Positions 1-64,000 of a stretch of 64,000 nt of DNA are shown here, piece by piece. The stretch is from Eukaryota sp. GEM-RC1 (taxonomy: Eukaryota). The notes under the pieces are model-generated. The model was given only the letters and a program-made list of their open reading frames with translations, was not told where the DNA came from and did not search any database. The stretch's first letter is position 1, and the number at the start of each line of letters is the position of its first letter. The stretch lies in contig JAUFOQ010000001.1 in assembly GCA_040285855.1 (NCBI GenBank), forward strand, positions 496,001 to 560,000. Reading direction: 5' to 3'. The translations under genes and the position numbers were made by a program.

Positions 1-623
1 TTGACACCAAGCTAGTTGGTTTTCGAGTAATTGTAAAAAATTTAATTATGTCGAGCGTACGGTAATCCAGACAGTGATTGGTTATCCTTAAATAAAACAG
101 AACCCGTTGTCCAGTTTGAGTACGGACGGACTTTTGATTTTTCGAAAGTAACCGTAGAAACAATTTGTGGTTGGGTAAGAATTGGTCTACTGCCTAATGA
201 GTGAAAAAGAAGAAATTTGCGTTCAATAACTGTGTGGTTGCATACAACGTCTCACCCGCTGATTACACTGCTTTTAAGAATGTGTTTCAAAAAAACAAAT
301 CCGTTTCTTTGACATCAAACAATTACAGAATTGAATCCCATGCTTAGTAGACTAGATAACCAAATCGTTGATACAAGGGACACGTGAAACCAGTCTGTAG
401 TAAGCTGTGGAAAGCTGATAGTTGAAGAACTTAAAAATTGGTGTTATATTTGGTGTTCTCATGTAGTCGTTCTGTATTTTATATTCAGTCCTTATATTAA
501 AGAGAGAATTTTAACAGTATCTTAAGTGCTTGATATATCACATTTTTCATATATATCACAATCAGCGTCCACAACAATGCCAACGCCATTAAAATGATCA
601 GAAGTTGGGAGATGTGTATGCAA

Positions 624-994
624 CAGTGTTCGAAGACACGCGTGGACACGTTTGGACACGGACACGGTGTCATTTCAAAAACACGCGAAAAGACACGGCG
701 TGTGTACGTGTTTTTCTGCAAAAACCTAGAAAACATCGGAAGTACCTTTAACAATAGACTACAATGCTATCAAAAAGTGGCAAAAATACTGACACATTGC
801 GCTCTCAATCAACTCGACAGAACCACAGAATCCAAGATTCAGTGGTGAGATGTCAGTTAAAGGCCAGAATTGGCCCAAAACAATGTTTGTATAATCAAAC
901 TCTGCATCATGGATCAGAAACTTTTTTCAAAAAAACACGCAAAGACACCCAAAAGACACATCAAAGACGCCGTGTGGACACGCGTGTTAACAGC
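624..994. mobile_element. hAT-type MITE, right end deleted
   Basis: Left TIR cagtgttcgaa preceded by gtatgcaa, with GACAC/GTGTC subterminal repeats. The right TIR is absent relative to the copy at 32660. Confidence 0.8.
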
Positions 995-1701
995 CCGCAC
1001 ATGTTACCTAAGAAACAACTTCTAATTAACTTGAACAGTTGTTAACCAACAATACATAGCCAAGCATTTCATCTCCTAAAAATTGCAACATTATGATCTT
1101 AGACAACCACATTACGATGAGATTATTCTAAGTTAATGTCACAAGTATCAAAATTTTTCAACTTTTAAGGAGGACAAATATTCTTGTTTCATCAACTCAT
1201 TGTCGTATGTTATAACTTGTTCCCTGAGTGTTATACTATAGTTAGATGGGTGTATAATGTAGATTAAATGACACGTTCACATTTCATAACCAATGATTTA
1301 ATTGACAACTAACAGACTCTAAACCTGTTAGTTAGTTATTTTAAAGTGTGTGAGTAGAAGTATGTTGTATAATAAAACAAAAGTCTTAACGACATATATC
1401 TTGCTTAAGGCAATATATATTTTGCCTACTTGGAAATATGATAAGTTCACATTTCATAACCAATGATGGAAGTGACGTCTACAACTTTCTAAACACGTTT
1501 TCCTACTGTTGCATGGGGTTTTGGCAAAAGCTTTGTGTATGAAGAATGGAGAATACAAAACCTATATTTCTACTCATGCATCTTACATTTATCAGGAAAA
1601 ATAGCAACAATATATGAATCAAATTCATTTCTAGACACATACAATGGTGTCTGTTCAAAAATAGACACTTAACAAATTTCTTCTCACACACACTTTACAA
1701 A

Positions 1702-3351
1702 ATGGATAGCAACCAAAGACAACATACTACAATTGCCCTGGGAAGCAGCTTTGCAAACCAAGAAGACTTGGTCTATCAACACAATCTTTATACAGCTGGA
1801 CAAAAAGAAGAACTCGTGTAGTGAACAGCAGCAAGAAACGCTGGAGTGTTATATGCAAGACCAACAGCGATTGCAACTACCATCTACATGCATCTTCACG
1901 TCGTGATGACGGAGAGTTTACCATTACAGCTTTTGAAGAACACACTTGTCGTAGACTTGCTACTACTGCAACACTAACAGCCAAAACAGTTGGAAGATCG
2001 CAACTGGACGTGACAAACTCGACTCCTCTCTCCCCCACTTCACTCTCTCGAAAAGCCAAAGCATCTCTTGGTGTTGTTCTGACACCGAGTAAAGCTTTAC
2101 GAGGTGTACAGGAACAGAAAAAATTGTTATTTGGTGATGCAACTGAATCGTATGCTTTATTAGAAAAGTACATCCCAGCTCTTCGACTGTCAGATGCAAA
2201 TCACGTTGTACATTGCGAATTTCGGGAATTACAGGATGGTAAGAGGGAGTTTGACAAGATATTTTGGGCATATGGACCCTCAATTGAAGGTTTTAAGCAT
2301 TGTAGGAGCTTTCTTACAGTCGATGCTTGTCATATTAAAACCATGAACAAAGGCCATATGATGATAGCCGTTTCCCTGGATGCCGAGGGGCAAATTTTCC
2401 CAGTTGCATTTTCTGTGGTAGGTGGAGAGACGTTGGCCAATTGGCGGTGGTTCTTGAACCAACTAAAATCAATTGTGGGAGAGCGGGAACTTACAATTGT
2501 GGCTGACCGAAACAGTGGACTTCAGACAGCACTCAGTGAAATTTTTGTTGATTGTCATGTGGCCTATTGCCTAGAACACTTAAAGGCAAATGTCAGAAAT
2601 AATGGAGGTGGGACTATTTGTTCTTATTTACGGAAGGCTGCAGAGTGTATTACAGAGGAAGACCTGACAAATGTTTTGGAAGAGATGAGAGCTATTTCAC
2701 CTAGAGGCTATGCATACGTACAGAAGCTGGATTTTTCCAAGTTAATTGATGTTAGATTCCAAGGAAACCGATATGGACACTACACATCGAATATATAGGA
2801 AAGTTTTGAACGCATGGATCAACAAAGAAAGGAAAATGCCGATTGTGAAGAGCATGGAATGGATGAGACGACGTCTAATGAAATGGTTTTATGAAAGGAA
2901 GAAAAGATCGTTGACTATGAATGGTGTGTTAGTTGACAATGTTGAAAAGAAGGTGAGTCAAATTGACGATGAAGCTAGAAGGTTAACTGTACTCCATAGT
3001 AGTGATACCATCTTTGAAGTTTTGAGTTTTCCACCAAGGATGGTGGATCTTGAAGAAAGATTCTGCAGCTGTGGAGAATGGAAAAGAACAGGGATTGTAT
3101 GTGTTCATGTGCGTGCGGTGCTGTTAGCTCAAAGACTGGATTATAGTGAGTTTTGTGAAGAATTTTATACCACAAAACAATACTGTAAAACTTATGAAAT
3201 TGGTTTGATGCCAGTAGCTTCTCGTCAGGAATGGGTTCCGGAAAATCTTGATGAACCCGTATTGCCAGAACTTCAACCTCCTACAGGCAATAGACAGTCC
3301 GGAAGAGGACGAAGACAAGTGAATCGGCGAAGAGGGCTAGGAGGAAGATGA
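1702..3351 (+). pseudogene. MULE/MuDR (Mutator) DDE transposase with SWIM zinc finger, disrupted
   Basis: Motifs FLTVDACH (D1), TIVADRNSGL (D2), CLEHL, TSNI*ES/LNAW (E) and SWIM CSCGEW...CVH. There is a TAG plus frameshift at ~2796-2808 and a homopolymer shift near 1805. Confidence 0.92.
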
Positions 3352-3946
3352 ATGTGTTATTGATGTTGATATTGTTGTACTATGTACTATAGTCTTTAGA
3401 TGTTCAGATATGTATAAATCTGGTTTATTGTGATTTAAATAGAGACATCTTGATATCGAAAACAGCAGGAAATACAAAGAAAGATAACAACAGAACCAAT
3501 GCAGCAGAAGACTTGATCTTCACAGTGTCTATATCTAAACCCTCTCTAAAAAAAAGGTGTCTATAATTGTGTAACATTGAACGTGTGGTGTCTATTTTTG
3601 GCAGTGTGGAAATCAGGTGTCTACTTTTGCAGTTGTCCCACAATATATTTGTTTGTGGGTATTGGAATTATTCTGTATTACTTGTTCTGGTCGAGTACCC
3701 AGACCCCCTGTTGTTCCGTCAAATGATCTTCAAGAACAGGCTGACGAGAAACATACTCAACTCCTAAAGCAATACCAAGAAGCTATGGAAAAGTTCAGCC
3801 TCTGAGTCAAAAAACCCGCTACTTCTTGAAGAACCAATCCGAAGTACTGAACCTCTGTCAGATGTTTAGAAGAAAGTACACATATGAACTAAGAGAAATC
3901 TTTATCTATATGGGAAGTAAGAAGCAGGAGAAGAGTAATACGCGGC

Positions 3947-6900
3947 TGTTGAGAATGTTAGCTTCCACTACCCACAATACTGAAGACCCATCAATATATG
4001 TTCAGACTTTATGGGATGCTACATTTCCTGTGTATTATGGACAGCACAAAATCTATGCAGAGATACACATGCACATGATCCCGTTATACATATATAACTG
4101 GGTCAACAGTCTTTCAAGTCCTGTTTGTTGTCAGCTTAAGTGCGATCCTCACGTTCTGCCCTGTAACCATGATCTTTTCGTTGTTGCTTCTTTTTTCTTC
4201 TCCTTTCCCAGTTTTTAAGGTTGGTGGCAATCAAACCTTTACTCGTTCTACAGTCAATATGACCACCATCGACTGTTCTACTTTTCTGTCTCTTTCAATG
4301 ATTTCCATTACTCCTATTCGAGCTGCTGCTAAATCGTTAATTTATCAAATGAAGCAGGCCGAAAAGCCTGAGCTGCTCATCCCTGATACTTCTATTTCTT
4401 ACTTGTGTTTCTTGTAGAACTGGTCAATCGTATCGATACATTTCAGTCCATTCACGATCTCCTTACGAGTGTCAAAGAACTTTATGACCGTTGCCAAAAT
4501 GACTTCAAGCAATTTTCTACGGTAATATTTACCATAACAAAAACACGTGTACAAAACGATTAAGGACTATTTGACTGTTAATCAGTACCGAGTCGCTATG
4601 GATGAGCCCGAGTTATTGTCCAGTCCTTTAACTGCTTAGCATCACTATCACTATGACTTTACACTCAATTTATAACATTATGACCTCAAGCTAAAGGCCA
4701 CCACGATCTAGAAAAACTTTAAGGTTGAAGTTCTGAATGGATAAAATTCCTTCATCCATCGAACAGAAATACAAGAAGACGAATTGGACAAAGCAAATAC
4801 TCAAGCAAAGTCTTGAATTTGAGTTACCACAGTGAAATTTTGAAGGGAAATTCAGCGTGCCATTTTTTTCTTCTTCCCAGGTTCCCCAAGCGCCTTCTTA
4901 TGGAAGATTTGCGTATACCTCAGCCCCGAGACTCATTCCCTCGATATCCCCAAAGAAAAGCCCTCCTCCTCCTCTGCGAAAGAGAAGTCCTCGCTCGATT
5001 TCGACAGCGAAGAGTTATCCGCCCTAGCCCAACGCGCGAACCTCACCGAAGTTGTATGTGACCCACAATGCCCATGAACTTCCACGCTTACATTTCACAT
5101 GGAGTCATAGATCTCCTAAAGATGACTCTTCCCGCCGCTCTCTCATCTCAACCCGAGTTGTGGGAATATCTCATCTCCCTGACACTCTGCTCTTCTGATT
5201 CTGAAGCTCGCTCTCTCCTATCCTCCCTTTCTACGGATAACTCAATGCATTCACCAACCACTCGCCTAAACAAATACCTCCTCGACTTCCGCCTCACAAT
5301 CCCTAGATGCCGCCACTGCATAAACAAGCTATCCCCCGTAATAGAGTCCTTCAATAAGGGTATTTCAATCCGCTCAGTGAATAACGCTCTTTGGGATGAA
5401 TTCAAATGTGGAAACATCACCGACCTTGGTGACCTGGTTCGCTTCACAATGAAAACCTTCGAACATCTCAATGCTCTCTCTTGGACTTTGGCAATAAGAC
5501 CTCCAATCCTCCCTCGCAACAACAGGATCCCTAAGAACTTCACAAACTGGCCTCGACCCCACTCCGATTACGGAACTCCTTCTTCAAGACCATTTTCATC
5601 ACTCTCAAATTCCAAATCTCAAGATTTCGAAACTCGATCCCCCCTCAACAATGGTACCCCTTCTGAACGCTTCTGCAACTACTGTAAGAAATCCGGCAAT
5701 ACCATCGACTTCTGTCGAGATCCCGACTGTAATCGAAGCAAATTCTCTAACACTTCACCTCAAACAAAGAAGAAACCGCGAAACCCCACGCTTAACAGAA
5801 CCTACAGCACCAGACACAACTCTGTTCCCCGTTAAACTAACCTTGTCGCTAAAACTCACAATTCTGCAACCGACTACCCTTCAGAAAACACTCCAATTGA
5901 GTTTGACTTAGAATTCCCAAAATTCTTCAACAAACCTTATCCAGGATCGAATACGTACACAGTCACTAACTCTTTTGATAACTTTATCCCTCACCTGAAT
6001 CGCCCTAACAAAGTCTCTTCATCATCCAATCTCTCTCCTGACATCATCTCTGTTCCTGATGAAATAGTCTCCCCGTCGAATCGAAGCAAGGACGCAAGTA
6101 TTGGCTACGAACGACCTCACGCTTCGAACGCAGTTCTTAGCACTGGCGCAAACGATCAAATGTTTGAGAACCTGGATTCTGAGACTATGTTCAAAACTTC
6201 TTCTCCTTCCCCCTTCGATTTAATGAAACAAAAATTTCAGAAATTCTAATCAACAACACCCTTATCCTAGCCACAGTTGACTGTCAAACGAGTTGCTTCA
6301 CCTCTGATATAGCTAAGACAACCAACTGCAGGGTTATCCCGTCACCTCTCTCCTTCACCCTGTCAGACGGCAAGACAGCTAAGTGCTCCGGTAACGCCCA
6401 CTGTACTCTCACCTTTTGCTTCGATAGACTGATCTCCGACTCAGTACATGTTAGGACATCTATTCCGATTATCCCAGGCAAAGCTCAAGTCCTGATCAGG
6501 GTTGACATTCTAAAGAGACTAGGTCTTCTTAAAAGAACGGAATCATGATCAAACTTGACGAAGATCACAAGCGTATCCTTGACGCTGAAGCATCCCACAA
6601 CCCATGTCCCTAACTCCTAAGGTAAGATCTACCATAGTAAATGAACTCACAACCAGTGAGCTATCAGATTGCCGCATCACACTTCCCGACAATCATAAAC
6701 AGCTCTTGGTAAACCTCATGAACTTTTATCATGATATTTTTGGCTCACCCCGCCCTTTGGGCATAGATTGACCAGCAATGCCATAAACTTTTACAACGAA
6801 GAAGAAAATTGTTTTATAAAAGGCCGCCCCTTGCACCTTGAGAAACTTCTAATTGCAAACACCTAATTAAAGATGGCTTCGCCGACGAAGCTACTCCTGA

Positions 6901-9395
6901 CTTCCCCTACTCTTCCCCCCATCGTGTTAGTCCTTTACCCCGATGGCAAAAGCCCAGATTGACTGGAAACTATTCCGGATCCTTAGGAATGAATTAATTC
7001 ATTGACCAAACCACTGGACGCAAACCTGCCACGTGTCTCACATATTTCGCTCTTTCTGTCAAAAGCAAACTTCAATGCAACTTTAGACCTTTCCAAAGGT
7101 TTCTGGCAACTTGCCCTAGACGAAAAGGACTACCTAAAGACACTTTATCCATTCCAAGCTGCTCCATCTACTTCAGAAGAGCAGTCTTTGGCTTAAAGAA
7201 CGTACCAGTGTTCTTCCAGAACGGTATGGAAAACCTCTTTAAAATGCCCAACGTTTTCATTTACATCGAACTTTAACTAAAATTTCTCACTAGCTAGATC
7301 CCACCGAATATGATTCGGCCTCAAAAATTGTGGCTTCGTAACCTGTTCTGACCCAATCAAGATCATTGGCGCCGTCTTCCAGAACAAACAACGATCCATT
7401 GACCCGGATAGGATCTCCGCCATCTCAAACCTGCCAATGCCTACGACTATCAGTGAACTACGCTCCTTCATCAGCTCCGTAAACTACTTAATGGATTGAA
7501 TCCCTCAATTTTGTGGCTTAGTCCAACCCTTGTCTAACTTAACCAAAAGGACGAAACAGATAAACGCTCCGTGAAAACAAAGTGGAACTCTTCTTACACG
7601 AGAAACTTTATTAAAATTTCCAACACCTTTGCCATAATCTGTACTCTGAACCAGCCCGAAATGGTCAACTTCTTAATGACACGATTTTCTGTGACCATAA
7701 GAATATCGTCTACTTAATCAACCAGCCGGAACGCAATTGCATTGTAACTCGCTGGATTCCTCTACTGTCCAACTTTTCTTTCGGAATCATTCACGTCGAA
7801 GGTCCAAACAACGTATTCGCCGACCTCCTTTTCCGTCTAACGCCCGCTAACCCCAGCTTAGAATCGGAATTACCTGAAACTTCAACATGCTTTAGCTTAT
7901 TTTCAATCGAACTCTACGACACTGAATACTACTTTGACGAAACCCCAACAAAAACCGAATGCCACAAGTGTGGTGAACACATGCTCTACTTAACCATGCC
8001 CGACCACATACCCTGTGAAGGCCCATACTTCGCATGCAGAAACTGCCTCAACAAATAAGAACCCTATGAAGTTTATAACGATGACAAACGCAGAGCCCTG
8101 CTTCACTTGTACCCGAAAGAAGACACACCCATCAAAGATTACTGTGGCATCTTCCAGCTAGACAAAGCAGGCCCTTGGAAATACATTGAACGCAGAGATG
8201 ACCACATCAAAGAACTATGCTTCCGCTTCGTAAAGGAAAAGGTCTGATCAGAAACCTAGAGAAGAAGAACTCTTCACTAAAAAAACTAGTAGAACCACCT
8301 ACCAACATCAAAATAATAGAACCAGAATCGAAAATTCCATGTGGCCACTGCAGCCACGGAACCACCGAATTAGAACAACAGCCACCACCAAGTAACCACA
8401 TATCAAGAACGACTGGTCTGCCACAGTTGCAAGAAATATACAATCGATCAGTTGCTAACAGAAGCTAAAGAAAAACCAAAAACTCTCATGAACAGCTCCT
8501 GTCTTACGATGGTACAGGCCCCCCCTGTGTGCTACTCATCGACAGATGACTCCCCTTACGATTCAAAAACTCAAGACACAGCCTGGCTCGACACCCTGCG
8601 CACTCATTAGCAACTAGAGCTAAAAGACTCCAGCTACAGATGCTCCTGGGACGCCGAAGCTCAAATGTTTGTCACCCCTGATAACAAGATCCTCTTTCCC
8701 GAATCTCTAAGAAAAGAAGTAATGTGGAACTTCCACGGCTACGCTCACTGTGGACATTCAGCCTTCTGGCAATGTCTCAAGGACATTAAAAACAGCTGCT
8801 ACTCTTGGCCAACTCTGGAAACTGATGTAAAATCACATCGACTGCTGCCACTCTTGTCAGAAGATCGCCCCAGCCTCCAAGACGACAGCCCAATCAACCG
8901 GATCCCTGTTTGCAATGAAGCCGTTCGGCAATAACCACGCTGATACTATCGGACCCTTGCCCAACGGCCAACCTGAGAAACAAGTACGTGCTTGTATTCG
9001 TAGACGCCTTTACGAGATACACCATCTTATGTCCCTCAGACAAAATCTCCTCTACGAACTCAGCATATTGTCTTATAAACTCTCTATGCACCAACTTCGG
9101 CATACCGGACACGATCCACTCAGACAATGGACTTGAGTTTTGTAACGCCACATTTAAAGCATTATGTGCCTTTCTGAACATAACCAACTCCTTTTCTCTC
9201 CCTCACCACCATCAAAGTAATGGCCTGGTTGAGCAGAGAAATCGAGAAATCAACTAAACTCTGAAGAGATTTCTCCTAGACTTAAACGACTACCAAAACT
9301 GGTCGACACACCTGCCTATGGTGCAGCTGATGATCAACAATCAACGCCACTCAGGAACCAGATGCACCCCATGGGAACTAATGTTTGGACGCTCA
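3947..9395 (+). mobile_element. Degenerate Ty3/Gypsy LTR retrotransposon (candidate 5' LTR 3947-4108; gag-PR-RT-RH-IN), 3'-truncated
   Basis: TGTTGA...TCAACA termini; gag knuckle CNYCKKSGNTIDFC; RT ATLDLSKGFWQL and FGLKN; RH DHKN and HVEGPNNVFAD; IN DTIGPLP, VDAFTRY, HSDNGLEF, SNGLVEQ, TPWELMFGR. RT-RH-IN order; many stops and deletions. Confidence 0.92.
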
Positions 9396-9719
9396 AATGG
9401 TTTGGATTGATTTTCTCAATCGTTTTGATTGCATTACAGGCCTTTTCCTGATTTAGTTGTTAATAAATTCATACTCATTGTCTGTTCTTGTTCTGGCAGC
9501 ATCAAAAACAAATTGGCGAGCAACTTGAATCTCTTGACCAGAGAGGTTATAGTACCATAATTTTGAGTCTTCGAGTGTTTGGTTCATTTGTCAGTCTCTT
9601 TAAGGTCATAATGCACATATAAATATAGATCCAGAAATACAAACATATCTACAAGCCTCACAAGCAACATACATTCACCGTCCGTTTGTTCTTAAGTTAA
9701 TGAATAAACTACACTCAAT

Positions 9720-10430
9720 ATGCCAGGATTGACTATGATTTTGTTAGAAGAAGAAGACCCCAAAGATTCTATTGTTATTAGCACTTTTCTGAGGTATATC
9801 GAGTTGCTCCTTCCAATAATGATGAAATCACGTTACGTTTTCAGAAACTGTCGGTTAAATTGATCGTTGAAACCCTTTTTAAGACCACAAAAGAACTTTT
9901 TGTAATGTTTTTGAAATAATATTGTCATAGCGTTTATTGTTCAACAAGTGCAAATAAAAATGGAGCTTGTTCTTCACCAGTGAACTGAAGTTTTCAATAC
10001 CAGCTGTAGATCCCAATTGGTTCACAATTCAGGTCAGCAATTGAATTGTTTAGTTGTACCTTATGTTTGACAGTGACAAAACCAAAATCCACAAAGTTGT
10101 ACAATTTGTTTCATCAAAATCAACAAGGTATTTTTGGGTTTCAACTGTATAAATACAATAAATTTCAGAAACTACAATTTGATAAGAGCGAAGCAACACC
10201 CATCGATACCAAATTTTATCACAGCTTTACCGTCATTCAAAGAACTCATTGCTATTAACGCTTTGGAAACAACAAAGGGAATTGTTTTTCCAAACTTGAA
10301 AAACTATTTAATCATAAAGTATGATTCAAAACGTTTGTTTATCTCCTCTTCAAAAAATCCCCACAATGTTTTCAGAAAATGTATTCAAAATCTAAAAAAA
10401 GTCAACTCTGTCATAAGAGACCACAAATGA
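9720..10430 (+). pseudogene. Fragmented ORF of unknown function (also near 25732 and 41949)
   Basis: A chain of short overlapping + strand ORFs from ATG MPGLTM..., with no recognised motif. Confidence 0.25.
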
Positions 10431-10719
10431 ACTCATGGCAAATAATGATGTGATTCTTACAATTCTCTTTATTTGATACACTGTATCTTCCTTTTTCACT
10501 ATTAATCTTTTGGTCTCCCAAAACTCTCCTAATATATCATATCTCTTTCTGACGTGACCTGTTCCTATTCTATGAACTCTATCACTTTTATTACACTGGT
10601 CGTCAATTAATTAACTTGACCGCGTTCTACTTTCTCCATTAGAGAATACAAGATGGACATGAGCATTACGAAATTCAGTTGATAAGTTGAGTAATTCTAT
10701 AACATAACCTATGTTATTA

Positions 10720-12184
10720 TTAACTTTCATCAACGATTTCAAGTACATGATCACTACGAAACAATGAAACAAATAAATAATAGTTACCACTACTTAATCT
10801 GGGAAGAGTTCCAGTAAGATTAATTGAAGAATTGCTTACCGATTTGATTGTCAAAGAGTAATTAATTAGATTTACATTGATTTCGAGTAATTCACTGGGA
10901 TTCCACTGATCACGGGTTCCTGAGAGACGACCAATCACACTACAATTACCCTTAAAATTGAAGGTACCATGAGCAGTCTGATAGCACCACCCAGTAACAC
11001 TAAACTTTGACTCGTCAATGACTCCAACAAAATGATGACCGATAAGCCCCTGGTACTTCAACTTCCAAGTATAAACATTACCTGGAAGAAGTGGACCTTC
11101 TCCCAAGATATTTCGAGAATCATTACCACTACTTGTAACAAAAACTGTCTTTCCATCCCCACTCACTTGTAACTGAGAATGTTTCCTAGTTTGAGAGAAT
11201 CTAAAAACATTCAATCCATTAGTTGCTTGATCAAGTAGTTTGATTTCAGTAATTGTCTTTTTTAGTTGTTCCATCTCTACTTGTAAATTGTGAATAATAT
11301 CTGAATAATTTACATTTAAAGTATGCATTTCTGATAATAAATTAGAGTTGGCGGTTTCTAAATTTGAGTTTGCTTTTTCAGAGAATCAATTTCAGTCTGC
11401 AAATCAGCAATGATTTGACTTTGTTCCAATAATTTCAAATTCTCTTTTTACTCAATGTGATTTCTTGATCAAGTCTACAGATTTGTTGATTTAATTTCAA
11501 AATTTCACCAACAAGATGATCATTCCTAACTTTCAAAGAAGATTCATCAGTCGAAGAAGTTGAGAAATCACCAGCAACAGCTTCCAAGTCCTGCACATTA
11601 TTCAAAACTTCAATTATTTGATTAATTTTTGGCCTACATAAAGGATCTGGATTCATACATTTCTGAATTACTTTCTGTACACACTCCGGTACAGATCTCC
11701 CAAAAGGTAATGCTTTCCCAGTGTTTTTAGCATCAATAATCGAAAGAGGATCTTCTTCACTAAAAGCAACCTTGTTTTCAAATAATTCATAAAGACAAAC
11801 TCCAAGTGAATAAATATCATTTAAAGGAGAAACAACATTTCTAAATTGTTCTGGAGCTGCATAAGTATAAGACACATCAAATGATCGAGGAACTAGAGTT
11901 GTAGCAGAAAGGTTTTTAGAGGTACCGAAATCAGCAACTCTAACGTGATCATCGACTAACAGAATGTTTGCTGGTTTTAGATCCCCATGAACTACAGACT
12001 TTAGGTGGAGACGTAAGTACATGGAGGACGTAAGCTATGAGAACGAAGCAGCCAGTGTATCAGAGTTAGGTTGCTTGGAAGAGATACTAGAAAAGGAGGA
12101 AACATTGAGCACTTAACTGCTAGCAAGTGTTACATTATCATCAGATGAACGACTACTCTTCAGTGGATGTTCAGGATTAGACAT
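10720..12184 (-). pseudogene. Chimeric gene: foreign 5' end fused to kinase C-lobe, coiled coil and SPRY domain
   Basis: HGDLKPANIL, DFG and APE are present, but the RING and N-lobe are replaced at 12011/12012. The ATG at 12184 is in frame, with two stops before the junction. The SPRY-like ORF is 10720-11328. Confidence 0.85.
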
Positions 12185-12246
12185 GTAGTTTTGTTAAAAG
12201 GCCACAAGAACATTGGTCTCCCTTATCTCCTTTTCTGTTACTTCTA

Positions 12247-13575
12247 ATGTCATTCTCGCTTCCCCCAGCAGAAACTCTTTCTATCATTCTCGATGAACCC
12301 TCTTTGTGTAACCAAACCATTTCATTCGGCGGGGAATCCATCGAGGTGAACAAATCTGTCCTTGCTGTGCACTCAACGTACTTCCGATCCCTCTGGTTCT
12401 TAGAGTTTGGGGATAAACTTGAGAACCCCATCGACTTCTCCCATCTTCCCGTCGATTCCGACAACTTCTTCGCTTTCCTCAAGTCCTTCTTTGGAAAGTC
12501 ATTCACCCTCAACGAAAGCAACGCCTATAACTTTTTCTACCTCGTCCACTACTTCCAAGTGGATAAACTCATTCACCACGTGGAAAACCACCTAAACACC
12601 CATCTTGTAACATGGGCTTGGTTAAAACCGTTCATTAAAGAAGCAAGTGAAAGAAATGACTTGAGAGCTCTGGATTTCATTGGTCCTTTCTTTTCCAAAA
12701 TTGATGACCTGTTGATTGATGACGTGATGGCAATCACTACTGAAGGGTTTAAAACTCTTGTAAAATACTGCACTTGCACTGAATCACTGTCGTGGTTTAT
12801 TAAATCAATGGTGGAGTCAATTTTGAATCAAGATTTTGATTTCAAAGAATTTGTAAATGTTTTGAATTCTTTTTCAATTGAAGTTTTTCATATGAACAAT
12901 GGAATCAAAAGTTGTTTATTCCTTTAAAAAATGTTGAAAAATTGGAACCCGATTTGATGAAGTTTTTGTTTACAAGAGTAAAAGATCGTTGTGTGGACTC
13001 TTTAGTGAATGAAAACTGTAATTTAGTTTCGGATATTAACAAATTACAAAGTGAAATTGAAGAATTAAAGAAGTTAGCTGAAGATAATCAAGCAAAAATG
13101 ATTAAATTCTCTCAAACTAAGAAACATTCTGAGTTACAAGTTAGTGGGGATAGAAAGAGAGTTGTTGTTGGAAATGGTGATGATCTTGTGTATAGAAATA
13201 TATTGGGAGAAGATCCACTTCTTCCAGGTAATAATTATACTTGGAAGTTGAGGTACCAGGGGACTACTGATTGTCTTTTGTTGGAGTCATTGACGAGTCA
13301 AAGTTTAGTGTTGATGGTGATTGTTTTCAGAGTGCTCACTGTTTTGAAAATGATGGTGATCGCATTCATGGATCTTTTCAGGAACTCGTGCTCAATGGAA
13401 TCCTGGTGAATTACTCGAAATCAATGCAAATTTAATTAATTACACTTTGACAATCAAATCCGTGAGTAATTCTTTAATTAATCTTACTGGAATTCTTCCC
13501 AGATTAAGTAGTGGTAATTATTATCCGTTTGCTTTGTCATGTTTTAGTAATCATGTACTTGAAATCGTTGAATAA
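12247..13575 (+). CDS. BTB/POZ - coiled coil - SPRY/B30.2-like protein (frameshifted in homopolymers)
   Basis: BTB motifs VNKSVLAVHSTYFRSL and HYFQVDKL; coiled coil DINKLQSEIEELKK; SPRY-like YTWKL, FVGV, NGELL-type strand and YYPF. Frameshifts fall in T-runs at ~12885, ~13277 and ~13375. Confidence 0.85.
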
Positions 13576-13724
13576 AGTTGATTTCATTTTCATTGTGCTA
13601 AGTCTCCTCATTTAAAGTAGTAATCAACTTAACTTGTCTTGAAGCTAATTCATGTAGAAGACGTCAATTGCTCGAAAATGACGTCTCTGTAGCTATGATG
13701 AAATAACTTATTTTAAATTTGATA

Positions 13725-14190
13725 CATACATCTAATAATTATTATCCTCAAAGACAGATTGCATAACTGGAAATTCTTACATTATTCTCATAATGTCTGC
13801 CAAGAGATAATAAAGCGCTAGATACGGAAGTCACCATACCTTTAGAAATAGCAAACTCAATTCGTTTTTTCCAAAATCTACAGTAACGTCAAACCTCAAT
13901 ATTCATATAGATTTCAAGTAAATAATATATTAAATATTTACAAACATCGATAGACATAACATCAGCAATAATGAGAGATCCATCTAGGTCATGAAATATT
14001 ACATCACCACGGCTATTTCCAAACAATTTGTCATCGTCCGTATCATCAAACAAACCAGCCAGAACTGATTCTAAAACGGAAACTATTCCATAAGATTTCC
14101 ACATATATACAATTGATCCCTATGCTGTTAGAAACATTCATTAAATTTGTGTTGCAAAAGTGGTATTTTTTCCTTAGCCATGTCAAGTCG
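13725..14190 (-). mobile_element. 3' fragment of CRE-like non-LTR retrotransposon (restriction-like endonuclease region), internally deleted
   Basis: SRGDVIFHDLDGSLIIADV motif; clear nucleotide homology to 56727-57600. Confidence 0.7.
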
Positions 14191-14584
14191 ATCATTATAA
14201 TCCAAGTTTTCGAAAATATTTGTTAGTTTTTGTTGTAATTTTTCAGACAAAACTGAATGTGAGTCAGACATCTTGCAAGTATTTCAGATATGTCAAAAGG
14301 TAATTTGATCAAGGCGGAAAGAATTAGGGTTAATAAGTGTATTAATAAGTGGATTGATGATGTACTAGCTGATAGTTGCGTGAACGTTGATCTAGATAGC
14401 ATAGATTATTGATTACCATTATAAAATGATAATGAAGTTTGCAACGCTGATGTGGGGTGCAGAAGTGGCAGAAAGAGAGGAAATTCTTTAAGTGTACCGG
14501 ACACATTCTATCAGTGCACACTCCCCAACCATGTGCGTTTATTAAGAGGTGACTGCATTTAGTTAATACTATTAACCATTCTCC

Positions 14585-15446
14585 CAGGGCTGCCGAAAAT
14601 GAGGTGCAGTGCAATATATTGCAATAAATGTTATTGCAATACATTTTGGGTTTGCTTCACTAGTACAATTTTGTTGTTATACTGGAGTTATTGAAATATT
14701 TGGACTCGAGTAATTCACAGCATAAGTTGGTCATTGTGTTCTTAGACTCTGTGAGGTAGTAGCATATATGACTATATGAAGATCCAAATTGGGATGTTGA
14801 TCCTAATTCTACATGACTTCATGTAAACAACCCAATACGAAAACATCCTCAAATCATTTCATATATTGGAACTTCCCTTTCAGGTAGTAATGTAAAGATG
14901 CATATTTTCGCATCTTTGGGGAATGATCTCTTTCTGTCTTTGCAATTACAACAACATTGATGCCACTTGTTGAAGGGAAACAATAGTTATGAATACAACA
15001 ATACAAGGGATTCATAACTATTCTAAAGTCTTTGGCTAACATTGAGACGAGAACACCATTGATATGACACCATTCATTTGCTATCGTCCTTATATCCGAC
15101 TTGTTTCACGATTGAATAGCGATTTCGGAGCTTGATCGGGTGATCTGTTTCTGTATTGTAGTCTTTACTTGTAGATTAATCTCTCTTCATACAGGGACCG
15201 ACTTTGCTGTAAAATTTGTTTCACCCCACAATAATTCTTCCTGCTTAATTAATGATATAAGATCACACTCAATGTACTCACAGGAACATTGCTACCTGCA
15301 GTACGTCAATGTATTATCTCTGTAGAGTGTAGCAAATATTGCAATATAGTGCTGTATACTTATTGTAATGAGCAACAATATCCAATAAATTTTCTGCAAT
15401 ATTGAAAACGTTTAATGTAGATTGCAATATATTTTTCGGCATCCTG
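14585..15446. mobile_element. Older hAT-type non-autonomous element
   Basis: Imperfect TIRs cagggctgccgaaaa / ttttcggcatcctg; degenerate 8-bp TSD cattctcc/cattatca; TGCAATA subterminal repeats at both ends. Confidence 0.7.
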
Positions 15447-15556
15447 CATTATCAGTCGTTACAAACATTCAACAAAAAATACAACTATATCTATAAAGTA
15501 CAATTTACTTTGCACAAACTTTCACAACGATCTATTAATAACACTGAAAATTGGAG

Positions 15557-16285
15557 AGTATCTTTTAAAGTCTTCATTCTCCTTAATATAATAGTATTCT
15601 TCCTCAGATGATAAAATGTATTTTGACTGTTCATAATCATTTTAAAAAAAATCATTTACGAGAACTTGATGAGAGGGTGTAATTGTCTAGAATTCTATCA
15701 GCCCAACCAAAAATAATCTGATGCTAATAATGACATTTGACTTGTTGATTCTTGCATGTGTCAAATATGTGTAACATCGTTTTTCAATTTGGCAAAGTGC
15801 TTGTTTGCGTACCGTAATTGAAAGTGAATAAGACAGTATTGATCTAGACAATACCCTAATCTAATTGATGATATTAGATAAAAATTGTCAGTTGCTTCTA
15901 GATTTGAATGAGAAAGACGTCTTATGAAAGAATGGTTTATAACATAATAAAATAAGCTGTGTATCCAAGTGGTGGTGTCATTCAATGGAGACAGGAAATC
16001 TTGATCGTTTAGGACTTGACACCAAGCTAGTTGGTTTTCGAGTAATTGTAAAAAATTTAATTATGTCGAGCGTACGGTAATCCAGACAGTGATTGGTTAT
16101 CCTTAAATAAAACAGAACCCGTTGTCCAGTTTGAGTACGGACGGACTTTTGATTTTTCGAAAGTAACCGTAGAAACAATTTGTGGTTGGGTAAGAATTGG
16201 TCTACTGCCTAATGAGTGAAAAGAAGAAATTTGCGTTCAATAACTGTGTGGTTGCATACAACGTCTCACCCGCTGATTACACTGC
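15557..16285. repeat. Dispersed repeat of unknown origin; diverged inverted copy at 48961-49537
   Basis: For example cgtctcacccgctgattacactgc versus its reverse complement gcagtgtaatcagcgggtgagacg at 48961, with colinear matches throughout. Confidence 0.8.
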
Positions 16286-16637
16286 TTTTAAGAAAGTGTT
16301 TCAAAAAAACAAATCCGTTTCTTTGACATCAAACAATTACAGAATTGAATCCCATGCTTAGTGGACTAGATAACCAAATCGTTGATACAAGGGACACGTG
16401 AAACCAGTCTGTAGTAAGCTGTTGAAAGCTGATAGTTGAAGAACTTAAAAATTGGTGTTATATTTGGTGTTCTCATGTAGTCGTTCTGTATTTTATATTC
16501 AGTCCTTATATTAAAGAGAGAATTTTAACAGTATCTTAAGTGCTTGATATATCACATTTTTCATATATATCACAATCAGCGTCCACAACAATGCCAACGC
16601 CATTAAAATGATCAGAAGTTGGGAGATGTGTATGCAA

Positions 16638-17009
16638 CAGTGTTCGAAGACACGCGTGGACACGTTTGGACACGGACACGGTGTCATTTCAAAAACACGC
16701 AAAAAGACACGGCGTGTGTACGTGTTTTTCTGCAAAAAACCTAGAAAACATCGGAAGTACCTTTAACAATAGACTACAATGCTATCAAAAAGTGGCAAAA
16801 ATACTGACACATTGCGCTCTCAATCAACTCGACAGAACCACAGAATCCAAGATTCAGTGGTGAGATGTCAGTTAAAGGCCAGAATTGGCCCAAAACAATG
16901 TTTGTATAATCAAACTCTGCATCATGGATCAGAAACTTTTTTCAAAAAAACACGCAAAGACACCCAAAAGACACATCAAAGACGCCGTGTGGACACGCGT
17001 GTTAACAGC
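16638..17009. mobile_element. hAT-type MITE, right end deleted (copy 2)
   Basis: As 624-994. Confidence 0.8.
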
Positions 17010-17717
17010 CCGCACATGTTACCTAAGAAACAACTTCTAATTAACTTGAACAGTTGTTAACCAACAATACATAGCCAAGCATTTCATCTCCTAAAAATTG
17101 CAACATTATGATCTTAGACAACCACATTACGATGAGATTATTCTAAGTTAATGTCACAAGTATCAAAATTTTTCAACTTTTAAGGAGGACAAATATTCTT
17201 GTTTCATCAACTCATTGTAGTATGTTATAACTTGTTCCCTGAGTGTTATACTATAGTTAGATGGGTGTATAATGTAGATTAAATGACACGTTCACATTTC
17301 ATAACCAATGATTTAATTGACAACTAACAGACTCTAAACCTGTTAGTTAGTTATTTTAAAGTGTGTGAGTAGAAGTATGTTGTATAATAAAACAAAAGTC
17401 TTAACGACATATATCTTGCTTAAGGCAATATATATTTTGCCTACTTGGAAATATGATAAGTTCACATTTCATAACCAATGATGGAAGTGACGTCTACAAT
17501 TTTCTAAACACGTTTTCCTACTGTTGCATGGGGTTTTGGCAAAAGCTTTGTGTATGAAGAATGGAGAATACAAAAACCTATATTTCTACTCATGCATCTT
17601 ACATTTATCAGGAAAAATAGCAACAATATATGAATCAAATTCATTTCTAGACACATACAATGGTGTCTGTTCAAAAATAGACACTTAACAAATTTCTTCT
17701 CACACACACTTTACAAA

Positions 17718-19367
17718 ATGGATAGCAACCAAAGACAACATACTACAATTGCCCTGGGAAGCAGCTTTGCAAACCAAGAAGACTTGGTCTATCAACACAA
17801 TCTTTATACAGCTGGACAAAAAAGAAGAACTCGTGTAGTGAACAGCAGCAAGAAACGCTGGAGTGTTATATGCAAGACCAACAGCGATTGCAACTACCAT
17901 CTACATGCATCTTCACGTCGTGATGACGGAGAGTTTACCATTACAGCTTTTGAAGAACACACTTGTCGTAGACTTGCTACTACTGCAACACTAACAGCCA
18001 AAACAGTTGGAAGATCGCAACTGGACGTGACAAACTCGACTCCTCTCTCCCCCACTTCACTCTCTCGAAAAGCCAAAGCATCTCTTGGTGTTGTTCTGAC
18101 ACCGAGTAAAGCTTTACGAGGTGTACAGGAACAGAAAAAATTGTTATTTGGTGATGCAACTGAATCGTATGCTTTATTAGAAAAGTACATCCCAGCTCTT
18201 CGACTGTCAGATGCAAATCACGTTGTACATTGCGAATTTCGGGAATTACAGGATGGTAAGAGGGAGTTTGACAAGATATTTTGGGCATATGGACCCTCAA
18301 TTGAAGGTTTTAAGCATTGTAGGAGCTTTCTTACAGTCGATGCTTGTCATATTAAAACCATGAACAAAGGCCATATGATGATAGCCGTTTCCCTGGATGC
18401 CGAGGGGCAAATTTTCCCAGTTGCATTTTCTGTGGTAGGTGGAGAGACGTTGGCCAATTGGCGGTGGTTCTTGAACCAACTAAAATCAATTGTGGGAGAG
18501 CGGGAACTTACAATTGTGGCTGACCGAAACAGTGGACTTCAGACAGCACTCAGTGAAATTTTTGTTGATTGTCATGTGGCCTATTGCCTAGAACACTTAA
18601 AGGCAAATGTCAGAAATAATGGAGGTGGGACTATTTGTTCTTATTTACGGAAGGCTGCAGAGTGTATTACAGAGGAAGACCTGACAAATGTTTTGGAAGA
18701 GATGAGAGCTATTTCACCTAGAGGCTATGCATACGTACAGAAGCTGGATTTTTCCAAGTTAATTGATGTTAGATTCCAAGGAAACCGATATGGACACTAC
18801 ACATCGAATATATAGGAAAGTTTTGAACGCATGGATCAACAAAGAAAGGAAAATGCCGATTGTGAAGAGCATGGAATGGATGAGACGACGTCTAATGAAA
18901 TGGTTTTATGAAAGGAAGAAAAGATCGTTGACTATGAATGGTGTGTTAGTTGACAATGTTGAAAGAAGGTGAGTCAAATTGACGATGAAGCTAGAAGGTT
19001 AACTGTACTCCATAGTAGTGATACCATCTTTGAAGTTTTGAGTTTTCCACCAAGGATGGTGAATCTTGAAGAAAGATTCTGCAGCTGTGGAGAATGGAAA
19101 AGAACAGGGATTGTATGTGTTCATGTGCGTGCGGTGCTGTTAGCTCAAAGACTGGATTATAGTGAGTTTTGTGAAGAATTTTATACCACAAAACAATACT
19201 GTAAAACTTATGAAATTGGTTTGATGCCAGTAGCTTCTCGTCAGGAATGGGTTCCGGAAAATCTTGATGAACCCGTATTGCCAGAACTTCAACCTCCTAC
19301 AGGCAATAGACAGTCCGGAAGAGGACGAAGACAAGTGAATCGGCGAAGAGGGCTAGGAGGAAGATGA
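17718..19367 (+). pseudogene. MULE/MuDR transposase, disrupted (copy 2)
   Basis: 365-aa ORF up to the shared TAG/frameshift, followed by the SWIM region. Confidence 0.92.
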
Positions 19368-19960
19368 ATGTGTTATTGATGTTGATATTGTTGTACTATG
19401 TACTATAGTCTTTAGATGTTCAGATATGTATAAATCTGGTTTATTGTGATTTAAATAGAGACATCTTGATATCGAAAACAGCAGGAAATACAAAGAAAGA
19501 TAACAACAGAACCAATGCAGCAGAAGACTTGATCTTCACAGTGTCTATATCTAAACCCTCTCTAAAAAAAGGTGTCTATAATTGTGTAACATTGAACGTG
19601 TGGTGTCTATTTTTGGCAGTGTGGAAATCAGGTGTCTACTTTTGCAGTTGTCCCACAATATATTTGTTTGTGGGTATTGGAATTATTCTGTATTACTTGT
19701 TCTGGTCGAGTACCCAGACCCCCTGTTGTTCCGTCAAATGATCTTCAAGAACAGGCTGACGAGAAACATACTCAACTCCTAAAGCAATACCAAGAAGCTA
19801 TGGAAAAGTTCAGCCTCTGAGTCAAAAACCCGCTACTTCTTGAAGAACCAATCCGAAGTACTGAACCTCTGTCAGATGTTTAGAAGAAAGTACACATATG
19901 AACTAAGAGAAATCTTTATCTATATGGGAAGTAAGAAGCAGGAGAAGAGTAATACGCGGC

Positions 19961-22900
19961 TGTTGAGAATGTTAGCTTCCACTACCCACAATACTGAAGA
20001 CCCATCAATATATGTTCAGACTTTATGGGATGCTACATTTCCTGTGTATTATGGACAGCACAAAATCTATGCAGAGATACACATGCACATGATCCCGTTA
20101 TACATATATAACTGGGTCAACAGTCTTTCAAGTCCTGTTTGTTGTCAGCTTAAGTGCGATCCTCACGTTCTGCCCTGTAACCATGATCTTTTCGTTGTTG
20201 CTTCTTTTTTCTTCTCCTTTCCCAGTTTTTAAGGTTGGTGGCAATCAAACCTTTACTCGTTCTACAGTCAATATGACCACCATCGACTGTTCTACTTTTC
20301 TGTCTCTTTCAATGATTTCCATTACTCCTATTCGAGCTGCTGCTAAATCGTTAATTTATCAAATGAAGCAGGCCGAAAAGCCTGAGCTGCTCATCCCTGA
20401 TACTTCTATTTCTTACTTGTGTTTCTTGTAGAACTGGTCAATCGTATCGATACATTTCAGTCCATTCACGATCTCCTTACGAGTGTCAAAGAACTTTATG
20501 ACCGTTGCCAAAATGACTTCAAGCAATTTTCTACGGTAATATTTACCATAACAAAAAAACACGTGTACAAAACGATTAAGGACTATTTGACTGTTAATCA
20601 GTACCGAGTCGCTATGGATGAGCCCGAGTTATTGTCCAGTCCTTTAACTGCTTAGCATCACTATCACTATGACTTTACACTCAATTTATAACATTATGAC
20701 CTCAAGCTAAAGGCCACCACGATCTAGAAAAACTTTAAGGTTGAAGTTCTGAATGGATAAAATTCCTTCATCCATCGAACAGAAATACAAGAAGACGAAT
20801 TGGACAAAGCAAATACTCAAGCAAAGTCTTGAATTTGAGTTACCACAGTGAAATTTTGAAGGGAAATTCAGCGTGCCATTTTTTCTTCTTCCCAGGTTCC
20901 CCAAGCGCCTTCTTATGGAAGATTTGCGTATACTTCAGCCCCGAGACTCATTCCCTCGATATCCCCAAAGAAAAGCCCTCCTCCTCCTCTGCGAAAGAGA
21001 AGTCCTCGCTCGATTTCGACAGCGAAGAGTTATCCGCCCTAGCCCAACGCGCGAACCTCACCGAAGTTGTATGTGACCCACAATGCCCATGAACTTCCAC
21101 GCTTACATTTCACATGGAGTCATAGATCTCCTAAAGATGACTCTTCCCGCCGCTCTCTCATCTCAACCCGAGTTGTGGGAATATCTCATCTCCCCTGACA
21201 CTCTGCTCTTCTGATTCTGAAGCTCGCTCTCTCCTATCCTCCCTTTCTACGGATAACTCAATGCATTCACCAACCACTCGCCTAAACAAATACCTCCTCG
21301 ACTTCCGCCTCACAATCCCTAGATGCCGCCACTGCATAAACAAGCTATCCCCCGTAATAGAGTCCTTCAATAAGGGTATTTCAATCCGCTCAGTGAATAA
21401 CGCTCTTTGGGATGAATTCAAATGTGGAAACATCACCGACCTTGGTGACCTGGTTCGCTTCACAATGAAAACCTTCGAACATCTCAATGCTCTCTCTTGG
21501 ACTTTGGCAATAAGACCTCCAATCCTCCTCGCAACAACAGGATCCCTAAGAACTTCACAAACTGGCCTCGACCCCACTCCGATTACGGAACTCCTTCTTC
21601 AAGACCATTTTCATCACTCTCAAATTCCAAATCTCAAGATTTCGAAACTCGATCCCCCTCAACAATGGTACCCCTTCTGAACGCTTCTGCAACTACTGTA
21701 AGAAATCCGGCAATACCATCGACTTCTGTCGAGATCCCGACTGTAATCGAAGCAAATTCTCTAACACTTCACCTCAAACAAAGAAGAAACCGCGAAACCC
21801 CACGCTTAACAGAACCTACAGCACCAGACACAACTCTGTTCCCCGTTAAACTAACCTTGTCGCTAAAACTCACAATTCTGCAGCCGACTACCCTTCAGAA
21901 AACACTCCAATTGAGTTTGACTTAGAATTCCCAAAATTCTTCAACAAACCTTATCCAGGATCGAATACGTACACAGTCACTAACTCTTTTGATAACTTTA
22001 TCCCTCACCTGAATCGCCCTAACAAAGTCTCTTCATCATCCAATCTCTCCCCTGACATCATCTCTGTTCCTGATGAAATAGTCTCCCCGTCGAATCGAAG
22101 CAAGGACGCAAGTATTGGCTACGAACGACCTCACGCTTCGAACGCAGTTCTTAGCACTGGCGCAAACGATCAAATGTTTGAGAACCTGGATTCTGAGACT
22201 ATGTTCAAAACTTCTTCTCCTTCCCCCTTCGATTTAATGAAACAAAAATTTCAGAAATCCTAATCAACAACACCCTTATCCTAGCCACAGTTGACTGTCA
22301 AACGAGTTGCTTCACCTCTGATATAGCTAAGACAACCAACTGCAGGGTTATCCCGTCACCTCTCTCCTTCACCCTGTCAGACGGCAAGACAGCTAAGTGC
22401 TCCGGTAACGCCCACTGTACTCTCACCTTTTGCTTCGATAGACTGATCTCCGACTCAGTACATGTTAGGACATCTATTCCGATTATCCCAGGCAAAGCTC
22501 AAGTCCTGATCAGGGTTGACATTCTAAAGAGACTAGGTCTTCTTAAAAGAACGGAATCATGATCAAACTTGACGAAGATCACAAGCGTATCCTTGACGCT
22601 GAAGCATCCCACAACCCATGTCCCTAACTCCTAAGGTAAGATCTACCATAGTAAATGAACTCACAACCAGTGAGCTATCAGATTGCCGCATCACACTTCC
22701 CGACAATCATAAACAGCTCTTGGTAAACCTCATGAACTTTTATCATGATGTTTTTGGCTCACCCCGCCCTTTGGGCATAGATTGACCAGCAATGCCATAA
22801 ACTTTTACAACGAAGAAGAAAATTGTTTTATAAAAGGCCGCCCCTTGCACCTTGAGAAACTTCTAATTGCAAACACCTAATTAAAGATGGCTTCGCCGAA

Positions 22901-25407
22901 GAAGCTACTCCTGACTTCCCCTACTCTTCCCCCATCGTGTTAGTCCTTTACCCCGATGGCAAAAGCCCAGATTGACTGGAAACTATTCCGGATCCTTAGG
23001 AATGAATTAATTCATTGACCAAACCACTGGACGCAAACCTGCCACGTTTCTCACATATTTCGCTCTTTCTGTCAAAAGCAAACTTCAATGCAACTTTAGA
23101 CCTTTCCAAAGGTTTCTGGCAACTTGCCCTAGACGAAAAGGACTACCTAAAGACACTTTATCCATTCCAAGCTGCTCCATCTACTTCAGAAGAGCAGTCT
23201 TTGGCTTAAAGAACGTACCAGTGTTCTTCCAGAACGGTATGGAAAACCTCTTTAAAATGCCCAACGTTTTCATTTACATCGAACTTTAACTAAAATTTCT
23301 CACTAGCTAGATCCCACCGAATATGATTCGGCCTCAAAATTGTGGCTTCGTAACCTGTTCTGACCCAATCAAGATCATTGGCGCCGTCTTCCAGAACAAA
23401 CAACGATCCATTGACCCGGATAGGATCTCCGCCATCTCAAACCTGCCAATGCCTACGACTATCAGTGAACTACGCTCCTTCATCAGCTCCGTAAACTACT
23501 TAATGGATTGAATCCCTCAATTTTGTGGCTTAGTCCAACCCTTGTCTAACTTAACCAAAAGGACGAAACAGATAAACGCTCCGTGAAAACAAAGTGGAAC
23601 TCTTCTTACACGAGAAACTTTATTAAAATTTCCAACACCTTTGCCATAATCTGTACTCTGAACCAGCCCGAAATGGTCAACTTCTTAATGACACGATTTT
23701 CTGTGACCATAAGAATATCGTCTACTTAATCAACCAGCCGGAACGCAATTGCATTGTAACTCGCTGGATTCCTCTACTGTCCAACTTTTCTTTCGGAATC
23801 ATTCACGTCGAAGGTCCAAACAACGTATTCGCCGACCTCCTTTTCCGTCTAACGCCCGCTAACCCCAGCTTAGAATCGGAATTACCTGAAACTTCAACAT
23901 GCTTTAGCTTATTTTCAATCGAACTCTACGACACTGAATACTACTTTGACGAAACCCCAACAAAAACCGAATGCCACAAGTGTGGTGAACACATGCTCTA
24001 CTTAACCATGCCCGACCACATACCCTGTGAAGGCCCATACTTCGCATGCAGAAACTGCCTCAACAAATAAGAACCCTATGAAGTTTATAACGATGACAAA
24101 CGCAGAGCCCTGCTTCACTTGTACCCGAAAGAAGACACACCCATCAAAGATTACTGTGGCATCTTCCAGCTAGACAAAGCAGGCCCTCGGAAATACATTG
24201 AACGCAGAGATGACCACATCAAAGAACTATGCTTCCGCTTCGTAAAGGAAAAGGTCTGATCAGAAACCTAGAGAAGAAGAACTCTTCACTAAAAAAACTA
24301 GTAGAACCTCCTACCAACATCAAAATAATAGAACCAGAATCGAAAATTCCATGTGGCCACTGCAGCCACGGAACCACCGAATTAGAACAACAGCCACCAC
24401 CAAGTAACCACATATCAAGAACGACTGGTCTGCCACAGTTGCAAGAAATATACAATCGATCAGTTGCTAACAGAAGCTAAAGAAAAACCAAAAACTCTCA
24501 TGAACAGCTCCTGTCTTACGATGGTACAGGCCCCCCTGTGTGCTACTCATCGACAGATGACTCCCCTTACGATTCAAAAACTCAAGACACAGTCTGGCTC
24601 GACACCCTGCGCACTCATTAGCAACTAGAGCTAAAAGACTCCAGCTACAGATGCTCCTGGGACGCCGAAGCTCAAATGTTTGTCACCCCTGATAACAAGA
24701 TCCTCTTTCCCGAATCTCTAAGAAAAGAAGTAATGTGGAACTTCCACGGCTACGCTCACTGTGGACATTCAGCCTTCTGGCAATGTCTCAAGGACATTAA
24801 AAACAGCTGCTACTCTTGGCCAACTCTGGAAACTGATGTAAAAATCACATCGACTGTTGCCACTCTTGTCAGAAGATCGCCCCAGCCTCCAAGACGACAG
24901 CCCAATCAACCGGATCCCTGTTTGCAATGAAGCCGTTCGGCAATAACCACGCTGATACTATCGGACCCTTGCCCAACGGCCAACCTGAGAAACAAGTACG
25001 TGCTTGTATTCGTAGACGCCTTTACGAGATACACCATCTTATGTCCCTCAGACAAAATCTCCTCTACGAACTCAGCATATTGTCTTATAAACTCTCTATG
25101 CACCAACTTCGGCATACCGGACACGATCCACTCAGACAATGGACTTGAGTTTTGTAACGCCACATTTAAAGCATTATGTGCCTTTCTGAACATAACCAAC
25201 TCCTTTTCTCTCCCTCACCACCATCAAAGTAATGGCCTGGTTGAGCAGAGAAACCGAGAAATCAACTAAACTCTGAAGAGATTTCTCCTAGACTTAAACG
25301 ACTACCAAAACTGGTCGACACACCTGCCTATGGTGCAGCTGATGATCAACAATCAACGCCACTCAGGAACCAGATGCACCCCATGGGAACTAATGTTTGG
25401 ACGCTCA
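19961..25407 (+). mobile_element. Degenerate Ty3/Gypsy element (copy 2; candidate LTR 19961-20122)
   Basis: As 3947-9395. Confidence 0.92.
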
Positions 25408-26732
25408 AATGGTTTGGATTGATTTTCTCAATCGTTTTGATTGCATTACAGGCCTTTTCCTGATTTAGTTGTTAATAAATTCATACTCATTGTCTGTTCT
25501 TGTTCTGGCAGCATCAAAAACAAATTGGCGAGCAACTTGAATCTCTTGACCAGAGAGGTTATAGTACCATAATTTTGAGTCTTCGAGTGTTTGGTTCATT
25601 TGTCAGTCTCTTTAAGGTCATAATGCACATATAAATATAGATCCAGAAATACAAACATATCTACAAGCCTCACAAGCAACATACATTCACCGTCCGTTTG
25701 TTCTTAAGTTAATGAATAAACTACACTCAATATGCCAGGATTGACTATGATTTTGTTAGAAGAAGAAGACCCCAAAGATTCTATTGTTATTAGCACTTTT
25801 TCTGAGGTATATCGAGTTGCTCCTTCCAATAATGATGAAATCACGTTACGTTTTCAGAAACTGTCGGTTAAATTGATCGTTGAAACCCTTTTTAAGACCA
25901 CAAAAGAACTTTTTGTAATGTTTTTGAAATAATATTGTCATAGCGTTTATTGTTCAACAAGTGCAAATAAAAAATGGAGCTTGTTCTTCACCAGTGAACT
26001 GAAGTTTTCAATACCAGCTGTAGATCCCAATTGGTTCACAATTCAGGTCAGCAATTGAATTGTTTAGTTGTACCTTATGTTTGACAGTGACAAAACCAAA
26101 ATCCACAAAGTTGTACAATTTGTTTCATCAAAATCAACAAGGTATTTTTGGGTTTCAACTGTATAAATACAATAAATTTCAGAAACTACAATTTGATAAG
26201 AGCGAAGCAACACCCATCGATACCAAATTTTATCACAGCTTTACCGTCATTCAAAGAACTCATTGCTATTAACGCTTTGGAAACAACAAAGGGAATTGTT
26301 TTTCCAAACTTGAAAAACTATTTAATCATAAAGTATGATTCAAAACGTTTGTTTATCTCCTCTTCAAAAATCCCCACAATGTTTTCAGAAAATGTATTCA
26401 AAATCTAAAAAAAGTCAACTCTGTCATAAGAGACCACAAATGAACTCATGGCAAATAATGATGTGATTCTTACAATTCTCTTTATTTGATACACTGTATC
26501 TTCCTTTTTCACTATTAATCTTTTGGTCTCCCAAAACTCTCCTAATATATCATATCTCTTTCTGACGTGACCTGTTCCTATTCTATGAACTCTATCACTT
26601 TTATTACACTGGTCGTCAATTAATTAACTTGACCGCGTTCTACTTTCTCCATTAGAGAATACAAGATGGACATGAGCATTACGAAATTCAGTTGATAAGT
26701 TGAGTAATTCTATAACATAACCTATGTTATTA

Positions 26733-28199
26733 TTAACTTTCATCAACGATTTCAAGTACATGATCACTACGAAACAATGAAACAAATAAATAATAGTTAC
26801 CACTACTTAATCTGGGAAGAGTTCCAGTAAGATTAATTGAAGAATTGCTTACCGATTTGATTGTCAAAGAGTAATTAATTAGATTTACATTGATTTCGAG
26901 TAATTCACTGGGATTCCACTGATCACGGGTTCCTGAGAGACGACCAATCACACTACAATTACCCTTAAAATTGAAGGTACCATGAGCAGTCTGATAGCAC
27001 CACCCAGTAACACTAAACTTTGACTCGTCAATGACTCCAACAAAATGATGACCGATAAGCCCCTGGTACTTCAACTTCCAAGTATAAACATTACCTGGAA
27101 GAAGTGGACCTTCTCCCAAGATATTTCGAGAATCATTACCACTACTTGTAACAAAAACTGTCTTTCCATCCCCACTCACTTGTAACTGAGAATGTTTCCT
27201 AGTTTGAGAGAATCTAAAAACATTCAATCCATTAGTTGCTTGATCAAGTAGTTTGATTTCAGTAATTGTCTTTTTTAGTTGTTCCATCTCTACTTGTAAA
27301 TTGTGAATAATATCTGAATAATTTACATTTAAAGTATGCATTTCTGATAATAAATTAGAGTTGGCGGTTTCTAAATTTGAGTTTGCTTTTTCAGAGAATC
27401 AATTTCAGTCTGCAAATCAGCAATGATTTGACTTTGTTCCAATAATTTCAAATTCTCTTTTTTTACTCAATGTGATTTCTTGATCAAGTCTACAGATTTG
27501 TTGATTTAATTTCAAAATTTCACCAACAAGATGATCATTCCTAACTTTCAAAGAAGATTCATCAGTCGAAGAAGTTGAGAAATCACCAGCAACAGCTTCC
27601 AAGTCCTGCACATTATTCAAAACTTCAATTATTTGATTAATTTTTGGCCTACATAAAGGATCTGGATTCATACATTTCTGAATTACTTTCTGTACACACT
27701 CCGGTACAGATCTCCCAAAAGGTAATGCTTTCCCAGTGTTTTTAGCATCAATAATCGAAAGAGGATCTTCTTCACTAAAAGCAACCTTGTTTTCAAATAA
27801 TTCATAAAGACAAACTCCAAGTGAATAAATATCATTTAAAGGAGAAACAACATTTCTAAATTGTTCTGGAGCTGCATAAGTATAAGACACATCAAATGAT
27901 CGAGGAACTAGAGTTGTAGCAGAAAGGTTTTTAGAGGTACCGAAATCAGCAACTCTAACGTGATCATCGACTAACAGAATGTTTGCTGGTTTTAGATCCC
28001 CATGAACTACAGACTTTAGGTGGAGACGTAAGTACATGGAGGACGTAAGCTATGAGAACGAAGCAGCCAGTGTATCAGAGTTAGGTTGCTTGGAAGAGAT
28101 ACTAGAAAAGGAGGAAACATTGAGCACTTAACTGCTAGCAAGTGTTACATTATCATCAGATGAACGACTACTCTTCAGTGGATGTTCAGGATTAGACAT
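26733..28199 (-). pseudogene. Chimeric truncated kinase - coiled coil - SPRY gene (copy 2)
   Basis: Same junction at 28026/28027; in-frame ATG at 28199. Confidence 0.85.
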
Positions 28200-28261
28200 G
28201 TAGTTTTGTTAAAAGGCCACAAGAACATTGGTCTCCCTTATCTCCTTTTCTGTTACTTCTA

Positions 28262-29592
28262 ATGTCATTCTCGCTTCCCCCAGCAGAAACTCTTTCTATC
28301 ATTCTCGATGAACCCTCTTTGTGTAACCAAACCATTTCATTCGGCGGGGAATCCATCGAGGTGAACAAATCTGTCCTTGCTGTGCACTCAACGTACTTCC
28401 GATCCCTCTGGTTCTTAGAGTTTGGGGATAAACTTGAGAACCCCATCGACTTCTCCCATCTTCCCGTCGATTCCGACAACTTCTTCGCTTTCCTCAAGTC
28501 CTTCTTTGGAAAGTCATTCACCCTCAACGAAAGCAACGCCTATAACTTTTTCTACCTCGTCCACTACTTCCAAGTGGATAAACTCATTCACCACGTGGAA
28601 AACCACCTAAACACCCATCTTGTAACATGGGCTTGGTTAAAACCGTTCATTAAAGAAGCAAGTGAAAGAAATGACTTGAGAGCTCTGGATTTCATTGGTC
28701 CTTTCTTTTCCAAAATTGATGACCTGTTGATTGATGACGTGATGGCAATCACTACTGAAGGGTTTAAAACTCTTGTAAAATACTGCACTTGCACTGAATC
28801 ACTGTCGTGGTTTATTAAATCAATGGTGGAGTCAATTTTGAATCAAGATTTTGATTTCAAAGAATTTGTAAATGTTTTGAATTCTTTTTCAATTGAAGTT
28901 TTTCATATGAACAATGGAATCAAAAGTTGTTTATTCCTTTAAAAAATGTTGAAAAATTGGAACCCGATTTGATGAAGTTTTTGTTTACAAGAGTAAAAGA
29001 TCGTTGTGTGGACTCTTTAGTGAATGAAAACTGTAATTTAGTTTCGGATATTAACAAATTACAAAGTGAAATTGAAGAATTAAAGAAGTTAGCTGAAGAT
29101 AATCAAGCAAAAATGATTAAATTCTCTCAAACTAAGAAACATTCTGAGTTACAAGTTAGTGGGGATAGAAAGAGAGTTGTTGTTGGAAATGGTGATGATC
29201 TTGTGTATAGAAATATATTGGGAGAAGATCCACTTCTTCCAGGTAATAATTATACTTGGAAGTTGAGGTACCAGGGGACTACTGATTGTCTTTTTGTTGG
29301 AGTCATTGACGAGTCAAAGTTTAGTGTTGATGGTGATTGTTTTCAGAGTGCTCACTGTTTTGAAAATGATGGTGATCGCATTCATGGATCTTTTTCAGGA
29401 ACTCGTGCTCAATGGAATCCTGGTGAATTACTCGAAATCAATGCAAATTTAATTAATTACACTTTGACAATCAAATCCGTGAGTAATTCTTTAATTAATC
29501 TTACTGGAATTCTTCCCAGATTAAGTAGTGGTAATTATTATCCGTTTGCTTTGTCATGTTTTAGTAATCATGTACTTGAAATCGTTGAATAA
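28262..29592 (+). CDS. BTB/POZ - coiled coil - SPRY-like protein (copy 2, single frameshift)
   Basis: ORFs 28262-28942 and 28927-29592 join by adding one T at ~28900 (EVFSYEQWNQKLFIPLK). Confidence 0.88.
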
Positions 29593-29741
29593 AGTTGATT
29601 TCATTTTCATTGTGCTAAGTCTCCTCATTTAAAGTAGTAATCAACTTAACTTGTCTTGAAGCTAATTCATGTAGAAGACGTCAATTGCTCGAAAATGACG
29701 TCTCTGTAGCTATGATGAAATAACTTATTTTAAATTTGATA

Positions 29742-30210
29742 CATACATCTAATAATTATTATCCTCAAAGACAGATTGCATAACTGGAAATTCTTACATT
29801 ATTCTCATAATGTCTGTCAAGAGATAATAAAGCGCTAGATACGGAAGTCACCATACCTTTAGAAATAGCAAACTCAATTCGTTTTTTCCAAAATCTACAG
29901 TAACGTCAAACCTCAATATTCATATAGATTTCAAGTAAATAATATATTAAATATTTACAAACATCGATAGACATAACATCAGCAATAATGAGAGATCCAT
30001 CTAGGTCATGAAATATTACATCACCACGGCTATTTCCAAACAATTTGTCATCGTCCGTATCATCAAACAAACCAGCCAGAACTGATTCTAAAACGGAAAC
30101 TATTCCATAAGATTTCCACATATATACAATTGATCCCTATGCTGTTAGAAACATTCATTAAATTTGTGTTGCAAAAGTGGTATTTTTTCCTTAGCCATGT
30201 CAAGTCGATC
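29742..30210 (-). mobile_element. CRE-like non-LTR 3' fragment (copy 2)
   Basis: As 13725-14190. Confidence 0.7.
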
Positions 30211-30602
30211 ATTATAATCCAAGTTTTCGAAAATATTTGTTAGTTTTTGTTGTAATTTTTTCAGACAAAACTGAATGTGAGTCAGACATCTTGCAAGTAT
30301 TTCAGATATGTCAAAAGGTAATTTGATCAAGGCGGAAAGAATTAGGGTTAATAAGTGTATTAATAAGTGGATTGATGATGTACTAGCTGATAGTTGCGTG
30401 AACGTTGATCTAGATAGCATAGATTATTGATTACCATTATAAAATGATAATGAAGTTTGCAACGCTGATGTGGGGTGCAGAAGTGGCAGAAAGAGAGGAA
30501 ATTCTTTAAGTGTACCGGACACATTCTATCAGTGCACACTCCCCAACCATGTGCGTTTATTAAGAGGTGACTGCATTTAGTTAATACTATTAACCATTCT
30601 CC

Positions 30603-31466
30603 CAGGGCTGCCGAAAAATGAGGTGCAGTGCAATATATTGCAATAAATGTTATTGCAATACATTTTGGGTTTGCTTCACTAGTACAATTTTGTTGTTATA
30701 CTGGAGTTATTGAAATATTTGGACTCGAGTAATTCACAGCATAAGTTGGTCATTGTGTTCTTAGACTCTGTGAGGTAGTAGCATATATGACTATATGAAG
30801 ATCCAAATTGGGATGTTGATCCTAATTCTACATGACTTCATGTAAACAACCCAATACGAAAACATCCTCAAATCATTTCATATATTGGAACTTCCCTTTC
30901 AGGTAAGTAATGTAAAGATGCATATTTTCGCATCTTTGGGGAATGATCTCTTTCTGTCTTTGCAATTACAACAACATTGATGCCACTTGTTGAAGGGAAA
31001 CAATAGTTATGAATACAACAATACAAGGGATTCATAACTATTCTAAAGTCTTTGGCTAACATTGAGACGAGAACACCATTGATATGACACCATTCATTTG
31101 CTATCGTCCTTATATCCGACTTGTTTCACGATTGAATAGCGATTTCGGAGCTTGATCGGGTGATCTGTTTCTGTATTGTAGTCTTTACTTGTAGATTAAT
31201 CTCTCTTCATACAGGGACCGACTTTGCTGTAAAATTTGTTTCACCCCACAATAATTCTTCCTGCTTAATTAATGATATAAGATCACACTCAATGTACTCA
31301 CAGGAACATTGCTACCTGCAGTACGTCAATGTATTATCTCTGTAGAGTGTAGCAAATATTGCAATATAGTGCTGTATACTTATTGTAATGAGCAACAATA
31401 TCCAATAAATTTTCTGCAATATTGAAAACGTTTAATGTAGATTGCAATATATTTTTCGGCATCCTG
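30603..31466. mobile_element. Older hAT-type non-autonomous element (copy 2)
   Basis: As 14585-15446. Confidence 0.7.
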
Positions 31467-32659
31467 CATTATCAGTCGTTACAAACATTCAACAAAAAAT
31501 ACAACTATATCTATAAAGTACAATTTACTTTGCACAAACTTTCACAACGATCTATTAATAACACTGAAAATTGGAGAGTATCTTTTAAAGTCTTCATTCT
31601 CCTTAATATAATAGTATTCTTCCTCAGATGATAAAATGTATTTTGACTGTTCATAATCATTTTAAAAAAAAATCATTTACGAGAACTTGATGAGAGGGTG
31701 GAATTGTCTAGAATTCTATCAGCCCAACCAAAAATAATCTGATGCTAATAATGACATTTGACTTGTTGATTCTTGCATGTGTCAAATATGTGTAACATCG
31801 TTTTTCAATTTGGCAAAGTGCTTGTTTGCGTACCGTAATTGAAAGTGAATAAGACAGTATTGATCTAGACAATACCCTAATCTAATTGATGATATTAGAT
31901 AAAAATTGTCAGTTGCTTCTAGATTTGAATGAGAAAGACGTCTTATGAAAGAATGGTTTATAACATAATAAAATAAGCTGTGTATCCAAGTGGTGGTGTC
32001 ATTCAATGGAGACAGGAAATCTTGATCGTTTAGGACTTGACACCAAGCTAGTTGGTTTTCGAGTAATTGTAAAAAATTTAATTATGTCGAGCGTACGGTA
32101 ATCCAGACAGTGATTGGTTATCCTTAAATAAAACAGAACCCGTTGTCCAGTTTGAGTACGGACGGACTTTTGATTTTTCGAAAGTAACCGTAGAAACAAT
32201 TTGTGGTTGGGTAAGAATTGGTCTACTGCCTAATGAGTGAAAAAGAAGAAATTTGCGTTCAATAACTGTGTGGTTGCATACAACGTCTCACCCGCTGATT
32301 ACACTGCTTTTAAGAAAGTGTTTCAAAAAAACAAATCCGTTTCTTTGACATCAAACAATTACAGAATTGAATCCCATGCTTAGTGGACTAGATAACCAAA
32401 TCGTTGATACAAGGGACACGTGAAACCAGTCTGTAGTAAGCTGTGGAAAGCTGATAGTTGAAGAACTTAAAAATTGGTGTTATATTTGGTGTTCTCATGT
32501 AGTCGTTCTGTATTTTATATTCAGTCCTTATATTAAAGAGAGAATTTTAACAGTATCTTAAGTGCTTGATATATCACATTTTTCATATATATCACAATCA
32601 GCGTCCACAACAATGCCAACGCCATTAAAATGATCAGAAGTTGGGAGATGTGTATGCAA

Positions 32660-33075
32660 CAGTGTTCGAAGACACGCGTGGACACGTTTGGACACGGACA
32701 CGGTGTCATTTCAAAAACACGCAAAAAGACACGGCGTGTGTACGTGTTTTTCTGCAAAAACCTAGAAAACATCGGAAGTACCTTTAACAATAGACTACAA
32801 TGCTATCAAAAAGTGGCAAAAATACTGACACATTGCGCTCTCAATCAACTCGACAGAACCACAGAATCCAAGATTCAGTGGTGAGATGTCAGTTAAAGGC
32901 CAGAATTGGCCCAAAACAATGTTTGTATAATCAAACTCTGCATCATGGATCAGAAACTTTTTTTCAAAAAAACACGCAAAGACACCCAAAAGACACATCA
33001 AAGACGCCGTGTGGACACGCGTGTTAACAGCGACACGGTGTCTTTTAAAAAACATGTGGGAAATTTCGAACACTT
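32660..33075. mobile_element. Complete 416-bp hAT-type MITE
   Basis: TIRs cagtgttcgaa / ttcgaacactt; perfect 8-bp TSD gtatgcaa (32652-32659, 33076-33083); GACAC subterminal repeats. Confidence 0.9.
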
Positions 33076-33934
33076 GTATGCAAATGGTTAAGCAAGAAAT
33101 TTATTCGCTAACATTTCTGGTTTAACCATGTAAAACTATCACATTATTAATGATAAACTCCAGATAGACTTTACTTAATGGATATACATGCAATTAGGTA
33201 TTGACAATTTGTTGAGTACCTTTAACCGCACATGTTACCTAAGAAACAACTTCTAATTAACTTGAACAGTTGTTAACCAACAATACATAGCCAAGCATTT
33301 CATCTCCTAAAAAATTGCAACATTATGATCTTAGACAACCACATTACGATGAGATTATTCTAAGTTAATGTCACAAGTATCAAAATTTTTCAACATTTAA
33401 GGAGGACAAATATTCTTGTTTCATCAACTCATTGTAGTATGTTATAACTTGTTCCCTGAGTGTTATACTATAGTTAGATGGGTGTATAATGTAGATTAAA
33501 TGACACGTTCACATTTCATAACCAATGATTTAATTGACAACTAACAGACTCTAAACCTGTTAGTTAGTTATTTTAAAGTGTGTGAGTAGAAGTATGTTGT
33601 ATAATAAAACAAAAGTCTTAACGACATATATCTTGCTTAAGGCAATATATATTTTGCCTACTTGGAAATATGATAAGTTCACATTTCATAACCAATGATG
33701 GACGTGACGTCTACAACTTTCTAAACACGTTTTCCTACTGTTGCATGGGGTTTTGGCAAAAGCTTTGTGTATGAAGAATGGAGAATACAAAAACCTATAT
33801 TTCTACTCATGCATCTTACATTTATCAGGAAAAATAGTAACAATATATGAATGAAATTCATTTCTAGACACATACAATGGTGTCTGTTCAAAAATAGACA
33901 CTTAACAAATTTCTTCTCACACACACTTTACAAA

Positions 33935-35584
33935 ATGGATAGCAACCAAAGACAACATACTACAATTGCCCTGGAAAGCAGCTTTGCAAACCAAGAAGAC
34001 TTGGTCTATCAACACAATCTTTATACAGCTGGACAAAAAGAAGAACTCGTGTAGTGAACAGCAGCAAGAAACGCTGGAGTGTTAAATGCAAGACCAACAG
34101 CGATTGCAACTACCATCTACATGCATCTTCACGTCGTGATGACGGAGAGTTTACCATTACAGCTTTTGAAGAACACACTTGTCGTAGACTTGCTACTACT
34201 GCAACACTAACAGCCAAAACAGTTGGAAGATCGCAACTGGACGTGACAAACTCGACTCCTCTCTCCCCCACTTCACTCTCTCGAAAAGCCAAAGCATCTC
34301 TTGGTGTTGTTCTGACACCGAGTAAAGCTTTACGAGGTGTACAGGAACAGGAAAAATTGTTATTTGGTGATGCAACTGAATCGTATGCTTTATTAGAAAA
34401 GTACATCCCAGCTCTTCGACTGTCAAATGCAAATCACGTTGTACATTGCGAATTTCGGGAATTACAGGATGGTAAGAGGGAGTTTGACAAGATATTTTGG
34501 GCATATGGTCCCTCAATTGAAGGTTTTAAGCATTGTAGGAGCTTTCTTACAGTCGATGCTTGTCATATTAAAACCATGAACAAAGGCCATATGATGATAG
34601 CCGTTTCCCTGGATGCCGAGGGGCAAATTTTCCCAGTTGCATTTTCTGTGGTAGGTGGAGAGACGTTGGCCAATTGGCGGTGGTTCTTGAACCAACTAAA
34701 ATCAATTGTGGGAGAGCGGGAACTTACAATTGTGGCTGACCGAAACAGTGGACTTCAGACAGCACTCAGTGAAATTTTTGTTGATTGTCATGTGGCCTAT
34801 TGCCTAGAACACTTAAAGGCAAATGTCAGAAATAATGGAGGTGGGACTATTTGTTCTTATTTACGGAAGGCTGCAGAGTGTATTACAGAGGAAGACCTGA
34901 CAAATGTTTTGGAAGAGATGAGAGCTATTTCACCTAGAGGCTATGCATACGTACAGAAGCTGGATTTTTCCAAGTTAATTGATGTTAGATTCCAAGGAAA
35001 CCGATATGGACACTACACATCGAATATATAGGAAAGTTTTGAACGCATGGATCAACAAAGAAAGGAAAATGCCGATTGTGAAGAGCATGAAATGGATGAG
35101 ACGACGTCTAATGAAATGGTTTTATGAAAGGAAGAAAAGATCGTTGACTATGAATGGTGTGTTAGTTGACAATGTTGAAAAGAAGGTGAGTCAAATTGAC
35201 GATGAAGCTAGAAGGTTAACTGTACTCCATAGTAGTGATACCATCTTTGAAGTTTTGAGTTTTCCACCAAGGATGGTGAATCTTGAAGAAAGATTCTGCA
35301 GCTGTGGAGAATGGAAAAGAACAGGGATTGTATGTGTTCATGTGCGTGCGGTGCTGTTAGCTCAAAGACTGGATTATAGTGAGTTTTGTGAAGAATTTTA
35401 TACCACAAAACAATACTGTAAAACTTATGAAATTGGTTTGATGCCAATAGCTTCTCGTCAGGAATGGGTTCCGGAAAATCTTGATGAACCCGTATTGCCA
35501 GAACTTCAACCTCCTACAGGCAATAGACAGTCCGGAAGAGGACGAAGACAAGTGAATCGGCGAAGAGGGCTAGGAGGAAGATGA
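33935..35584 (+). pseudogene. MULE/MuDR transposase, disrupted (copy 3)
   Basis: Same motifs and the same TAG/frameshift, with several private substitutions. Confidence 0.92.
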
Positions 35585-36177
35585 ATGTGTTATTGATGTT
35601 GATATTGTTGTACTATGTACTATAGTCTTTAGATGTTCAGATATGTATAAATCTGGTTTATTGTGATTTAAATAGAGACATCTTGATATCGAAAACAGCA
35701 GGAAATACAAAGAAAGATAACAACAGAACCAATGCAGCAGAAGACTTGATCTTCACAGTGTCTATATCTAAACCCTCTCTAAAAAAAGGTGTCTATAATT
35801 GTGTAACATTGAACGTGTGGTGTCTATTTTTGGCAGTGTGGAAATCAGGTGTCTACTTGTGCAGTTGTCCCACAATATATTTGTTTGTGGGTATTGGAAT
35901 TATTCTGTATTACTTGTTCTGGTCGAGTACCCAGACCCCCTGTTGTTCCGTCAAATGATCTTCAAGAACAGGCTGACGAGAAACATACTCAACTCCTAAA
36001 GCAATACCAAGAAGCTATGGAAAAGTTCAGCCTCTGAGTCAAAAACCCGCTACTTCTTGAAGAACCAATCCGAAGTACTGAACCTCTGTCAGATGTTTAG
36101 AAGAAAGTACACATATGAACTAAGAGAAATCTTTATCTATATGGGAAGTAAGAAGCAGGAGAAGAGTAATACGCGGC

Positions 36178-39100
36178 TGTTGAGAATGTTAGCTTCCACT
36201 ACCCACAATACTGAAGACCCATCAATATATGTTCAGACTTTATGGGATGCTACATTTCCTGTGTATTATGGACAGCACAAAATCTATGCAGAGATACACA
36301 TGCACATGATCCCGTTATACATATATAACTGGGTCAACAGTCTTTCAAGTCCTGTTTGTTGTCAGCTTAAGTGCGATCCTCACGTTCTGCCCTGTAACCA
36401 TGATCTTTTCGTTGTTGCTTCTTTTTTCTTCTCCTTTCCCAGTTTTTAAGGTTGGTGGCAATCAAACCTTTACTCGTTCTACAGTCAATATGACCACCAT
36501 CGACTGTTCTACTTTTCTGTCTCTTTCGATGATTTCCATTACTCCTATTCGAGCTGCTGCTAAATCGTTAATTTATCAAATGAAGCAGGCCGAAAAGCCT
36601 GAGCTGCTCATCCCTGATACTTCTATTTCTTACTTGTGTTTCTTGTAGAACTGGTCAATCGTATCGATACATTTCAGTCCATTCACGATCTCCTTACGAG
36701 TGTCAAAGAACTTTATGACCGTTGCCAAAATGACTTCAAGCAATTTTCTACGGTAATATTTACCATAACAAAAAAACACGTGTACAAAACGATTAAGGAC
36801 TATTTGACTGTTAATCAGTACCGAGTCGCTATGGATGAGCCCGAGTTATTGTCCAGTCCTTTAACTGCTTAGCATCACTATCACTATGACTTTACACTCA
36901 ATTTATAACATTATGACCTCAAGCTAAAGGCCACCACGATCTAGAAAAACTTTAAGGTTGAAGTTCTGAATGGATAAAATTCCTTCATCCATCGAACAGA
37001 AATACAAGAAGACGAATTGGACAAAGCAAATACTCAAGCAAAGTCTTGAATTTGAGTTACCACAGTGAAATTTTGAAGGGAAATTCAGCGTGCCATTTTT
37101 TCTTCTTCCCAGGTTCCCCAAGCGCCTTCTTATGGAAGATTTGCGTATACCTCAGCCCCGAGACTCATTCCCTCGATATCCCCAAAGAAAAGCCCTCCTC
37201 CTCTGCGAAAGAGAAGTCCTCGCTCGATTTCGACAGCGAAGAGTTATCCGCCCTAGCCCAACGCGCGAACCTCACCGAAGTTGTATGTGACCCACAATGC
37301 CCATGAACTTCCACGCTTACATTTCACATGGAGTCATAGATCTCCTAAAGATGACTCTTCCCTCCGCTCTCTCATCTCAACCCGAGTTGTGGGAATATCT
37401 CATCTCCCTGACACTCTGCTCTTCTGATTCTGAAGCTCGCTCTCTCCTATCCTCCCTTTCTACGGATAACTCAATGCATTCACCAACCACTCGCCTAAAC
37501 AAATACCTCCTCGACTTCCGCCTCACAATCCCTAGATGCCGCCACTGCATAAACAAGCTATCCCCCGTAATAGAGTCCTTCAATAAGGGTATTTCAATCC
37601 GCTCAGTGAATAACGCTCTTTGGGATGAATTCAAATGTGGAAACATCACCGACCTTGGTGACCTGGTTCGCTTCACAATGAAAACCTTCGAACATCTCAA
37701 TGCTCTCTCTTGGACTTTGGCAATAAGACCTCCAATCCTCCTCGCAACAACAGGATCCCTAAGAACTTCACAAACTGGCCTCGACCCCACTCCGATTACG
37801 GAACTCCTTCTTCAAGACCATTTTCATCACTCTCAAATTCCAAATCTCAAGATTTCGAAACTCGATCCCCCTCAACAATGGTACCCCTTCTGAACGCTTC
37901 TGCAACTACTGTAAGAAATCCGGCAATACCATCGACTTCTGTCGAGATCCCGACTGTAATCGAAGCAAATTCTCTAACACTTCACCTCAAACAAAGAAGA
38001 AACCGCGAAACCCCACGCTTAACAGAACCTACAGCACCAGACACAACTCTGTTCCCCGTTAAACTAACCTTGTCGCTAAAACTCACAATTCTGAAACCGA
38101 CTACCCTTCAGAAAACACTCCAATTGAGTTTGACTTAGAATTCCCAAAATTCTTCAACAAACCTTATCCAGGATCGAATACGTACACAGTCACTAACTCT
38201 TCTGATAACTTTATCCCTCACCTGAATCGCCCTAACAAAGTCTCTTCATCATCCAATCTCTCTCCTGACATCATCTCTGTTCCTGATGAAATAGTCTCCC
38301 CGTCGAATCGAAGCAAGGACGCAAGTATTGGCTACGAACGACCTCACGCTTCGAACGCAGTTCTTAGCACTGGCGCAAACGATCAAATGTTTGAGAACCT
38401 GGATTCTGAGACTATGTTCAAAACTTCTTCTCCTTTCCCCTTCGATTTAATGAAACAAAAATTTCAGAAATCCTAATCAACAACACCCTTATCCTAGCCA
38501 CAGTTGACTGTCAAACGAGTTGCTTCACCTCTGATATAGCTAAGACAACCAACTGCAGGGTTATCCCGTCACCTCTCTCCTTCACCCTGTCAGACGGCAA
38601 GACAGCTAAGTGCTCCGGTAACGCCCACTGTACTCTCACCTTTTGCTTCGATAGACTGATCTCCGACTCAGTACATGTTAGGACATCTATTCCGATTATC
38701 CCAGGCAAAGCTCAAGTCCTGATCAGGGTTGACATTCTAAAGAGACTAGGTCTTCTTAAAAAGAACGGAATCATGATCAAACTTGACGAAGATCACAAGC
38801 GTATCCTTGACGCTGAAGCATCCCACAACCCATGTCCCTAACTCCTAAGGTAAGATCTACCATAGTAAATGAACTCACAACCAGTGAGCTATCAGATTGC
38901 CGCATCACACTTCCCGACAATCATAAACAGCTCTTGGTAAACCTCATGAACTTTTATCATGATATTTTTGGCTCACCCCGCCCTTTGGGCATAGATTGAC
39001 CAGCAATGCCATAAACTTTTACAACGAAGAAGAAAATTGTTTTATAAAAGGCCGCCCCTTGCACCTTGAGAAACTTCTAATTGCAAACACCTAATTAAAG

Positions 39101-41624
39101 ATGGCTTCGCCGAAGAAGCTACTCCTGACTTCCCCTACTCTTCCCCCATCGTGTTAGTCCTTTACCCCGATGGCAAAAAGCCCAGATTGACTGGAAACTA
39201 TTCCGGATCCTTAGGAATGAATTAATTCATTGACCAAACCACTGGACGCAAACCTGCCACGTTTCTCACATATTTCGTCCTTTCTGTCAAAAGCAAACTT
39301 CAATGCAACTTTAGACCTTTCCAAAGGTTTCTGGCAACTTGCCCTAGACGAAAAGGACTACCTAAAGACACTTTATCCATTCCAAGCTGCTCCATCTACT
39401 TCAGAAGAGCAGTCTTTGGCTTAAAGAACGTACCAGTGTTCTTCCAGAACGGTATGGAAAACCTCTTTAAAATGCCCAACGTTTTCATTTACATCGAACT
39501 TTAACTAAAATTTCTCACTAGCTAGATCCCACCGAATATGATTCGGCCTCAAAAATTGTGGCTTCGTAACCTGTTCTGACCCAATCAAGATCATTGGCGC
39601 CGTCTTCCAGAACAAACAACGATCCATTGACCCGGATAGGATCTCCGCCATCTCAAACCTGCCAATGCCTACGACTATCAGTGAACTACGCTCCTTCATC
39701 GGCTCCGTAAACTACTTAATGGATTGAATCCCTCAATTTTGTGGCTTAGTCCAACCCTTGTCTAACTTAACCAAAAGGACGAAACAGATAAACGCTCCGT
39801 GAAAACAAAGTGGAACTCTTCTTACACGAGAAACTTTATTAAAATTTCCAACACCTTTGCCATAATCTGTACTCTGAACCAGCCCGAAATGGTCAACTTC
39901 TTAATGACACGATTTTCTGTGACCATAAGAATATCGTCTACTTAATCAACCAGCCGGAACGCAATTGCATTGTAACTCGCTGGATTCCTCTACTGTCCAA
40001 CTTTTCTTTCGGAATCATTCACGTCGAAGGTCCAAACAACGTATTCGCCGACCTCCTTTTCCGTCTAACGCCCGCTAACCCCAGCTTAGAATCGGAATTA
40101 CCTGAAACTTCAACATGCTTTAGCTTATTTTCAATCGAACTCTACGACACTGAATACTACTTTGACGAAACCCCAACAAAAACCGAATGCCACAAGTGTG
40201 GTGAACACATGCTCTACTTAACCATGCCCGACCACATACCCTGTGAAGGCCCATACTTCGCATGCAGAAACTGCCTCAACAAATAAGAACCCTATGAAGT
40301 TTATAACGATGACAAACGCAGAGCCCTGCTTCACTTGTACCCGAAAGAAGACACACCCATCAAAGATTACTGTGGCATCTTCCAGCTAGACAAAGCAGGC
40401 CCTCGGAAATACATTGAACGCAGAGATGACCACATCAAAGAACTATGCTTCCGCTTCGTAAAGGAAAAGGTCTGATCAGAAACCTGGAGAAGAAGAACTC
40501 TTCACTAAAAAAACTAGTAGAACCTCCTACCAACATCAAAATAATAGAACCAGAATCGAAAATTCCATGTGGCCACTGCAGCCACGGAACCACCGAATTA
40601 GAACAACAGCCACCACCAAGTAACCACATATTAAGAACGACTGGTCTGCCACAGTTGCAAGAAATATACAATCGATCAGTTGCTAACAGAAGCTAAAGAA
40701 AAACCAAAAACTCTCATGAACAGCTCCTGTCTTACGATGGTACAGGCCCCCCTGTGTGCTACTCATCGACAGATGACTCCCCCTTACGATTCAAAAACTC
40801 AAGACACAGCCTGGCTCGACACCCTGCGCACTCATTAGCAACTAGAGCTAAAAGACTCCAGCTACAGATGCTCCTGGGACGCCGAAGCTCAAATGTTTGT
40901 CACCCCTGATAACAAGATCCTCTTTCCCGAATCTCTAAGAAAAGAAGTAATGTGGAACTTCCACGGCTACGCTCACTGTGGACATTCAGCCTTCTGGCAA
41001 TGTCTCAAGGACATTAAAAACAGCTGCTACTCTTGGCCAACTCTGGAAACTGATGTAAAAATCACATCGACTGTTGCCACTCTTGTCAGAAGATCGCCCC
41101 AGCCTCCAAGACGACAGCCCAATCAACCGGATCCCTGTTTGCAATGAAGCCGTTCGGCAATAACCACGCTGATACTATCGGACCCTTGCCCAACGGCCAA
41201 CCTGAGAAACAAGTACGTGCTTGTATTCGTAGACGCCTTTACGAGATACACCATCTTATGTCCCTCAGACAAAATCTCCTCTACGAACTCAGCATATTGT
41301 CTTATAAACTCTCTATGCACCAACTTCGGCATACCGGACACGATCCACTCAGACAATGGACTTGAGTTTTGTAACGCCACATTTAAAGCATTATGTGCCT
41401 TTCTGAACATAACCAACTCCTTTTCTCTCCCTCACCACCATCAAAGTAATGGCCTGGTTGAGCAGAGAAATCGAGAAATCAACTAAACTCTGAAGAGATT
41501 TCTCCTAGACTTAAACGACTACCAAAACTGGTCGACACACCTGCCTATGGTGCAGCTGATGATCAACAATCAACGCCACTCAGGAACCAGATGCACCCCA
41601 TGGGAACTAATGTTTGGACGCTCA
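36178..41624 (+). mobile_element. Degenerate Ty3/Gypsy element (copy 3; candidate LTR 36178-36339)
   Basis: As 3947-9395. Confidence 0.92.
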
Positions 41625-42949
41625 AATGGTTTGGATTGATTTTCTCAATCGTTTTGATTGCATTACAGGCCTTTTCCTGATTTAGTTGTTAATAAATTCA
41701 TACTCATTGTCTGTTCTTGTTCTGGCAGCATCAAAAACAAATTGGCGAGCAACTTGAATCTCTTGACCAGAGAGGTTATAGTACCATAATTTTGAGTCTT
41801 CGAGTGTTTGGTTCATTTGTCAGTCTCTTTAAGGTCATAATGCACATATAAATATAGATCCAGAAATACAAACATATCTACAAGCCTCACAAGCAACATA
41901 CATTCACCGTCCGTTTGTTCTTAAGTTAATGAATAAACTACACTCAATATGCCAGGATTGACTATGATTTTGTTAGAAGAAGAAGACCCCAAAGATTCTA
42001 TTGTTATTAGCACTTTTTCTGAGGTATATCGAGTTGCTCCTTCCAATAATGATGAAATCACGTTACGTTTTCAGAAACTGTCGGTTAAATTGATCGTTGA
42101 AACCCTTTTTAAGACCACAAAAGAACTTTTTGTAATGTTTTTGAAATAATATTGTCATAGCGTTTATTGTTCAACAAGTGCAAATAAAAATGGAGCTTGT
42201 TCTTCACCAGTGAACTGAAGTTTTCAATACCAGCTGTAGATCCCAATTGGTTCACAATTCAGGTCAGCAATTGAATTGTTTAGTTGTACCTTATGTTTGA
42301 CAGTGACAAAACCAAAATCCACAAAGTTGTACAATTTGTTTCATCAAAATCAACAAGGTATTTTTGGGTTTCAACTGTATAAATACAATAAATTTCAGAA
42401 ACTACAATTTGATAAGAGCGAAGCAACACCCATCGATACCAAATTTTATCACAGCTTTACCGTCATTCAAAGAACTCATTGCTATTAACGCTTTGGAAAC
42501 AACAAAGGGAATTGTTTTTCCAAACTTGAAAAACTATTTAATCATAAAGTATGATTCAAAACGTTTGTTTATCTCCTCTTCAAAAATCCCCACAATGTTT
42601 TCAGAAAATGTATTCAAAATCTAAAAAAAGTCAACTCTGTCATAAGAGACCACAAATGAACTCATGGCAAATAATGATGTGATTCTTACAATTCTCTTTA
42701 TTTGATACACTGTATCTTCCTTTTTTCACTATTAATCTTTTGGTCTCCCAAAACTCTCCTAATATATCATATCTCTTTCTGACGTGACCTGTTCCTATTC
42801 TATGAACTCTATCACTTTTATTACACTGGTCGTCAATTAATTAACTTGACCGCGTTCTACTTTCTCCATTAGAGAATACAAGATGGACATGAGCATTACG
42901 AAATTCAGTTGATAAGTTGAGTAATTCTATAACATAACCTATGTTATTA

Positions 42950-44773
42950 TTAACTTTCATCAACGATTTCAAGTACATGATCACTACGAAACAATGAAAC
43001 AAATAAATAATAGTTACCACTACTTAATCTGGGAAGAGTTCCAGTAAGATTAATTGAAGAATTGCTTACCGATTTGATTGTCAAAGAGTAATTAATTAGA
43101 TTTACATTGATTTCGAGTAATTCACTGGGATTCCACTGATCACGGGTTCCTGAGAGACGACCAATCACACTACAATTACCCTTAAAATTGAAGGTACCAT
43201 GAGCAGTCTGATAGCACCACCCAGTAACACTAAACTTTGACTCGTCAATGACTCCAACAAAATGATGACCGATAAGCCCCTGGTACTTCAACTTCCAAGT
43301 ATAAACATTACCTGGAAGAAGTGGACCTTCTCCCAAGATATTTCGAGAATCATTACCACTACTTGTAACAAAAACTGTCTTTCCATCCCCACTCACTTGT
43401 AACTGAGAATGTTTCCTAGTTTGAGAGAATCTAAAAACATTCAATCCATTAGTTGCTTGATCAAGTAGTTTGATTTCAGTAATTGTCTTTTTTAGTTGTT
43501 CCATCTCTACTTGTAAATTGTGAATAATATCTGAATAATTTACATTTAAAGTATGCATTTCTGATAATAAATTAGAGTTGGCGGTTTCTAAATTTGAGTT
43601 TGCTTTTTCAGAGAATCAATTTCAGTCTGCAAATCAGCAATGATTTGACTTTGTTCCAATAATTTCAAATTCTCTTTTTTTACTCAATGTGATTTCTTGA
43701 TCAAGTCTACAGATTTGTTGATTTAATTTCAAAATTTCACCAACAAGATGATCATTCCTAACTTTCAAAGAAGATTCATCAGTCGAAGAAGTTGAGAAAT
43801 CACCAGCAACAGCTTCCAAGTCCTGCACATTATTCAAAACTTCAATTATTTGATTAATTTTTGGCCTACATAAAGGATCTGGATTCATACATTTCTGAAT
43901 TACTTTCTGTACACACTCCGGTACAGATCTCCCAAAAGGTAATGCTTTCCCAGTGTTTTTAGCATCAATAATCGAAAGAGGATCTTCTTCACTAAAAGCA
44001 ACCTTGTTTTCAAATAATTCATAAAGACAAACTCCAAGTGAATAAATATCATTTAAAGGAGAAACAACATTTCTAAATTGTTCTGGAGCTGCATAAGTAT
44101 AAGACACATCAAATGATCGAGGAACTAGAGTTGTAGCAGAAAGGTTTTTAGAGGTACCGAAATCAGCAACTCTAACGTGATCATCGACTAACAGAATGTT
44201 TGCTGGTTTTAGATCCCCATGAACTACAGACTTTAGGTGGAGAAACTTAACAGCTTGACATAGCTCCTTAGCGTATCTCAGAGTTGATGACGTGAGAGAG
44301 TTTGGGGAGGGGATGGAAGAAGAAGCTCTTTCCATTACGATGCCAATGGAATCTTGGAAGACTGAGATTCCAAAGACACGAAGTATAGAAGGATGGTTGA
44401 GGTTGATAAGGAGATTCAGTTGTTGTTGAAGTTTGAGCTTTCCTTCCTGCGTTAGAGACAACATTTTGACGGCAACGGGGAGATCGAACCATGTAGCAGC
44501 GTATACAATAGTAAAACCTCCTTCCGCAATCCTTTCTCCAAGAATGATCTCGTCGGGTGGAATTTGGGGGCAGAGATCGCCATGTAGAGAAGCTCGGACA
44601 AGATCCTGCACAGAACAGTTCACCTTTCTCTCCTTAAGGCAGTTGGTAGCACAGAGGGGACATTTATTCAGTTCAGCTGAACATTTAGAGCAAGCAGTGT
44701 GACCTTCGCCACAGATGAGTAGGGGAAGACGGTTGGAGAGATTGAAAGACTCACAGCAGTGGAAGCATTCCAT
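42950..44773 (-). CDS. RING finger - TKL-like protein kinase - coiled coil - SPRY-like protein (~607 aa; two compensating homopolymer indels)
   Basis: RING CFHC...CGEGHTACSKC...CPLC; kinase AEGGF, VAVK, HGDLKPAN, DFG, APE. ORFs 43634-44773 and 42950-43558 are in the same frame and are bridged by coiled coil KENLKLLEQSQIIADLQTEIDSLKK if the T7 (~43675) and T5 (~43604) runs are each T6. Confidence 0.88.
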
Positions 44774-45468
44774 GTGTTAAAGACCTTTTGATTTTGGACA
44801 AACACATTTTCTTACCTTGCATGTATTGAAACCCCTTTGTGTGGTGTAATGATGGAATTCTTTATCTGAAACCTCCCTTTAAGCATATCTCTACAAGTCA
44901 AACATGATAGTAACAAACAAATCTAGTGGAATTAATCATAAATTGTTGAGTTATCAAGTGACTGCCGTTTAGTTAAGAGTATAGTATAGTGTGTTGAATT
45001 TTCAAAATGGTTTCACGAAAATTGTATAATTGTAGATGGTCTATGTACAATTTTCGATGTCCGATTTAATCAATAATAACTCCAATATTAACGAAATTTT
45101 TCGATTATGTAATACGTTCTGAAATTTGGTTTTCAAAATTAGTATATTGAAAAATGCAGCTCACAAAACGTTGTCTTGCAAGAATTAAAGTGGATTACTG
45201 ATGTGACTGTTAAAGAAATTACAATGATCCCAGTGAATGGTTAACAGAAGCAGAATGTCTGTCATGATTGGCAAACTTGGGGACAAAACATTTTGGAAAA
45301 ACCCAAAATTGAATTGATAATTTCCAAGGTGTTGTATTGTTGTAGTATTGTGTAGATTGATATTAGGTACAAGTCCTCCCCCGTACTTCCAAAGAGGTTC
45401 TCTTTTTACTGTAAAAGTTCTACTCTAGTTGTAAAAACGAATTAGTAAGTCATACAAGTTATCATGAT

Positions 45469-46404
45469 TAGTGTTGCACCAATTTCAGCCCCAGCCCCCA
45501 GCCCAGCCCAGCCGCCCAGCCTGGCGGGCTGCAGTACAATTGGACTGGGCTTGAGAGTTTGTGGCTTAAGCCCGGGCGGCTTGACAATTCACTGGGCTCA
45601 GCCCTTCAGCCTATATACAACTCTACTTTTTTATCGCAACATTTATCAACAGTAGATATACGTATCAATATTGTAAGAATCGTTTTGCCATTGACCAAAA
45701 GTTATTGCAATAGTAAAAAGATACTATTGTGAAAAACTACTAATTACATATTAGTGATTAACTTCTGCAAATGCATTATTTTCACTGATTGATCATAAAC
45801 CCCGTTTTTTTCTAATTACATGAATCAATTTGTTTGTTGTGATGTACCTCAGTGTAGATTGTAGGAACTCCAATTCATCTTTTAGTATATTCCCAATCTT
45901 TGTAATGCTCTCTCGCCAAGACATCGCAACAAGAATAGATGACACACCACCTCCTGCTTCTGTTACTTCGCCAAAGTCGAAAAAAGCTCTCCACTGAGTC
46001 TTTGAGAGCTCTATTGAGCTTGAGACCCTGGATGAAAGTGGAGTTTGAACAAGTTTTAAAAGAAATGAAGTCTTTAAAAATAGAACTTGATGATGATGAA
46101 GAAAGTGTTGTAGATTAATTTAGTTTATACATTTACATGTATTCATATTTGATATTGCAACCAGACATTATGAATAAATTAATTATTCTGATTGCAAATG
46201 TAAAGAACTTATAAACCATAAGCTGAAAAGTTAGACACTACTAAATAAATGTTTACTTGTTTGGGCTGGGGGCTGGGCTGGGCTGGGCTGATGAAATTAT
46301 GGGCTGGGCTGGGCTGGCTAGTGATTTGATTGGGCGGGCTGAAACAAAAGGGCTTAGCCCAGGCGGGGCTGAATTGTAAAGGGCTGAGCCCAGGTGCAAC
46401 ACTA
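45469..46404 (+). mobile_element. Non-autonomous hAT deletion derivative (936 bp)
   Basis: Perfect 12-bp TIRs tagtgttgcacc/ggtgcaacacta; perfect 8-bp TSD atcatgat; inverted CAGCC/GGCTG subterminal arrays; internal protein-like tail LLSLRPWMKVEFE...VVD*. Confidence 0.93.
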
Positions 46405-46546
46405 ATCATGATCAATGGTTCTTTGTTCAAGGTTGCTCAGATTTCTCACACCAGATTTTCTTTTCGTTGGCAACACTGCTCAATCATTAAAGTGTTACAT
46501 CTTTCCCCTACCGTGTTTGAACCAAACTGTATCATCAGCCTATCTT

Positions 46547-47599
46547 ATGAGCACAATTCGTTCTATTCCCCCATCTGATAGTATGGAGTTTGAACTTACA
46601 ATTCCTCAAGACATGTTAAGCTCTCATCTCCTTTTAAATGAAAAGAATAAGGCCTTTCCCCTTCGTCGAATCTGCGTCTTCCTTACACTGTTTGTAGTGG
46701 CTGTTGTTGTGTTATATCCCCTCATTGCTTATTACTTCTACAATAGGGTTGTTATTAAGGCCACTGCTTGCGTCGAATGTGAACCTCCCTTGATCATCGA
46801 TGATTTTGAACTCAAGTATCGTGATAGAGGGTCTTCTACCACACTTCCAACAATTATTGTAGTTCATGGTGGACCAGCACACAGCCATCTCAGCTTTAAG
46901 GATGGTTTGGACTTTCTTGAAGACCATACTCGTGTCATTATGTATGATCAAAGAGGTTCTGGGCTTTCCGAAGTAAAAAGTGATACAAACAAGTATACAA
47001 TGGAACTGTTGGTCGAAGAGCTCGAAGCTGTCCGTATCGCTTCTGGTTCGGAAAAGATTGTTGTTATCGGACATTCATTTGGTGGTATACTTGCACAACG
47101 ATATGCTCTCAAGTATCCTGACAATGTTGTGAAGGTTATTCTTGTTGGAAGTGTTGTTATTAACAGCAACATGGGCAGCAGCTTCATTTTAAAGTATATC
47201 GGCCCAACACTGTATTCCTTTTTCCTTGGATTTCCCCCCAAGAAGTCTGCTGATGCTGATGAGTGGTTTACTTTTCAAGATGAATCTTCCCGTCTCTACA
47301 ATAAGAGCAATGCTCACTTGATTGAAGATTCTGGTCCATCTAGATTTATTCCCTGGAGAGAGTTTTCTATTTCTGTTGCTGGTCAGAATTATGAATCAGA
47401 GCTCAAAGCTTCAACCATTCCTTTCCTCATCATTTATGGAAGTGCAGACACACGATTTACAGGTTCTGAAGCTGCGTTCTCTATGTGTTCTTTATATCCT
47501 GATTGTAACTTGGTTGAAATGAAGCAGAGTGGACATTGGCCGTTTCTTGAAGAACCTGACCAATTTCAATCTGTAGTTTTGGATTTCCTCATCAAATAA
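46547..47599 (+). CDS. Alpha/beta-fold hydrolase, proline iminopeptidase (S33)-like, with N-terminal transmembrane anchor
   Basis: HGGP, YDQRGSG, nucleophile GHSFGG, GSAD, SGHWP and hydrophobic ICVFLTLFVVAVVVLYPLI. Intact ORF; the start could be 46415, 46547 or 46583. Confidence 0.9.
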   Translation: MSTIRSIPPSDSMEFELTIPQDMLSSHLLLNEKNKAFPLRRICVFLTLFVVAVVVLYPLIAYYFYNRVVIKATACVECEPPLIIDDFELKYRDRGSSTTLPTIIVVHGGPAHSHLSFKDGLDFLEDHTRVIMYDQRGSGLSEVKSDTNKYTMELLVEELEAVRIASGSEKIVVIGHSFGGILAQRYALKYPDNVVKVILVGSVVINSNMGSSFILKYIGPTLYSFFLGFPPKKSADADEWFTFQDESSRLYNKSNAHLIEDSGPSRFIPWREFSISVAGQNYESELKASTIPFLIIYGSADTRFTGSEAAFSMCSLYPDCNLVEMKQSGHWPFLEEPDQFQSVVLDFLIK

Positions 47600-48960
47600 T
47601 AGTTATTTATGACGATGTAAACCCTCTGTGAATTAATTAAAGCCCCTAGACACTGGTGATTTTTCGTGGTTGATGTGTTCTCGAAGTTTTAAATAGCACT
47701 GTTAACAAGGACGTTGTACTAACATTGCATGCAACACAATATTTACTTTGAGCCATACAAACAAAATCAATGACATGTACACATATTTTAAACATTATGT
47801 ACTTCAATACAATCTATTGAATAGACTAGATTTTTTAGGAGACAGTTTCAGAATCTAGTTGTCGACATCAATGGATCTACTATCAAATAACAAATTAAGT
47901 AAGAGACTTCAACAATACTTAAAAGTAGGGCCGTACATTCATATATAACAATATTTGATTCATCGCGATGTCCCTGAAGCTGTAAAGAAGCCAAAAATGT
48001 ACACGAATTTCATTTTCCGATACAAAATCGGTTTTAAATTGCTCGTAGTCGTTAAAACCAAATATGGTGGTATTTGAGTAGTTTAAATCACTGCAGATAT
48101 CAGTTTCTTGCAGAATGTTTTCAAACAATGAATTCAAAGTTAACTAAAACTAAAACTGATTTATATCAACATTAATTGTTAATGACGAGTGTCTGATTGA
48201 TTTCACTCTCTGTAATAACAAGTCTTTAAAAGTGTTATCATATAGGATATTATCAGCAGATCTAATATTTTGGTCTTGGTATGTGTTTTTGGTTTTCATA
48301 AATGATCTAGGCAGTGTTCGGATTTATTTCCACCATGTTTATTAAAAAAACCATGTCGATGTTATCCGCTGAATCAGCGACAGACGACCAGTGTTGTTTA
48401 AATTACAATTTCATTGGAGTTTTCACCTGTTTCTTCCCTATAAACCTATGCAGTACTGGAATACTAATCTTTTTATAGAAGTAAAGTCCATACTGTTGTT
48501 TAAGGTCTCTCTACGTAAATCAATAGTTATTGATGTACATTATTGATATATGTGATGATTCAACTATTGACAAAATTGTAATGAATCATTCCTATGTCCA
48601 ATATCAGCTCAAACAGGTTAATAAAGTTGGTAGAAGAAATTGATGAAATTCTTGTTCTTTATGATCAGTTACTCTCCTTACTGAAGATAAGGAGATTTTG
48701 CATTACATGTCAATATTTTATTTGCTATGTGAGGAGAAGATGGTTTTTGTGTTTCAGCATTTGTGTTGTAAATGCCACAATTTTTCTCAAAAAGTTTAGG
48801 AAAAATGTTCTGAACAATATCATTTCTTCAAATGATAATGAAAACCATATTAGATGTTTCATAATTTATTCCTCGTCTAGATGTTACAACATGTGATTCA
48901 ATTCTTGTAATTGTTTGATGTTAATGTTTCGTACTTCTTTGTATCAAAACTTTTCTAAAC

Positions 48961-49537
48961 GCAGTGTAATCAGCGGGTGAGACGGTGTCTGCAACAACAC
49001 AGATATCGAACGTAAACTTCTACTTTTTCCCTCATTAGGTTGTATACCAATTAGTTACCCAAACAGAAATTTCTACCGTTACTTTCGAAAAACAAACAAC
49101 GTGGTTTCCAAGTCCCAAACGATCAAAATTTCATGTCTGTCGCTTTTCTGTCTCCGTTGAATTGGATACATAGCTTCATTTTGCAAGTAATAAAAAGACC
49201 ATTGTCTCATGAGATCTCCTCTAATATGTGAAATCAAATTGGAGTGTTGTCTAGATCAATACGTGGTATTCATATTCAATATTTTCGGAAACAAGCACTT
49301 TGCTAAATTCAAAAACGATGTTACACACGTTTGGAAGAATCTACAGGTCAGATGTCGTTATTAGCGTCAAATTATTTTTGGTTAGGCTGATAGGGCTCTA
49401 GACAGTTCCACCCTCACATCACGTTCCTATAACTGATTTTTTTTAAAATGGTTATGAACATTACAATATGTTCTACTACATTTTTCATCTGAAGAAGAAT
49501 TACATTATATTAAGAATAATGAAGACTATAAAAGATA
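48961..49537. repeat. Diverged inverted copy of 15557-16285 with an internal deletion
   Basis: Reverse-complement matches along its length. Confidence 0.8.
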
Positions 49538-50161
49538 CCATGACCCAGTAGGAGATCAACTACATACCATTTGCAAATCTTAAAAAATTGAATCATTCAT
49601 TGAATCATTGCTTAGATCGTTTGACATCAATCAACCAACCAAAAAGAAAATCCGTTTGGACAACGTGCTGACCTTATTATACCTTCTTCTTCTCAATCAA
49701 TGTTAGTGATTGAGGGTGTTTCAGTGCAGGTCTGTCAGTGGATCATCATACTTTTTTTGCTTCATATATTTTGCAATGTCTAGATGGATGATACTTCCGT
49801 TGCAACTACAATGTACCTTTGGGCTTCTTTCAATCCTTTCATGATTCTCTTATCACAAATAAAGACACATTTTCTTTTATCTAATTGTTCAAACTACTGC
49901 GTATCGCTTGAGGAACAAAGCATGTCTTGCAGGATTTGATTTGGTATTCAAAACTGACTGGCTTCCTCAACTTATCCACCTTTCCATTCCGCTGGTTTCA
50001 TGTCACATATAGTTGTCTTCCTCATGTATATCATGATTTGTACTTTCTAATATACGTGCTTTTGTGAGGTTTAGTTTTTGTATGAATGTCATAAATCCCG
50101 GCACAGCTTTTTGCCTGCGATTCAACTTTTCTTTTCATTCTCACACCTTCTTTATAATATC

Positions 50162-50725
50162 ATGTTAAGAGACTTATCACCATCTTTTAACAACAACGAT
50201 GATGATTTACTATGGTCAACTTTACCTTTGGCGCAATGTGGTCCTGACTCCGTTCAATCAAACTACACGATGGACGATTACGAAGAAGACTTGTGCAGCA
50301 GACTTCAAAGTCCCGGCTTCATGAAACTTTCGGACGAGTGCTTCTCTCTCTTAGTCCGTGTGGACTACAAACTTCATCTCAGAGCAAAAAAGTCATTTTA
50401 TTCTGGTGATGTGCCTGTTTTCTATGAAGATATATCTGATCTCATCGGTGACCGTTTTCCAAAGTTGTTTGCAAAGCATTTCTTACTACAACACAAGAGA
50501 CAGAATTTATATCTGTATCCAAGTGGTCTCAAGATCACACTTTTTGTAGGCAAAAACAAGTATGAAGACGTCTCTAAGTTTAGAGCAAATTCCTACCATA
50601 AAGTCAGTATGGAACAGCCCAATGTGGTTTGCTTAAATGTGTCAATTGATGTTCTCGTGCTTGAAAGGGAATTTTCTGCCGTGCTTCGAGAACAAAGGAG
50701 ATCAGAAAATCAAGAGATTACATGA
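50162..50725 (+). CDS. Hypothetical protein
   Basis: 187-codon ORF from ATG with protein-like composition; no recognised motif; the 3' end may run into TE debris. Confidence 0.5.
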   Translation: MLRDLSPSFNNNDDDLLWSTLPLAQCGPDSVQSNYTMDDYEEDLCSRLQSPGFMKLSDECFSLLVRVDYKLHLRAKKSFYSGDVPVFYEDISDLIGDRFPKLFAKHFLLQHKRQNLYLYPSGLKITLFVGKNKYEDVSKFRANSYHKVSMEQPNVVCLNVSIDVLVLEREFSAVLREQRRSENQEIT

Positions 50726-51029
50726 AAAGACCTCAAGGAAAGACATGAGAACTACTCAGCATCTGATGGTTACTGGGATATGTGGGCAAAACTGGTGAAT
50801 CAAAAGAAGGCTTCATTTTCTGTGATTCCGACTGTGCCGAAGATTACGATCTTTTTGGAAAGAAAAAGCATTCAATTCATGGAACCATCCTTATAAAACA
50901 CATGTCATGACGTCACAGGGATGAGATCGAGAGAATGAAGAAGACATGAAGGTCCAGTGATGACGGGTTGCAAAGTTTAATTTAGAGTGCCACGCGGCAC
51001 TGTAAATATCATTTAACATAAAATCTGGG

Positions 51030-51930
51030 GGTATGAGTACCACCACTTACATGATAATCTTACGAATACATGACCACTGTTGCCAAAGGTAGAGGCTGAA
51101 ATGAATAGCAAAATGAGCAAGCTCTTCAACAAAGTTTCAAGATAATGGTCATGACCATAACTTCTGATGGGTGGTTTGATGTTAGATAAAGACCTTAATC
51201 AATCTTATGGGTGGCTCAATGGATGGACCATATTTCCTCACCTCATTTGATACTTCTGAAAAGAAGAAGATGGGGGATACGTAAGCTCAGGAGAGTAGTT
51301 TCTGTTCTTTGTTTGTCACACTAAGAGATTCAACAAAAGTTACTCAAAAACCTGCTAGACCATTGAACTCGGTGCACATCTTCTCCTTTTTCGAACCAGT
51401 TCTCTTTAACCTGCTCACAATCAAACATTCATTTTCTCTCCCTCTTCCTCACCAGAGTAACGATCTCGTTAAGAAGCAAATGAGGCATCAATACAACTTC
51501 TATGTATTGTTGATATAGCTTCCTTTATGAAAATGATGACAGAGTTCCATGTAAACTATACCATCCTTGAACGACAAACACAGAGAAATTTAATCCTTCT
51601 ACGTCATGTCAATGTAAAACAACAGGTGAAAGTGTTTCAATAGAAAAGGCGTACCTTGTTGACAGCAGCAGAACTTCTTTTGATAGTATGATTTAAAAAT
51701 AACGAAATCGAATAACATCATTGAAAGCCCCAAAAATGAAGGACTTTGATTATAATAATATCAAAGGAAGGAAACTTTTTTAAAATTGGATTGTTAAGAA
51801 GTTGATCTTAGATCTCCCCTTAAGTCACCCACACACATGAATTGGGATAGCAGAATCCGTATTTAGTATTCTAAATTATTTTGGTGTGAATAATCCTGTT
51901 GCAATGGTGACGTACAATGCTAGAATTGTC
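51030..51930 (+). pseudogene. hAT transposase remnants, interrupted by a Gypsy integrase scrap (~51400-51480)
   Basis: TITSDGW...INLM (~51155-51210) and VAMVTYNA (~51900) resemble hAT DGW and VTDNA motifs. HSFSLPLPHQSNDLV resembles the integrase segment NSFSLPHHHQSNGLV. Confidence 0.55.
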
Positions 51931-54620
51931 TTCCGGCAAAAAACTGAAAGACGCGAGCACAAATCATGATTCTTCTGCAAAAGGATGGACATCTTATCGA
52001 GGATTGCTGTTAAGTCCTGAGTATTTATCAAGGAATTGAATCAATTGTTGATAACAAATCTGCTGAAGGTTTGGATAATAACATTGCGTATTTTCGTAAT
52101 GTATGTTGCCAGAACTAGTCGCCACCATGAACTACGTAAAACACAACATCTGCCCATTGGCTAACATTTTGGTGGTCGCTTTGTTGATCAGTTCATGTAT
52201 CTCGAAATATACACCTTTTCTAGAGTGGAATCTGTTCATGTTTAAGCATTCTTCAAGTAAAATGAGCGTTTGTGGGCTTTTAATCTGGGTTTTGTACTCA
52301 GCATTTCATCGTCTTCAGTCACCTTTGTATACATCATTTGTGATCTAGAATTGAATCAGCAGCTAACTCCATAAAGCATTGTTTTCCATGATTCTTGCTG
52401 AAACCGCTTTCCATTTATTATTCTGGATAAGTTGTGGACAAACCTAGAACTAATTCATCGTTTAGAAAAGGGCTTAGACTGCTAACAAAAATAATCGTTA
52501 ACAACACAGTGGTTAATAGAGAAAAAGCATATATGTGTTGTAGTTGTAGAATTGTGTAATTTCATGTTAGGTTTTTATCTTCCACATACATTCATAGAGG
52601 TTCTTTCCTATAAAGGTTCTCCTCTTATAGTATGTATCATTATTGTGCACAAAGACCAACAGTAATTACTGTGGGCAACTCCAAATTCCCATTACTCACT
52701 TTCAGCTCCACTCCTGAAAGGAACCTCCGTCTAAAGACCTGTAAGTTCTTGAAAGACGTCCAAGGCTACTCATCCGCCATAAGAAGAGCTTCCGAAGCCT
52801 TGATCCGTCCTGCTGCTTTTGATGTTGAAATTGGCTTCCTTACTGCTTTAGGTCTGATATCAGTTGATATACTTGAGAAGTTGAATTTTTAGTAATCTAA
52901 GTATGCCTTAACTAACCAACACTTTACTTTCGTCGAATCACAACCTCACTGTTTGCCACGTATTCGGTGCTCCGAAGCTCACGTCCCTCACAACGACCTT
53001 GGTCACGTGTTTCGATGAGGAAGTAAGACAGTTGCAAGCTTCTACTGAAACTTCAATTAGGACTAGTTGAAATAGAATATTACGTAAAATCTATTCCTCT
53101 GCACAAGTAATCCACTCATGTGTTCATTCTAGTCAAAAAGGATTGATAATATTAAGCGTAAAATAACTACTAGTAATTACATTGGTTATCTCACTCTAAA
53201 TATTGGAATACTAACAAATTTCTTGAAAATTTGAAGTCCTGAATGAGGAATATTTCCTTTCCCCATTAAATAGAACTACACATTAGACAAGTAAATAAAC
53301 GGCATTTTTGCTTCGACACGCCTCTTCAATAAATTAATGTCTTGTAACCGTTTTCTTCTTTTTAAACCTAGAGTCCATCAAAGATAATCTCAGAATACGT
53401 GTTCTGTTTACAAACACTTCTTCCTAAGGAGGTGAGTAAAACCAGTTGAGATGACTATAAGCAGAAAACTTCAAGAACTACAATGCAAGAGGAAATGTAT
53501 GTGAATCAATGAAGAAGGTAATGACGTCATAGTAGAGATCATGACGAAATCAAAGGACAAATGATTGAGAGAGGGAAGGAACCCCTGCCGTTAATCAAAG
53601 CTGATAAAGGTGATGATGGTGGTGGAGAAGTAGAAGAAGACACTAAAAGAGCAAGGAATGGGGGAGAGAATGATATGGAGCAAATACAGGAAGTAGGAGT
53701 TTACTGTCCAAAAGAGACTCAGCGAACGGTTCGCAAGATCGTCGTCGTACATAATGTTCCGCAGACATGTTAGAGAGGTGAAGGTCAAGAAGAAGACTCA
53801 AGTCCATGTTGATGGCCAAAGACAGAAGAAAGAGACGAGATAGTTGTTGTAACTAAGATCAACACTTGCTCTCCCTTGGAGGAGGAAGAGTTGAAACGGA
53901 GGCACAATAAAACAAGGGTTCGAGGATTGCCCTCAATGTCAGAAAAAGCTGCGTATTTGAAGACGAACAGTACAAGAAGCGAATGTCCAATAGAAACCAC
54001 GGACCAGAAAGAAATCAACAAGCAATGGTTGATAAAGACATATTGAAGAGGATTAAAGAACTAGGAAGACTCAGGAGATAGATCAAATTAAACGGGTGAA
54101 GTATATGTTCTCCTCCATTGACTTCAACTCTCGATCACAACCATGCGACGTATATCTCTAGAATGGTCTCTCTGTACCCGTATTTGGGATTCATCCTTCT
54201 AGTTTGTTTTCCTCTCTTTGAATCCTCTCGTAAACTATCATACACTTCTTGCCTTCATCTCTCTCGTTACTATTTCATTATTTCCTTCTAGAATAGAGTG
54301 AGATTCTTCTCAATGAGTGGTCTCCCACTTAGCTTTGGATTCTTTAATCAAGATAATACGGATCAATCGTCTTCAATCAATCTGTTTTGATTCTGGTGGT
54401 CAACAATGATCACGTGATCAATGGACTAGTGTTATCAGTATACTTCCGCGTTTAACATCCTCTCTTTAAAATTGTATTGTTTATATTTCTTCATCTTGAC
54501 TTTTTTTTAATGTATATTTTGTCTGTTTCTCCAGTCTTCTTCATGTCCAGTACAATTGTATTGATTTGATTCACGAAGTCAATTGACTTTTGTTCCGCTT
54601 TGCTGGTTTGCTTATCTGCT

Positions 54621-54871
54621 TTTTTAGTTCTGATATCATTACATGATAATGAAAGTAAGTTTTGTTATTTAAATCATTGAAAAACGGGTGTTTTAATCAA
54701 TACATGTTTTGGTAACCTTTTGCACTAACATGTTGCCACAATCGCCTTTGCAATGAGCATCTTAGATTAAAAGAAGGTTAAACAAACTGGTTAGCCTTTA
54801 CCAAGGAAGCAAGCAAGATGTATAACAAAAACTACGTAATACTACTGAATACATACCACGTCACTCTACGG
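54621..54871 (-). repeat. Retrotransposon 5' leader; diverged direct repeat of 58084-58333
   Basis: Colinear matches such as aggttaaacaaactggtta and accaaggaagcaag; lies directly downstream of the LTR on the minus strand. Confidence 0.8.
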
Positions 54872-55063
54872 TGTCAACACTACTCTTTCTTCTTCCGTTT
54901 GGTGTTGGTCCGTGCACAGCGTAAAGGGAAAAGTATTTATAAATAGAAGTTCTAAGACTTGAACAGTGGAAGGATGTATCTTCACTACTACGAGTGTTAT
55001 TTGGAGATGAGAGTGGTTCTCAGTTCTTAACACTAGATGTAAACTCGACACAATAGACGTACA
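54872..55063 (-). repeat. LTR (TGT...ACA) inserted into an integrase frame
   Basis: The minus strand reads TGTACG...GTTGACA and contains tatttataaata. It interrupts HSDNGREFTNRV and is homologous to 62928-63086. Confidence 0.72.
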
Positions 55064-55230
55064 TACCCTATTGGTGAATTCTCGTCCATTATCAGAATGA
55101 ATTGTCTTTGGTACACCAAAACCTCAGAACACCTTATCAAAAAGTTGGAAAGCTGCAGCTTTTGATGTCTTTTGTTTCAAAGAGCAAAATACTGTAAAAC
55201 GAGTAAAGCTATCAACATTAATGAGAAGTT
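55064..55230 (-). pseudogene. Gypsy integrase core fragment
   Basis: FGVPKTIHSDNGREFTN. Confidence 0.8.
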
Positions 55231-55714
55231 AGGTATTCCCGTCATTATCAGTTGGAAACTGTATGAGATCCAAATGCAAAGAGATAAAAGGTTTGTGAGA
55301 GAAAAGATCACCAGCGGATGGAGCTGTGAATTTCATCTGAAATGCATATTTTACAACATTCTCACACAATTTTCTCACAGCCATGTTCTCTGTTATTTCT
55401 CCTCCTTCTACAACTCCCACTGTCCTCTAAGTGCGTGGAATTCCTGGGCAGAGTTGTTTCTAAAGGATGCTACAGTTCAAGCAAACACTGCACCCAACCA
55501 ACTAGCTCACCTTTTTAGACGAGTTGACCTGCCAATCGACGACGAAACAGACGGTTTTGAAATGGATTTTATGGTTGAAGAGCTAGCTCGGCGTTTAGAA
55601 ACCGTTGAGCGAAAAAGAAGAAATGGTGTAGAGGACCTCATTGAAGATCTTCCAGACATAATGAGAACATCCAGAAAAGGTCAGTTAAGAAGGCTGCAAT
55701 GTGTCATGCTCTAG
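55172..55714 (+). CDS. Hypothetical ORF convergent with the Tc1 transposase (true start uncertain)
   Basis: Open frame with a charged helical C-terminal half; its 5' part overlaps the integrase remnant. Confidence 0.35.
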   Translation: MFQRAKYCKTSKAININEKLGIPVIISWKLYEIQMQRDKRFVREKITSGWSCEFHLKCIFYNILTQFSHSHVLCYFSSFYNSHCPLSAWNSWAELFLKDATVQANTAPNQLAHLFRRVDLPIDDETDGFEMDFMVEELARRLETVERKRRNGVEDLIEDLPDIMRTSRKGQLRRLQCVML

Positions 55715-55869
55715 TTACTCAATTTAATGGGGCATTGCATGTAGACAACTCTCACTGACCTCAATAAATATCAACAGTTTTATTATTCTAAATTTTTGTT
55801 AAGGTGAGGTTTAATCAAATATGGAGATTGATAGATTTGATTCTCTTTCCAACCACCATGGTCAAAGAT

Positions 55870-56720
55870 ATCAGAGCAATTAAATCGCATAAAATACTCC
55901 AGAATCACGTGTTGATACGCAATAGGACGCAACTCACTGTAGTGTCTTCTATTTGCACGGACAATTTTACGAAATTTTGAAAAAAGGTTTCAATCGGATT
56001 AGAATCCGGACAATAAGGTGGAAGAATATGGAATGCCTCTCCTGCTTTACGCATACCATGTATGATATTGTCATGGTTGTGGATATTACAACCGTCCAAC
56101 ACTATACAACTTCGTGGACCACCAAAAGTATAAAGAATTCCATGAGAAATAAGAGAGGTTAAAAATGAGATGAACTGAGATCGGTTGAAGTCGCCTTCTT
56201 ATATATGTGCCATAACATATCCATTGGTACCAATAGCAACACAAGCCGAGATCGGATGAGAAACTTGAGTAGACATGAGCTTATGTACTGGAGCTCCTTT
56301 AGGGGACCAAACACTGGTTGGTTCAAAGTCTCCAGCCCTGAAAGTTATTTCATCAACAAACAGCAGACGACGTTGTTGGATGGGTAGTCACTAGAAGTCT
56401 GTTCTCAAAAGCGACTATTAAGCTCCGTTTGGCTCTCTTGACTAATATTTGGCATCGCTTCCAAGAGTATCCTGAGTGTATTAAGAAACGATGTATTGTA
56501 CTGACACTAACACTTTTATGCCGTTGATGAAGCAACAATTCTACGATTTCCCTAAGATAAAGCTCCGGTGTTTCCTCAAGAGTTGTGAGGATGAAGTCTC
56601 TATCATTATCATCTAATATGGATATGTTCCTAAGATGGGATTCTTGCGGTTTGAACGCTTGTCTTACCCATCGTAATAGAGCAGATTGATTGATCGCGTA
56701 GTAAGAAACAACAACACTAC
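55870..56720 (-). pseudogene. Tc1/mariner-IS630 family DD34E transposase, frameshifted and 5'-truncated
   Basis: HTH region PELYLREI...VSVSTIHRFL...GYSWKR; catalytic FVDE, VLDGCNIH and LPPYCPDSNPIE, with 34 residues between D and E. Confidence 0.88.
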
Positions 56721-56726
56721 AGTGTA

Positions 56727-57600
56727 CATACATCTAATAATCAATATCCTCAAAGTCCAGATTGCCTAACTGGAAATTTTCACCTACCTTATCTTCATAA
56801 TGTCTGCCAAGAGATAATAAAGCACTAAATACAGAAGTCACCATACCTTTAAAGAAAGCAAACACGATTCGATTTTTCCAAAATCTAAGTCCTAGATGTT
56901 TTTTCTTTTACAATCTGCACAAAGATTTCAAGTAATGATGTCGCAGATTCACCTAAAGAACCGTACAGTGAAAATACAAAAGTGTACAACACGTAATTCG
57001 AGTGTGAAGCCGAATTCAATAATTTCAATTTAGCACAATATTTTTGCATTTTAAATTTTTCACCAATCAACAAGGGGTTTTTAGCATTAGATTTAGCAAG
57101 TTTCTTGTTGGAATCATTACAAACATCGATAGACATAACATCAGCAATAATGAAAGATCCATCAAGACCAGGAAATATGACATCACCACGGCTATTTCCA
57201 AACGATTTGTCAACATCTGTATCATCAAACAAACCAGCCAGAACTGGTTCTAAAAAGGAAACTATTCCATAAGATTTACACATACAATATAATTGATCCC
57301 TTACTGAATCATGAACCTTACTTCTAAAAAGAAATAAAACGGTTACAATTCAATAAATGTGTAGGTGTTACAGATTGCCCACATTGGCATTTCAAATTAT
57401 GTGGAAGGTTATCAGGCCAAATATATGACCGTAAACGCATGTTTAATGACCAAGAGTTATCATCAAGAAGAAGACCGTAAACTTGAGGGATTTGAGTAAT
57501 CAGACATGAAGGAGAGCTATTAGAAACACCCATTAAGAAATTTGCAAAAGCGGGATTTTTTTCCTTGGCCATGCCAAGTCGAGCATTCTAATTCAAGCTT
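56727..57600 (-). mobile_element. CRE-like (RLE-type) non-LTR retrotransposon 3' portion
   Basis: Knuckle CQCGQSVTPTHLLNC, HDSVRD, endonuclease SRGDVIFPGLDGSFIIADV and FSLYGSLG; RT absent. Confidence 0.78.
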
Positions 57601-57659
57601 TAAATCTAACATATCTAATCTCACATATACACCTAAAAAAAATTTCACAGGGGAGTTTG

Positions 57660-57900
57660 AGCGGATATAGTTTTTGTTGTTTCTTTGACATACGTCACAA
57701 CCGTCGGTGTAGTTTTGAACATAGTCAACAAGGGATTTCCAGTGAAAACAATGTTTCTTCAGGTAATTGATGGTGTCCTTTGTAGTTGGGTGTCCGGTAA
57801 ACAAGAAGTAGTACAGATCAAGGGCTTTTTTAAGATGGGTGGGTACAGCTGTTTTGAACTGAGTAGTCCTCAAGTGTTTCATCGTTTTCTATCTGATTGA
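57660..57900 (-). pseudogene. Gypsy integrase zinc-binding domain fragment
   Basis: GHPTTKDT...FHWKSLVDYVQNYTDGCDVCQRN. Confidence 0.8.
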
Positions 57901-58083
57901 TCACATCGGAGTCTTTTGGTGAAGTAACACGGGACAGCATATCCGCCCAACAAAAGTAGTGACTCCAAAAACGTTTTGGAAAGTTTTGAGAAGATTCAAA
58001 GTTGCTATGACGTTTGATAGGGTCTGGTAGCGTTGGATAGGGAAATTGAGATGTCCGAGATTTTGGGTAAGTTTACCTGATCT

Positions 58084-58333
58084 GTTTAGTTCTGCTATCA
58101 TCACATGATAATAAAAGTAAGTTTTGCTATTTAAATAATTGAAAAACGGCTGTTTTAATCAATCCATGTTTTTTAGAAAAAACCTTTTGTATCAACATTA
58201 TTAACGCTTGTGCAATGAGCATCTTCGAATTAAAAGTAGGTTAAACAAACTGGTTATCTTTTACCAAGGAAGCAAGAAAGATTTTTAAAAACTACTCAAT
58301 ACTGCTGAATACATACACGGTCACTCCACGGTG
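58084..58333 (-). repeat. Retrotransposon 5' leader, paralogous to 54621-54871
   Basis: Direct repeat ending tcactccacggtg versus tcactctacggtg. Confidence 0.8.
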
Positions 58334-58510
58334 ATAACCCTAACTTAGGGAGTAAATAAATGATGAATAAGGAATTAATTATGAATCGAATCTTAATGAA
58401 TATATAAATACTATTACTAAACATACAATCAATAAAATATGTGATGCTGCGAATATTTTCAATGCTGAAAATTATAAAACAACCACACAATTAGTTGAGA
58501 TACAAACTTA

Positions 58511-59226
58511 TTATTCTGAATATATTTCTGGCAAAAAATCACGAGACGATATGAAGACATAAATAAACTCAGGATCACTTAATAATCGATGTGATTGGAA
58601 TGAAAATGGTTCCTTTCTTTTCTTCATTATTCTCATGATGAGTTCTTCATTGTCCCGAATATTTTCAGGTAATGATTCATAAAAAATCAAAATAGGGATA
58701 TTTTTTTAAAATACTTTTAATAAACTTGAGGTTTCTTTTTAATTCATCTGAGACATGGATATAATTTATGCTATGTTCCTTACATGCAGCTAAAGCCTTT
58801 TTAAAATCATTTCGTACTTCATAGGGTGCGTAAATAAATTGATTTGTTCCTTCTTTATATATGCACAGTTGTTCTTCTGATAATAACATTTGGTTACGTG
58901 TATGTACTTCCTTAATAATATCAAGATCATCATATTTTGGAAAATGTAAAATGTTGTTAATGTTTGCATATATTGTTTTTTTAACAAAATCCAGATCTTT
59001 TTTTAATTCATCTGAACAATAAATGATTTTTAAATGTTGGTGATAATACTGATATACAACAATCTTTGCCATTTCTTAATTCTTCTGGACACAATGCCAA
59101 ATTATGTCCATTTAGTTTGATTGCATGTTGTGCAATAATTTTATTTTCCCTCAATATTTCAGGAAAATTTTCAAATTTATGATAATCCAAATGTTGAACA
59201 ACATCATAAACTGAAATAGTTTCCAT
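58511..59226 (-). pseudogene. DUF4116-like repeat protein, frameshifted
   Basis: Repeats FPEILRENKII, CPEELRN, CSDELKKDLDFV, APYEVRND, VSDELKRNLKFI and LPENIRDNEELI. Confidence 0.75.
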
Positions 59227-59361
59227 GATCTTTTCTTGAGAAAATAATAGTTTTTACCTTTTTATTGAAATTTGATAAAGGACTAGAACGACGCAAGAAG
59301 ACCATCGATCCCCTGAGAACGACGCAAGGAGGGACCCGCTTCTGAGAACGAACCCGATTGG

Positions 59362-60587
59362 TCATTGATTTCGACGAAGCGTTCCTCTGGCAACGACTGA
59401 AGTCCCCTCTTGATAATAATTTTGGGTTTTAAAAGAAGAATAACTCTTATAAATAAAAATAATAATAATTATTAGAACAATTACTAATAATAAAATAAAT
59501 AAATACTTTTTAGGCGATTTATCTTTATCGTTTAACGACTCTTCATTTTGAGAATCTCCTTCAATTACTGAATCGTCAATCAGAGGAAGTTCTTCAATAT
59601 CGTTATCCAATTCTTCCTCCTCCTCATCATCCATATCGATATTACCAAAAGCAATATCATATAACTCGTAAACTAAAAGATTTTCTTTACCCTCAGCAAC
59701 CCTCAGTCCTCTTCCAATAATTTGTTCATATAACGTTTGTGAATAGGTGGTCTGATTAAATACAATCATATCCACTCTCGGATTATCAAAACCCGTGGTT
59801 AATACTCCAACATTACTAATAATCTGAGTCTCGCCGGAATTAAATTTATCCAACATTGGTTTACGATTTTTAGTCTTGCCATCTAAATGTACAGCAGGAA
59901 TTCCATTTGCAATTTGTTTACTAACTGCTTCTTTTGAGTCCTTTATTGTTTTATTAAAAATTAATATAGTTTTACGATTACTCTCACTAATTATTTTAAC
60001 TAAATTGTCATGAGAATCTTTTATTTTTTCATAGGATTAATCGAATTATGTTTGCTCTTTATAGAAGCATTGCCAAGTATTTATGTTCCATTTATTCGAA
60101 GTTGTATAGGGACAATTCTCGTGTTGATGTGGAGAATTTAACTTCTTTCATTTTCTGAAACAGCATGTATTAATTTATTGTTGCAAATAAACTCTTCTCA
60201 TATTTTCTTTAATTGTTTATTTGCCTGATGCACTTCATCAATTATAAAATAATCTATATTACCATGTTTAAGAATTTCACCAACTCTATTTTTTCTTGAA
60301 TCTGATAATGATACTCTACCGCCAATAATTATTCTTTTATTATAATCTCCAATATCAGCTTTAACAATACCAACATCTAAACCTTTTAATTTATCCATTG
60401 TTTGATTTAGTAATTCATCAGAATAAACTGATATTAATACACGGTTATTTGAACCTAATTTTCTAATCAATTCACTAAAGATTACTGTTTTCCCAGAACC
60501 TGTTGGTAAACTAATTATCCCAGATTCACCTGGTTTTAATTTTAATGACTTTTCTATTGCCGTTTTTTGATAATCACGCAACTTCAT
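59362..60587 (-). pseudogene. SF2 DExH helicase (ResIII/YejH/Irc3-like) with acidic linker and C-terminal hydrophobic helix; central part disrupted
   Basis: LRDYQ, PTGSGKT, IIDEVH, VGVLTTGFDNPRVD, YEQIIGRGLR; tail KKYLFILLLVIVLIIIIIFIYK; frameshifts between 60200 and 59900. Confidence 0.88.
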
Positions 60588-60608
60588 TTTAGTTACAAGA
60601 AACAAAAC

Positions 60609-60910
60609 CTTTTTGCTGTTTCAATTTACGGACGTTTAGGAAAAGTGCAATGAATTTTTTAAACGATTTCGGAAAAATCGTAAAAAATAGGATGAACAAA
60701 CGTTTTGATCATATGTTATGGTTGAATCGGATCGTTTTTACTGTTTTTAAAACAGTTCCCCTAATCATCTCCAAAGCTTTATTAGCAGTGAGTGCCTTTT
60801 ATGAGGACAAAGCTGTTGTAAGGTTTGATAGCGACGGGTGTTGTTTTAATGACATCAAATTTTAGTTGTTTGATCTATTACATTTATAATAAAGACTAGT
60901 ACCAAAAAAA
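60609..60910 (+). mobile_element. 5'-truncated CRE-like non-LTR insertion with A tail and 12-bp TSD
   Basis: TSD aagaaacaaaac at 60597-60608 and 60911-60922. Translation VSIYGRLGK...WLNRIVF...YEDK is homologous to 56800-56990. Confidence 0.85.
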
Positions 60911-60941
60911 AAGAAACAAAACTTTTAAAAAAAATAATAAT

Positions 60942-61718
60942 TTATAAAGCATTTACTCCATATTTCTCACACATTCTTTTATAGAATTTCTCATTGGACT
61001 TTATGCAACAATATTTATAATTAGCATAACATACACCAATTGCAAATTCACAAAAATCTTCAATACTTCTTAATTCAAAACTACAATATTGAAAAGCTTT
61101 CCAGTTTATAAGAATTAATTGTTTAAAAAATTCTTCATTATCACTTAGTTTACTCCAAGATAAAATTCTTACATCATATTTGATATATTCTTCATCATTT
61201 ATAACGAATTCTGGAAAATCTTCTCCAATATCACATTTTGAATCTAATAATTTTCCACAAAGCTCTTTTGTTAATAATTCCTTTGGACAATATTCCATTA
61301 GTTCAGGTTCATATAATATGCATTTTTTTAAATTTTCAGGAGTAATTTGATGAATGTATTTTTTAATTAATTCTTTTGGTAATTGATAAATATTTACAGT
61401 ATTAACAATATATTCATTCAATTCATTATTTAATTTAATCCATTTAATGCGATCCCAATCAATCGAGATACATTTCTTATAGAATTCATTATCAAATACT
61501 ACATCACAAAATTCTAAATGTTGAGGATTATCAAAGAATATTTCTTCACAGAATTTTCTATCATTACGTAGTTTTTCTGGTAACTGTTTAAAGTTCTTTG
61601 CAAATATTTCGTTAAAACAACCATAAAGATCCATGGCTTCTTTTAATTTGTAATATCCAAGAATTTCTTCAAGTGTGAAATCTCTAATGATTTGAAATAA
61701 TTCGTAATAACCTCCCAT
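60942..61718 (-). CDS. DUF4116-like repeat protein, intact, 258 aa
   Basis: LPEKLRNDRKFC, MEYCPKELLTKELC, LSDNEEFF and AFQYCSFELRSIEDFC repeats. Confidence 0.8.
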   Translation of the reverse strand: MGGYYELFQIIRDFTLEEILGYYKLKEAMDLYGCFNEIFAKNFKQLPEKLRNDRKFCEEIFFDNPQHLEFCDVVFDNEFYKKCISIDWDRIKWIKLNNELNEYIVNTVNIYQLPKELIKKYIHQITPENLKKCILYEPELMEYCPKELLTKELCGKLLDSKCDIGEDFPEFVINDEEYIKYDVRILSWSKLSDNEEFFKQLILINWKAFQYCSFELRSIEDFCEFAIGVCYANYKYCCIKSNEKFYKRMCEKYGVNAL

Positions 61719-61806
61719 TTGCTTTTAAAAAAATCATTTTTTTATTCAATTTCGGATTCTTCACTCGAAATTCCATATTCTTCACTCAAAAATCTACCAC
61801 GTATTT

Positions 61807-62508
61807 TCATACAATTATTTGGTATGAGCATATAGTAAAAACTAGATAAAACTTTTTCAAACCATATGGAACTTCCATATTATTTAATGATTGCCGTATT
61901 CTATTTTCATTCATATCTCTATGAATTCCATCAGAATGTAATACATAATCAATAGTTATGTAACCATTACAGATATTTGCAAGTAATCTTATACCAAATA
62001 TCCCTTCCATAAACGTTAATTCTATATCGATATTTAAACTATATAATTCTTTAATAATTCTTGGAAATTCTGAAGTTTTATCAGATATAGTTAATGTTAT
62101 TTATTTAGTTTTAAGTTGTTTCAATACATCAAATATATATTTACTATAAGACATTATGTTAATAAACACAATAGTATTAGAATAAATATTTGGATTATTA
62201 ATATAAAAATTAATATATTCATTTAAGTGAATAACTTTGAAACATATAGGTTTACGAGAGAAAAGAGTATCAATCCATATTGTATCAACAAAACAAGTTG
62301 TTTCGGGAGTTTTTAATTTTTCTTTAATATTTTCCATTATAGGATGTTCCATCCAATATCTACCTCCTTCTTCAAATACATCAGCTTTTATTATTCTATG
62401 CTTTTTGTGTATATTCATGAATCTTTCTGATGCATATCAATATTTTTGACATTTGCTATGTTTGAAAACACATTGGAGTAATGATTCAGTTAAAGTCAAA
62501 TGATCCAT
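61807..62508 (-). pseudogene. Unknown protein with weak F-box-like N-terminus; one stop and one frameshift
   Basis: The ATG at 62508 (MDHLTLTESLLQCVFKH...Y*YASERF) is in frame with ORF 62101-62418; the gene continues in 61807-62010. Confidence 0.5.
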
Positions 62509-62569
62509 TTAATAAAAAGAAAAATCATTTTTATGTATTTATTCAAATGAAAAAAATATAAAACCATAA

Positions 62570-62908
62570 ATGGGTGGCGTGAAAGTTTTTGGCAATCATC
62601 GAATACAAGTATATTTACCAACCAGAGTAAAAGATCCAGAATTAATAAATCATTTCTTCCTGAAGAAAACAAGAAATCACCCAAGAGTATTTCCTAAACA
62701 TGGATATACATTTATTGGAAAACACTATTCCAGACTCGAAAATGCATTAGTAACTCAATCAATGTTTTTATTTACCAAGGGACATAATGATGATTTGTGT
62801 CAAGAAATAGAAGACTATTTGGCATCTAAAAATCTTTTATGTTCTTGGTCAGCTGGAGGAAATACTAATGCATTTATTAATAATGAAAATGGTGGTTACA
62901 AAATATAA
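62570..62908 (+). CDS. Orphan protein, 112 aa
   Basis: Intact ATG-TAA ORF in very AT-rich DNA, divergent from the 62508 gene and ending 8 bp before the terminal CCCTAGGG. Confidence 0.65.
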   Translation: MGGVKVFGNHRIQVYLPTRVKDPELINHFFLKKTRNHPRVFPKHGYTFIGKHYSRLENALVTQSMFLFTKGHNDDLCQEIEDYLASKNLLCSWSAGGNTNAFINNENGGYKI

Positions 62909-62927
62909 AATAAATACCCTAGGGTTA

Positions 62928-63086
62928 CACTACTCTTTCTTGTTCCGTGTGGAAGGAGGTATCTTCTTTGTCTTTGACTTGAAGTGCCTTAAGAGTTATT
63001 CATTAATAAGAGTGTTCTTCAGTGATGAGAGTGATTCCCAAGTCCTAATACCAGAAGTAAACTCAACCAGGAACTCATAGTGATCA
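62928..63086 (-). repeat. LTR split by the island (paralogue of 54872-55063)
   Basis: Shares cactactctttct, gtggaagga.gtatcttc, gatgagagtg and gtaaactc. The minus strand starts TGATCAC and would end GTTATCA. Confidence 0.72.
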
Positions 63087-63215
63087 CCCGTTGATGTTAT
63101 GATCTAAGATTTTTGCAACGACATATTTAGAAGCGTCTTTGGCAGCCACAGTAGTTGCTTCGTCTATAGCGTTTATAGCAAATGGAGAAACAACTAATTC
63201 TTGATTAGTGACGAG

Positions 63216-63325
63216 CAGGGACTGTCAAAAATATAATGCAATATATTGCAGGATCAAAAGATTTGCAATACAGTATTGCAATACTGCAATATATTGCAAT
63301 AATGGGAAGCAATATAAATATTGTT
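63216..63325. mobile_element. hAT-type terminal fragment
   Basis: cagggactgtcaaaa followed by TGCAATA repeats like those at 14585. Confidence 0.55.
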
Positions 63326-63505
63326 GAGTAAATTATTGATTGTACAAATTCCATCAATAACTCATAACATCATCATTAGGCATCATCCAAGTTGACTAGT
63401 TTCTGATTAACCATCTTGCGAACCAAACTAATGTCCCAAAACTCTCTGTTTACAGAAAGAAATAGTTGATTGGCAAGTCTTCGATCAGATAAGTTGTGTC
63501 GTGAC

Positions 63506-63870
63506 TAGGGCTGTCAAATGACGAGTCACAACGCGTCACGACTTGAAAAATTGACGTCGACGTGACGTGACTTCCCAGAAATTCAAGTCGACTTACAGTC
63601 ACGTTATGACGAGTCATGACGATTTACAAAATAACCATTTGTTGATCTTTCTCTAGTTTGCCTCTGCATCTATATGCACACGAGAAAGCTACTACAGACA
63701 ACTTTAACTCCTCTTCTAAGACGATCTAATGGATACGATTGTGTCGACAGTGACAACGACGCATCTTCTCAGGGGGGAAATTGCTAGAAACTATTTCTGT
63801 ATTCAAGCCACTTCAGTGCCAGCAGAACAGCTATTCTCGCAAGCAGGATTAGTTGTGACCAGGGATCCCA
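63506..63870 (+). mobile_element. hAT element end plus C-terminal dimerisation domain remnant
   Basis: tagggctgtcaaa terminus, GTCAC/GTGAC repeats at 63519-63622, and IARNYFCIQATSVPAEQLFSQAG. Confidence 0.75.
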
Positions 63871-64000
63871 AATATATAATTTATCACCTAATTTATTACC
63901 ATAAATATACACATACATTTCTGCAAATGTATCAATTTCACTGATTGATCAAAAACCCCGTTTTTTTATTAATATATCACAATAATTAATTATTGGCAAA

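Follow-up and report, generated by a model that had tools for sequence, protein, structure and literature searches.

A lineage-restricted family of BTB- and RING-kinase-headed proteins with hypervariable SPRY loops in the metamonad Skoliomonas

Background

SPRY/B30.2 domains with hypervariable loops serve as pathogen sensors in vertebrates, where they are found in TRIM5alpha, the finTRIMs and the NLR-B30.2 proteins. FBXO45 joins an F-box to a SPRY domain, and RanBP9 is a conserved single-copy protein not known to have hypervariable loops. A study by Thomas in 2006 is said to have found that the MATH-BTB and F-box families of nematodes and plants evolve adaptively. In one account of the class-IV TRIM proteins (TRIM5alpha, finTRIMs) a RING, a coiled coil and a C-terminal SPRY are combined with clustered lineage-specific expansion and variation of the SPRY loops (PMC2657112), and according to Sardiello et al. 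(2008) the tripartite motif that joins a RING and a B-box to a coiled coil is exclusive to metazoans (PMC2533329).

The two genes described here lie in a 64,000-nucleotide stretch of DNA (the window) on a 3,977,043-bp (3.98-Mb), chromosome-scale contig that belongs to the soda-lake protist Skoliomonas sp. GEM-RC, an anaerobic, free-living metamonad. The kinase gene of the window, which has a putative RING at its N terminus, a coiled coil in the middle and a SPRY at its C terminus, is like a class-IV TRIM as that account presents them, and the family to which it belongs is like the finTRIMs in being large, clustered and lineage-specific, with variation concentrated in the SPRY loops on a conserved framework. 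However, a TKL-like kinase domain takes the place of the TRIM B-boxes in the window gene, most Skoliomonas members (58/66) have a BTB and not a RING head, the host, a free-living metamonad, lies outside the metazoans to which the tripartite motif is said to be confined, and positive selection, unlike that in TRIM5alpha and the finTRIMs, is only suggested.

Other relatives couple target binding to ubiquitin ligases. As in SPSB1-4/GUSTAVUS (SPRY plus SOCS box), the SPRY is predicted to be a target binder coupled to a cullin-ligase docking module, and SPSB2 and SPSB3 are among the Foldseek matches listed for the Skoliomonas module; but the SOCS box of the SPSB proteins is C-terminal and recruits cullin-5, whereas the docking module here is an N-terminal BTB with cullin-3 as its predicted partner, a coiled coil is inserted, and the family, with its hypervariable loops, is larger by two orders of magnitude. 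MATH-BTB/SPOP and BTB-Kelch proteins likewise pair a conserved BTB(-BACK-like) head with a substrate-binding domain that varies, although in Skoliomonas the binding domain is a SPRY behind a coiled coil and not MATH or Kelch. The best structural match among those listed is the IUS-SPRY of RanBP9/RanBP10 (RanBPM; 5ji7), subunits of the CTLH E3 ligase, yet identity is 18-20% and LisH/CTLH domains are absent from the Skoliomonas proteins.

A tandem array and its two genes

Self-blastn, periodic composition and inter-copy differences reveal an unstranded tandem array with a unit of about 16.0 kb at 1..44243 of the window, made up of about 2.75 copies (1-16015, 16016-32036 and 32037-44243) that are mutually 99.5-99.7% identical (self-blastn of the window). 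The array continues past the window's left end and its right end falls within the RING-kinase gene. It had been missed in the sequence-only reading, in which 28262-44773 was considered without recognising that it is a single repeat of this transposon-rich array. The repeat unit contains a MULE/MuDR-type transposase with a SWIM finger (34054..35584, + strand; Pfam MULE E 5.5e-14, SWIM E 1.8e-8), which recurs in the other array units, and a fragmented retroelement integrase (40893..41486, + strand; Pfam Integrase_H2C2 and rve). The 16-kb unit, which bears one gene of each type (BTB and RING-kinase), is a very recent local tandem duplication.

Because the array boundary lies within the RING-kinase gene, the copies of the kinase - coiled coil - SPRY gene at 10720-12022 and 26733-28037 (both - strand) are 5'-truncated. 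The second starts at kinase residue 178 and is cut at the array junction 28026/28027, and the first, in array copy 1, has an A-run whose length is 2 nt off that of copy 2. The window holds a single full-length RING-kinase-SPRY copy, at 42950..44773, and the duplication provides a concrete example of repertoire growth: as the transposon-laden 16-kb unit is copied, a BTB and a kinase gene are copied with it, one of the two in truncated form.

The BTB - short coiled coil - SPRY gene of array copy 2 (28262..29592, + strand) is assembled as two overlapping ORFs, 28262-28942 and 28927-29592, its frame being broken by a -1 frameshift in a T5 run at 28899-28903; read through the frameshift, it matches an intact paralogue, P0001 (519 aa). 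Pfam BTB matches residues 17-119 of the protein (E 1.2e-13). Its counterpart in array copy 1 (12247..13580, + strand) has two more homopolymer indels in the SPRY, at 13275 and 13374. The RING - TKL-like kinase - coiled coil - SPRY gene (42950..44773, - strand) consists of ORFs 43634-44773 and 42950-43558 in one frame, with two compensating homopolymer frameshifts (A7 at 43675-43681 and A5 at 43604-43608), and the intact paralogue P0111 (607 aa, about 90% identical) is uninterrupted across these sites. Pfam Pkinase matches residues 79-311 of the protein (E 2.8e-36), and the solved kinases nearest to this domain are MLK1, DLK and TAK1. The RING is putative: Sina_RING matches at E 1.8e-4 with 22 bits, below the 29.3 cut-off, and the translation, read directly, shows the cysteine/histidine spacing C-x2-C ... 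C-x3-H-x2-C-x2-C ... C-x2-C. Pfam gave no B-box match in this gene.

As assembled, both genes are broken by frameshifts, three in total and all within homopolymers, which the sequence-only reading did not notice. The indel differences between array copies are likewise in homopolymers (26/26 and 10/11), among them the A-run that holds the first frameshift of the kinase gene, and the assembly is described as nanopore R9.4 data polished with Illumina (PMC11316075), so that the frameshifts are more likely to be residual nanopore homopolymer errors than real lesions.

Identity of the shared module

The SPRY module of the BTB gene (29113..29589, + strand, 159 codons), which scores 279 bits against the family HMM, could be aligned with that of the RING-kinase gene (42953..43438, - strand, 162 codons), the sequence used for AF2 modelling. 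As had been proposed, the two C-terminal modules are alike: 29117-29599 (+) matches 43434-42949 (-) at 81.7% over 493 columns (self-blastn, E 2e-110, 13 gap openings), and in protein the modules are 61% identical (BLASTP, 120/198 residues, 13 gap positions). An identical block of 36 nt occurs exactly five times in the window, three times linked to a kinase and twice to a BTB, but in none of 100 shuffles. The four divergent patches described earlier are present, with indels in the first and third, and the differences of the window pair do cluster, the observed window variance being matched by 0/5000 codon shuffles. The proposed abrupt start of homology at the motif FSQT holds for the DNA of the window pair (29117), where the codons upstream are saturated (dS 0.81, dN 0.69), but not family-wide, where homology reaches into the coiled coil; kinase-type P0004 and BTB-type P0013 are 70% identical over 282 residues, coiled coil included. 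In the close pair winK/P0111 (about 90% identical) the main loops are identical and the differences lie mostly outside them.

Neither window module is matched by Pfam SPRY even at E<=10, SPRY is not one of the 25 Pfam families that turn up most frequently among the 61 aligned members at E<=1, and a phmmer search of the PDB with a single window module gave nothing relevant. Without a Pfam SPRY match the assignment needed fold and profile, and together with language-model features these bear out the identification of the module as a SPRY domain. The SPRY/B30.2-like fold is a bent beta-sandwich with two antiparallel sheets and about 13-15 strands; the AF2 model of the kinase-linked module, made with a 61-row alignment (A1), has 14 strands, a pLDDT of 94.0 and a pTM of 0.88. 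Foldseek gave 339 matches for the model at E<=0.001, and of the approximately 35 listed from the top 50 ranks almost all are SPRY/B30.2 (PRYSPRY) domains with TM 0.70-0.78, among them RanBP9/10, MID1/2, TRIM7/9/15/67, SPSB2/3 and DDX1; the best of those listed is 5ji7 (E 1.6e-8, TM 0.74). The same RanBP9 SPRY is the sole solved protein matched below E 0.01 by a profile of the module (A2), a borderline match (E 9.5e-4) that covers profile positions 6-162. Of the clusters in the ESM Atlas, those nearest to the module are PF00622 SPRY (score 0.96), and the most distant match, P0107 from Gocevia, is the only one matched by the Pfam SPRY model (E 3.9e-5, 24.2 bits, below the 26.3 cut-off).

Family size and architecture

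The large repertoire suggested by the sequence-only reading was recovered when paralogues were collected, with at least 107 gene models in GEM-RC1, of which 88 are on the same contig as the window. Sixty-six are long matches, every one of them from Eukaryota sp. GEM-RC1 and with the module at its C terminus; Pfam finds a BTB head in 58, a kinase in five and neither in three. The 41 shorter models (40 named to GEM-RC1 and one that is the window's own) are mostly headless, so that many copies may be pseudogenes. That one coiled-coil-SPRY unit is borne by two heads, BTB and RING-kinase, is confirmed by the intact paralogues P0001 and P0111. BTB is present in 52 of the 61 aligned members (Pfam), coiled-coil-type Pfam families match 39 and 35 of them, and in a single-sequence model residues 8-36 form a helix that lies upstream of the SPRY module. 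The family profile (A1) aligns with the BTB-BACK adaptors A55, KBTBD2/4, KLHL3 and SPOP, and with A55 the alignment extends through position 213; Pfam BACK itself is found in P0100 alone.

Further heads are seen among 44 representative clusters, namely B-box (P0095), Ras-BTB (P0090) and BTB-BACK (P0100) in GEM-RC1, and, in the sister species S. litria TZLM1-RC, MLKL_N-kinase-B-box (P0076) and the TRIM-like RING-B-box (P0094, P0098), with B-boxes confined to P0076, P0094, P0095 and P0098. At E<=1e-30 there are 12 clusters, three of them named to GEM-RC1 and one to S. litria. A tree of the modules is star-like: its end branches are long, good support is confined to 5 of the 80 inner ones, and an AU test leaves room for one clade that unites the six kinase-linked modules (p 0.53). 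The shuffling of heads and SPRY domains as repeated events, which had been proposed from the window, stays conjectural. Neither 'SPRY' nor 'BTB' occurs in the main text of the genome paper, and a full-text literature search for 'BTB-SPRY' returned one unrelated paper and no description of BTB-coiled-coil-SPRY or RING-kinase-coiled-coil-SPRY heads.

Loop variation and selection

Variation is not uniform along the module. The pattern of a conserved framework with hypervariable loops, first noticed in the window pair, extends to the whole family as five or six segments, with entropy peaks at module positions 24-31, 55-60, 70-92, 98-101 and 148-152 and a near-invariant remainder. Mean identity over 2278 pairs is 0.78 in the framework and 0.31 at hypervariable positions, and four loop segments exist as 66, 65, 67 and 66 distinct variants among 68 sequences, in which no reuse of a loop cassette between otherwise different genes was found. 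Across 49 BTB-type proteins the head varies by 0.3-0.9 bits per 10-residue block compared with 1.3-2.0 bits for loop blocks.

The dN/dS values come from one DNA pair, that of the window, with hypervariable sites set from the other 59 rows of the alignment. At hypervariable codons dN/dS is 1.5-2.2, compared with 0.34-0.55 elsewhere, and pN at the hypervariable codons is higher than pS over the whole module (Fisher p 0.0002-0.0014), but when these codons are tested against their own synonymous sites the excess over 1 falls short of significance (p 0.28-0.38). In the four patches originally singled out dN/dS is only 0.76 because dS is also high there (0.79 versus 0.18 in the framework). The earlier claim of diversifying loops is thus favoured, short of significance against their own synonymous sites, at independently defined codons but not in the patches on which it was based, and positive selection on the hypervariable loops of the window pair is only suggested.

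The most variable loops, L3, L5 and L13, are all odd-numbered, and odd loops average 1.58 bits as against 1.03 bits for even loops (Mann-Whitney p 0.019), with the exceptions that L6 (even) is variable and L11 (odd) conserved. The binding loops A-E of SPSB proteins are described as lying on the face opposite the termini (PMC2923778). By this argument from loop parity the hypervariable loops would share one surface, namely the face on which SPRY domains canonically bind ligands and which points away from the N and C termini.

Function and alternative explanations

The Skoliomonas genes form a large, clustered family of modular SPRY-fold proteins in which heads and framework are conserved and loops are near-unique. 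It is probable that the window genes are paralogues in this Skoliomonas-restricted head-coiled coil-SPRY family, with predicted loop-based target binding and heads for ubiquitination or phosphorylation; and as the loops differ in nearly every copy, the proteins are likely to be diversified target-recognition adaptors for ubiquitin ligases, possibly for defence. The SPRY is predicted to bind targets via its hypervariable loops and the coiled coil to dimerise the protein, and the head would pass bound targets to cullin-3/RING ubiquitination or to phosphorylation, BTB forms presumably being cullin-3 substrate adaptors and RING forms E3 ligases. Loop divergence faster than neutral would reflect diversifying selection on ligand specificity, and the ligands might be non-self or selfish elements that vary, for instance viruses, transposons or the products of intracellular or prey bacteria, although an immune role for the family is purely our inference.

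It could be argued that these are the tolerant loops of a decaying, transposon-associated family, drifting neutrally under relaxed constraint in copies many of which are pseudogenes, with no diversified recognition involved. The three frameshifts in two genes, the short models (41/107), the MULE and retroelement debris around the locus and a loop dN/dS that does not significantly exceed 1 against its own synonymous sites (0.76 in the patches) all fit such decay, but the low framework dN/dS (0.30-0.55 in the window pair) and the BTB heads strongly conserved in 49 full-length paralogues indicate that purifying selection is acting, loop pN is above module-wide pS (p<=0.0014), frameshifts and array-copy indels bear the nanopore-error signature of homopolymers described above, and P0111 is intact over 607 aa. 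We regard decay as a rather unlikely explanation. An equally modest chance is given to concerted evolution, in which gene conversion homogenises framework and heads, synonymous sites included, and the loops are older, unconverted segments; framework dS would then be low, so that age is understated and the apparent loop dN/dS inflated. The star-like tree with its few well-supported inner and long end branches, the presence of a 36-nt identical block in a pair only 82% identical overall, the location of 88/107 members on one contig, the dS of patches compared with framework and the synonymous differences at same-amino-acid codons (5/15 in patches, 11/92 in the framework, p 0.047) are as conversion would have it. 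However, the dS difference is not significant when hypervariable sites are defined independently (p 0.19-0.68), no loop cassette is common to otherwise different genes, and a protein-level PHI test gave an observed value above the permuted mean, with no excess of neighbour compatibility, albeit that clustered hypervariable sites bias it against detection. Concerted evolution is in any case compatible with the adaptor explanation and not exclusive of it.

The remaining alternative, that the SPRY domains have an endogenous function, targeting different cellular proteins for turnover or signalling in the manner of housekeeping BTB, SPSB or CTLH/RanBP9-type SPRY adaptors, or serving self or mating recognition, appears quite improbable. 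It draws on RanBP9/RanBP10, a CTLH-ligase subunit, as the closest solved relative by profile and, among the matches listed, by fold, and on the lack of any infection link among the contents of the window, but a lineage-restricted set of more than 100 copies, each with loops of its own, and the fact that relatives in the sister species are few and divergent fit rapid birth-and-death better than they fit conserved housekeeping substrates, and one relative has an MLKL_N death-fold head.

Whichever ligands the adaptors may bind, the logic of the vertebrate sensors, a constant effector head with a diversified SPRY surface, recurs in Skoliomonas in the gene family that dominates one chromosome-scale contig and, if the loops are under diversifying selection, would offer a tractable case for the building of a recognition repertoire in protists and for the question whether TRIM-like architectures had more than one origin. 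A bolder and decidedly tentative extension is that a free-living metamonad has independently built a TRIM/finTRIM-like system of innate recognition, with more than 100 clustered genes whose unique hypervariable SPRY surfaces are joined by a coiled coil to interchangeable heads, renewed by transposon-rich tandem duplication; were this so, a tripartite-motif-style diversifying immune repertoire would exist in a non-animal lineage close to the base of Fornicata. The heads concerned would be BTB/cullin-3 and RING plus a non-RD TKL kinase, and in the sister species RING-B-box-coiled-coil-SPRY and MLKL_N death-fold-kinase-B-box-SPRY arrangements are found.

The two window genes and their shared module

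Two genes in the window carry the same type of C-terminal module on different heads. The BTB gene (+ strand, ORFs 28262-28942 and 28927-29592) starts with a BTB domain (Pfam E 1.2e-13), continues with a short coiled coil and ends in a module of ~160 residues (29113-29589). The RING-kinase gene (- strand, ORFs 43634-44773 and 42950-43558) has a probable C3HC4-type RING at its N terminus, followed by a kinase domain and a coiled coil, and ends in a module of the same type (42953-43438). The RING was read from the Cys/His spacing of the translation, its Sina_RING match (E 1.8e-4) falling under the cut-off. The kinase domain is recognised by Pfam (Pkinase, E 2.8e-36), has MLK1, DLK and TAK1 as the nearest solved kinases, and possesses an HGD catalytic loop together with both DFG and APE. 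The observation from the sequence-only reading, that the two modules share long identical blocks of DNA interrupted by four divergent patches, was confirmed. The modules are 81.7% identical in DNA over 493 columns (self-blastn, E 2e-110) and 61% identical in protein, a 36-nt identical block is present in five exact copies in the window versus none in shuffles, the four patches appear in pair alignments as they had been described, and the differences are clustered to an extent that none of 5000 shuffles equalled.

By its fold model, its profile and the ESM Atlas, the module is a divergent SPRY domain, to which the RanBP9 type is nearest. Pfam SPRY did not match either window module at E<=10 and was outside the 25 commonest families among 61 members (E<=1), phmmer with a single module against the PDB produced only a chance match (E 1.1), and the profile of the 61-row family alignment returned BTB proteins only in the best 60 of 90 PDB matches, so that a module-only alignment was needed. 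The profile made from the latter found the RanBP9 SPRY over the full domain span (E 9.5e-4). A single-sequence AF2 model was unusable (pLDDT 41.7) and was superseded by one built from the 61-row family alignment, which has 14 strands, a pLDDT of 94.0 and a pTM of 0.88. Foldseek with this model yielded 339 matches at E<=0.001, and those listed were nearly all SPRY/PRYSPRY; the top match was RanBP9 (5ji7, E 1.6e-8, TM 0.74), and next among the listed matches were RanBP10, MID2, TRIM67, TRIM9, TRIM15, TRIM7 and SPSB. The ESM Atlas clusters nearest to the module are PF00622 families (score 0.96).

Conserved framework and hypervariable loops

Entropy along the module, taken from the family alignment, peaks at positions 24-31, 55-60, 70-92, 98-101 and 148-152, and the other columns show almost none; the first three peaks and the last are the four patches seen between the window's modules. 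For the 2278 pairs among 68 core modules mean identity was 0.78 in the framework versus 0.31 in the loops, and pairs with 90-95% framework identity shared just 47% of their loop residues. The four loop segments occurred as 66, 65, 67 and 66 distinct variants in 68 sequences, and a search of the 68 core modules for reuse of loop cassettes between genes found none; since nearly all variants are distinct, loops are not passed between genes as cassettes. A comparison along 49 full-length proteins of the BTB type found the head (BTB/BACK-like) to be as conserved as the SPRY framework, and the coiled coil to vary chiefly in length. Within the SPRY the loops were the segments that varied most, and they also varied more than the head. 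The pattern of a conserved framework with hypervariable loops is thus family-wide, and the uniform variation named beforehand as evidence to the contrary was not seen.

Selection and gene conversion

Codon analysis covered a single DNA pair, the window's own two modules, for which dS was 0.32 and dN 0.19 over the whole module. In the four patches as originally drawn dN/dS was 0.76, and in the framework it was 0.30; the patch value is held down by a dS that is high there too (0.79 versus 0.18), which may come partly from uncertain alignment around the indels. When hypervariable sites were taken from the other 59 sequences at three entropy thresholds, thereby avoiding circularity, dN/dS was 1.5, 1.6 and 2.2 versus 0.34 - 0.55 elsewhere. 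Tested against the synonymous sites of those codons, which are few, the dN excess falls short of significance (p 0.28 - 0.38); against module-wide synonymous sites it is significant (p 0.0014 - 0.0002). These values suggest diversifying selection on the SPRY loops.

A live alternative, or complement, is that gene conversion has homogenised the framework. Where both modules encode the same amino acid, 5 of 15 patch codons carry a synonymous difference and 11 of 92 framework codons do (p 0.047); the difference in dS between hypervariable sites and the rest loses significance with independently defined sites. No sign of recombination came from a PHI test on the proteins; the clustering of the hypervariable sites biases this test, and its result is treated as uninformative. 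The kinase-type paralogue P0111 agrees with the window BTB gene's module at 8 of the 18 positions where it differs from the window kinase gene's module, and this was rejected as gene conversion, as the shared residues are the family consensus and hence no evidence for it.

Distribution, heads and their possible shuffling

All 66 long matches to the family (355-2000 aa) were from Eukaryota sp. GEM-RC1, as were 40 of the 41 shorter ones, the remaining one being the window's own. The window's 3,977,043-bp contig holds 88 of the 107 family models, across the whole range of locus tags (000001-001435), and if these tags number models consecutively the family amounts to several percent of the contig's gene models. 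HMMER, run exhaustively against 1.84 billion representatives, recovered just 44 clusters; of the 20 whose origin was checked, 15 came from GEM-RC1 and four from S. litria TZLM1-RC, and the last was a weak match, a BACK-SPRY protein of Gocevia. One PA14 protein among the matched clusters was spurious. Neither a single module nor the 61-row alignment found a relative in one metagenome scan each. GEM-RC and TZLM1-RC are described as isolates of Skoliomonas, soda-lake metamonads that are anaerobic, live freely and feed on bacteria [PMC11316075, PMC11603281], and the terms 'SPRY' and 'BTB' are absent from the main text of the genome paper [PMC11316075].

The suggestion that one SPRY module is carried by different heads was borne out across the family, in which the module is always C-terminal and one coiled-coil-SPRY unit occurs on several unrelated heads. 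The catalogue of N-terminal partners that had been called for gives 58 BTB heads, five kinase heads and three of neither kind in the 66 long models. Further GEM-RC1 heads are B-box (P0095), Ras-BTB (P0090) and BTB-BACK (P0100), and those of S. litria are MLKL_N-kinase-B-box (P0076) and RING-B-box (P0094 and P0098), the last followed by a coiled coil, which gives a complete TRIM-like succession of domains. A tripartite motif was held to be confined to metazoa [PMC2533329], whereas these two S. litria proteins place its domain order in a metamonad. One GEM-RC1 protein with neither BTB nor kinase, P0049 (GEMRC1_007480), has a hydrophobic N-terminal head with a precomputed Pfam Reticulon assignment (PF02453) and may be a membrane-anchored form.

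The homology of the window pair does begin abruptly at FSQT, as had been noted, but family-wide it runs through the coiled coil: kinase-type P0004 and BTB-type P0013 are 70% identical over 282 residues, coiled coil included, so the FSQT start is peculiar to the window pair. The module tree is star-like, with support on 5 of 80 branches, and on it the kinase label of nine rows makes eight changes, versus a shuffled mean of 8.7, and is unclustered. A single clade of the six kinase-linked core modules was not rejected by an AU test (p 0.53), and the tree is compatible with repeated shuffling as well as with one such clade.

Loop placement and possible function

Indirect evidence suggests that the variable patches may form a single surface. 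When loops are counted along the predicted strands, the three that vary most (L3, L5 and L13) all have odd numbers, and the variable hairpin beta7-beta8 turns at odd loop L7. Mean entropy was 1.58 bits in odd loops versus 1.03 in even loops (p 0.019), the exceptions being L6, which is even yet variable, and L11, which is odd yet conserved. An up-and-down sandwich has its odd loops on the side away from the N and C termini. Binding loops A-E of SPSB proteins are reported to occupy the face opposite both termini [PMC2923778]. The spacing of the patches appears similar to that of loops B-E of SPSB1.

In the mechanism proposed, members of the BTB type would serve as dimeric substrate adaptors for cullin-3. 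The BTB-BACK adaptors A55, KBTBD2/4, KLHL3 and SPOP are among the proteins to which the family profile aligns. RING-kinase members would join E3 activity to a non-RD, TKL-like kinase, and non-RD kinases were reportedly linked to innate-immune signalling by Dardick and Ronald in 2006. Which target a protein binds would depend on its SPRY loops. Further specificities would be gained when genes in a transposon-rich region are duplicated in tandem, as has happened in the window, and the loops of the copies then change fast. The only pointers to a role in defence are the analogy with TRIM5alpha and the finTRIMs [PMC2657112] and the MLKL_N head of a relative. The original interpretation, an innate-immunity-like repertoire of recognition modules, is partly supported, its immune side and its diversifying selection being the tentative parts. 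SPRY-based recognition adaptors with diversified loops are of a known kind; here they would occur in an unexpected lineage and with combinations of heads that the main text of the genome paper does not mention.

Genomic setting

Self-blastn and composition show that window positions 1-44243, as assembled, are a tandem array with a repeat unit of ~16.0 kb, present in ~2.75 copies that are 99.5-99.7% identical. Its left end is beyond the window edge and its right end is inside the RING-kinase gene, so that the kinase-SPRY copies at the inner junctions lack their 5' part; two of these (10720-12022 and 26733-28037) precede the sole full-length copy, which is the last. The BTB-SPRY gene has two copies in the window's part of the array. 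The unit is mostly MULE transposase with a SWIM finger and degenerate retroelement integrase. Pfam identifies the MULE/MuDR transposase with its SWIM finger split over two ORFs at 34054-35584 and at the equivalent sites of units 1 and 2, and fragmented retroelement integrases (Integrase_H2C2, rve) with an HTH_32 transposase-like piece at 40893-41486, 57520-57882 and 56353-56733. Unit 3 has ~194 extra bases (33032-33225) relative to units 1 and 2, where the corresponding positions are 994/995 and 17009/17010.

As assembled, both window genes are split and neither is one continuous open frame. Comparison of the window sequences with the intact paralogues P0001 (BTB-type, 519 aa) and P0111 (607 aa, ~90% identical to the window kinase gene) placed the breaks in a T5 run at 28899-28903 in the BTB gene and in an A7 run at 43675-43681 and an A5 run at 43604-43608 in the kinase gene, the latter two offsetting one another. 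True pseudogenisation would account for such breaks, but all gene-breaking frameshifts, including those at 11444, 13275 and 13374, are in homopolymer runs, and indels between array copies are changes in homopolymer length in 26 of 26 and 10 of 11 cases, one being in the A-run of the first kinase frameshift. The assembly is described as nanopore R9.4 reads polished with Illumina data [PMC11316075], and this indel pattern is characteristic of nanopore errors that survive in a repeat beyond the reach of short-read polishing. Assembly error is therefore the more likely source of the window frameshifts.

To the right of the array an intact alpha/beta-hydrolase ORF (46415-47599, + strand, 394 aa; Abhydrolase_1, E 4.4e-30) has an N-terminal hydrophobic stretch, and its exact sequence was absent from the protein collection searched. 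The stretch from 58000 to 64000 has a GC content of 26-32%, versus 33-44% elsewhere, and may be a foreign or mobile insertion; it contains a helicase in two pieces (ResIII/DEAD at 60198-60605 and Helicase_C at 59362-59856) as well as two ORFs with DUF4116 repeats (58677-59072 and 60942-61718).

What the first reader, a model, noticed from the sequence alone, without database searches (positions are those of the whole stretch)
58338..62924. Transposase-less 4.6 kb virus-like cargo element with CCCT...AGGG ends and an in-window empty site
Seen: removing 58338-62927 restores gtgATAAcactactctttct, colinear with the paralogous LTR end gtgTCAAcactactctttct (54871-54890), so this is a precise insertion. 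The island is far more AT-rich than its flanks, intronless and tightly packed. It encodes an SF2 helicase, two DUF4116-like proteins, an F-box-like gene and an orphan, with no transposase, integrase or capsid that I can recognise. Known: piggyBac ends are TTAA|CCCT...AGGG|TTAA, and insertion at non-canonical ATAA sites can leave ATAA on one side and TTAA on the other; here the flanks are ATAA and TTA, one A short. Inference: a non-autonomous or deleted member of an undescribed virus-transposon hybrid family (conceptually like Teratorn), or an integrated transpoviron or Polinton-like-virus relative.
Basis: partly seen in the sequence, partly recalled or inferred. Interest (0 to 1): 0.9.

Follow-up and report, generated by a model that had tools for sequence, protein, structure and literature searches.

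The report
Virus-like gene cassette with transposon ends
A 4.6-kb block of five virus-like genes, with no recognisable enzyme for moving itself, sits cleanly inserted in a repeat of a protist genome and is decaying; its short ends suggest it was likely pasted in by a piggyBac-type transposase made elsewhere, but no second copy or parent element was found.

Summary
The insertion is real. Both flanks are colinear with an empty paralogous repeat at 54.6-55.05 kb, and the block is 27% GC against at least 33.5% in any same-sized stretch to its left. The ends are CCCTA...TAGGG (5-bp inverted repeat), each end is itself a short palindrome, and the flanks are ATAA and TTA. That fits piggyBac rules loosely, but it also reads as the TTAGGG telomere repeat in chromosome-end orientation, and a blunt insertion explains the junctions equally well. 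Cargo: a RadD/Irc3-type helicase closest to helicases of large AT-rich bacterial phages, two DUF4116 genes and two orphans. The F-box label was not supported. New here: the block is old and decaying (nested retrotransposon fragment with a 12-bp target duplication, two in-frame stops, helicase short of motif III), and two genes share an upstream 13-mer whose core is a giant-virus early-promoter motif. No transposase, integrase, polymerase or capsid was recognised. Copy number and a parent could not be tested: no genome or reads were held. Verdict: likely a dead, non-autonomous cargo transposon of virus-like origin; the Teratorn-like hybrid family stays an unproven lead.

The parts
54623..55049 (.). 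Empty paralogue of the host repeat; TCAA at 54874-54877 is the position of the insertion
   Evidence: blastn; junction alignment; abuts an rve fragment
58085..58333 (.). Left half of the interrupted host repeat
   Evidence: 81.2% to 54623-54882
58334..58337 (+). Left flank ATAA (candidate 4-bp target)
   Evidence: sequence
58338..58350 (+). Left end: CCCTA terminal repeat inside the palindrome CCCTAA-C-TTAGGG; 58335-58344 is the longest in-phase (CCCTAA)n match in the window (10 bp)
58511..59226 (-). DUF4116 repeat gene A, in three frame pieces (two frameshifts)
   Evidence: PF13475 E 2.7e-5, 2.1e-10 and 2.3e-4
59362..60587 (-). RadD/Irc3-type SF2 helicase, broken between the two domains, about 22 codons short, motif III not found; acidic linker and a predicted transmembrane tail
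   Evidence: ResIII E 2.1e-17, Helicase_C E 1.9e-14; RadD best NCBIfam; spacing 87.7 against 109-110 codons, tail hydropathy 3.5
60597..60922 (+). Nested 5'-truncated retrotransposon-like fragment 60609-60910 with A-tail, between 12-bp direct repeats 60597-60608 and 60911-60922
   Evidence: the 12-mer occurs only at these two places; 72% to 10148-10343; protein-level match to the tails at 10172-10300 and 56734-56880
60942..61718 (-). DUF4116 repeat gene B, open 258 aa
   Evidence: PF13475 E 5.3e-8; no homologue found
61729..61741 (-). AAAAATGATTTTT motif; the AAAAATGAT core ends 14 nt before the ATG of gene B
61807..62508 (-).
   Evidence: 0 Pfam families; no viral relative; model pLDDT 36.7
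62520..62532 (-). Second AAAAATGATTTTT motif; core ends 15 nt before the ATG at 62508, in a 61-bp divergent spacer
62570..62908 (+). Orphan gene, open 112 aa; its stop lies 16 nt from the right end
   Evidence: no homologue; model pLDDT 40.7
62916..62924 (+). Right end: TAGGG terminal repeat (62920-62924) inside the palindrome ACCCTAGGGT (62916-62925)
62925..62927 (+). Right flank TTA (one A short of TTAA)
   Evidence: sequence
62928..63067 (.). Right half of the interrupted host repeat

Best explanation
The block is a real insertion of five foreign genes into a host repeat, now decaying, and was likely pasted in as a non-autonomous cut-and-paste element by a TTAA-type (piggyBac-like) transposase supplied from elsewhere. 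Shown: the insertion, the junction letters, the foreign base composition, the gene content and the decay. Inferred: a transposase recognised the CCCTA...TAGGG tips and the palindromes that overlap them, cut at a 4-bp T/ATAA site and duplicated it; the right copy has since lost an A (by mutation or assembly error). Inferred: the cargo comes from a eukaryote-infecting DNA virus or linear plasmid that had itself picked up a bacterial-phage helicase; in that source the AAAAATGAT motif would be an early promoter and the DUF4116 solenoids protein-binding modules. After insertion the block was hit by a host retrotransposon and gathered stops and a deletion, so it is likely dead.
For: Colinear flanks and a 4-base gap at the target (4-bp target scores 33, duplicated TA 30). 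Both ends fit the piggyBac first-six-base motif C[CAT][CAT][TGA][TAG][TGA]; that survey also lists ATAA among rare targets, terminal repeats as short as 5 bp, and palindromic repeats overlapping the terminal repeat (PMC5381638, passages). The paralogue's TCAA is one change from TTAA. Single-base indels run at 1.2-2.1 per kb between the window's 16-kb tandem copies, so a lost A is possible. Virus-like source: about 88% coding without the nested piece, GC3 12-21% against 25-47% in 5 host ORFs, no Shine-Dalgarno-like word before any of 5 ATGs (only 9 bases could be read before the helicase), sigma-70-like sites 25 against 35.5 expected, a shared 13-mer before 2 of 4 genes compared (22 of 2,000 shuffles) whose core matches the putative early promoter of the giant virus AaV (PMC5917014, passages). 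Helicase sister to AT-rich large-phage-type helicases (support 89/89; L002 is a complete 159-kb virus record with integrases nearby).
Against: The terminal repeat is only 5 bp and no subterminal repeat is shared (best end-to-end inverted match is the 8 bp that include the flanks); the average piggyBac repeat is 14 bp. Neither flank is TTAA and they are not identical; a blunt insertion gives the same empty site with no extra change (score 33). The right end leaves 16 nt between a stop codon and the tip. No piggyBac transposase family was hit among the window's ORFs scanned (63 of 83 of at least 72 aa, others). No viral hallmark gene was recognised. AAAAATGAT is not enriched in the window as a whole (4 found, 3.6 expected) and the motif test was chosen after seeing it. 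The helicase placement is not starred and the C-terminal tree is weak (SH-aLRT 81, long branch, quick tree only). One copy only; no relative of the block in the viral or metagenome scans.
Confidence: 0.45

Rival explanations
1. Repair capture of a linear, telomere-tipped piece of viral or plasmid DNA: the fragment carried or was given short TTAGGG-phase ends and was joined into a double-strand break, using 1-2 bases of microhomology, with no transposase.
For: The left tip is a 10-bp in-phase (CCCTAA)n match, the only one of 8 bp or more in the window; the right tip is an 8-bp (TTAGGG)n match, one of three (the other two are one site in the tandem repeat); orientation is that of a linear chromosome. 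A metamonad of the lineage to which a host kinase points has TTAGGG telomeres (PMC11316075, passage). The blunt model needs no later change at either junction.
Against: Only about 1.5 repeat units per end; seven of those bases come free with any TTAA|CCCT end; the inner halves of both palindromes are not explained by telomerase; no loss of target bases is seen.
Confidence: 0.25
2. A satellite element integrated by a site-specific (tyrosine or serine) recombinase of a helper virus: the palindromes at both ends are binding sites and the TA-rich core is the crossover region.
For: Both ends are palindromes built from the same CCCTA half-site; the gene runs almost to the right tip; the target is near-palindromic (GTG-TCAA-CAC in the paralogue). 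The helicase's phage neighbours include integrases.
Against: No recombinase gene recognised in the block; half-sites are only 5-6 bp; no circular form could be tested.
Confidence: 0.12
3. A transposase-less cassette of an IS630/Tc1-mariner type element (TA target), such as those carried by giant viruses, with tips ACCCTA...TAGGGT.
For: TA flanks both ends without any change (sequence); virus-borne mariners with TA duplications carry passenger genes (PMC3627910, passages); a Tc1/IS630-type transposase relic lies 2 kb away (DDE_3 E 9e-11); earlier notes describe such cassettes (e1-5600626, a lead).
Against: The rebuilt empty site is one base shorter than the paralogue (30 against 33); a 6-bp repeat is very short for this family (from knowledge); I did not compare the tips with the named elements.
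Confidence: 0.1
4. An ordinary horizontal capture of a bacterial or phage fragment, with chance resemblance of the ends to transposon tips.
For: Helicase 43-47% identical to bacterial or phage-type proteins; DUF4116 also occurs in large phages (earlier notes e1-8105493, a lead).
Against: Chance of the 8-bp inverted ends about 0.15%, before counting the palindromes; no ribosome-binding words; none of 109 helicase loci holds a match to another island gene.
Confidence: 0.08

Closest known systems
piggyBac superfamily, non-autonomous derivatives (PMC5381638, passages read)
   Same: C-rich tips matching the first-six-base motif; TTAA-like flank (ATAA is a listed rare target); palindromes overlapping the tips; size within 1.7-8.5 kb
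   Different: 5-bp repeat only, unequal flanks, no transposase or remnant, five unrelated foreign genes
Teratorn (piggyBac-alloherpesvirus fusion of teleosts; PMC5601938 and PMC6431247, passages read)
   Same: Idea of virus-like genes between piggyBac-type ends
   Different: Teratorn is 41-182 kb, multicopy, with 18-bp repeats, an active transposase and intact polymerase, terminase and capsid genes; none of these was recognised here
[quoted passage not shown]
   Same: Compact DNA transposons of giant viruses carrying passenger genes
   Different: They encode a transposase, have TA duplications and nuclease or methylase cargo; this block sits in a cellular genome and fits a 4-base target better
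Telomere-bearing elements (TBE) of Oxytricha (PMC4724952, passages read)
   Same: About 4 kb; tips that read as the host telomere repeat
   Different: TBEs have 78-138-bp inverted repeats, ANT duplications, a transposase and thousands of copies
Transpovirons and Polinton-like viruses (recalled, no call)
   Same: Small AT-rich, gene-dense elements of protists and their viruses, with a helicase
   Different: Transpovirons have long inverted repeats and an SF1 helicase; Polinton-like viruses have capsid, packaging ATPase and often an integrase. Here the helicase is SF2 (RadD-like) and none of the others was recognised

Membership tests
piggyBac superfamily | Duplicated TTAA target | tested here: inconclusive
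   ATAA left, TTA right, TCAA in the paralogue; 4-bp model and blunt model tie
piggyBac superfamily | Tip motif C[CAT][CAT][TGA][TAG][TGA] | tested here: met
   CCCTAA left, CCCTAG right (motif from PMC5381638)
piggyBac superfamily | Terminal inverted repeats, usually 12-19 bp (range from 5) | tested here: inconclusive
   5 bp only; no shared subterminal repeat
piggyBac superfamily | piggyBac transposase in cis | tested here: not met
   no such family hit by any island ORF
piggyBac superfamily | Cognate transposase in trans and sister copies | not testable with these tools
   no genome held, no runs listed
Teratorn-like virus-transposon fusion | Transposase joined to core virus genes (polymerase, terminase or ATPase, capsid) | tested here: not met
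   Pfam, PHROGs and NCBIfam scans give only helicase and DUF4116; two orphans remain unassigned
Teratorn-like virus-transposon fusion | Longer parent elsewhere in the genome | not testable with these tools
Polinton-like virus / Maverick | Jelly-roll capsid, packaging ATPase, integrase or protein-primed polymerase (features recalled) | tested here: not met
   no such family hit; orphan folds were too poor to add anything
Transpoviron | SF1 helicase and long terminal inverted repeats (features recalled) | tested here: not met
   helicase is SF2, RadD-like; repeat 5-8 bp
Tc1/mariner-IS630 cassette | Duplicated TA target | tested here: inconclusive
   TA on both sides, but the rebuilt site is one base short of the paralogue
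Telomere-bearing element (TBE) | Long inverted repeats ending in telomere repeat, ANT duplication, transposase | tested here: not met
   only the telomere-phase tips are shared
F-box protein (gene at 61807-62508) | N-terminal F-box domain | tested here: inconclusive
   0 Pfam families at E<=5 with X at the two stops; model unusable; no profile-profile search was possible

The most novel reading that the evidence does not exclude
The block is the deleted remnant of an undescribed family of integrating DNA viruses or linear plasmids of anaerobic metamonad protists that use piggyBac-type, telomere-like tips to enter the genome, drive their genes from giant-virus-type early promoters and carry a helicase taken from bacterial phages: a Teratorn-like fusion outside animals and a vehicle for bacteria-to-protist gene transfer.
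Probability: 0.2. Interest if true: 0.85.

Novelty: new variant of a known kind. Interest (0 to 1): 0.5.

Why it matters
Metamonad genomes are rich in genes taken from bacteria (from knowledge), but the vehicles are rarely caught. Here a phage-type helicase and other foreign genes sit between defined tips with the empty site in view, which gives exact probes for finding the parent. If sister copies and a longer parent exist, it would be a virus-transposon fusion outside fish; my searches for such a report returned nothing relevant, though the library is incomplete. If it is a single repair capture, it is a well-preserved but ordinary fossil of gene transfer.

Tried and rejected
No whole genome is held, so copy number is open. 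No sequencing run was listed for 57800-63400; this is no evidence either way. Orphan 112 aa: no word-sharing candidate; 2 HMMER hits among 1.84 billion, both long repetitive proteins, rejected as noise; PDB sequence best E 0.53; single-sequence model pLDDT 40.7, no viral fold match at E<=0.001, best solved-structure Z 5.8, uninformative; the Atlas could not read it. Gene B: 0 of 345 candidates, none in viral contigs or named phages. Gene A middle piece: none in plasmids. 233-codon orphan: nothing. Left-end 26-mer: 0 viral matches; 15-mer: 9 matches, 0 of 9 share any other island sequence. Genome-contig scan with P0001: 1 distant locus. DUF4116 in the records behind L001 and L002: 0 of 2, with a control that also did not ring. 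Exact look-ups: 1 of 12 island ORF variants is in the collection, a cluster of one from one contig, too insensitive to count copies. Rfam: 3 hits, all below gathering score. Papers on ATAA or non-TTAA piggyBac targets: 0 with all terms; the supplement of PMC5381638 with the individual termini could not be read and may hold closer tips. Earlier notes on this genome: none. An alternative genetic code for the in-frame stops was set aside: host ORFs are long under the standard code and the two stops are different codons.
Full report
Setting. The window is eukaryotic and packed with mobile-element debris: MULE, Gypsy-type integrase, Tc1/IS630-type and hAT fragments, and a 16-kb unit repeated about 2.75 times at 99.5-99.7% identity. 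A host kinase ORF falls in a 90% cluster with a protein labelled from a metamonad protist; I take the host to be of the Barthelona-Skoliomonas group (the link between label and group is recalled). No genome is held and no run was listed, so everything below rests on one copy.

The insertion. Left of 58338 the sequence matches 54623-54882 at 81.2%. Right of 62927 it resumes the same repeat: 26 bp at 92% directly at the junction and 69 bp at 76.8% further on; the right flank scores 58 against the paralogue and at most 28 in 279 random stretches. The block is 27.3% GC against 38.3%, below every same-sized stretch to its left (minimum 33.5%). The host repeat abuts an integrase-core fragment but I found no sign that it is an LTR.

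The ends. Inside the flanks the inverted repeat is CCCTA...TAGGG, 5 bp; with the flanking TAA and TTA it is 8 bp, and that is the best inverted match between the terminal 146-148 bp. Such an 8-bp match arose in 0.15% of 200,000 random boundary pairs. Each end is also a palindrome: CCCTAA-C-TTAGGG and ACCCTAGGGT. Five boundary models were aligned to the paralogue: a 4-base target keeping ATAA scores 33, a blunt insertion giving the same site 33, the right TTA alone 32, duplicated TA 30, blunt removal of all 8-bp ends 30. So a 4-base target is favoured slightly over TA, but a duplication is not shown. A piggyBac survey (PMC5381638, passages) gives a first-six-base motif that both ends fit, lists ATAA among rare targets, reports repeats from 5 bp (mean 14) and palindromic repeats overlapping the tips. 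The same letters are the TTAGGG telomere repeat in chromosome-end orientation: 10 bp on the left, the only (CCCTAA)n match of 8 bp or more in the window, and 8 bp on the right, one of three. A genome paper on the lineage reports TTAGGG telomeres in one of its members (PMC11316075, passage). Seven of these bases follow from any TTAA|CCCT end, so the two readings overlap and cannot be split on one copy.

The cargo. Five genes cover about 88% of the block once the nested piece is left out, with GC3 of 12-21% against 25-47% in 5 host ORFs. Two are DUF4116 repeat genes and one an SF2 helicase, best matched to RadD among NCBIfam models, below cut-off. The helicase is 43-47% identical to proteins P0001, P0002 and loci L001, L102, and 39% to L002. 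In a tree of the N-terminal domain (the island plus the 40 best distinct of 100 hits) it is sister to these six (89/89, not starred); the C-terminal tree (40 of 62 hits, quick search only) agrees weakly. The three loci are 25-30% GC; L002 lies in a complete 159-kb virus record with integrase genes nearby. That their hosts are Firmicutes is my inference; no call names them. None of 109 helicase loci matched another island gene. The island helicase ends in an acidic stretch and a strongly hydrophobic 19-mer not seen in the four relatives aligned. The 233-codon gene has no Pfam family, so 'F-box' is unsupported; earlier notes of F-box/DUF4116 pairs in Naegleria (e1-677161) keep it as a lead only. 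The 112-aa gene has no relative in any search. No transposase, recombinase, polymerase or capsid family was hit.

A shared upstream motif. AAAAATGATTTTT lies before gene B and before the 233-codon gene, its 9-base core ending 14 and 15 nt from the ATG; its inner 11-mer occurs nowhere else in the window. Among four upstream 40-mers a common word this long arose in 22 of 2,000 shuffles; the test was chosen after seeing the motif. The core matches the putative early promoter of the giant virus AaV, AAAAATGA(T), one letter from the mimivirus motif (PMC5917014, passages). Against over-reading: the 9-mer is not enriched window-wide (4 found, 3.6 expected), and host promoters of this lineage are unknown to me. 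No Shine-Dalgarno-like word precedes any ATG and sigma-70-like sites are not in excess, so the block does not look like a freshly captured bacterial operon.

Decay. A 302-bp piece (60609-60910) with an A-tail sits between two copies of a 12-mer found only there; it resembles the tails of other host repeats at 10.2 and 56.8 kb, which I read as non-LTR retrotransposon ends from a recalled endonuclease motif (Pfam gave no family). It landed 9 bases before the helicase ATG. The 233-codon gene has two in-frame stops. The helicase has 87.7 codons between DExH and motif IV against 109-110 in four relatives, and no motif III was found in any frame. About four frameshifts are also present, but the tandem copies differ by 1.2-2.1 indels per kb, so assembly noise alone could give two to four here; the stops, the shortfall and the nested insertion are harder to blame on noise. 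The block is likely dead.

How it likely works. I commit, at 0.45, to a non-autonomous cut-and-paste element moved by a piggyBac-type transposase in trans, whose body came from a eukaryote-infecting virus or linear plasmid. The insertion, composition, genes and decay are shown; the enzyme, the target duplication and the viral source are inferred. The main rival (0.25) is repair capture of a telomere-tipped linear fragment, which needs no later change at the junctions but does not explain the inner palindromes. Recombinase integration (0.12), a TA-targeting mariner cassette as in giant viruses (0.10; PMC3627910, passages) and plain capture with chance ends (0.08) follow.

Comparison and novelty. 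It works like a passenger-laden non-autonomous DNA transposon; it fails membership of Teratorn-like fusions (PMC5601938, PMC6431247, passages), TBEs (PMC4724952, passages), transpovirons and Polinton-like viruses (recalled features) on what is present in the block. Paper searches for DUF4116 with transposon or giant virus gave one paper that mentions the domain only in a legend on viral gene transfers to dinoflagellates (PMC9651163, passage); searches joining piggyBac with protist cargo or Nucleocytoviricota gave two general reviews and nothing. PMC11707139 was read in passages and added nothing. I rate it a new variant of a known kind, interest 0.5: a clean, odd and testable fossil, whose weight depends on a genome-wide search that could not be run here.

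Noticed in passing
window 1-44243: A 16-kb unit (MULE transposase, decayed Gypsy-type element, kinase and BTB genes) repeated about 2.75 times at 99.5-99.7% identity, differing by scattered single-base indels: a recent amplification or a long-read assembly artefact. The third unit has an extra 194 bp at about 33032-33225.
   Followed up: partly
window 43634-44776 (-): The RING-kinase gene is whole only at the last repeat boundary; the two earlier units hold only its 3' part, next to an inverted pair of related domains at 10719-11204 and 13102-13582.
   Followed up: no
window 60597-60922, 10148-10343, 13723-14210, 56725-57601: A family of retrotransposon-like tails with no Pfam hit; the copy inside the island has a clean 12-bp target duplication and A-tail.
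   Followed up: partly
window 59207-59430: A GC-richer patch (36-41%) after the helicase's hydrophobic tail, with a short direct repeat; possibly another small insertion or a frameshifted tail.
   Followed up: no
window 55786-56733 (-): Decayed Tc1/IS630-type transposase (HTH and DDE_3 pieces) 2 kb left of the island.
   Followed up: no
window 14324-14332 and 30342-30350: TTAGGGTTA followed by A: the only other telomere-phase match and the only GGG|TTAA in the window (one site in the tandem repeat); could be the right tip of another element of the same kind.
   Followed up: no
L001:8001-9611, L002:8001-9344, L102:7320-8924, P0001, P0002: A small clade of RadD-like helicases in AT-rich large phage-like loci, with a shortened segment after the DExH motif shared with the island helicase.
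   Followed up: partly
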